From an uncultured Chloroflexia bacterium (GTDB taxonomy: Bacteria; Chloroflexota; Anaerolineae; Anaerolineales; Anaerolineaceae): 32,000 nt of DNA. Where the stretch lies: the NCBI GenBank assembly GCA_963704755.1, contig OY969938.1, positions 3,990,001-4,022,000 on the forward strand, read 5' to 3'. A model generated the notes under the pieces. That model was given only the letters and a program-made list of their open reading frames with translations, did no database searches and was not told the origin of the DNA. Shown here piece by piece: positions 1-32,000 of the stretch. The position numbers and the translations under genes were made by a program. Within the stretch, counting starts at the first letter, position 1. Each line of letters opens with the position of its first letter.

Positions 1-1168
1 GCTCCCAGGTCAGGTCCAGGTCATCGCGGCCGAAGTGGCCGTAATTGCAGACCTTCTGGTAGATCGGTTTGCGCAGGTCCAGGTCGCGGATGATGGCGCC
101 TGGGCGCAGGTCGAAGCAGCGGGTGATTAGATCGGCGATCTCTTCGTCGGGGATGACGCCTGTGCCGAAGGTCTCGACGTTGACGCTCAACGGGTGAGAT
201 ACACCGATAGCGTAGGCCACCTGGATCTCGATCCGTTCTGCCAGGCCGGCAGCCACGATATTCTTGGCCACCCAGCGGGCAGCGTAAGCAGCCGAGCGGT
301 CCACCTTTGTGGGATCTTTGCCGGAGAATGCGCCGCCGCCATGACGACCCATCCCGCCGTAGGTATCCACGATGATCTTGCGCCCGGTTACACCGGAGTC
401 GCCCATTGGGCCACCAATAACAAAGCGGCCGGTCGGGTTGACGAAGATCTTCAGGTTCTCGTCCACCATTTCGGGAGGCAGGACCGGCATGATGACCTGC
501 TCGATGACACCCTTGCGAATGTCTTCCTGAGATACGTCTGGGGAATGCTGGGTGCTGATCAGTACGGTATCGACGCGGTAGGGTTTGCCGTAGCGATATT
601 CGATGGTCACCTGCGATTTGCCATCCGGGCGCAGCCAGGGCAGCGTGCCGGCTTTGCGCACCTCGGCCAGCTTGCGGGTGAGCTTGTGGGCCAGGTAGAT
701 GGGCATAGGCATCAGTGTGGGGGTTTCATTGCAGGCAAAGCCGAACATCATTCCCTGGTCACCGGCGCCGACAGATTCGATCTCTTGCTCGGTCATCTCG
801 CCGAATTTGGCTTCCAGAGCTTTATCGACGCCCATGGCGATATCGCCGGACTGTTTGCAAATGGCCACCTGCACGGCGCAGGTCGTGCCATCGAAACCTT
901 TGTCACTGCTGTCGTAGCCAATCCCATTGACCACCTTGCGCACCAGTTCGTCGAAATTGATCTGGGCACGGGTGGTGATTTCGCCCAATACCATTACAAA
1001 ACCGGTTTTGGTTGCAGTCTCGCAAGCTACCCGCGAATACGGGTCTTGTGCAAGGCAGGCATCCAGTACCGCATCGCTAACCTGATCGCACAACTTGTCG
1101 GGGTGGCCCTCGGTTACCGATTCGGAAGTGAACAGGTAACGGGCCGAGTTCATGAAGGAATTAGTCAT
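1..1168 (-). CDS. metK: S-adenosylmethionine synthetase (start complete; C-terminal end runs off window edge)
   Basis: Reverse-strand ATG at 1168-1166, 11 nt downstream of AGGAGG. Translation begins [38 protein letters not shown] and reads ...[29 protein letters not shown] at the window edge, both hallmark MetK stretches. It is missing from the ORF track because no stop lies in the window. The + ORF 194..1366 is its antisense shadow. Confidence 0.95.
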
Positions 1169-1190
1169 TGTAGTATTGACCTCCTGTGGA

Positions 1191-1372
<182 letters not shown>

Positions 1373-1404
1373 CTTTCGGGGCTGCTATTGAATTGTCGTT
1401 TCGT

Positions 1405-1433
1405 ATGGTATCACAGGAAAAGGCGGATGTCAA
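1405..1433 (-). promoter_or_regulatory. Putative sigma70-type metK promoter
   Basis: The reverse strand has TTGACA (1433-1428), a 17-nt spacer and TACCAT (1410-1405), about 30 nt upstream of the riboswitch P1. Confidence 0.4.
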
Positions 1434-1484
1434 ATAAGAAATAAATGAGGGTGTTGAAAATGTCACTTTTCATCTTCCAGATTT

Positions 1485-1529
1485 GGATATATGTGGCGGG
1501 GCGGCGAAGCCGCCCCGCCACATATATCC
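1485..1529. repeat. Perfect 21-bp-stem hairpin with a 3-nt loop (inverted repeat)
   Basis: GGATATATGTGGCGGGGCGGC-GAA-GCCGCCCCGCCACATATATCC; every stem position pairs. It lies between the metK promoter and the tRNA-like fragments. There is no clean U-tract on either strand. Confidence 0.6.
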
Positions 1530-1624
1530 TAAAAATTTTTATATGAGGGCGTTTTTCAACACTCTCAAAAAATTGAGGTGGTTGAAAAGCTCACTTGTTG
1601 ACAAAAGGTTAGAAGATATGGGGT

Positions 1625-1643
1625 GGCTCGAACCTCCGAACCT
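1625..1643 (-). repeat. Direct repeat copy A of a tRNA T-arm-like 19-mer (GGCTCGAACCTCCGAACCT)
   Basis: Identical 19-mer recurs at 1705-1723, 80 bp away. The reverse complement contains GGTTCGAGCC, a T-loop signature, but copy A lacks a pairing T-stem and acceptor strand. Confidence 0.6.
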
Positions 1644-1692
1644 TCATGACCCCCTCAATGGGGGCTCGGATGTGACTTCTTGCCTTACTTTG

Positions 1693-1733
1693 TGGGCGCG
1701 AGAGGGCTCGAACCTCCGAACCTCACGGCCATA
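1693..1733 (-). other. tRNA 3'-half fragment (T-arm plus acceptor 3' strand) containing repeat copy B; putative att site
   Basis: The reverse strand reads ...GGAGG-TTCGAGC-CCTCT-CGCGCCC-A: a valid T-arm and a 7-nt acceptor strand plus discriminator. No complementary GGGCGCG 5' acceptor or D-arm lies upstream, so the tRNA is truncated. It sits about 170 bp from the excisionase/integrase pair. Confidence 0.55.
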
Positions 1734-1775
1734 AGGAAAGAGCCGGATTTTGCCACAGTTTTTATTACATTTTTG

Positions 1776-1792
1776 TTCTATCGTGATAGAAT
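1776..1792 (+). promoter_or_regulatory. Palindromic operator-like site overlapping a -10-like TAGAAT upstream of the xis-like/int operon
   Basis: TTCTATC-GT-GATAGAA dyad (1776-1791). TAGAAT is at 1787-1792, with TTACAT about 17 nt upstream. Confidence 0.35.
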
Positions 1793-1899
1793 AGCGGTAC
1801 GGTTGCCAGGCCGTAATTGATGAACCGAATCACACGCATGATCGGTGCTTTTTATTTAATTTGCGGCCGGCAGTCGAATCTTTTTTTAGGAGGTGCGGC

Positions 1900-2316
1900 G
1901 TGCCAGCGCCACGACTTTCACGCGGAAAGGTCATCAAACTTGATCGTCTATTGAATATGCTTTACAAACCGGGGGAAATCGCGGAAGAATTAGGCGTTTC
2001 CGTGGAAACGGTATACCGGTCATATATTCCGGCCGGGGCGCCTGTGATCCGGGAAGCCGGGATCATCTGGATCAATGGGGAAGCATTTCGCAAGTGGGCT
2101 GCAGACACAATCGCTACAACCCGCAGGGGAAAAATCAAACGGGAAATGACCGCAGGCCAGGGGTACTGTGTGCATTGCAACCAGGTAGTGGACATGATGG
2201 AGATTCGAATCAGGCCGCATTCCAAGAGGACCACGGTGGTCCAGGTTTCCGGCCGGTGCCCGACTTGCGGCGGGAAGGTCAACCGCCTGGCGAGAAAGGC
2301 GGATCTTCAGCAATGA
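1900..2316 (+). CDS. Excisionase-like HTH DNA-binding protein with C-terminal CxxC...CxxC zinc ribbon
   Basis: GTG at 1900, 6 nt after AGGAGG. Contains YKPGEIAEELGVSVETVYRSYIPAG (excisionase/MerR-type HTH) and CVHCNQ...CPTCGG. Its stop overlaps the integrase start (ATGA at 2313-2316). Confidence 0.7.
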   Translation: MPAPRLSRGKVIKLDRLLNMLYKPGEIAEELGVSVETVYRSYIPAGAPVIREAGIIWINGEAFRKWAADTIATTRRGKIKREMTAGQGYCVHCNQVVDMMEIRIRPHSKRTTVVQVSGRCPTCGGKVNRLARKADLQQ

Positions 2317-3296
2317 TCAACCGTCAAAACTGGCTGGACATCAAAGCTTTCTTGAAATTTCAGAAGGAGGTCAAGCAGGTGCATCCGTTGAGCGCTCAGG
2401 CGCAATGGTCGCGGTTACGGCACTTGCTCGAATGGGCGGAGGATAAACCTTTTGGAAAAGTTGCCAAAATTCGCCCTACCTTCCCAGCCTTTGCAGAGGC
2501 TCTGGTCAATGAGCAAGAAAATTTGCTATCAGCTTCGAGCTTGAATGCAATTTTCAAAACCAGCCGGACCTTTTTCAACTGGGCGCAAGAGGAATACCCG
2601 AGCAGATATAAAGCAATCGATCAAAGCTGGGTGCAAAGCCTGAGGCCATCGCGCGGAAGAAGCGAGAACGCAGAATTGCACACCAGAAAGTTGTACACGT
2701 TGAACGATGTACTGAAATTGATCGCCGTACCTGCTGAAACTGTAGCCCAACGCCGGCTCAGGGCGGCAGTGGCCTTCCTTTTCCTTTCAGGCATGAGAAT
2801 CGGTGCATTCGTGACGCTGCCGATCAAATGCGTCGACATCGGCGGCCGCCAGGTGGTCCAGGCTCCGGCCCTGGGCGTGCATACCAAAAATAGCAAAGCT
2901 GCGGTGACCTACTTGCTGAACATTCCACAGCTTTTAGAAGTGGTCAAAGAATGGGACAAAGAAGTTCGAGCTGCGCTTCCGGAGGACGCCTATTGGTACG
3001 CTCACCTGGACCAATTCGGTGAATTGACGGCCGAAAAGCCAAACGGAAACCGGGATAACGTGAGACACGACTTCCGCGACGAGCTGGTAGAAATGTGCCA
3101 GATGGCAGACGTCGAATACCTCTCCCCCCACAAGCTCCGGCATGGGTTTGCCGTGTACGCGCTGAAACGGGCCAAAACGCCGGCACAGATGAAGGCGGTG
3201 AGCCAGAACCTGATGCACTCAAACATTGGGATTACAGACGAGATTTACGCGAAACTGGTCAACGACGACGTGAGGGATTTGATCGGGGGATTGTGA
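2313..3296 (+). CDS. int: Tyrosine recombinase / phage-type integrase (island integrase 1)
   Basis: Begins MINRQNWLDIKAFL. Catalytic signature LSGMRIGAF (R), HKLRHGF (HxxR), LMHSNIGITDEIY (H...Y). The track ORF 2094..3296 is an upstream out-of-context extension. Confidence 0.9.
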   Translation: MINRQNWLDIKAFLKFQKEVKQVHPLSAQAQWSRLRHLLEWAEDKPFGKVAKIRPTFPAFAEALVNEQENLLSASSLNAIFKTSRTFFNWAQEEYPSRYKAIDQSWVQSLRPSRGRSENAELHTRKLYTLNDVLKLIAVPAETVAQRRLRAAVAFLFLSGMRIGAFVTLPIKCVDIGGRQVVQAPALGVHTKNSKAAVTYLLNIPQLLEVVKEWDKEVRAALPEDAYWYAHLDQFGELTAEKPNGNRDNVRHDFRDELVEMCQMADVEYLSPHKLRHGFAVYALKRAKTPAQMKAVSQNLMHSNIGITDEIYAKLVNDDVRDLIGGL

Positions 3297-3297
3297 C

Positions 3298-3339
3298 TAT
3301 AAAAAAGAGCCAATCTAAAACAGATTGGCTCTTTTTTTC
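3298..3339. terminator. Bidirectional intrinsic terminator after int
   Basis: 11-bp stem AGAGCCAATCT / AGATTGGCTCT with a 5-nt loop, flanked by an A-run (3298-3305) and a T-run (3333-3339). Confidence 0.75.
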
Positions 3340-3718
3340 TAAACACGAATGAGGGATGCAAGTAATTCAATGGCTAACAAGTCCAATATTCCACTTGAAG
3401 TTAGGTTGCCTGTTAGAGTTCGGCTAACTAGCCACCCAACAAGTAAAACTCGTCTAATCCAAATGAATGTTGCCCTTCGCTGGGTGTCTTCCCCTTCGTA
3501 AAAGTAATCGATACGCACATAGGCTGTTATACGCAATTTTCGAATTGAAGATCGAATTTTCAAAGTGCACCTTCCCACGGAGAGAGAAGAAAATAGTCGT
3601 ATTCATTTTTATTCTCCGGACATTGGTAGATGCACCAGCCTAAGGAGTCACGTCCAAACTCACTCTCACTGCGTCCTCTTAAAGTGCGTATAATACAAGA
3701 ACAAGTTGTGAGGACGTC
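3339..3718 (-). pseudogene. Frame-split paralog of the 111-aa ORF at 4389..4724
   Basis: The C-terminal part (ORF 3339..3578) ends ...VGWLVSRTLTGNLTSSGILDLLAIELLASL, versus ...LGWLCGRMISGELNPKEIVDLLAIELLGKL in the paralog. The N-terminal homology (EFGRDSLGWCIYQ vs DETHLGWCSNH) is in another frame and stops at 3560-3562. Confidence 0.45.
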
Positions 3719-4092
3719 CGATCCTGTTCTGCACCAATTTTTTGCATCGGTTTGTTACATATTGGTATCGGTGCTATAGAAACTAACCTAGCCTTACTTT
3801 GTTTCTCCTTTCTCTATGACCTCATCAAAATTATCATTAACTAATATTGAATACTGGCCTCACTGCTTAATGTTCTCTCTCACATTTGAATTTGCAGTGA
3901 TTTTTTTATTATTACATATTTTATAGATATATTCAACAAAAGTGCGAAAAGACCCCCGAATATTATATTTTTCAATTCTTTCGCTTAGAAATTCATTAGT
4001 AAAGCCCCATTCAAATTATCTATTTACAACGCGAAAAATAAAATTTCCGCATTGGAGATTACATGGAAACTAAAAACCATATAATTCTCTAG

Positions 4093-4344
4093 ATCATAAA
4101 AAAGAACTTGCGCTTAATTACATAGAAAATTTGATAATCAACCGTTTTAAGATAAACACGAAAAATATTTCACCACAAAAATTACAGCATGGTGATCCTG
4201 TTTGCGCTTTAAGTCAGGCTCTATCTCCAGTAAAAGTAACAATCCTCAGTAAAAAATCTGATGCACTCAACCTTTGACATTATGGACAAGATTCACGCTA
4301 AACTGGTCAACGACGACGTGAGGGATTTGATCGGGGGATTGTGA
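4093..4344 (+). pseudogene. Decayed AT-rich integrase remnant (3' third), frameshifted, catalytic residues lost
   Basis: 4170-4257 translates SPQKLQHGDPVCALSQALSPVKV, versus int1 SPHKLRHGFAVYALKRAKTPAQM. After a +1 frame change, 4258-4344 gives LMHSTFDIMDKIHAKLVNDDVRDLIGGL*, versus int1 LMHSNIGITDEIYAKLVNDDVRDLIGGL*. There are in-frame stops upstream. The last 45 nt are identical to 3252-3296. Confidence 0.7.
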
Positions 4345-4355
4345 ATAATAAACGT

Positions 4356-4390
4356 TAGAGGCTGCCCATTTAGGCAGCCTCTAGTTTTCT
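4356..4390. terminator. Intrinsic terminator hairpin after the integrase remnant
   Basis: 11-bp stem TAGAGGCTGCC / GGCAGCCTCTA with a 6-nt loop, then GTTTTCT. It abuts the stop of the reverse-strand ORF 4389..4724. Confidence 0.65.
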
Positions 4391-4724
4391 AAAAGTCAAA
4401 CAGTTTTCCAAGCAGCTCGATGGCCAGCAAATCAACAATTTCCTTTGGATTCAATTCTCCGGAAATCATTCGTCCGCACAACCATCCAAGAATTGCAGCT
4501 ATCTTGAGCCACTTGGCCACTTTTCCGACTTGAGCTTTGTTATTGAGGTAATACTGATGGGCTCTTGTAAAGGCTGTTTTTAGAACCTCCGAAAAGTGGT
4601 TACGGAAGTTCTCGATGCATCCAACCAGGTAGTAAATAATTGTGGACACTTCATGTCCGGTACGATGGTTGCTGCACCAGCCTAAATGAGTCTCGTCCAC
4701 AACCCATTCTCGCCGTACCCCCAA
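4389..4724 (-). CDS. Hypothetical protein (111 aa), paralog of the split copy at 3339..3718
   Basis: Open frame in an AT-rich region with a conserved paralog. The start is uncertain (TTG 4724 or an internal GTG) and no strong RBS is visible. Confidence 0.5.
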   Translation of the reverse strand: MGVRREWVVDETHLGWCSNHRTGHEVSTIIYYLVGCIENFRNHFSEVLKTAFTRAHQYYLNNKAQVGKVAKWLKIAAILGWLCGRMISGELNPKEIVDLLAIELLGKLFDF

Positions 4725-5061
4725 AACCGGTGCAACCAGCTAAACACAACGGTTAGGAGATACTCCGCGCCGTTGGGTAGCCAGTTATCGGACTGGGCTC
4801 GAACGGTCAGCGGTGAGCTGGACAAAACATCATTCACCTGCATTACAAATCATTTAGCTTTTTGCGATATTCCTCCTTCCTTTTTGGTGAGGTAGCCTTA
4901 GCTACTCTCGGTGATTAAAAATATTTCTGCCATAGTGGCTCAAATATATTATTACCACTTTGATCAATTAATTCAATAATACTTAATGATTAATTGGTCG
5001 TAAATATTTTGAATTTTTGGTATACAATAATAGAAATTATGTTCTTGCTGACGAGGTTCTC

Positions 5062-5841
5062 ATGGAAGCTAACAACGACATCCAAATCTGGCAGGGGGAT
5101 TGTTTTGAATTGATGCAGCGGATCCCAGACCACACGGTGGACGCGATTATCACCGACCCGCCCTACGGCACCACCGCCCTGCCCTGGGACAAGAAGCTGG
5201 ACCTGGACGCCTGGTGGACGGAGGCCAAACGGGTAATCAAAATAAACGGGATCATCGCCATGTTTTCGGCCCAGCCGTTTACGACCGACCTGATCAATTC
5301 GAACCGCAAGTGGTTTCGCTACGAGCTGATCTGGAAGAAGTCGATGGCAGCCGGCTTTCTAGACGCCAACCAGCGACCGATGCGCATCCACGAGAACATC
5401 GTGATCTTTTCGCAATACTTCCGGCGCTCGAACGACGGCAAACGGGCTGCTACTACCTACAACCCGCAGTTTACCCTGGGCCGGCCCTACAAGCAGAGCG
5501 GCGGGGCCATGAGATCCAAACATTACAACTGGAAGGGAGAATTACCCGCGAAAGAGAATGATGGGCGGCGTTACCCGGTGGACGTACTGGATTTTCCCAA
5601 CGGGAACCACAATTCGCTGCACCCGACGCAAAAGCCCTTAGAACTGGTGAGCTGGCTGGTGCTGACCTACACCCAGCCGGGTGAGCTGGTGCTGGACCCC
5701 TTCGCCGGCTCCGGAACGACGCTGGCAGCCTGCCGGCAAGCGGGCCGGCGCTGTATAGGCATGGAACGGATGCCCGATTACGTTACAACCATCGAAAGAC
5801 GATTGAGTGAAATCGCTCCTGCACCAACAAAGTCGACATAA
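5062..5841 (+). CDS. Beta-class DNA methyltransferase (DPPY, probably N6-adenine), no cognate nuclease evident
   Basis: ATG at 5062 (MEANNDIQIWQGDCFELM). Motif IV is IITDPPYGT, upstream of motif I LDPFAGSGTTLAACRQAGRRCIGME. The gene is GC-rich and flanked by AT-rich DNA. Confidence 0.9.
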   Translation: MEANNDIQIWQGDCFELMQRIPDHTVDAIITDPPYGTTALPWDKKLDLDAWWTEAKRVIKINGIIAMFSAQPFTTDLINSNRKWFRYELIWKKSMAAGFLDANQRPMRIHENIVIFSQYFRRSNDGKRAATTYNPQFTLGRPYKQSGGAMRSKHYNWKGELPAKENDGRRYPVDVLDFPNGNHNSLHPTQKPLELVSWLVLTYTQPGELVLDPFAGSGTTLAACRQAGRRCIGMERMPDYVTTIERRLSEIAPAPTKST

Positions 5842-5851
5842 GAGCTGCTAA

Positions 5852-6604
5852 TTATTTTTCTTCATCAAGCGAGGCCAAATTACCCCGAACAATTTTTATA
5901 TTGGGGTGGTCAGCAGGCAAGAATTTCACAAGGATCTTCAGCGCCCGCTCGTAGCTGGCTTTGGCGCCGGCCAGATCCCCCAGGGCTTGCAGCACACTCC
6001 CCAGGTTGTTGACATCCCCGGCGACATCCGGATGATCCGGCCCATAGACCGCTTCGTCGATCTTCAGCGCCCGCGCGAAGCTGGCTCTGGCGCCGGCCAG
6101 ATCCCCCAGGGCTCGCAGCACAGCCCCCAGATTGTTGACGCCCCCGGCCACCCGCGGATGATCCGGCCCATAGACCGTTTCGAAGATCTTCAGCGCCCGC
6201 TCGTAGCTAACTCTGGCGCCAGCCAGATCCCCCAGGGCTTGCAGCACACTCCCCAGGTTGTTGACGGTAGTAGCAACTTTCGGATGCTCCGGCCCATAGA
6301 CCGCTTCGACGATCTTCAGCGCCCGCTCATAGCAGGTTCTGGCGCCGGCCAGATCCCCCAGGTCTCGCAGCACACCCCCCAAGTTGTTGACATCTGTAGC
6401 CACCTCCGGATGATCCGGACCATAGACCGCTTCGTCGATCTTCAGCGCCCGCTCGTAGCTGGCCCTGGCGCCGGCCAGATCCCCCAGGGCTCGCAGCACA
6501 CCCCCCAGGTTGTTTACACGAATGGCGACCTGCGGATGATCCGGCCCATAGACCGCTTCGTCGATCTTCAGCGCACGCTCGAAGGCAGATTTGGCTAAAT
6601 CGTA
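5852..6604 (-). repeat. 126-bp tandem coding repeats (about 6 units) encoding the TPR array
   Basis: Near-identical 126-nt units are visible directly, e.g. the recurring GATCTTCAGCGCCCGCTCGTAGCTGG...CCGGCCAGATCCCCCAGGGC. Confidence 0.9.
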
Positions 6605-8245
6605 TCTGGTAATATTTAGGAGGTTCAACCCGAAAATATTTAGAATTCTTGATTGTGATCTTAACTTATCAGTTGAACCCAAAGAGCAAAAATGTTGCAG
6701 GTGGGGATGCAACGGTAAGTAATTGGTCGGCAATCCGGAATCATAGGCTTTTCCAGCCAGGTCTATAAACGCCTCTCCTATTTCGTCGAGAGTTTGGTCT
6801 TGTCCTTCAGCAGAGACAGCACTGGAAAAGGCCGAAAGTAGAGGGTGGATCAAAAAGCCGGATGTAGATCGTTCAAGCACGCCCAAAGAACATACGGTTT
6901 TGATTGCCCGGTCGAAATCGCTTTCCTCTTCAACGCCCGATGCCTTGAGCAACAATTCCCTGGGGATGGGATTGCCAGGCGCACACCAGCCGGCCAATAG
7001 GAAGATTTTGCGGGATAAAACTTTATTCTCGTTATTCCCAGCTAGCCGATCCAAACTCATTTTGAACGTTGCAGCCAGGCTGGTTTCGTGTTGAGTGGGA
7101 CTGCCTTCGACCCAATCCAACAGCGAGCTATGCTGCAATAAATTTTCCTGTTCAGCCACCTCGGCTAAATAGCCGTCGGCCGTGAGTGTTTCACGGTCGT
7201 TCAAGTAGTGGCCGGCCAGGTCGATTGCTAATGCCAGATAGCCCAGTTTCGCCGAAATCTGATCGAGTTGATCGTCGGGAAGATCCTTCAAACGTTCAGC
7301 CAATTTTCGTAGAAGGTCCCGGCATTCTTCGACGCTGAGCAGACCAAGCGGCTGCGATTGCAAGCCCAGGTCGGCTGGCCAGTCGAGCCGGCGGGCGGTG
7401 AGCAACAGACGGGAAGCGCTTAGCCTGGGCATCCAATTTCGCAATATCTCGGGGTCTTCGAGGTTATCCAAAATCACAAGCCGGCGCTTACTTGCCTTCC
7501 AAACGCGGAGGGTGGCGGCGACCTGGTCAGGGACTTGTTCCGGCCAGGGATCGATACCCATTTCACGGCCGCATTCGCTTATTTCGGTATCAATATCGGT
7601 ATCGCGGCAGTTGATCCAATGAACACCTTGGAAATAGCGACCGTAACGATAACAAAACTCGACGGCGAGCTGGGTTTTGCCGATGCCGCCCATGCCGGTG
7701 ACGGCTTCGATTTGGGTCACGGCCACGTTGGTAGGTCGTTCCGCATAGATCAGGTCATCCGCCAGGGTAAGCAGGTCGGTTTCGCGGCCGGTGAAGACAG
7801 CGTTGCGGGTATGGGGCATACGCGAGCCCGGCAAAGGATCGCCAACCTTTGGGAGTTTACCTCGCGGAGGCAACTTTGGTAATTTCTTTTCCAGCTCTTC
7901 CGGAGATGCCTTTTCGTCTTGTGAGGGGCCAATAGTCACGTGATCCGCGTGCTCAATAGTAGTTCGACTACCTCCAATTTGGTCAGCGTCAATTTTCTTA
8001 GCGATTATATTTATCCCATTACCAGTTTGTGTATTTTTATTTTCTGTTGTATTCGATTTTTCGGGTTTTCCGTAGATCTTTATGAGGTTTGCAGCGACTG
8101 ACGTCACTGAAACAATGGCTGCACCGATTATGATAAGTAATGCGTATACACTGCGGTTTGGAGAAATTAAATAACTTACGCCAACCACGAAAAAAATTGC
8201 AAGGAAAAGATAAAGTGTTATGCGTGATCGAAGGATTTTGTCCAT
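5852..8245 (-). CDS. STAND NTPase: N-terminal 2-TM segment, NB-ARC-type ATPase, C-terminal TPR array
   Basis: ATG at 8245 (MDKILRS). Two hydrophobic helices (LYLFLAIFFVVGVSYLI; ALLIIIGAAIVSVTSVAANLI). Walker A GMGGIGKTQLAVEF (7673-7696), Walker B RRLVILDNLED, LLLTARR, then about six 42-aa TPR units YERALKI.EAVYGPDHP.VA..VNNLG.VL.ALGDLAGA. Confidence 0.9.
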   Translation of the reverse strand: MDKILRSRITLYLFLAIFFVVGVSYLISPNRSVYALLIIIGAAIVSVTSVAANLIKIYGKPEKSNTTENKNTQTGNGINIIAKKIDADQIGGSRTTIEHADHVTIGPSQDEKASPEELEKKLPKLPPRGKLPKVGDPLPGSRMPHTRNAVFTGRETDLLTLADDLIYAERPTNVAVTQIEAVTGMGGIGKTQLAVEFCYRYGRYFQGVHWINCRDTDIDTEISECGREMGIDPWPEQVPDQVAATLRVWKASKRRLVILDNLEDPEILRNWMPRLSASRLLLTARRLDWPADLGLQSQPLGLLSVEECRDLLRKLAERLKDLPDDQLDQISAKLGYLALAIDLAGHYLNDRETLTADGYLAEVAEQENLLQHSSLLDWVEGSPTQHETSLAATFKMSLDRLAGNNENKVLSRKIFLLAGWCAPGNPIPRELLLKASGVEEESDFDRAIKTVCSLGVLERSTSGFLIHPLLSAFSSAVSAEGQDQTLDEIGEAFIDLAGKAYDSGLPTNYLPLHPHLQHFCSLGSTDKLRSQSRILNIFGLNLLNITRYDLAKSAFERALKIDEAVYGPDHPQVAIRVNNLGGVLRALGDLAGARASYERALKIDEAVYGPDHPEVATDVNNLGGVLRDLGDLAGARTCYERALKIVEAVYGPEHPKVATTVNNLGSVLQALGDLAGARVSYERALKIFETVYGPDHPRVAGGVNNLGAVLRALGDLAGARASFARALKIDEAVYGPDHPDVAGDVNNLGSVLQALGDLAGAKASYERALKILVKFLPADHPNIKIVRGNLASLDEEK

Positions 8246-8498
8246 ACCAGCCCCCAATTTCGATGTAACTCATTATGACTATTTTTCCTTTGAAATTCAA
8301 CCTGGTGTTCCGAAAGCTGGTACTGACCTCTCCCAATCCCTGCAAGTTGTGATTGGATTTATTTGCCGAATCCGAAAAATAACTACTGGCCTTTAAAATA
8401 AACACTCGTTGGGTATGGGCATCGAGTATTACAAAGAATATTTATATGTTTGCATCACTCGCCTGGAGAAGGCCACATATAACTAGCTGAGAATTTTT

Positions 8499-9779
8499 CT
8501 AATTAGAAGCATTTTCGAGAAGGGTTAGTTTACATATTTTCAAAAACGCCGACATCCCTTCAACCAATTCAATTACACTGGCCATTACATCGATGTTTCG
8601 CTCCCAAAATAATCTGTCCACCAATTCCTCGGAAGTCCTATTAAATTCTAATAAAATATCTACTAATTCCTTGTCACGAAAAGAGAATGAATTTGAATTT
8701 GTCCTTCCTGAATATTCCGAAAAAATTCTTAAGCTAACATCCCGAAGGGAATCATCAGGGACTTCAACTTCATATGATTTATTAATCGGTAGTAATCGGT
8801 GAAATGCTTTATTTCTGGCCTTTGCTATTTGGTCTTTATAGTCGGACAGTTTGGGTTTTGTATTTTGGGTTGCCCAAGGTAAATTCCTCAATGCTGTAGA
8901 AAAACCATATTGATAACGAAAGGTGCCCAATAATACGATGGGCTTTAGATCCCCTACCTGACCTAAAAGCCTTACTATTTTCATTGCGTCGTCAGTGAAA
9001 TTATAGGCTATGCGTAGGATTTCTGTCGAAAGAGGTAGATCTAGATCAGATATATCGAAGTTAACTATTTCTTCTTTATATTTTTTTAATTGGTCTTTCA
9101 AGGGAAGAACTAAACTATCTAAGAAATATACAGTATCTGTTTTAATCGTCTTTGGAATAACCAAACGAGCATAAGATTCTTTTTGTAAAAGATGGAATGC
9201 ATCCATCAATGCCCGCCTAAGTATTGATTTCACATCATCGCCAACATTACCTATATTTTCTTCAACATATTGCCAGATTTGGTAAGTCTCATCAAGATTT
9301 CTAACCTTCAGAATTCCATTATTGAGAATTGCTGGTTGTGGTAAAGAAGAATCCAGAACTACCTTTGAAATTAAGGCATGGTCTACGGGAGATTCAAAAA
9401 TTAAACTGTCATCAATTTCACTAATCAAAATGAAGACTAATTCACCTAGGGAGTTTAATTGTTTCTTTACAAACTCAGCCAAAGGAATTACTTCGGAAAT
9501 TTTTGAATCGTTTTTCGAGACAAACGAATAATCTTTATTAATAGCTAATCCATTTAATACAAAAACATCATTCTCTTGAACTATACTTTTTTCAGCCAAA
9601 ATACCTAGGTAATGATCACTTTTCTTGGTTTTTACTTTCGTGTCACGAAATGGGAAAGAGTTATTAATTAGGAAATATTTATTCTCAAGTCCTGACATCG
9701 AACTCTTAATGCTAGACCAATCGATAATATTTAAGAAACCATTAATTTGATTTAATATTTGGTCGATTATCGTATTCAT
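8499..9779 (-). CDS. Hypothetical 426-aa protein with two HEPN-like R-x4-6-H motifs
   Basis: Long open frame in AT-rich DNA, 51 nt downstream of the MTase-Mrr gene on the same strand. Contains SILRRALMDAFHLL (R189..H196) and IAKARNKAFHRLL (R322..H327, nt 8816-8799). No other motif recognised. Confidence 0.75.
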   Translation of the reverse strand: MNTIIDQILNQINGFLNIIDWSSIKSSMSGLENKYFLINNSFPFRDTKVKTKKSDHYLGILAEKSIVQENDVFVLNGLAINKDYSFVSKNDSKISEVIPLAEFVKKQLNSLGELVFILISEIDDSLIFESPVDHALISKVVLDSSLPQPAILNNGILKVRNLDETYQIWQYVEENIGNVGDDVKSILRRALMDAFHLLQKESYARLVIPKTIKTDTVYFLDSLVLPLKDQLKKYKEEIVNFDISDLDLPLSTEILRIAYNFTDDAMKIVRLLGQVGDLKPIVLLGTFRYQYGFSTALRNLPWATQNTKPKLSDYKDQIAKARNKAFHRLLPINKSYEVEVPDDSLRDVSLRIFSEYSGRTNSNSFSFRDKELVDILLEFNRTSEELVDRLFWERNIDVMASVIELVEGMSAFLKICKLTLLENASN

Positions 9780-9830
9780 ATTGCCCTCCTAATTCGATTC
9801 TGAATTCAATAGTGACACATTGGAACAAGA

Positions 9831-11489
9831 CTAAAACCCAAACTCTCCTTGAGTTCCTTCCTGTCTCTTGACCCGCTGAGCCTTCTTAAATGCTCCATAA
9901 GCAGGCGGCATTTGGACCTTTTTGCCAGCTAACAATTCCTCTATTGTTAGTATTTGCAGCCGCGGATATTTCTGCTGCCAGAAGTCAGAGGTATAAAATC
10001 CGGCTGAAACCGCCTCTGTGATCATGTCTGAGGAAGGTTTTTCGAGTGTAATCAGAACCCCAATCGTTGAATTATCCCGTTCTATGGTTCCTCGCAAATC
10101 TCTTATCGTAGCAGAATTGACATGGCCGCTTTTCACCTGGATAACCACCTGTTTAGGTTTTCCAGAAGCATCATCCAAGTAAGGAATAAGCCCGTCAACA
10201 CCTTTGTCAGATCCCTTTTTCCCTTTCTTGCTGCCCTTTTCGCCACCTAACGGCCTAGCCTCGATGAGGGACAAGGCCCACCATTGGAATTGATAGCGAT
10301 CTTCCGAAGCAAGCTGGTAGGCCGATTGGATATCTTCCGGTTCACCAACGATCTGATAATCCTTGCCAGGGTCAAGGTTAAACATGTCCTTTAGCCTGGA
10401 TTTGTGCATAGCAATAGCCAGGTGAGTAACATCAATGCCTATCCACTGACGATTTAATTTCTGAGCCGCAGATATTGCTGATCCACACCCACTAAAAGGG
10501 TCTAGCACAATATCGTTTTCTCTGGATGAAGATTGGATTATTCTTTCCAATAAGGTTAATGGTTTTTGAGTTGGATATCCCAACCGTTCGGCCGAGGAAG
10601 CCTGAAGAGGCGGAATATCTATCCAAACATCAGTGATTTTTGGCCCTTCCTGGTCGTTTAGATAAACCTTTCTCCGAATTCTGCCATTTTTAATAGGTGG
10701 AAAAATCAATCTCCCGTCATCATCTAAGGTCGCCATTAATCGTTTATTTACCCGCCATCCTTTAGGAGGGGGAGGATAACCTTTATATTCGAAAGTCAAA
10801 TTTGGACGGGGATTAGGGCTATCAAGGGGAGCACTTTGATAAGGGCCACGGCCATCTCCATCATCGAATTTAAACCTTGATAAATATTCTTCATCTTGGT
10901 TGCCAAAAACCGACAAAAAATAATATTTGCTCGACTTTCCATAAAGCAAAATTACATCATGTACAGAGCCAAATTTTCTTCGAACATCACCTTTTACCGC
11001 AGTTCTTTGCCAAATAATTTCATTGATTACATTATCAGGCCCAAAAATCACATCCATTAGGATTTTTAAATAATGACTAGCCGTTGGATCACAATGCAAA
11101 TAAAGGCTTCCTGTAAGTTTTAACACCCGGTGTAATTCAACTAATCTAGCAGCCATCATGACCAGGTAAGCCATCATTTGGTTTGTGCCAACGAATTGGC
11201 GAAGTGCTGCAATCATTTGACCAACCTGAACGTTTTCTCCGGTCACTAGTTCGTTATAAATTTCTTCAGCCGATGGCCCCCAATGCCAGGTATCATCGAA
11301 AGCGGAAATCTGCGCTTCAGCGGCCTGGCCTGATTCGTCCTTGAAAAGAATGTTGTAAGATCGGTTTGAGTTGAACGGAGGATCCAGGTAGATTAAATCG
11401 ACCGATTCGGTTGGAATATATTCTCGTAGGACTTTTAGATTATCACCATAGTATAACGTGTTCAATGAATTCTCCTCAGCCAACCACAT
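9831..11489 (-). CDS. Beta-class DNA methyltransferase fused to a C-terminal Mrr-like PD-(D/E)xK nuclease domain
   Basis: LIYLDPPFNSNRSYN (motif IV) lies before VLDPFSGCGSAISAAQKLNRQWIGIDV (motif I). The C-terminus has DKGVDGLI...VVIQVKSGHVNSATIRDLRGTIE...IGVLITLEKPS, resembling the Mrr catalytic core (GxDG...QxK). Confidence 0.88.
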   Translation of the reverse strand: MWLAEENSLNTLYYGDNLKVLREYIPTESVDLIYLDPPFNSNRSYNILFKDESGQAAEAQISAFDDTWHWGPSAEEIYNELVTGENVQVGQMIAALRQFVGTNQMMAYLVMMAARLVELHRVLKLTGSLYLHCDPTASHYLKILMDVIFGPDNVINEIIWQRTAVKGDVRRKFGSVHDVILLYGKSSKYYFLSVFGNQDEEYLSRFKFDDGDGRGPYQSAPLDSPNPRPNLTFEYKGYPPPPKGWRVNKRLMATLDDDGRLIFPPIKNGRIRRKVYLNDQEGPKITDVWIDIPPLQASSAERLGYPTQKPLTLLERIIQSSSRENDIVLDPFSGCGSAISAAQKLNRQWIGIDVTHLAIAMHKSRLKDMFNLDPGKDYQIVGEPEDIQSAYQLASEDRYQFQWWALSLIEARPLGGEKGSKKGKKGSDKGVDGLIPYLDDASGKPKQVVIQVKSGHVNSATIRDLRGTIERDNSTIGVLITLEKPSSDMITEAVSAGFYTSDFWQQKYPRLQILTIEELLAGKKVQMPPAYGAFKKAQRVKRQEGTQGEFGF

Positions 11490-11739
11490 TTTTATGTTTC
11501 AATACGTATTCAACCAGGTTTTGATCATAATTTGTTCGATCTATCTTTGAAGTGCGAAACACCACAGCTCTTATTTTCGCATAAACCCAATCAACATCAA
11601 AGCCATACTCTCTCATATTTTTTAAAATAGTCGTAAGGGTTTGCCTATTCTCAACTTGGATTTTAATTACCTCCTTCGCTTTGGAAACGCTAATTTCCCT
11701 TTTCATTTTTGTAGTTATAACAGGTGTTACAGATATCAT
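11476..11739 (-). CDS. Small hypothetical protein (87 aa or shorter), first gene of the cassette
   Basis: Overlaps the MTase start by 14 nt, suggesting translational coupling. No recognisable motif, and the start codon is uncertain. Confidence 0.5.
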   Translation of the reverse strand: MISVTPVITTKMKREISVSKAKEVIKIQVENRQTLTTILKNMREYGFDVDWVYAKIRAVVFRTSKIDRTNYDQNLVEYVLKHKNVVG

Positions 11740-12036
11740 TGAGGTTTTCCCGGACTCTGGTTTTTGTCCAAGTTTTGGATTGAACGTAATTAAATTACTT
11801 GAAAGCTTAGTTTGGGCGTTTATAAGGTCCTTATTTTAATTTAGCTATCTCCAATTCTTTTTGTTGAATATTCCCAGTTAGGGAATCTGTTTCACTATCA
11901 ATAGCATCAATTTTCGTTTCGGCCAAAGATTTTTTCATTTCAATAATTTTTTCATGTAACTCTATGACCTTTCCCCAAATCAGTAGACACGAATGAAGGG
12001 TGAGAGATGTACAGTAAAAGGGAACGGAGGAAGGTC

Positions 12037-12345
12037 ATGAGTGACAAGAAATATCGAGAATACACCGATGAGTTCAAGCGGGAAGCGTTAGAGCTGCTGA
12101 AAAGCAGCGGGAAGAGTGCAGGACAGCTTGAGCGGGAACTGGGGATAACGCCAGGGATGTTGCTAAAGTGGCGGGATCGATACGAGGTGGTGTTGCCAGA
12201 GAACCAGGAGCCGAAGCTGGTACCGAGTGATTTAGAAGCGGCCAAAAGGGAGATTGTGCGTTTGCAACGGGAGCTGAAGGAGATAGCCGAAGAGCGAGAG
12301 ATCCTAAAAAAAGTAGTCAACATTTTCTCCCGGAAAGGCGGATGA
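12037..12345 (+). CDS. IS3-family transposase OrfA (HTH)
   Basis: MSDKKYREYTDEFKREALELLKSSGKSAGQLERELGITPGMLLKWRDRY, with GGAGGAAGG upstream. A leucine-zipper-like tail precedes the A AAA AAA G frameshift site. Confidence 0.9.
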   Translation: MSDKKYREYTDEFKREALELLKSSGKSAGQLERELGITPGMLLKWRDRYEVVLPENQEPKLVPSDLEAAKREIVRLQRELKEIAEEREILKKVVNIFSRKGG

Positions 12346-13199
12346 AGTACACGTTTATGGCTGCCCACGAAGAGCAATTTCAGATCAAGCGGATGTGCCG
12401 GATGCTGAGTGTGAAGCGCAGTGGGTATTACGCCTGGCGGAAACGAACGCCCAGCACGCGGGAACAAGCCAACCAGGCTCTGCTGGAGCTGATTACAGCA
12501 GAGCATGAGCGCAGCCGGAAAACATATGGCAGCCCGCGTGTGTACGTGGTTCTGCGGCGAAAAGGGGTAGTGTGTGGGCATAATCGGGTGGCACGCCTGA
12601 TGCGTTTGCATGGGATCGCAGCCCTTGCAAGGCGCAAGTACCGTCCAGTGACCACCCACCGCCAGCCAGGGGCGATTCCTGCCCCCAACCGGCTGAACCA
12701 GGACTTCTCCGCCTCTGCCCCCAACCAGAAATGGGTCAGTGATTTTACCTACATCGAGACCGGAGAAGGCTGGTTGTATCTGGCCGTGGTCTTGGACTTG
12801 TTCTCCCGCAAAGTGATTGGGTGGTCGATGAGCCAGAAGATGGACACCGCCTTGGTAGAAACAGCTTTGCGTATGGCCCTCCTGGGACGTCATCCACCGG
12901 CTGGCCTGCTGCACCACTCCGATCAGGGCAGCCAGTACACCAGCGCTGCCTACCGCTCCTGCTTGACCGAAGCTCTGGCCCAACTGAGTATGAGCGGGGC
13001 TGGCAACTGTTACGACAATGCGGTCATGGAGAGTTTCTTTGGCACTCTGAAAACCGAATGCGTTACGGGTCCATTTCTTACCCGTACCTTGGCTCGCACG
13101 ACCATTTTTGAATACCTGGAGGTTTGGTACAATCGCCAACGACTACACTCTACTTTGGGCTACCTCAGCCCCGTTGATTTCGAAAACCTCACCCTTTAA
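12342..13199 (+). CDS. IS3-family transposase OrfB (DDE/rve integrase core), normally expressed as OrfAB by -1 frameshift
   Basis: Contains WVSDFTYIETGEGWLYLAVVLDLFSRKVIGW, HSDQGSQYTS and YDNAVMESFFGTLKTE (D, D, E regions). The -1 frame is open from 12312 into orfB. Confidence 0.9.
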   Translation: MKYTFMAAHEEQFQIKRMCRMLSVKRSGYYAWRKRTPSTREQANQALLELITAEHERSRKTYGSPRVYVVLRRKGVVCGHNRVARLMRLHGIAALARRKYRPVTTHRQPGAIPAPNRLNQDFSASAPNQKWVSDFTYIETGEGWLYLAVVLDLFSRKVIGWSMSQKMDTALVETALRMALLGRHPPAGLLHHSDQGSQYTSAAYRSCLTEALAQLSMSGAGNCYDNAVMESFFGTLKTECVTGPFLTRTLARTTIFEYLEVWYNRQRLHSTLGYLSPVDFENLTL

Positions 13200-13781
13200 C
13201 TATGTCTACTAAACCGGGGAAAGGTCACTATGACCTCAGAATATTGAGAGCTAATATCCGCTTCAGGAACTAAATCTTTCCAGTCTTCTATTGAATTTAT
13301 TATTTCTTCTTGAATTTGAATACTTCGTAAAACCACTTCATCAAAAAACACCTTCTGGATTGGGGTCAATCGATCTTCTTTTGTTTTAGATAGTTGCCCC
13401 ATTGAATCGCCAATTCTTTCTCCCAAATCGACTACCATCCTATTTACCGATTTCAAACCCCTTATCGCCGATTCTCCGCGTATTTTTAACCTTTCATTTC
13501 GGCTTTTTTCATCCCACAAATTTGCAATTAATCCACCTAATAGACCTGTCATTAATGTTAATAGAATATTCACAAACGCAGAAAGAACGACGTTCTTGGG
13601 TAAAAATATTGAAAAACACAGAAATAATAATGATAAAATAATTACGATAAATACCGGGGGAAAAAATAAAATTTTTACAAGTTTTTCCCATTCCTCGCGG
13701 ATTGTAGCCTTTTTTATCATTTGTAGGAATTCCTTTTTGCACAATTATCAATACACAAAAAAAGGATTAAATAAAACACCG

Positions 13782-14711
13782 TTACCTTAGCGCCCTTCTC
13801 CATCCATTGGTCTGGGCTTCTTCTTCGGTGCAGAACCACTTCTCCCCTTTTTCCGGGGAGATCTTCGTTTTATCATAGTCACGTTGCCCCGGCATGTGAT
13901 AAATTTTCTCACCGCTAGAGGAGATGTTGCCCTTGATATCGCACCTGGGCAGCTCCGTGGTGCAGCCGGTCGGACATTGGCCGACGGATTGGGTAGTCAA
14001 AACAATTTGGGTATCTGTGGGCTTTATTGCCCAGACGCCCATAACTTCGGCTTTCGCCTGATCCTGGGCCTGATGGAAGAATTCATGGCAGATAGTATCT
14101 GGAGGGTATTCTTTGGCGACGGCCATGCCGTCCCTCACCAGCTCATAATTGACAAAAACGTTATCAACCAAGACATATCGGAGTAAACGGTCGTACGGAT
14201 CCGTTTCCGACACATCCTTTATGAGGACGACCGTCTTTCCTTCTACCATCCCTGAGTTCTCTTTTGTGGCCAGGTCAGCGACCGGGTTTCCGCTGTTCAG
14301 TTCGGGAGTGTCGACCCCAATGTAACGGACTGGGTAGTCAACTCCATCGATCTCGACGTGGATCGTATCACCGTCCACTATACGGGTCACCTCTCCCACC
14401 TGCATTGCATCCTTCCCGGCTAAGCATCGATACAAATCACCATATCCCAGCGCCGATGGTTCGGCGCTTTCAACTTTTTCCTGTTCTGTTGGCGTCGAAA
14501 TCGCGATCACTGTATTTGTCGATACAAGTTGAACGGATTCAGTGAATGTTATGGTTGTTTGTATTGTTGCGCTTTCAGCCGTATCTTTCTCGGGGTTTCC
14601 AGGGATTAAAGCAACACCCACACAACACAAAATCACCAGGCCTAATATTCCTAGTGCAATATTCCTCATTTGTTTTTCTCTTAAATAGGTTTTTTTCTTC
14701 CCATCCCCCAT
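13782..14711 (-). CDS. Membrane-anchored/secreted thermonuclease (SNase-like) with Cys-rich C-terminal domain
   Basis: N-terminal hydrophobic anchor NIALGILGLVILCCVGVAL. SNase core VTRIVDGDTIHVEIDGVDYPVRYIGVDTPE...DRLLRYV...NYELVRDGMA. C-terminal CDIKGNISSSGEKIYHMPGQRDYDKT...WFCTEEEAQTNGWRRA. Confidence 0.85.
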   Translation of the reverse strand: MGDGKKKTYLREKQMRNIALGILGLVILCCVGVALIPGNPEKDTAESATIQTTITFTESVQLVSTNTVIAISTPTEQEKVESAEPSALGYGDLYRCLAGKDAMQVGEVTRIVDGDTIHVEIDGVDYPVRYIGVDTPELNSGNPVADLATKENSGMVEGKTVVLIKDVSETDPYDRLLRYVLVDNVFVNYELVRDGMAVAKEYPPDTICHEFFHQAQDQAKAEVMGVWAIKPTDTQIVLTTQSVGQCPTGCTTELPRCDIKGNISSSGEKIYHMPGQRDYDKTKISPEKGEKWFCTEEEAQTNGWRRALR

Positions 14712-14738
14712 AGGGTTCCCCTTTTTATCCGATACAAA

Positions 14739-15470
14739 TCAATCTTTTGCATTACCTTCCCCAGGCACCCTCAAGATGCCGGCAACAAACGTAAGGACTG
14801 CCCCGAGGAAAACGACGTACGGACCGGGGCCGACCAGAACGGTTACGTACTCGGTCGTTTGCGCGCTGACGTCCATTAGCGAGCCATAGTCGACCGCCAT
14901 TATCACGAATAGCAGTAAGCCCAGGGGGATCAGAGGCCAGGAATAAATGCGGCGCTGTTTTCCCAGGTGAAATATAGCGACGAAGCCAATCCCGACGCCG
15001 GCCGCGAAGAAGAAAGGCCCGTCCCCGGACATGCCGCTTTTCGAGGCCGAACCAAAGATGGAGAGCAGGCTGCCCCAAGGGAGAATGGCTCCAACGATCA
15101 AGAAGACGGCTGCTAAACCGGCCAATAGGTTGCCTGTATGCCGGCGGGTGGCTTTGAGCGCCTGGGAAGTCGGGTCCAGATCAGGATCGTAAGCCCGAAG
15201 CTCGACTTCCTTTTCGACTGCAAATTTTTCGAGCCTGGTCATCTTTTTTTGGATGTCGTTCAGATCGCGCGTCCCGATGAGGAGCCAGAAAAAGGCAACG
15301 CCGATGAGGACCAGGCCGATAATGAGAATAGGGCCGCCGACAATACAGGAAGCGATGCCGGCAAGTAAAATGCCCAAAGCTATCTTGAGCGAGTTTTTCT
15401 GCCCGAAAAACTTTCTGGAGGTGTCAAAATATTCTGATTGAAGATCGATGCTGTGTTCCACTTTGCCCAC
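14739..15470 (-). CDS. Polytopic membrane protein, function unknown
   Basis: GTG start. Several long hydrophobic segments (ALGILLAGIASCIVGGPILIIGLVLIGVAFFWLLI; LLAGLAAVFLIVGAILPW; FFFAAGVGIGFVAIF; LIPLGLLLFVIMAV; VVFLGAVLTFVAGIL). Confidence 0.7.
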   Translation of the reverse strand: MGKVEHSIDLQSEYFDTSRKFFGQKNSLKIALGILLAGIASCIVGGPILIIGLVLIGVAFFWLLIGTRDLNDIQKKMTRLEKFAVEKEVELRAYDPDLDPTSQALKATRRHTGNLLAGLAAVFLIVGAILPWGSLLSIFGSASKSGMSGDGPFFFAAGVGIGFVAIFHLGKQRRIYSWPLIPLGLLLFVIMAVDYGSLMDVSAQTTEYVTVLVGPGPYVVFLGAVLTFVAGILRVPGEGNAKD

Positions 15471-15600
15471 CTTACCGATTTGTAATTCGCCTCCCCCTGG
15501 ATTTGTGCAGAAATTTTCTAAGAAAGGGGTTTATTAATTAGAACGCTTGTGCTATGATATCCGGGGAGGGATCAATGAAGCTGACTTTCACAGACGCAAA

Positions 15601-16069
15601 CTATCCCTTTTCTTTTGAAGTAACGCTGAAACCGAATTTCTCCAAAATAGACGAAGAGATTTCAACCGCCTCGGGCGAATCGGGCTGGATCGAGCGTGTT
15701 CTCAAAGTAAGTTCGATCTCATCCAACGCAGCCCGCAGGCGTTCGCGTAATTCGGGTGGGAGAGAAGCAAAAGGCACATATGCCGAATCAGGTCTGGCAT
15801 AGCCGAGCACATCCAGCAAAGAATTATCTTCGAGGATCCTGCAGATTTTCAAAGCATTTTCGTAATTTGGTTTTCGGGTTCCGTTTAATATAAGCCGAAC
15901 CAGTTGGCTGGCTCACATCAATGAATTCCGAAAAGTCGGAAATGCTTCTTGGTCGTCCGCTTTCCCTCTCCCAATTCAGATATTTGTTACGAAACCAATT
16001 CGCCAACTCGGAATATCTCACTTTTTCATAATAACAACTTTTTATTTGTTTGTTAACACCTGTTGACAT
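15601..16069 (-). pseudogene. XRE-family (CI-like) repressor split by a 1-nt frame disruption
   Basis: ORF 15824..16069 gives ...SISDFSEFIDVSQPTGSAY and then nonsense. Shifting one nt at TATATTAAAC (about 15886-15893) continues LNGTRKPNYENALKICRILEDNSLLDVLGY (ORF 15601..15852), completing a canonical HTH_3 domain. Confidence 0.75.
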
Positions 16070-16109
16070 ATTATATAACTCGTAGTATATTATTACTACA
16101 TGTAGTAAT
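16063..16109 (+). promoter_or_regulatory. Early promoter (TTGACA-17-TATATT) with an adjacent 18-bp perfect palindromic operator
   Basis: TTGACA at 16063-16068, TATATT at 16086-16091, and palindrome ATTACTACATGTAGTAAT at 16092-16109. These lie in the divergent intergenic region between the repressor and the cro-like gene. Confidence 0.55.
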
Positions 16110-16128
16110 TAGCATATGGAGAATAAAC

Positions 16129-16419
16129 ATGGTTTCCACAATCCAGGAAATAACAATCAAATACCTGGAAGGCAAGACCCTGGACGAATTCGCCGCGGGT
16201 TTAGGTATTGGCACCAGCCGGCAGAGTGTGCACCACTGGAAGGAAGGGAACCGCACACCCAACCCGATGACGCTCTTCATGGTTTTGGCCAGCTCGAAGT
16301 CGACCGATTGGGCCAGGACCTGGGCATCCGAATGCCTGAAGGTATTGCAACGGCCCAGCCTGGCAAAGAATCAATCGCCGGAACCAAATCTCGAACATCT
16401 AATGCAAGGGGAGAAATAG
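16129..16419 (+). CDS. Cro-like HTH regulator
   Basis: ATG at 16129 after GGAGA. LDEFAAGLGIGTSRQSVHHWKEGNRTPNPMTLFMV is an HTH_3-like helix-turn-helix. It is divergent from the repressor. Confidence 0.75.
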   Translation: MVSTIQEITIKYLEGKTLDEFAAGLGIGTSRQSVHHWKEGNRTPNPMTLFMVLASSKSTDWARTWASECLKVLQRPSLAKNQSPEPNLEHLMQGEK

Positions 16420-16427
16420 AAACCATC

Positions 16428-17393
16428 ATGAACGATCCTGAAACAGCGATCACCTGGACGGTGGCGCCTTCTTCCACCTGGGAAGAGGCGTACCGGTTGT
16501 GGCTGGCCGGGCTGCACGCCGAAAACACCCGGCGGGCTTACGACCAGTCTTTCGAGGATTTACGCCGCTTCGTGGGCGGCAACCCGGAGCACGTCAGCCG
16601 GGCGGACGTGGCCCGCTGGATGGAGGACATGCGCAAACGCAACCTGAGCAAATCTACCATCAGCATGCGCCTGGCGGCCGTCTCCAGCTTTTACAAATTC
16701 ACCGAAAACACCTTCGACGACCTGCTGCCGGCCGGCAACCCGGCGGCCGCCAGCGACCGACCCAAGGTCTCGTTGTACGGCAAGGCCAGCTACCTCTCCC
16801 CCACCGAAGCCAAGGCGCTGCTGCGGGCCATCGACCGCAAGAAGGTGCAGGGCCGGCGCGATTACGCCCTGTTCCTGGGTTACCTGATGACCGGCCGGCG
16901 CAACAGCGAATGGCGCTGCGTGCGCTTCGGCGACTTCGTCAACAAGGGCACGCGGGTGCTGTACCGCTGGTCGGGCAAGGGTAAATCGAACGTGCTGTCC
17001 GAGCTGCCCATGCCGGTGTGGGAGTCGATCCTGGAGCTGCTGCAGGCAGACGGGCGCTCGAAAACGATCCAGACGGGGGATTACATCTTCGCCCCCTTCG
17101 CCGATTCGATCCACCGTAAGGAATGGGACAGCAGCCGGCCGGTGGGCGCGCGCGACGTTTTGCAGTTGTTAAAGACCTACGGGCGCAGGGCCGGCCTCAA
17201 CCCGGCCATGCTGCGGGTGCACATGCTCCGCCATTCCGCCGCGATGCTGCGCAAAGAAGCCGGCGACGACGTGGAATCGATCTGTAAATTCCTGGGGCAT
17301 TCCAGCCTGGCGATTACCCAGATCTACCTGCACCAGGTGGAAGGGCGCTCCGACCAGTCCTGGGCGACGGTGGCCCAGATGCTGGGGCTTTGA
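16428..17393 (+). CDS. int: Tyrosine recombinase / phage integrase (integrase 2)
   Basis: Begins MNDPETAITW. N-terminal SAM-like domain (NTRRAYDQSFEDLRRF...SKSTISMRLAAVSSFYKF). Catalytic GRRNSEW (R), HMLRHSAAM (HxxR), LGHSSLAITQIYLH (H...Y). Confidence 0.9.
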   Translation: MNDPETAITWTVAPSSTWEEAYRLWLAGLHAENTRRAYDQSFEDLRRFVGGNPEHVSRADVARWMEDMRKRNLSKSTISMRLAAVSSFYKFTENTFDDLLPAGNPAAASDRPKVSLYGKASYLSPTEAKALLRAIDRKKVQGRRDYALFLGYLMTGRRNSEWRCVRFGDFVNKGTRVLYRWSGKGKSNVLSELPMPVWESILELLQADGRSKTIQTGDYIFAPFADSIHRKEWDSSRPVGARDVLQLLKTYGRRAGLNPAMLRVHMLRHSAAMLRKEAGDDVESICKFLGHSSLAITQIYLHQVEGRSDQSWATVAQMLGL

Positions 17394-17406
17394 GGGGAGC
17401 GCTGCG

Positions 17407-17517
17407 ATGAAGAACCTCTGGCCGGAGTTGGTCCGCTCGTTTCGCGATGATCGCAGCGACTGGCTGCTGGCTTTGCTGGCGGTGGCCGGCGGGATCCTCG
17501 CGGTTTTGTTTTCATAA
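17407..17517 (+). CDS. Possible 36-aa single-TM peptide
   Basis: MKNLWPELVRSFRDDRSDWLLALLAVAGGILAVLFS*. Below the ORF-track length cutoff, 14 nt after the integrase stop. Confidence 0.3.
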   Translation: MKNLWPELVRSFRDDRSDWLLALLAVAGGILAVLFS

Positions 17518-17564
17518 ATCCATGATAGCTATTTTTTCGATTTTGTCAGAACTTGGGAGGGACT

Positions 17565-17678
17565 ATGGGAGGCAAAAACCAGCCGAAAACGTACTTGAGG
17601 GTGGCCAGCCTGATCATCTTTGGGGTGGCGATCCTACTTCTTATCGCAGGAGCGGCTTTATGGATGGGATCCTTCTAG
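17565..17678 (+). CDS. Possible 37-aa single-TM peptide
   Basis: GGGAGGG RBS, then MGGKNQPKTYLRVASLIIFGVAILLLIAGAALWMGSF*. Overlaps the next ORF start by 19 nt. Confidence 0.4.
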   Translation: MGGKNQPKTYLRVASLIIFGVAILLLIAGAALWMGSF

Positions 17679-18052
17679 GAATTTTCTTCTTCATCTGCGC
17701 GGCGGGGCTGTTTTTGGCCGGCTACATCGTGCACGCCGCCCAGGCAAAAATCGAAGACACCGAACGGAGGGTGAAGGAGCTCGAAACCTCGAAGAACGCA
17801 GAAATCGAAACCTTGAAAAACCGGCTGAGTGAGCTGGAGACTGGGAAAAAGACGCGCAATTCTTACCTGACCAACAGCGGCCTGGAAGATTCGGTGGCTG
17901 TGCTGCTGGACGCCCAGCAGACCATCGAATACCTGGCCATCCGCAACAAACAGGCCGCCGACATCTTACGCCAGATCCGCAGCGACCCGGGCGGGTACAA
18001 CGAAGACTTGCCAAACGGCAAGAAGAACTTTAACAACTTCCCGGCGGGGTGA
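17660..18052 (+). CDS. N-terminal TM plus coiled-coil protein (130 aa)
   Basis: MDGILLGIFFFICAAGLFLAGYIV followed by heptad-like KIEDTERRVKELETSKNAEIETLKNRLSELETGKK. Confidence 0.65.
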   Translation: MDGILLGIFFFICAAGLFLAGYIVHAAQAKIEDTERRVKELETSKNAEIETLKNRLSELETGKKTRNSYLTNSGLEDSVAVLLDAQQTIEYLAIRNKQAADILRQIRSDPGGYNEDLPNGKKNFNNFPAG

Positions 18053-18175
18053 GATATCCCGTACCCCGCACCGGGCGGTGCCAGCCGCCCACTTCCAATA
18101 TCGGCCTGCCGGGATCACGCCATCCCGCAAGGGATGCCCGGCAGGCATTGTTCAGAGAATGGAGAATAGTGACGA

Positions 18176-18203
18176 GTAAGAAGTAAGAAGTAAGAAGTAA
18201 GAA
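18176..18203. repeat. Heptanucleotide microsatellite (GTAAGAA)x4
   Basis: Four perfect tandem copies at the start of the AT-rich 18150-18660 insert. Confidence 0.9.
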
Positions 18204-18327
18204 GGAAAAGGATAGGTTTTGATAAATATGTATTATCGAAAGATAAAAACGAACCTTAATAAATAAACAATCAGGCAGTCATCCCTTCCTACATTTTGGA
18301 GGACTGCCTAATTATTGGGGTAAATAA

Positions 18328-18364
18328 CCCCTGTCAGTTCGAACTGACTCACTTTAGCGAAGTG
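18328..18364. other. Rearranged partial copy of the neighbouring tRNA (acceptor/T-arm-like plus anticodon-arm hairpin)
   Basis: CCCCTG-TCAGTTCGAACTGA resembles 18459-18480 (CCCCTGCCCAGATTCGAACTGG) in direct orientation. CTCACTTTAGCGAAGTG (18348-18364) is the exact reverse complement of 18488-18504 inside the tRNA. Confidence 0.55.
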
Positions 18365-18456
18365 TTAATTCATTATAGCAATTCGTGATACATCGGTCAA
18401 TAGATGTTGACAAAAGTTAACAAAAATTTACCACTTTGTAATTTTTTGGGTTTTAT

Positions 18457-18529
18457 TGCCCCTGCCCAGATTCGAACTGGGATTTTCCACTTCGCTAAAG
18501 TGAGGTCTTATCCATTAGATGACAGAGGC
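18457..18529 (-). tRNA. 73-nt tRNA, apparent anticodon AGC (A34, G37), no encoded CCA; identity uncertain
   Basis: The reverse strand folds as GCCTCTG-TC-ATCT-AATGGATA-AGAC-C-TCACT-TTAGCGA-AGTGG-AAAAT-CCCAG-TTCGAAT-CTGGG-CAGGGGC-A. It has a 7-bp acceptor, U8, A14, GG in the D loop, T54-T55-C56 and A58. A TTGAAA -35 box (18566-18561) and an A/T-rich -10 lie just upstream of the 5' end. Confidence 0.75.
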
Positions 18530-18898
18530 GTACCTATATTTTTACACGAGTTAAGAAATTTTTCAACTCCTGTGGAATGAGTTAGTTGATCAATTTTTCT
18601 ATTTTCACAGTAATTTCTTAGTACCTGCAATAGTGAAGCAAATATAGTACGGTTCAAGTGGGCGCTGGAGCAGCAACGCTGGATCTCCCCCTATCCATCG
18701 TATCGGCGGGTTCGAGGCCCCCGAGCCCCACTTCTCGCCGGGTGGCGAGGACGACCTTTTTTCTCCTTCGGTATTAGCGGTATGGCCACGCGCGGGGTCA
18801 TCCCCTCCCCACGCGGCGGCGGCCCGGCCAGCCTGGCACCCCGGAAGCAGCCCAACAAATCCCCCGGACGGAGCGGGGGTAACCACGGAAGCGACGCC

Positions 18899-19159
18899 AT
18901 GAATACGACAACCCTCGAAACGCAAACCTTCAAATTTCTGGACATGGTCGAAACCCCCAACGGCGTGGGCCTGGTGCAGGGCCAACTGGTGGAACACGGC
19001 CAGGCTAAACGGTACCTGGTTTCGCACGACGCGCGGGGAGAGCTGGCCCCCGAATTGAGAGACCAATACCACGGCGGGCCGTGGGTGCTAAACGCCTACG
19101 CGCCCGACCAACTCAAACGGATTGGGCCGGCGAAATTTTCAATCGGACGGAGGCACTAA
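18899..19159 (+). CDS. Hypothetical phage early protein (86 aa)
   Basis: ATG at 18899 (MNTTTLETQTFKFLDMVETPNGVGLVQG). Its stop overlaps the ssb start (TAATG). Confidence 0.65.
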   Translation: MNTTTLETQTFKFLDMVETPNGVGLVQGQLVEHGQAKRYLVSHDARGELAPELRDQYHGGPWVLNAYAPDQLKRIGPAKFSIGRRH

Positions 19160-19554
19160 TGTTTCACACCATCATTCTGGCCGGCCATTTGGGCCGCGAC
19201 CCCGAATTACGCTACACGCCGGACGGCCAGGCCGTGACCAGCTTTTCGCTGGCCGTAGCGGACGGTTTCGGCGACAGCAAGAAGACGATCTGGTTCCGGG
19301 TTTCGGCCTGGGGCAAGCTGGGCGAGAGCTGCAACGAATACCTGCGCAAGGGCAGCAAGGCGCTGGTGGAAGGCCGGCTGGCGGCGGATAAAGCCAGCGG
19401 CGGCCCGCGGACCTGGGAAGACCAGAGCGGGCGCACGCGGGCGTCCTTCGAGGTGAGCGCCACGGCGGTGCGGTTCTTGAGCTCGAAGAACGAGGCCGGC
19501 GAGCCGGCCGGGGGCAGTACCCTGGACGACGCCAGCGACGATATCCCCTTCTAG
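19159..19554 (+). CDS. ssb: Single-stranded DNA-binding protein
   Basis: MFHTIILAGHLGRDPELRYTPDGQAVTSFSLAV...WFRVSAWGKLGESCNEYLRKGSKALVEGRL, with an acidic tail ending DDIPF. Confidence 0.92.
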   Translation: MFHTIILAGHLGRDPELRYTPDGQAVTSFSLAVADGFGDSKKTIWFRVSAWGKLGESCNEYLRKGSKALVEGRLAADKASGGPRTWEDQSGRTRASFEVSATAVRFLSSKNEAGEPAGGSTLDDASDDIPF

Positions 19555-19563
19555 GTGGACCCG

Positions 19564-19944
19564 ATGAGCACTTACGACGACGAAATCAAACTGATGCCGC
19601 CCGGCCTGGACCGAGCGGTGCTGCGGGCGCTGAGCTTCCACGTGGGCCGAGAGAAAGCCATCGGCCGGGACGACCTGGTGGAAGCCTGCGGGCGGGTGGG
19701 GTTCAAATCCACCGAGCGCCAGGTGAGGGAAACCATCAAGCAGCTACGCCGGGAGGGGCATCTGATCTGCAGCGCGCCATCTATCAACGGCGGTTACTGG
19801 TTGGCGAATAACCGGCTGGAGTACAACGCCTTTCGCAAGACGGAATACCGGGCGAAGATCCTGGACATGGAAGAGACGCTCAAGGCAATGGACGCGTCCG
19901 CCGACAGCCAGTTCGGCCAGGATACCCAGCCCAACTTATTTTGA
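19564..19944 (+). CDS. Hypothetical phage protein, probable winged-helix
   Basis: AGGTGG, then 5 nt, then ATG at 19564. LRALSFHVGREKAIGRDDLVEACGRVGFKSTERQVRETIKQLRREGHLICS. Confidence 0.65.
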   Translation: MSTYDDEIKLMPPGLDRAVLRALSFHVGREKAIGRDDLVEACGRVGFKSTERQVRETIKQLRREGHLICSAPSINGGYWLANNRLEYNAFRKTEYRAKILDMEETLKAMDASADSQFGQDTQPNLF

Positions 19945-20115
19945 AAGAAGTTTCTACATTCAAATGAACATTTTCAACTTCTTATTCACCTTGTTGTGCG
20001 GCTTACCATTATTGAGCGGGGCGTGTATCTTTCTGCTTTCAGCCCGCGAAGCTGCGCGGCTGTGGGCTGCCTTGCGAAGATTGCGGCCGAGTAAAACGCA
20101 ACGCCGGGGGCCGGT

Positions 20116-21219
20116 ATGCAACTGACCGCTGCGATGCTGCGCACGTTGAAGGGCTCGCCGCTCTCGGTTCTGATGGCGCTGGCCCTGACCCGCCAACCGG
20201 TGGGCTCCGAATGGCTGCAAACCGCGACCGGGTATTCGGACAAATCGATCCAGACCGGGCTGAACGTGCTGGTGGAGTTCGGCCTGGTGACGCGCAACGG
20301 CCGCTACGCCTGGCAGATTGCTGCCGGGGTGGAACAACTTCCACTGATGGCGCCCGAACTGGACGAGCCCCAGCCCCAAGCGAACCAACCAACCGAGGAG
20401 CCGGCCGGCGACGATGAAACGCCAGAGGACCCAGGGCGGGAGTCGGAAAATTTCCGAGTCGGAGAATTTCCGACTCCCGCTCCTCTAGCTAGTAGTAGTT
20501 TTAACCAGTCTCTAGAATCTGGAGATAACCTACCACCAGATTCTAGAGCGGGCGAGTCGGAAAATTTCCGGGTCCTGGACGAATTGGGCATCCGCGAGCC
20601 GGCCCGCTCGAGGCTGGCCAGGCTGGCGCACGTCACCCCGCGGCTGATCCGCTACCACTGCGCCACGGCGGAGAATTTCGGCCAGGCGATCTACCGGATC
20701 GAGCACGATTGGGGTGTGCCGGATGGGTGGAAAGAATCTCCCCTACCCCCCTTTGCAAGGGGGGAAAGAATTCTAACCACAGAGGGCACAGAGGACACAG
20801 AGGTTTTTGAGGGTGCGGAGAAAACCGAGGAGCTGGAGCCGGCGGACGAGCGGACTCTACTCGCCTGGGGAAACGCCCAGACGACCCTGGCCGGGGAGAT
20901 CACAAAAGCCGAATTCGAGACCTGGGTGCTGCCGGCCAGGGTCGCAGGAGTGTCCTGTCCGGGCATGAACAGCCCGGATCTACGACCTGGCAAAGGCAGC
21001 CGGGATCTGCGACCTGGCAATACCAGCCCGGATCTTCGACCGGGCAAGGACGGCCAGGATCTCGGGCCAGGTGATCCGATGGGTGTTTCCGCGGAAACGC
21101 CGGAGTTGATCGTCTGGGTGGGCAACCCGTACGGCGCGCGCTGGCTGGATGGCCACGTCAAGGGCCGGCTAGAGGGGCTGGTGGGGATGCCCGTCCGGGT
21201 GGAGGTGCGCAATGGCTGA
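20116..21219 (+). CDS. Putative replication initiator / wHTH DNA-binding protein with internal repeats
   Basis: N-terminal MLRTLKGSPLSVLMALALTRQPVGSEWLQTATGYSDKSIQTGLNVLVEFGLVTRNGRY (wHTH). The central low-complexity linker is encoded by iteron-like DNA, and there are 9-aa SPDLRPGKG repeats. Confidence 0.7.
   Translation: MQLTAAMLRTLKGSPLSVLMALALTRQPVGSEWLQTATGYSDKSIQTGLNVLVEFGLVTRNGRYAWQIAAGVEQLPLMAPELDEPQPQANQPTEEPAGDDETPEDPGRESENFRVGEFPTPAPLASSSFNQSLESGDNLPPDSRAGESENFRVLDELGIREPARSRLARLAHVTPRLIRYHCATAENFGQAIYRIEHDWGVPDGWKESPLPPFARGERILTTEGTEDTEVFEGAEKTEELEPADERTLLAWGNAQTTLAGEITKAEFETWVLPARVAGVSCPGMNSPDLRPGKGSRDLRPGNTSPDLRPGKDGQDLGPGDPMGVSAETPELIVWVGNPYGARWLDGHVKGRLEGLVGMPVRVEVRNG
20438..20575. 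repeat. Iteron-like 17-mers and dyads inside the initiator gene (candidate ori)
   Basis: GAGTCGGA(A/G)AATTTCCG occurs at 20440, 20456 and 20554. There is a 41-bp imperfect palindrome at 20438-20478. There is a 12-bp perfect inverted repeat TCTAGAATCTGG/CCAGATTCTAGA at 20511-20547. The intervening stretch is locally AT-rich. Confidence 0.6.
20971..21078 (+). repeat. 27-bp tandem coding repeat (about 4 units)
   Basis: AGCCCGGATCTACGACCTGGCAAAGGC / AGCCGGGATCTGCGACCTGGCAATACC / AGCCCGGATCTTCGACCGGGCAAGGAC / a degenerate fourth unit. Confidence 0.85.
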
Positions 21220-21466
21220 GCACGTGATCCGCTGCGGACATAAGAATTTCGCCGTCCACCTGTGCGATACCGGCGAGGCGCTTTACCGGATATGGATCGA
21301 GACCCTGGGCCGTGACGCCGACCCAGAAGACGTGTACCTGGCCATGCAAGATTATTTCAGCCACAAGAACGGCGTTCGGGACCGCAACGGGAAACCGGTG
21401 GTCAGCAAATGCTTCGAATGCTACACGGCCGAGCTGGCCGATACACCGACTTTCGGAAAGGAGTAA
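21212..21466 (+). CDS. Hypothetical 84-aa phage protein with four Cys
   Basis: The ATG overlaps the previous stop (ATGGCTGA). Begins MAEHVIRCGHKNFAVHLC and contains ...KCFEC. Confidence 0.6.
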   Translation: MAEHVIRCGHKNFAVHLCDTGEALYRIWIETLGRDADPEDVYLAMQDYFSHKNGVRDRNGKPVVSKCFECYTAELADTPTFGKE

Positions 21467-21470
21467 TGCC

Positions 21471-23135
21471 ATGTACGAAATCTTAGTCCCGCTCGAAATG
21501 ATCGAGCCCAACCCCTGGCAGCCGCGCGAGAAGGAAGACGCGGAGCACATCAAGAACCTGGCGCTTTCCATCGCCAGGGACAGCCTGCTGCAAAAGCCGG
21601 CCGGCCGGCTGATCGACAGCGACGGCAAAGCGGTGCGGGTGGCCGAAGCGCTGGGGTTCGTCAACGCCAGCGAGCCACAGATCGCCGACGAGCGCCAGGC
21701 CTGGGCTTACCTGTTCGAGAGCGGGGCGCGGGTACAGCTCGCTTTCGGTCACAGCCGGCTGGCGGCCTTCGCGTGGCTGCGGGATGTGGGGCCCAATTCC
21801 GACCTGCAGGGCGATTGGTCGGCCATGCCGGTGATCGTGCGGGACACCGGCGACGAGGAAATGTTCCGCCTGGCCGTCAGCGAGAACTTGCAGCGGCGGG
21901 ACCTGAGCCCCATCGAGGAAGCCCGCGCGATGCGCCGTTACCGGGACGAATTCGGCAAGACCAGCGCAGAGATCGGGACGCTGTTCGGGCTGAACGAGAG
22001 TTCGGTGCGCAACAAGATCCGCCTGCTGGGGCTGCCCGAAGACGTCCAGACTGCCATCCAAACGGAGGGGATATCGGAGCGGGTGGCGCGGGAAGTGCTC
22101 AGCCTGTTCAGCCTCCCGGAAGAGGTGCGCAAGAAAGCGGAAGAGACGATCCCGGCCTGGACGTCCGAATACCGGCCTTCTGCGATCATCCGGAGCGCGT
22201 TGAACGGCTCCACCAGCGAACAGGTGGCCCAACAGGTGAAAGGCATGCTGGAACGGATCAGCGTATCGATGCAGGGATCGCTCTTCAAGCACGAGCGCGC
22301 CTTCGAAGGCGAAGGGTTCCAATCACCGGCCTGCAAAGGCTGCCCGCTGCGGATCGTGGCGGGAAACGGGGTGTTCTGCCAGGATAAGGATTGCTACTCC
22401 CGAAAACAGGCCGTCGTAAAGGGCGAATACCTCGAAAGGGCTTCGCAGGCTTGCGGGATCCAGGTGATCGAGGACGCCAGCATCCCGGATTATCAAATGA
22501 CCTCTTTCTATTCCGACGACAAAATCAAGGCGCTGATCGCAGCCGGCTGCCAGAATTTGCGGCTGGTGTATGCGGAGTACGGAAAAGAGAGCATCGTCGA
22601 GGACTACCCTTACGCCAAGGTGGTTTGCATGAAACACCCGGCGCACTGTGTCTGCCGGCGGGCGCTGGAGCACGGGGTGGAGCTGCAGCCGGTGGGAACG
22701 GCCGCGCCGGCCGGGGAAGAGCCAGACCGGGAAAGCGCGGACGAGCCCGAGAAGCCGGCCGGGTTGACGGCCGACGACCTGCGCCAGATCGACCGGGAAT
22801 TACGCGCGGCCAAAAAGCGCAACTTGGCCCAGGTGCGCGCGCTGCGCGACCAGGCCCAGGAGAAGGTGTTCGCCGGGATGCGAGAGCTGAACCCGGTGGT
22901 GTGGCACGGGCTGGTGGGGCTGCTGGTAAGCTACCAGAAACGCGACGCGCTGGAAGGCGCGCCGGTGGAAGAGCTGTTCAAGGCGCTAGCGGAACGCCTG
23001 GTGGTGGACCTGTACGATTTCGAGCGAATGTATGGCGAGCCGAAACCGGAGAACGCGGCCGGCGCCTACAACCGGCTGCTGAAGCAGGCCGGGCTTCCTT
23101 TGGTGAGCGTTTCCGCGGAAACGGAGGAGAGCTAA
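21471..23135 (+). CDS. ParB-like nuclease-domain protein with HTH and Cys-rich C-terminal region
   Basis: MYEILVPLEMIEPNPWQPREKEDAEHIKNLALSIARDSLLQKPAG...FGHSRLAAF...RRDLSPIEEARAMRRYRDEFGKTSAEIGTLFGLNESSVRNKIRLLGLPEDV. Confidence 0.85.
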   Translation: MYEILVPLEMIEPNPWQPREKEDAEHIKNLALSIARDSLLQKPAGRLIDSDGKAVRVAEALGFVNASEPQIADERQAWAYLFESGARVQLAFGHSRLAAFAWLRDVGPNSDLQGDWSAMPVIVRDTGDEEMFRLAVSENLQRRDLSPIEEARAMRRYRDEFGKTSAEIGTLFGLNESSVRNKIRLLGLPEDVQTAIQTEGISERVAREVLSLFSLPEEVRKKAEETIPAWTSEYRPSAIIRSALNGSTSEQVAQQVKGMLERISVSMQGSLFKHERAFEGEGFQSPACKGCPLRIVAGNGVFCQDKDCYSRKQAVVKGEYLERASQACGIQVIEDASIPDYQMTSFYSDDKIKALIAAGCQNLRLVYAEYGKESIVEDYPYAKVVCMKHPAHCVCRRALEHGVELQPVGTAAPAGEEPDRESADEPEKPAGLTADDLRQIDRELRAAKKRNLAQVRALRDQAQEKVFAGMRELNPVVWHGLVGLLVSYQKRDALEGAPVEELFKALAERLVVDLYDFERMYGEPKPENAAGAYNRLLKQAGLPLVSVSAETEES

Positions 23136-23599
23136 TGCCTACCTACGCTAAAGAAACCACCGTGCCGGTCGAGCGCTCCAAGGGCGAGATCGAGCGGACG
23201 CTGCAGCGCTACGGCGCCAGCGCATTCCTATACGGCTGGGACCGCGACCGGGCAGTAGTCGGCTTCGACGTGGACGGCCGGCGATACCGCATCACCCTGG
23301 CGATGCCCAGCCGGGACGAATTTCGCCGCACCGAAACCGGGCGGACCCGCTCCAGCCAGGCGGCCATCGAGGCCGCCTGGGAGCAGGCCACCCGGCAGCG
23401 CTGGCGGGCACTGGCGCTATGGATCAAGGCAGTGCTGGAGGCGGCCGAGGCCGGGATCGTCTCGCTGGAAGAGGCGCTGCAGCCGTTCACCGTGCTGCCC
23501 AATGGGCAGACGGCCGGCCAGTGGCTGGCCCCGCAGATCGAGGCGGCGTATCAAACGGGAAGAATGCCGGCAATGTTGCCGGGAGGAGGCGGAATATGA
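23135..23599 (+). CDS. Hypothetical phage protein (154 aa)
   Basis: The ATG overlaps the ParB stop (TAATG). GC-rich codon usage is consistent with the neighbours. The track ORF 22391..23599 only becomes genuine from 23135. Confidence 0.65.
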   Translation: MPTYAKETTVPVERSKGEIERTLQRYGASAFLYGWDRDRAVVGFDVDGRRYRITLAMPSRDEFRRTETGRTRSSQAAIEAAWEQATRQRWRALALWIKAVLEAAEAGIVSLEEALQPFTVLPNGQTAGQWLAPQIEAAYQTGRMPAMLPGGGGI

Positions 23600-23808
23600 A
23601 TTCACAATTCGTGAGCGATATTGATGGAAAAAATTCTTCTCTTGATAAATTACAGGATTTACTAACTTCGGAAGAATTAAGTGAATTAGTCCAAGCCATT
23701 GAAACGGTTAAGAACTTTCGTAACGGATTCGGAATTGTAAAAATTTCTTTTGAACAAAGAAGAATAAAACAAGTCGCAATGACTTCAACAATTAAACCAG
23801 GGATTTAA
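23596..23808 (+). CDS. Small protein, possibly YezD/DUF2292-like
   Basis: ATGA overlap with the upstream gene. The AT-rich DNA starts exactly here. ...NGFGIVKISFEQRRIKQVAMTSTIK resembles the G-x-V-x-I...I-x-Q-V beta-hairpin pattern of YezD-type proteins (weak). Confidence 0.5.
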   Translation: MNSQFVSDIDGKNSSLDKLQDLLTSEELSELVQAIETVKNFRNGFGIVKISFEQRRIKQVAMTSTIKPGI

Positions 23809-23898
23809 AAGATTAGACAACCAAGAATTCAAACGATTCTTAAATCTTGGTATGTATTCTATATATAATAGATTTACAAGGGGATATAACAACAAATC

Positions 23899-24711
23899 AT
23901 GAAAAAGCGAATGAATATAGCTACTCTTTCGTTAATTATCAGCGTTCTCGCTATAATTCTTAACGCGCCAACGATGATTGTGTTTATGAAAAACCAAATT
24001 AATGAATTAAAATCCCCAAAATTATATTTGCAACAGGATATAAGCACATTTCCAGGTTTATATGACATAACTGATTACGCAAAAACCACAGATATTTTGC
24101 GTTTTTATCTGAAATCAGTTCAAAAGCCACTGAATGTTATTAATAACAACTTACTCCTTGAGGTTAAAAACAATAAAGAAAACGACTACATAAATATGAA
24201 CTCAAGAATTCCTATAAAACTAATATCCTATGAAGAATACAATGAAGTAAGAGATCTTTATCTCCCAACAGGTGCAATCGGAGGTCCTGGCGGAGAAAGC
24301 AATTTGCCATTTTTGGCTACATTGCGGAATTCGCCAGGCGAAGAAGTTTTTGGCGACTATGTCATATTAGTTGACTACTCAAAAGGAACTGTCGAATTTG
24401 ACAACATGTCGGTAGACTATTTTCCGATTTCACCAGGAGAAATAAAACATATCAACTTAATAATCAGATTTCCCAAACCCGGCATTTACGTTTTTCAGGT
24501 TGGTCTTGAATATTGGGATGGGGAAAGATTAAAAACCAAATGGCTAAATAAGAATATCACTGCTATAGTACCTAAAAGATTCCGTTTGTGGGAACGGAAT
24601 GATAACGATATTAAAGATAACAACCTTGTTTATTATGGATTTTGCACATTTGAGGGTAAAAATTCCTATAACGAAATTTTCGGTTATGATTGTATAGTTC
24701 CCAAAAATTAA
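23899..24711 (+). CDS. N-terminally membrane-anchored hypothetical protein (270 aa)
   Basis: MKKRMNIATLSLIISVLAIILNAPTMIVF anchor, then a domain with no motif I recognise. AT-rich. Confidence 0.7.
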   Translation: MKKRMNIATLSLIISVLAIILNAPTMIVFMKNQINELKSPKLYLQQDISTFPGLYDITDYAKTTDILRFYLKSVQKPLNVINNNLLLEVKNNKENDYINMNSRIPIKLISYEEYNEVRDLYLPTGAIGGPGGESNLPFLATLRNSPGEEVFGDYVILVDYSKGTVEFDNMSVDYFPISPGEIKHINLIIRFPKPGIYVFQVGLEYWDGERLKTKWLNKNITAIVPKRFRLWERNDNDIKDNNLVYYGFCTFEGKNSYNEIFGYDCIVPKN

Positions 24712-24952
24712 TCTTCTACTAAACTCTAAAATAAAAAAAGGGCATAAAAGTTACAAAAATTGTTTCAATTAAGAACAGTTACTAGTAACCCAATTGAATA
24801 ATTTGTAGACCATCAAACAGTCTCTATGGAACATATTGACGTTCGATCAATGAGCAGCGCTAGTCCTCTTCTCTTTAATTTATTAACACGAAAATATCCC
24901 TAAAAAATCAATTTAAGGATTATTACGCGGAAGATAATCCAAGATTTATCAG

Positions 24953-25150
24953 CTAACCTTTAATTACTGAATAAATCTGGGTGAACCCGAAAACAAAAAC
25001 TACAACCATAACGAGAGCCACAATTAATGTTACAACAGTGAAAAGAACACTAATTGTGATTATCTCTCGGACTTTTTGTGAAAGTCGATAACGATCTAGG
25101 ATTCTATTTGCAAATTCCATTAACAATTCTAATAATCGTGTAATTATCAT
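24953..25150 (-). CDS. Small hydrophobic protein (65 aa)
   Basis: ATG at 25150. The C-terminal half ITISVLFTVVTLIVALVMVVVFVFGF is a TM helix. Confidence 0.45.
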   Translation of the reverse strand: MIITRLLELLMEFANRILDRYRLSQKVREIITISVLFTVVTLIVALVMVVVFVFGFTQIYSVIKG

Positions 25151-25218
25151 CTTGACTCACTTCCGTTTCGTTTCCTCCTAACGGTAAGCTGGTGACTTAC
25201 CGTTTTGGTTTAATTTAC

Positions 25219-25302
25219 TTAAGGGAAATGGCTTAGATCTGCATTCACCTTTTGTAATTCAGATTCAATTGAACGTGGTTGCTTTCGCTTTTCCTTCATC
25301 AT
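25219..25302 (-). CDS. Possible 27-aa basic peptide
   Basis: AAAAGGAG, then 7 nt, then ATGATG. MMKEKRKQPRSIESELQKVNADLSHFP*. Below the track cutoff. Confidence 0.25.
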   Translation of the reverse strand: MMKEKRKQPRSIESELQKVNADLSHFP

Positions 25303-25534
25303 AAAAAGCTCCTTTTGTACTTTTAAAAAATCAGGGAGTCCAGCCATACTTGGCGAACTCCCTGAATGCATACTCCCGCTTTTTTTAGGTCAAACTGTAC
25401 AACACCTAAAGAAACTCCAAGTTGCTAGTAAAAAGACATCAATAGGTTAACAATATTTTAAAAAATCGACAAAATCACAATTATTTTTCGCAATAAGGAC
25501 ATTTTTGTAAACACAATCACGTATTGGGATATGC

Positions 25535-25644
25535 TTCATCGCCTTTGAAAATTTGATCTATAATATAACTATAGCTCAGCGAGGCATTGATCCCGGAGCT
25601 GTAAACCGACAATTCTGTCGGCGAGCAGCGCCGGGTTTTTGTTT
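25535..25644 (+). promoter_or_regulatory. Putative late promoter plus structured leader ending in an intrinsic terminator, upstream of the lysis/packaging genes
   Basis: Consensus TATAAT at 25559-25564; the -35 is ambiguous (TTCATC at 18 nt, or TTGAAA too close). Hairpin CCGACA-ATTC-TGTCGG at 25606-25621. It overlaps a GC stem CGGCG-AGCAG-CGCCG (25619-25633) followed by GGTTTTTGTTT. Confidence 0.4.
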
Positions 25645-25666
25645 AACCCACTTTCACGGAGGAAAT

Positions 25667-26059
25667 ATGGACATCGACATTCTAGGGATCGTCACGTTGC
25701 TGGCCGGGTTCGTCGGCCTATCGGCAGGGATCATCCTGTTCCTGGGGCTGTTCATCGAGAGCATCGTCGAAGCGGTGCTGGCCAGCCTCTTCGACCACTT
25801 TCCCAAGATCCAGCCCTACAAATGGACCCAGGCTTACGTCGCCATCGCCCTGGGGATCGTCGCGGCCTTCTTGTACAAGCTGGACCTGATCTACCTGTTC
25901 GGCATGCTGCTGGCCAAGCTGACCGGCGTCGATCCCAGCCCGATCCCGATGACGGCGTTGGGGCTGATCCTGACCGGCCTGGCCATCGGCAAAGGCTCGA
26001 ACTACCTGCACGAGTTGATCAAGAAGTTCCTGCCTTCCAAGTCGCTCGCCCAGGGCTAA
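25667..26059 (+). CDS. Holin-like multi-TM membrane protein
   Basis: GGAGG RBS and ATG at 25667. It has 3-4 hydrophobic helices and a charged C-terminus (HELIKKFLPSKS). It is the first gene of the lysis cassette. Confidence 0.6.
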   Translation: MDIDILGIVTLLAGFVGLSAGIILFLGLFIESIVEAVLASLFDHFPKIQPYKWTQAYVAIALGIVAAFLYKLDLIYLFGMLLAKLTGVDPSPIPMTALGLILTGLAIGKGSNYLHELIKKFLPSKSLAQG

Positions 26060-26062
26060 GTC

Positions 26063-26377
26063 ATGTCCGAGGGGATCGTCATTGCGCTTATCGGGTTTGG
26101 GGCAGCCATCACCGGCGGCCTGATCAGCGGGTTCTTCCTGCGACGCAAGAACCAGGCCGAGGTCACCCAAATCATTACGGACACGGCCCTTTCGCTGATC
26201 GAACCGCTCAAGAAGCGGGTGGCCTGCCTGGAAAAGCAAAACGGCCGGTATGCGAAACGGGTCGTCAATCTGATGCGCGGAATAGAAAGGTTGCTGGCCC
26301 AGCTCGGCGAGCTGGGCCAGAAGCCGTGTTGGACGCCCGAGGATTGGGACCCGGACACTGAAGAGGAGCAAGAATGA
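26063..26377 (+). CDS. TM plus coiled-coil lysis accessory protein (holin partner or spanin-like)
   Basis: MSEGIVIALIGFGAAITGGLISGFFL TM, then a helical region and an acidic tail. ATGA overlap with the endolysin. Confidence 0.5.
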   Translation: MSEGIVIALIGFGAAITGGLISGFFLRRKNQAEVTQIITDTALSLIEPLKKRVACLEKQNGRYAKRVVNLMRGIERLLAQLGELGQKPCWTPEDWDPDTEEEQE

Positions 26378-27252
26378 TCGAAGGCACCGATTTATCTTAC
26401 GCAAACGGGGAGGTGGATTACCAGGCCATGAAAGCGGCCGGGATTCGCTTTGCCTTTATCAAGGTCGGGCAGGGAACGGGAATCACAGATCCGCTCTACG
26501 GCGCCCACAAAGCCGGATGCAAAAAGGTTGGCTGCTTATGGGGACCCTATTTCTTTTGCGATTATCGCTACTCGCCTATCGTCCAGGCAAAACGCTTTGC
26601 GGCCATGCCGGGTGATGATTGGGGGCAATTATCCGCCACGATGGATATCGAATACGAAGAGCGGCTGGACTGGGGTCGGCCAAGCGGTAGCGCTATGTAC
26701 GACTGGGGCTGCCAGTTCATCACTCAATTCGAAATCGAAACCCAGGGAAAAAGAACCCTCGTAATCTACACCAATCCCGACTTGATCAGCGAGATCAAAC
26801 CCTATTTGAAACCCGGCGATCCATTCATGCGGCATGGACTCTATCTGGCCCACTGGACCAGCGAGGCGGAGTTCGCCAATTTTAGCCCGTGGCCCGAAAT
26901 GCAGTACTGGCAGCAGGCCGGCGATGTGAAGGGATCGTGGTCTACCGGAAGCGTCGATTACGACTATTTCATTGGGACCGAGGAAGAGTTCGCGGCATTG
27001 GGAAGCGAGGACCAGGGCTCGGTATCAGACCCTGAGCCGACGCCGATCAAAGCGACCGTCACGACCGGGAAGCTCAACTTCAGAAAGAAAGGCGAGGTCG
27101 ACAACAAAAATATCATCACTGCGTTACCCAAAGGAACGGAGACGACCGTTCTTGAAGTTGGACCGTCGGGCAAAGAGACCTGGGCGCACGTACAGCTCGA
27201 TGGGTACATCTGCCTCGAACAGAACGGCATCACCCTGGCGGAGCTGGACTGA
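26374..27252 (+). CDS. Endolysin: GH25 muramidase with C-terminal SH3-like wall-binding domain
   Basis: GTDLSYANGEVDYQAMKAAGIRFAFIKVGQGTGITDPLY...GCLWGPYFF follows the GH25 N-terminal pattern. The C-terminal KATVTTGKLNFRKKGEVDNKNIITALPKGTETTVLEVG...WAHVQLDGYI is SH3b-like. Confidence 0.8.
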   Translation: MIEGTDLSYANGEVDYQAMKAAGIRFAFIKVGQGTGITDPLYGAHKAGCKKVGCLWGPYFFCDYRYSPIVQAKRFAAMPGDDWGQLSATMDIEYEERLDWGRPSGSAMYDWGCQFITQFEIETQGKRTLVIYTNPDLISEIKPYLKPGDPFMRHGLYLAHWTSEAEFANFSPWPEMQYWQQAGDVKGSWSTGSVDYDYFIGTEEEFAALGSEDQGSVSDPEPTPIKATVTTGKLNFRKKGEVDNKNIITALPKGTETTVLEVGPSGKETWAHVQLDGYICLEQNGITLAELD

Positions 27253-27611
27253 TGCCGCGAGCCGCGCTCAAGGTATGCACCTACCCCGGCTGCACCAACC
27301 TGGTGACGGCCGGGCGCTGCGCTCTGCACCAGGCCAACGGCGGGCGAAATTATCCGCGCGACCCGGCCGTCCAGCGGCTGTACAACTCGACCCGCTGGAA
27401 GCGGATCCGCGCTGCGCAGTTGAAGGAAGAGCCCTGCTGCCGGGAATGCGCGAAGAAAGGGCAGCGCGTCCGCGCGACCGAGGTGGACCACATCGAGCCG
27501 CACAAGGGCGACCCGATCAAGTTCTTCGCCGGCCCGTTCCAGTCATTGTGCCACACCTGCCACACCGCTAAGACCAATCACGAGCGGGCGGAAGAGACCC
27601 GAGGGGCCTAA
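27252..27611 (+). CDS. HNH endonuclease (terminase-associated type)
   Basis: CTYPGCTNLV...CALH and CCRECAKKGQRVRATEVDHIEPHKGDPIKFF...SLCHTCHTAKT. Confidence 0.88.
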   Translation: MPRAALKVCTYPGCTNLVTAGRCALHQANGGRNYPRDPAVQRLYNSTRWKRIRAAQLKEEPCCRECAKKGQRVRATEVDHIEPHKGDPIKFFAGPFQSLCHTCHTAKTNHERAEETRGA

Positions 27612-27687
27612 AAATGTTTTCACTTTTCGAAATCAAAGCCGGTTGTAGAGGCGCGTTCGAAAAATTCCCCGATCAAATCTGTATACC

Positions 27688-28171
27688 ATGCCGACCCCAA
27701 TTCAATCTGCCGATCAAATGAGCCCCGGCGGCCGCGCCGGCGGCAAGCACTGGACCAATGCCGAGGTGGAATCACGGCAGGAGGCAGCGAGCGAAACAAA
27801 ACGCGAAAGGCGAGTAACTCTCAAACCACCGGCGTGGCTGAGCGAAGATGCGTTGAAAGTCTGGAAGGATATCCGCAATAAGCTCCAGGGAATCGATTTG
27901 CTGGACAACCTGGACACGGAGCTGCTGGCGATTTACTGCGACGCCATCATTCATTACCGCGAACTCGACCGAGCTATTGCGGTCGGGCGCGGTCGACCAG
28001 AACGGCAAGCCGGTATTTCACGAGGACCTGGTCAAAGCGACGCAAGCCTGGGCGCGAATCGTGACGGCGTATGCCGACAAGCTGGGGCTAACCCCCGGCG
28101 GCCGGGCCAGGTTGGCCAAGAAGAAAGCCGAGAAGAAGGTCGATGAGTTCGAAGAGAAGTTTGGAGGGTAA
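27688..28171 (+). pseudogene. terS: Terminase small subunit (P27-like) disrupted by a 10-bp duplication-type insertion
   Basis: Frame 1 reads ...LDNLDTELLAIYCDAIIHYRELDRAIAV and then becomes Arg-rich nonsense. Frame 2 from 27989 reads AVDQNGKPVFHEDLVKATQAWARIVTAYADKLGLTPGGRARLAKKKAE. Deleting one unit of GCGGTCGGGC/GCGGTCGACC (27979-27998) fuses them in frame. Confidence 0.8.
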
Positions 28172-28174
28172 GCG

Positions 28175-29888
28175 GTGACACACCCTTGCACCCAATACGC
28201 GCTGGACGTCGTCGAGGGACGGCGGGTGGTCGGGCAGTCCGAACGGCTGGCCTGCCAACGCCATCTCGACGATCTCGCGCGCCAGGGCAGCGAGAGCTTC
28301 CCGTGGATCTTCGACGAGGCCAAAGCCGACAAGATCTACGACTGGTTCCACTACTGCCACCACGTAAAGGGGCCGCTGGCCGGCCAGCCCATCGATCTGC
28401 TGCCCTTCCAGAAATTCGACCTGGGCTGCGTTTTCGGGTGGGTGCACAAAGACACCGGCTTTCGCCGTTTCGAGAAGTCCTACAACCAGCGGGCACGGAA
28501 GAACGCCAAATCGACCGAAATGAGCGGGATCGCGCTATACCTGATGGCCGGGGACAAGGAAGAGAGTCCGGAAGTGTACTGCGCGGCGGTGGACCGCGAG
28601 CAAGCGCGCATCGTGTGGAAAGACGCCCGGATCATGGGCCAGAAATCGCCGGACATCCGTAAGCGGTTGAAGATCCTCAACTACTCGATCACCCACATCA
28701 CCCGTGGCGGCGAGCTGAAGGCGCTCAGCAAGGAAACCAAGAACAAGGACGGGCTGAACCCCAGCGGGGTGATCATCGACGAATACCACGCCCACCCCAC
28801 CTCGGAGATCTACGACCTGCTCTGGTCGGCCTGGGGGCAGCGCAGCCAGGCGCTGATGGCCATCATCACCACCGCCGGGTTCGAGACGGTCGAGAACCCG
28901 TGCCACGACGAATATGAGTACTGCAAGAAAATCCTGGCCAAGATCGTCAATAACGAGCGCTATTTCGTGATGATCCGTGAGCTGGACCCGAAAGACAACG
29001 AACACGACCCGGCCAACTGGATCAAAGCCAACCCGCTGCGGGCAGCCACCCCGGAAGGGCTGGCGAAGCTCAAGGAGCAGCACGACGAAGCGTTCGGCTC
29101 GGGGATCCCTGAAAAGATCCGAAATTTCCGGGTCAAGAACCTGGACATTTGGGTCAACGAAACCGAGAACAGCTACATCGGCGAATACATCACCAGGTGG
29201 GACGGCCTGGCGGTCAGCCGGGAGAAATTCATAGAGCTAGACTCGCGGGCTGTTCTGCATCGTCGGAGGAGACCTCTCCAAGAAGATCGACCTGACCGCA
29301 GTAGCGTTCTTGTTCTCTCTTCCGGATGGGCGCATTGCGATTTCCGCCCAGGGCTTCATACCCGATGCCGGCATGGCCAAACACGAGAAGAGCGACGACG
29401 TCCCCTATCGGGAGTGGGCGCGGGATGGGTGGATCACGGTTACACCGGGGGACGTGACCGATTACCGCGAAGTGCAGACGTTCATCCAGGACCGCGAGCT
29501 GGATTGCGGATGGAAGGTGCACGAATTCACCTTCGATCCCTACAACGCCACCCAGTTCGCCAACGAACTCCAAGACGAGGGCTACACCTGCGTGGAAGTA
29601 CGGCAGGGGGTACAGACCCTGAGCGAACCCACCAAGTCGTTTCGGGAGCTGGTGGCCAACGGAACGCTGGTGCACGACGGGTCGCCGGTATTGAAATGGT
29701 GCCTGGCCAACGCGGTGGTGGTGCAGGACAACAACGAAAACATCAAGCTGAGCAAGAAGAATGCCTCCGACAAGAAGCGCATCGACCTGCTGGCGGCAGC
29801 GATCAACGCAATGGTACGCGTCCAGGCCCTGAAAGACACCAGCCAGGACATCAGCGACGACATCAAGGATGAAGGATGGGGCATGTGA
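28175..29888 (+). pseudogene. terL: Terminase large subunit split by a 1-nt frame disruption near 29241-29252
   Basis: The ATPase half (GTG 28175) is convincing up to ...WDGLAVSREKFIEL. The nuclease half continues in the +1 frame from 29241: (T)RGLFCIVGGDLSKKIDLTAVAFLFSLPDGRIAI...FDPYNATQFANELQDEGY...KKRIDLLAAAINAM. The remainder of track ORF 28175..29872 is Arg-rich nonsense. Confidence 0.8.
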
Positions 29889-30043
29889 AGAAATATCTCG
29901 ACGACCTCTTTTACCTGGCGGGCTGCGGCCTGGTGCTGTATGGAATTTCTCTGATCGGCAGCATCCCCGCCATCATCACGGCCGGCCTATTGCTGATCGC
30001 GACCGGCTACCTGGTCGGGAAAGGAAACGAACCGCTGAAATGA
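29885..30043 (+). CDS. Possible 52-aa two-TM peptide between terL and portal
   Basis: GTG overlaps the terL stop and the stop overlaps the portal ATG (ATGA). VKKYLDDLFYLAGCGLVLYGISLIGSIPAIITAGLLLIATGYLVGKGNEPLK*. Confidence 0.4.
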   Translation: MKKYLDDLFYLAGCGLVLYGISLIGSIPAIITAGLLLIATGYLVGKGNEPLK

Positions 30044-31302
30044 TCACCCAGCTTATTCACCGTTCGCTGCACAACCAGGTGAGACCGACCTGGACCATCC
30101 CGGAACTGGCCAACGGCGGCTACTCGCTGCCGACCCTGGCCGGCCAGACGGTGACCCCGGAATCGGCCAAACGGATCGCAACGGCCTACCGCTGCGCCAA
30201 CACGATCAGTGACGACATCGCCATGATCCCGCTGCAGCAGCTCGTCTCGCGGAAGCCCGGCGAAGTGCAGCGGATCTACCCGGACGGGGTGCGGCGCAAT
30301 ATGGCTTATGCAGTCGAAGTCCAGCCCAACCCCTACCAGGTGCCTTTTATTCTAAAAAAGACGGCCATCCTGTGGCTGCTCTTCTGGGGCGACGCCTATT
30401 TCTGGTTCAGGCCACGGACACGCGAGCTCTACGTGCTGGCCTCGAACGCGACCGAACCGGTGATCCAATCGGACGGCAGCCTGTGGTACCGAACCACCCT
30501 GGCCGACAGCTCGACCGAAATGATCCCGGAGGTGGAGGTGCTGCACCTGATGATCAACTCGACCAACGGCATCAACGGCCGGAGCGTCATTAGCTACGCC
30601 CGCGAGACCCTGGGCAGGCGCCTGGCGGGCACGGCGACCCAGGGCTCGATGTACCAAAAAGGCCTGATGCCCGGCGCGGTGGCCACGATGAAAGGGAAAG
30701 TCGATAAAGAGGCGCGCGACAAAGTGCGCGAATCGTACTGGGAAGCAGCCTCGGGATCGGGCAACGCCGGCGGAGTGGTGGTGCTGGACGACAAGGTGGA
30801 GAAGTTCGACCTGGTCCAGATCAAACCGGTGGACGCCCAATTCCTCGAATCTATCGAAGCCACCGATGTCGAGATCGCGAATTTCTTTTCCTTCCCCCTG
30901 TACAAGATCAACCAGGGCAAGCAATCCTACGAAGCCAACGACCAGCAGGACGAGGATTACATGCGCTCGACCCTGGACCCCTACCTGGTGCAATGGGAAC
31001 AGGCGGCCAAGACTCACTGGCAAACGCTGCAAGAGCAAACCTACAGCTACTGGCGCTTCAACCGGGACGCCTTTTTACGGATGAACGCCAGGGCGCGGGC
31101 AGCTTACCTGAAGGACAAGATTCTATCGGGGCAATACAGCCCCAACCAGGCGCTGGCCATCGACGACATGCCGTCTTACGTGGGCGGCGATTACCACTAC
31201 ATCCCGTCGAACATGGCGGTCATTCTGGAAGACGGCAGCATCCAGGTGCTGGCCAAACCCGGACAGGGAAACACCGATGCTTCTCAAGGAGAGAATATAT
31301 GA
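30040..31302 (+). CDS. Phage portal protein (HK97-type)
   Basis: ATG at 30040 (MITQLIHRSL). Typical length (420 aa) and position after terL and before the prohead protease. Conserved-looking stretches include YRCANTISDDIAMIPL, LHLMINSTNGINGRSVISYA and VEIANFFSFPLYKIN. Confidence 0.85.
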   Translation: MITQLIHRSLHNQVRPTWTIPELANGGYSLPTLAGQTVTPESAKRIATAYRCANTISDDIAMIPLQQLVSRKPGEVQRIYPDGVRRNMAYAVEVQPNPYQVPFILKKTAILWLLFWGDAYFWFRPRTRELYVLASNATEPVIQSDGSLWYRTTLADSSTEMIPEVEVLHLMINSTNGINGRSVISYARETLGRRLAGTATQGSMYQKGLMPGAVATMKGKVDKEARDKVRESYWEAASGSGNAGGVVVLDDKVEKFDLVQIKPVDAQFLESIEATDVEIANFFSFPLYKINQGKQSYEANDQQDEDYMRSTLDPYLVQWEQAAKTHWQTLQEQTYSYWRFNRDAFLRMNARARAAYLKDKILSGQYSPNQALAIDDMPSYVGGDYHYIPSNMAVILEDGSIQVLAKPGQGNTDASQGENI

Positions 31303-32000
31303 AACAACCCATTCGCTGTTTCGAGGGGAACGCAAAACCCCACGAACCGTTCTGGCGGTTACGCAACGCAGCCGAAACCGAAAGCGGGGAGGCAGAAGTC
31401 GAGCTTTACGGAGTCATTTCGGAATATTCCTGGTACGAGGACGACGTAACGCCCAAGATGTTCAAAGACGACCTGACCAAGCTGGGCGGAGGCGGGCCGG
31501 TGACCCTTCGGATCAACTCGGGCGGCGGAGACGTGATCGCGGCCAGCGTGATGCGGACGATCATCAAAGATTACACCGGGCGGGTCACGGTGAAGATCGA
31601 CGGCCTGGCCGCTTCGGCGGCCGTGGTGATCGCCCTGGCGGGCGACCGGATCCTGATCCAGGACACGGCCTACATGATGATCCACGACCCCGGATTTTCG
31701 GTGATGTTCGCCTACCTGGATATCGCCACCCTGCAAGGGATGGTCGATACGCTCAAAAGCGTCAAGGCGGGGATCCTGGACACCTATTCCGCCAGGACCG
31801 GGATTGGGGCCGACCGGATGGGGCGGATGATGGCCGATGAAACCTGGATGAGTGCAAACGAGGCGGTGAAACTGGGCTTCGCCGACGAAGTGATCGGCGG
31901 GGAGCGGGCGGCCCAGGATAACCAGGTCCTGGAAGAAGCCCTCAAGAACTACGTGCACGTTCCGGCCGGGCTGCTAAACCTTCAACAGCAGCCCGAGCCG
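31299..32000 (+). CDS. Prohead serine protease, ClpP/S49-like (3' end beyond window)
   Basis: The ATG overlaps the portal stop (ATATGA). INSGGGDVIAASVMRTIIKDY...IDGLAASAAVVIALAGDRILIQDTAYMMIHDP. It is missing from the ORF track because no stop lies in the window. Track ORFs 31277..31840 (+) and 31359..31958 (-) are off-frame shadows. Confidence 0.88.
   Translation, partial: MKQPIRCFEGNAKPHEPFWRLRNAAETESGEAEVELYGVISEYSWYEDDVTPKMFKDDLTKLGGGGPVTLRINSGGGDVIAASVMRTIIKDYTGRVTVKIDGLAASAAVVIALAGDRILIQDTAYMMIHDPGFSVMFAYLDIATLQGMVDTLKSVKAGILDTYSARTGIGADRMGRMMADETWMSANEAVKLGFADEVIGGERAAQDNQVLEEALKNYVHVPAGLLNLQQQPEP

Follow-up and report, generated by a model that had tools for sequence, protein, structure and literature searches.

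An NB-ARC/TPR NLR-like protein with a predicted N-terminal membrane hairpin, carried by an integrative element of a Chloroflexota bacterium

Results and Discussion

In a window of 32,000 nucleotides from an uncultured Chloroflexia bacterium (the whole stretch analysed, contig OY969938.1), we have identified a gene encoding an intact NLR-type immune-like sensor; it belongs to the NB-ARC/TPR kind that is frequent among Chloroflexota and Methanothrix. The protein begins with a two-helix membrane hairpin that is, judged by profile scores, a divergent member of a module family whose members connect to NLR sensors by three distinct arrangements. The design is best read as pointing to a putative role in abortive infection or cell death, exerted by membrane disruption; we put at about 0.6 the probability that the protein is an all-in-one NB-ARC/TPR NLR, carried as cargo of a mobile element, whose hairpin would cause a membrane lesion ending in abortive infection or growth arrest.

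Bacterial NLRs are established antiphage sensors and share their ancestry with the NLRs of plants, animals and fungi. To our knowledge, the majority of their effector modules still lack characterisation, in particular outside Proteobacteria. The locus offers a way into the study of a compact membrane-hairpin module, which is seen in all three known effector-NLR wirings and therefore could serve as a simple experimental system. Two questions could be addressed with it: how induced proximity or amyloid-like templating makes a membrane hairpin lethal, and whether fused and split NLR systems are equivalent in mechanism.

Architecture of the NLR-like protein

The complete CDS lies on the minus strand at 5852..8245, with its ATG at 8245 and its stop codon at 5852-5854, and encodes 797 aa; an identical protein (P0001) was found in public collections. 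A first-pass annotation made from the sequence had described two N-terminal TM helices followed by an NB-ARC NTPase and a TPR array, and this architecture was confirmed on the minus-strand ORF running from 8245 to 5852. The Pfam profile search that it had proposed as a check matched NB-ARC (PF00931), TPR_10 and TPR_12 alike. The AF2 model of the whole chain has a pLDDT of 88.5. A break in GC3 was observed inside the gene.

The NB-ARC NTPase core (aa 178-356; 7178..7714, minus strand) was delimited by Pfam, motifs and Foldseek and scored 33.4 bits against PF00931, vs a cut-off of 23.5. Motif search located in it the P-loop GMGGIGKT (aa 184-191; 7673-7696), the Walker B LVILDNLED (aa 256-264; 7454-7480) and LLLTARR (aa 280-286; 7388-7408), and a GLPL-like motif falls within the same core at 7211-7246, all on the minus strand. 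The core is followed by a confidently modelled (AF2) ARC/winged-helix and helical linker (aa 357-524; 6674..7177, minus strand), in which conservation among homologues marks an MHD-like IHPLL (aa 466-470; 6836-6850, minus strand) with H467, L469 and L470 nearly invariant. The Walker A and B residues are intact, as are the sensor and MHD-like ones, and all are conserved in the 83 homologues aligned. The top Foldseek matches were the archaeal STAND-TPR protein 6mfv, Apaf-1 and CED-4 (ids 6mfv, 5juy, 1z6t and 8jo0), with a TM of 0.68 for the CED-4 match, the last in that list (8jo0). The NACHT profile of Pfam reached 17.9 bits, below its cut-off of 26.7, and the NOD is of the NB-ARC type. Walker A/B, an ARC/winged-helix with an MHD-like histidine, the fold and a repeat sensor place the protein among the STAND/AP-ATPase NLR-like proteins, and the tripartite NLR/STAND layout that had been proposed is borne out by the NB-ARC score above the Pfam cut-off, by the fold matches to STAND-TPR, Apaf-1 and CED-4 and by the TPR array.

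This array (aa 525-797; 5855..6673, minus strand) was recognised by TPR_12 (214.6 bits), TPR_10 (185 bits) and 126-nt direct repeats. It comprises six 42-aa units and a cap: one degenerate unit, then five units that are mutually 69-86% identical in protein and 80-90% in DNA, then the C-terminal cap. Variation clusters at unit positions 6, 9, 10, 16, 38 and 40, with a repeat pN/pS of 0.66, a figure that is no formal test of positive selection, and none is claimed. Searching PDB sequences with the window protein returned TPR proteins only, such as kinesin light chain and OGT. An antisense ORF of 230 aa at 5906-6598 was rejected as a gene, being a by-product of the TPR repeats.

Between the hairpin and the NOD, what had been described as a linker of about 120 aa proved to consist of two parts, of which only aa 59-106 is modelled with low confidence (it holds a conserved short motif), while aa ~107-175 is conserved and confidently modelled, with the consensus LPxxGxLPxxGxPLPGSRxPxxRNAxFTGRE. 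Homologue alignment and AF2 define in this second part a conserved proline-rich pre-NOD segment, aa 122-155 (LPKLPPRGKLPKVGDPLPGSRMPHTRNAVFTGRE; 7781..7882, minus strand), with a pLDDT of 75-94 and with P126, G140, S141, N148, F151, G153 and R154 invariant or near-invariant.

The membrane hairpin and its adjoining motif

The N-terminal 2TM hairpin module (aa 1-60; 8066..8245, minus strand) was defined by hydropathy, AF2 helices and profile scores. TM1 spans aa 9-27 (8165-8221) and TM2 aa 33-55 (8081-8149), with Kyte-Doolittle 19-residue maxima of 2.47 and 2.40 against at most 1.2 in the rest of the protein, and AF2 places helices at aa 8-27 and 33-58. The flanks are rich in K/R (MDKILRSR; YGKPEK) and the loop has 5 residues, so that an N-in/C-in hairpin, with the remaining protein in the cytoplasm, fits the positive-inside rule. 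Pfam gave no family above threshold on aa 1-175, with a single sub-threshold match to Wzy_C, and SLATT did not match this segment even at E<=10. No further copy of the hairpin is present in the window; a 182-aa 2TM protein at 13196-13744 is unrelated to it.

The turn between the two helices is conserved in the module family as SWFxFPxW(R/H)xxPGG and is specific to it. In the window protein the turn reads VSYLISPNRSVY, in which only the S and P of the family turn are kept, and the window hairpin escapes a profile that was built solely from the core group of stand-alone proteins; it is therefore considered a divergent member. Its profile scores are 40.7 bits when the window protein and P0002 are left out of the profile and 36.7 bits when the profile is built from 144 independent representatives.

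Directly behind the hairpin lies a short Q/N/G/I-rich motif, aa 73-106 (QTGNGINIIAKKIDADQIGGSRTTIEHADHVTIG; 7928..8029, minus strand), identified by local alignment to two relatives. It scores 69 against P0125, a stand-alone hairpin protein, at its C-terminal tail, and 97 against the N-terminus of the NLR P0011; shuffled sequences give 27+-5, and 0/2000 shuffles reach the score in either case. Residues 59-106 have a pLDDT below 50 (AF2), and the motif is without predicted structure. Since the motif is kept between the hairpin and the NOD, the window protein looks like the fused version of an effector/NLR pair. Within 5 kb of P0125, whose tail comes nearest to the window motif among the stand-alone proteins, no NLR is encoded.

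A hairpin family coupled to NLR sensors in three ways

The module of ~70 aa is found in 167 cluster representatives, obtained by exhaustive profile search of 1.84e9 representatives; a word-indexed search with the same profile had given 2 matches. Family members range from short proteins up to proteins of at least 500 aa, and the long ones carry NB-ARC (19), NACHT (8) or nSTAND3 (6) domains. Some of the short members are contig-end fragments of longer NLRs, so the count of stand-alone proteins is an upper bound. The module has no Pfam or PADLOC model, and we found no description of it in the literature searched. It is a distinct, previously unannotated family, new in this analysis.

Three arrangements couple the hairpin to NTPase sensors. 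In the first, it is fused to NB-ARC, NACHT or nSTAND3 NTPases. In the second, a stand-alone hairpin protein of ~110-125 aa lies beside an NLR/STAND gene and a short Q/N/G-rich motif is common to both. This is observed at L006, where a hairpin protein of 124 aa is encoded 28 bp upstream of the NLR P0011; the two have a motif in common, a modest pairing over shuffles (11/2000 reach the score). At L018, L019 and L020 a hairpin protein directly precedes a P-loop protein; at the first two, a SEDVxQxM motif is common to the hairpin tail and the downstream protein, in which the motif is internal rather than N-terminal, and the third has the same gene order, its downstream gene being read at the P-loop start only. 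Another split locus, L014, encodes in order a hairpin protein, a P-loop ATPase and a TPR protein. In the third arrangement, the hairpin is fused to an EAD7 adaptor and adjoins an EAD7-NB-ARC NLR; at L035, an NB-ARC/WD40 NLR overlaps with a hairpin-EAD7 protein, and its N-terminus shares 50% identity with the EAD7 of the latter. Scanning metagenome contigs with alignment A5 added 4 short loci only, and viral contigs scanned for stand-alone hairpins gave none.

The first-pass annotation had placed the two helices in the position of an effector, and this gains support from the occurrence of the same hairpin as a separate small protein beside NLR/STAND genes, coupled by short motifs or EAD7. Wiring of the hairpin to NLR sensors in three ways points to a membrane-attacking death effector. 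Perhaps the hairpin serves only to fix the sensor at the inner membrane, for instance where phage components enter, and the output comes from protein recruitment or oligomer signalling. The module also precedes diverse NTPases and is fused to TIR domains (P0130, P0149), where TIR is the obvious effector and the hairpin could hence be a mere anchor or a co-effector; moreover, the window hairpin is constitutively hydrophobic, whereas Bell and HeLo hide their helix until activated (bioRxiv 10.1101/2024.11.07.622273). We nevertheless consider a mere tether unlikely, since proteins made up solely of a hairpin and a short coupling motif or EAD7 occupy, beside NLR/STAND genes, the place of the effector in Bell/BASS and EAD systems, since the fused forms lack a conserved partner gene, and since the N-terminal position in this NOD family is otherwise held by enzymes (TIR, protease, nucleases).

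Relatives, distribution and the mobile element

Homologues at 40-55% NOD identity exchange their N-terminal modules, which include TIR, trypsin-like protease, Mrr, HNH, EAD1/EAD7 and zinc-ribbon. Such effector swapping is a pattern described for the STANDs of conflict systems (Kaur et al. 2020, PMC7159879). One relative locus within the same NOD family, L008, is a classical Bell/BASS-type pair; the "HetE-N" (PF20701) domain listed for its upstream protein in a precomputed table was not reproduced by hmmscan.

As cargo, the NLR gene occupies a slot of variable content in an integrative element; one related element (L022) has no NLR. An accessory location had been proposed and is borne out, as a mobile one: metK and its SAM riboswitch end at 1369, and downstream of them lies an element that bears an integrase and has L022 and L001 as relatives. 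Its left end (1861..3296, plus strand) encodes a small DNA-binding-like protein and a tyrosine integrase (Phage_integrase, 51.2 bits in Pfam), 61% and 63% identical to their L022 counterparts. An orphan N6/N4 DNA methyltransferase (5017..5841, plus strand; Pfam N6_N4_Mtase, 115 bits) is a backbone gene of the element, 70% identical to the methyltransferase of L022 and 73% to that of L001, where it is likewise convergent with an NLR homologue. In the window it is convergent with the NLR gene across a gap of 10 bp (5842-5851), and 253 bp (8246-8498) separate the NLR gene from the next gene upstream, both gaps as first annotated. The locus illustrates swappable NLR cargo beside the integrase-methyltransferase end of an integrative element.

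This upstream gene (8499..9779, minus strand) encodes a context protein of 426 aa with 91 homologues, among which R322, N323 and H327 of an R-N-x3-H motif are invariant. It has no family match in Pfam, PADLOC, NCBIfam or PHROGs. The motif is the sole basis for calling it HEPN-like; a fold search with its confident model gave no PDB match at E<0.001. Beyond it, at 9831..11489 (minus strand), a methyltransferase (N6_N4_Mtase, 140.5 bits) is fused to a Mrr_cat/NA-iREase1-like domain (NA-iREase1 32 bits, Mrr_cat 27 bits). A functional link between this cassette and the NLR finds no support, as the neighbour genes differ among the closest homologues, and as in L022 the 426-aa gene lies directly against the methyltransferase with no NLR between them.

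The same death machinery could also answer to another trigger, that of allorecognition or developmental cell death in a filamentous multicellular bacterium, as in fungal HET NLRs. Chloroflexota/Anaerolineae and Methanothrix, in which the family is concentrated, form filaments or aggregates, some homologues sit among ordinary metabolic genes, and near-identical repeats with few variable positions resemble fungal incompatibility NLRs (bioRxiv 10.1101/2020.01.06.895854). We regard such a role as improbable, given that the window copy and its closest homologue both reside on integrase-bearing mobile elements beside methyltransferases, that NOD-TPR relatives are carried by 10 IMG/VR viral contigs, and that bacterial relatives of the NACHT and Avs types have proved antiphage where tested (bioRxiv 10.1101/2022.07.19.500537; PMC13581612). 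Decay to an inactive cargo gene with no current function is far less probable still: several relatives are split or truncated (P0005, of 482 aa, is followed by a 470-aa ORF, and P0011 by TPR fragments) and the GC3 break falls within the gene, but the 2.4-kb ORF is intact, all of its NTPase motifs are preserved and its whole-chain model is confident.

Comparison with known systems

Koonin and Aravind (2002) reportedly dealt with the bacterial NB-ARC/TPR NLR-like proteins known from multicellular prokaryotes. These proteins were described by Dyrka et al. 2020 (bioRxiv 10.1101/2020.01.06.895854) and Kaur et al. 2020 (PMC7159879). The window protein shares with them the AP-ATPase NOD, an array of 42-aa TPR_10/TPR_12 units that are highly identical to one another, an N-terminal effector position that varies, and the distribution in Chloroflexota and Methanothrix; it is set apart by a constitutive membrane hairpin of two helices as its N-terminal module. 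A precedent for split systems is offered by Bell/BASS-NLR gene pairs (bioRxiv 10.1101/2020.01.06.895854) and by Bab/Agp, an amyloid-controlled, membrane-targeting abortive infection (bioRxiv 10.1101/2024.11.07.622273). As in these, the relatives at L006, L018 and L019 pair a small membrane-directed protein with an adjacent NLR/STAND through a Q/N/G-rich motif, although the effector is a 2TM hairpin without a Bell/HeLo-like helical bundle; the window N-terminus likewise has no Bell domain and no Pfam match. A motif of ~25 aa shared across adjacent genes is found in L006 and L008. In the window, unlike in Bell/BASS pairs, effector, motif and NLR are one polypeptide, so the motif lies in cis, and the 426-aa protein upstream lacks a tail of this sort.

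With Avs and bNACHT the protein has in common the single-gene design of effector, NTPase and repeat sensor and the mobile or defence-island context, and variants containing TM segments were noted for both (PMC13581612; bioRxiv 10.1101/2022.07.19.500537). Its sensor is a regular 42-aa TPR array, unlike the irregular TPR-like sensors of Avs. The first-pass annotation had likened the protein to Avs/NLR defence systems; PADLOC-DB v2.0.0 had no matching Avs/NLR model, its only hits being a generic TPR model (22.6 bits) and PDC-M64B (14.7 bits), hence "Avs" is used as an analogy and not as membership. Effector/NTPase systems coupled by EADs (Kaur et al. 2020, PMC7159879) have counterparts in the hairpin-EAD7 protein beside the EAD7-NB-ARC NLR at L035 and in the EAD7-NB-ARC-TPR members of the window NOD family, whereas the window protein is a direct fusion without an EAD. 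SLATT domains, given as 2TM pore-forming defence effectors by Burroughs et al. 2015 as cited in PMC7159879, resemble the hairpin as a two-TM module at the effector position of conflict systems; they differ from it by the absence of a SLATT Pfam match and by the turn specific to the hairpin family. PADLOC, NCBIfam and PHROGs gave no specific match on the NLR or the stand-alone hairpins.

It is barely credible, and already largely refuted, that the protein is an FxSxx-COOH-type peptide-processing or vWA-MoxR component or a SARP/AfsR-like regulator, since its best NCBIfam match (NF040586 FxSxx_TPR, 275.2 bits) and its AfsR match (66.6 bits) stay below the curated cut-offs of 300 and 1430 and are confined to the generic NB-ARC/TPR part, and since neither the gene nor its neighbours encode a radical-SAM enzyme, an Fxs precursor peptide, vWA, MoxR or a DNA-binding domain.

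Proposed mechanism

Membrane attack by an all-in-one NLR, the reading that we prefer, would proceed as follows. At rest, the N-in/C-in hairpin would anchor the protein in the cytoplasmic membrane, with the NOD and TPR array held in the cytoplasm in an autoinhibited, ADP-bound state. By NLR and Avs precedent, the near-identical 42-aa TPR units with their few variable positions may bind a non-self protein, most likely one from a phage or another mobile element. Binding would free the NOD for nucleotide exchange and assembly of a ring or filament. Comparative architecture suggests that this assembly would gather the hairpins together with the Q/N/G-rich motifs just behind them; the second helices, rich in small residues, could then pack into a membrane lesion, leaving the cell depolarised or permeabilised, with abortive infection or growth arrest as the outcome.

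More tentatively, the hairpin may represent a hitherto unrecognised family of prokaryotic cell-death effectors whose coupling to NLR/STAND sensors is interchangeable among direct fusion, short prion-like motif pairs and EAD7 adaptor pairs. If this is true, which we hold possible rather than probable, the window protein would be an effector-motif-NLR fusion whose motif zips the hairpins of the oligomer together and could recruit orphans of the P0125 type in trans, enlarging the lesion.

Finally, in the 253-bp gap upstream of the ATG, a sigma-70-like -35/-10 match was found at 8272..8300 (minus strand); this candidate, detected by consensus match alone, suggests that the NLR gene could have its own promoter.

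Architecture of the NLR-like protein

The NLR-like gene that the first-pass annotation had placed at 5852-8245 is a real feature, an uninterrupted ORF on the minus strand from an ATG at 8245 to a stop codon at 5852-5854, and its 797-aa product is identical to a protein from a 4.87-Mb contig already in public data. The two N-terminal hydrophobic helices claimed for it are borne out by hydropathy and AlphaFold2, which show exactly two: the only strongly hydrophobic segments are aa 9-27 and aa 33-55 (19-residue Kyte-Doolittle maxima 2.47 and 2.40, with values of about 1.2 or less in the rest of the protein), and the model (83-sequence alignment; mean pLDDT 88.5) has a hairpin of helices 8-27 and 33-58. 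Since Lys/Arg residues lie on both flanks and the loop has 5 residues, an N-in/C-in hairpin is expected from the positive-inside rule, which would leave the remainder of the protein cytoplasmic. The quoted NTPase motifs were all located, namely the P-loop GMGGIGKT (aa 184-191), LVILDNLED (aa 256-264) and LLLTARR (aa 280-286), and we add to them a GLPL-like LGYLALAIDLAG (aa 334-345) and an MHD-like IHPLL (aa 466-470). Pfam profiles, proposed earlier as a check, placed NB-ARC above its cut-off (33.4 versus 23.5 bits) and matched TPR_12 (214.6 bits) and TPR_10 (185 bits), the claimed C-terminal TPR array being found at aa 525-797. The linker of about 120 aa does exist, but it is not uniform: aa 59-106 are modelled with low confidence and hold a conserved short motif, and aa ~107-175 are proline-rich, conserved, confidently modelled and common to the whole family.

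The TPR array consists of one degenerate unit, five 42-aa units and a cap. Identity among the five units is 69-86% at the protein level and 80-90% at the DNA level, with differences clustering at unit positions 6, 9, 10, 16, 38 and 40, and the pooled pN/pS between units of 0.66 is compatible with diversification at the variable positions without proving it. In a fold search with the predicted structure, the best match was the archaeal STAND-TPR protein 6mfv, and Apaf-1 and CED-4 (target-normalised TM 0.68 over 387 columns) were also matched; the TPR part resembles kinesin-light-chain-type TPRs in both this search and a sequence search of the PDB. These matches argue for an AP-ATPase-type NLR-like protein. 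Membership of an FxSxx system and assignment as a SARP regulator were rejected, each scoring below its cut-off with the required neighbours absent. The protein has no match to the PADLOC Avs models and is therefore not filed as Avs.

A word-indexed homologue search returned 442 relatives; those with a named source belong to Anaerolineae/Chloroflexota MAGs or Methanothrix. Among species-representative genomes, relatives turned up in MAGs of Chloroflexota, Anaerolineales and Capsulimonadaceae. Across this family the NOD-TPR chassis is 40-55% identical while the N-terminus varies, being an enzyme in some members (TIR, PF13676; trypsin-like peptidase, PF13365; Mrr, PF04471; HNH, PF01844) and in others EAD1/EAD7 (PF19955/PF19960), zinc ribbons, an XRE HTH or a short Gly/Asn/Val-rich peptide alone; the window protein itself has homologues of EAD7-NB-ARC-TPR architecture. 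Effector swapping is a signature of NTPase-centred conflict systems in multicellular prokaryotes (PMC7159879) and, together with high internal repeat identity, of bacterial NLRs (bioRxiv 10.1101/2020.01.06.895854). The family shows this swapping pattern and the window protein has such highly similar repeats; it belongs to the known NB-ARC/TPR kind of bacterial NLR.

A hairpin module coupled to NLRs in three ways

The window hairpin is common to 12 homologues (P0002-P0006, P0008, P0009, P0013, P0068, P0077, P0081 and P0095). Exhaustive search of 1.84 billion cluster representatives with a profile covering ~115 N-terminal residues found 167 hairpin clusters at E<=1e-3, 53 of them at E<=1e-10. 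The family consensus, ISWFAFPxW(R/H)xxPGGFWxLLGxAAVGVxxxxKDVVxIxKDxKE, describes two helices, the second rich in small residues, around an aromatic/Pro/Gly turn. In the window protein the helices are kept and the turn reads VSYLISPN, preserving S and P with the tryptophans and PGG absent. It scores 40.7 and 36.7 bits with two hairpin profiles built without it and goes undetected by a profile made from the core stand-alone group alone; by these scores we regard its hairpin as a divergent family member. None of Pfam, PADLOC, NCBIfam and PHROGs has a model for the module, and the window hairpin gave no SLATT match. Among 144 new representatives, 92 fall below 250 aa, an upper bound for stand-alone proteins as some are contig-end NLR fragments, and 34 have at least 500 aa; the long ones carry NB-ARC (19), NACHT (8), nSTAND3 (6), AAA_16 (17) and TPRs (24).

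Three modes of coupling were found. In the first, as in the window protein, the hairpin is fused directly to the NLR. In the second, hairpin and NLR are separate genes sharing a short motif. At locus L006 a 124-aa protein made of a hairpin and the tail ...GSGVNIVGDVNTKGGDIIGSQTSHYG ends 28 bp before the NLR P0011, whose N-terminus reads ...QTGDGVNITAGKVEAEQIIGTQNVYH (alignment score 39 versus 23+-4 shuffled, 11/2000 shuffles). At L019 the gene at 154-516 encodes a hairpin protein whose tail is doubled, SEDVxQxM...QKQT...VxQxM, and 3 bp separate it from a downstream gene (520-2079) for a P-loop protein containing GSEDVHQTM (48 versus 21+-4 shuffled, 0/2000). L018 has the same arrangement and motif, and L020 the same gene order, its downstream gene being read only at the P-loop start. 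These three loci form a recurrent two-gene system whose downstream protein has the P-loop GFSGHGKST; in L018 and L019 its one motif copy lies ~100 residues past the P-loop and is hence internal, not N-terminal. At L014 the hairpin protein is followed by a P-loop ATPase and then a TPR protein. The window protein's NOD family also has a classical pair, at L008: a helical protein of 144 aa ends in the tail TASDHSIAIGGSIGGGVTNIHG, and the NLR next to it starts ISARDHSLSVGGNVYGNVGIYHG (score 62, 0/2000 shuffles). In the third mode, the hairpin-EAD7 protein P0243 (EAD7 40.4 bits) is encoded by a gene overlapping by 4 bp that of an NB-ARC/WD40 NLR; residues 10-55 of this NLR share 50% identity with the EAD7 of P0243.

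In the motif and adaptor pairs the small protein is a hairpin plus a coupling element and nothing more. Bell, TIR, CHAT or hydrolase effectors fill that position in published systems (bioRxiv 10.1101/2020.01.06.895854; PMC7159879), and the stand-alone hairpin proteins occupy the same one. The hairpin family and its three coupling modes appear new; a search of open-access papers and preprints turned up no account of the family and only passing mentions of TM segments of bacterial NLRs, TM-containing variants having been noted among bNACHT and Avs-type proteins (bioRxiv 10.1101/2022.07.19.500537; PMC13581612).

Likely origin of the window protein by fusion

The window motif, aa 73-106, is QTGNGINIIAKKIDADQIGGSRTTIEHADHVTIG, a segment that AlphaFold2 leaves unstructured. 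It matches the stand-alone hairpin protein P0125 at its C-terminal tail, GGVNIVADHIKADQIGGTRT (69 versus 27+-5, 0/2000), as well as the N-terminus of NLR P0011 (97, 0/2000), and equivalent segments occur in P0186 and P0199, whose hairpins are fused to NODs of other types. Matching both a hairpin tail and an NLR N-terminus, it makes the window protein look as if an effector-motif gene had been fused to a motif-NLR gene. Its length and Q/N/G/I/V-rich composition fit the description of BASS motifs (bioRxiv 10.1101/2020.01.06.895854). Bell/BASS systems are gene pairs with a Bell domain; the window protein is not such a pair, because it is a single gene without that domain, with the BASS-like motif apparently retained in cis between hairpin and NOD.

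GC3 is 0.30-0.37 in codons 1-110 of the NLR (7916-8245) versus 0.58-0.65 in the remainder (5852-7915). The upstream gene, at 0.29, matches the low value, and the drop is weaker in homologues than in the window NLR. Acquisition of the N-terminal module by recombination is consistent with this pattern, and the break within the NLR together with the low-GC upstream genes suggests that the hairpin-motif module and those genes came from another donor than the NOD-TPR chassis.

Proposed mechanism and alternatives

The best-supported reading is a single-gene NLR in which recognition of non-self leads to membrane damage and to abortive infection or growth arrest. The TPR array would recognise a non-self protein, the NOD would then oligomerise, and oligomerisation would cluster the hairpins, perhaps zipping adjacent motifs; the clustered hairpins may damage the cytoplasmic membrane, aborting infection or arresting growth. 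The domain anatomy, the intact motifs, the modular hairpin with its patterns of coupling and the variable mobile context are shown by the data, and topology, trigger, oligomerisation, membrane damage and how the motif behaves are inferred. The plant ZAR1 resistosome and HET-S/NWD2 are precedents for such a mechanism. Another is E. coli Bab/Agp: when T5 infects, its membrane-targeting domain is activated through an amyloid motif (bioRxiv 10.1101/2024.11.07.622273).

The main rival holds that the hairpin is an anchor only. A few family members are hairpin-TIR fusions, which favour this; the effector-like stand-alone hairpin proteins argue to the contrary. A second rival would keep the death mechanism and replace phage with allorecognition or development as its trigger.

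Genomic setting

At the start of the window lies metK (1-1248, minus strand), and the SAM riboswitch in front of it (1249-1369, minus; Rfam RF00162, 86.7 bits) marks the core-genome edge just to the left of the element. At the left end of the element are genes for a small DNA-binding-like protein and a tyrosine integrase (1861-3296). The 3' end of the integrase gene is copied in a 98-nt direct repeat (3207-3304 and 4255-4352; 87% identity), probably left over from another, related integrase or element. An orphan methyltransferase (5017-5841) is convergent with the NLR, and the gaps of 10 bp to it and 253 bp upstream of the NLR had been given correctly. A promoter-like match inside the 253-bp gap makes transcription of the NLR on its own plausible.

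The metagenomic locus L022 is a related element in which the integrase (63% identity), small protein (61%), methyltransferase (70%) and 426-aa protein (74%) are present and the 426-aa gene abuts the methyltransferase, with the NLR absent between them. In the related metagenomic element L001, the closest NLR homologue, P0002, is convergent with a 73% identical methyltransferase, and the genes on its other side differ from those of the window. Comparison of the two shows that the NLR occupies a variable cargo slot of an integrative element, close to its integrase-methyltransferase end. The remaining hairpin-NLR homologues sit in unrelated contexts, so the hairpin-NLR has no conserved partner gene, and relatives of the NOD-TPR family lie on ten IMG/VR viral contigs. 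The accessory location proposed in the first-pass annotation thus holds, homologue contexts varying rather than being those of syntenic housekeeping genes.

Upstream of the NLR, the 426-aa protein (8499-9779, minus) has 91 homologues of ~420 aa and no family match in any library searched. Its invariant residues include R322-N-x3-H327 (ARNKAFHR, with an Rx4H spacing of HEPN type), and its confident AlphaFold2 model (pLDDT 89.4) gave no PDB fold match at E<0.001. Located 52 bp upstream of it, the MTase-Mrr gene (9831-11489, minus) encodes one polypeptide, an N6/N4 DNA methyltransferase with a C-terminal Mrr_cat/NA-iREase1-like restriction-endonuclease domain that is possibly inactive. An IS3-family insertion sequence (12007-13199, plus; orfA/orfB, with a 285-aa transposase of DDE-type core) splits the element, separating the MTase-Mrr gene from the 2TM/SNase genes. 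The latter belong to a three-gene run (13196-15470, minus). Its products are a 182-aa 2TM protein unrelated to the hairpin, a protein with an SNase domain behind an N-terminal TM segment (PADLOC C3a212 'SNc+LTD', 73.7 bits) and a multi-TM protein of 243 aa with 43% identity to one from L001.

Past these membrane-protein genes come a second integrase, then a tRNA-like gene, then a phage-like region. The tRNA-like gene (18457-18529, minus), between the other two, was called by ARAGORN as tRNA-Ala with the unusual anticodon AGC and gave no Rfam tRNA call at the gathering score; the call may reflect an aberrant tRNA, one borne by an MGE, or what is left of an att site. In the prophage-like region, the terminase large-subunit frame seems broken (28175-29888, plus): a 565-aa ORF becomes low-complexity and Arg/Gly-rich after about residue 370, and an ORF at 29310-29888 continues terminase-like sequence in another frame, which could reflect a frameshift, pseudogenisation or an error in sequencing.
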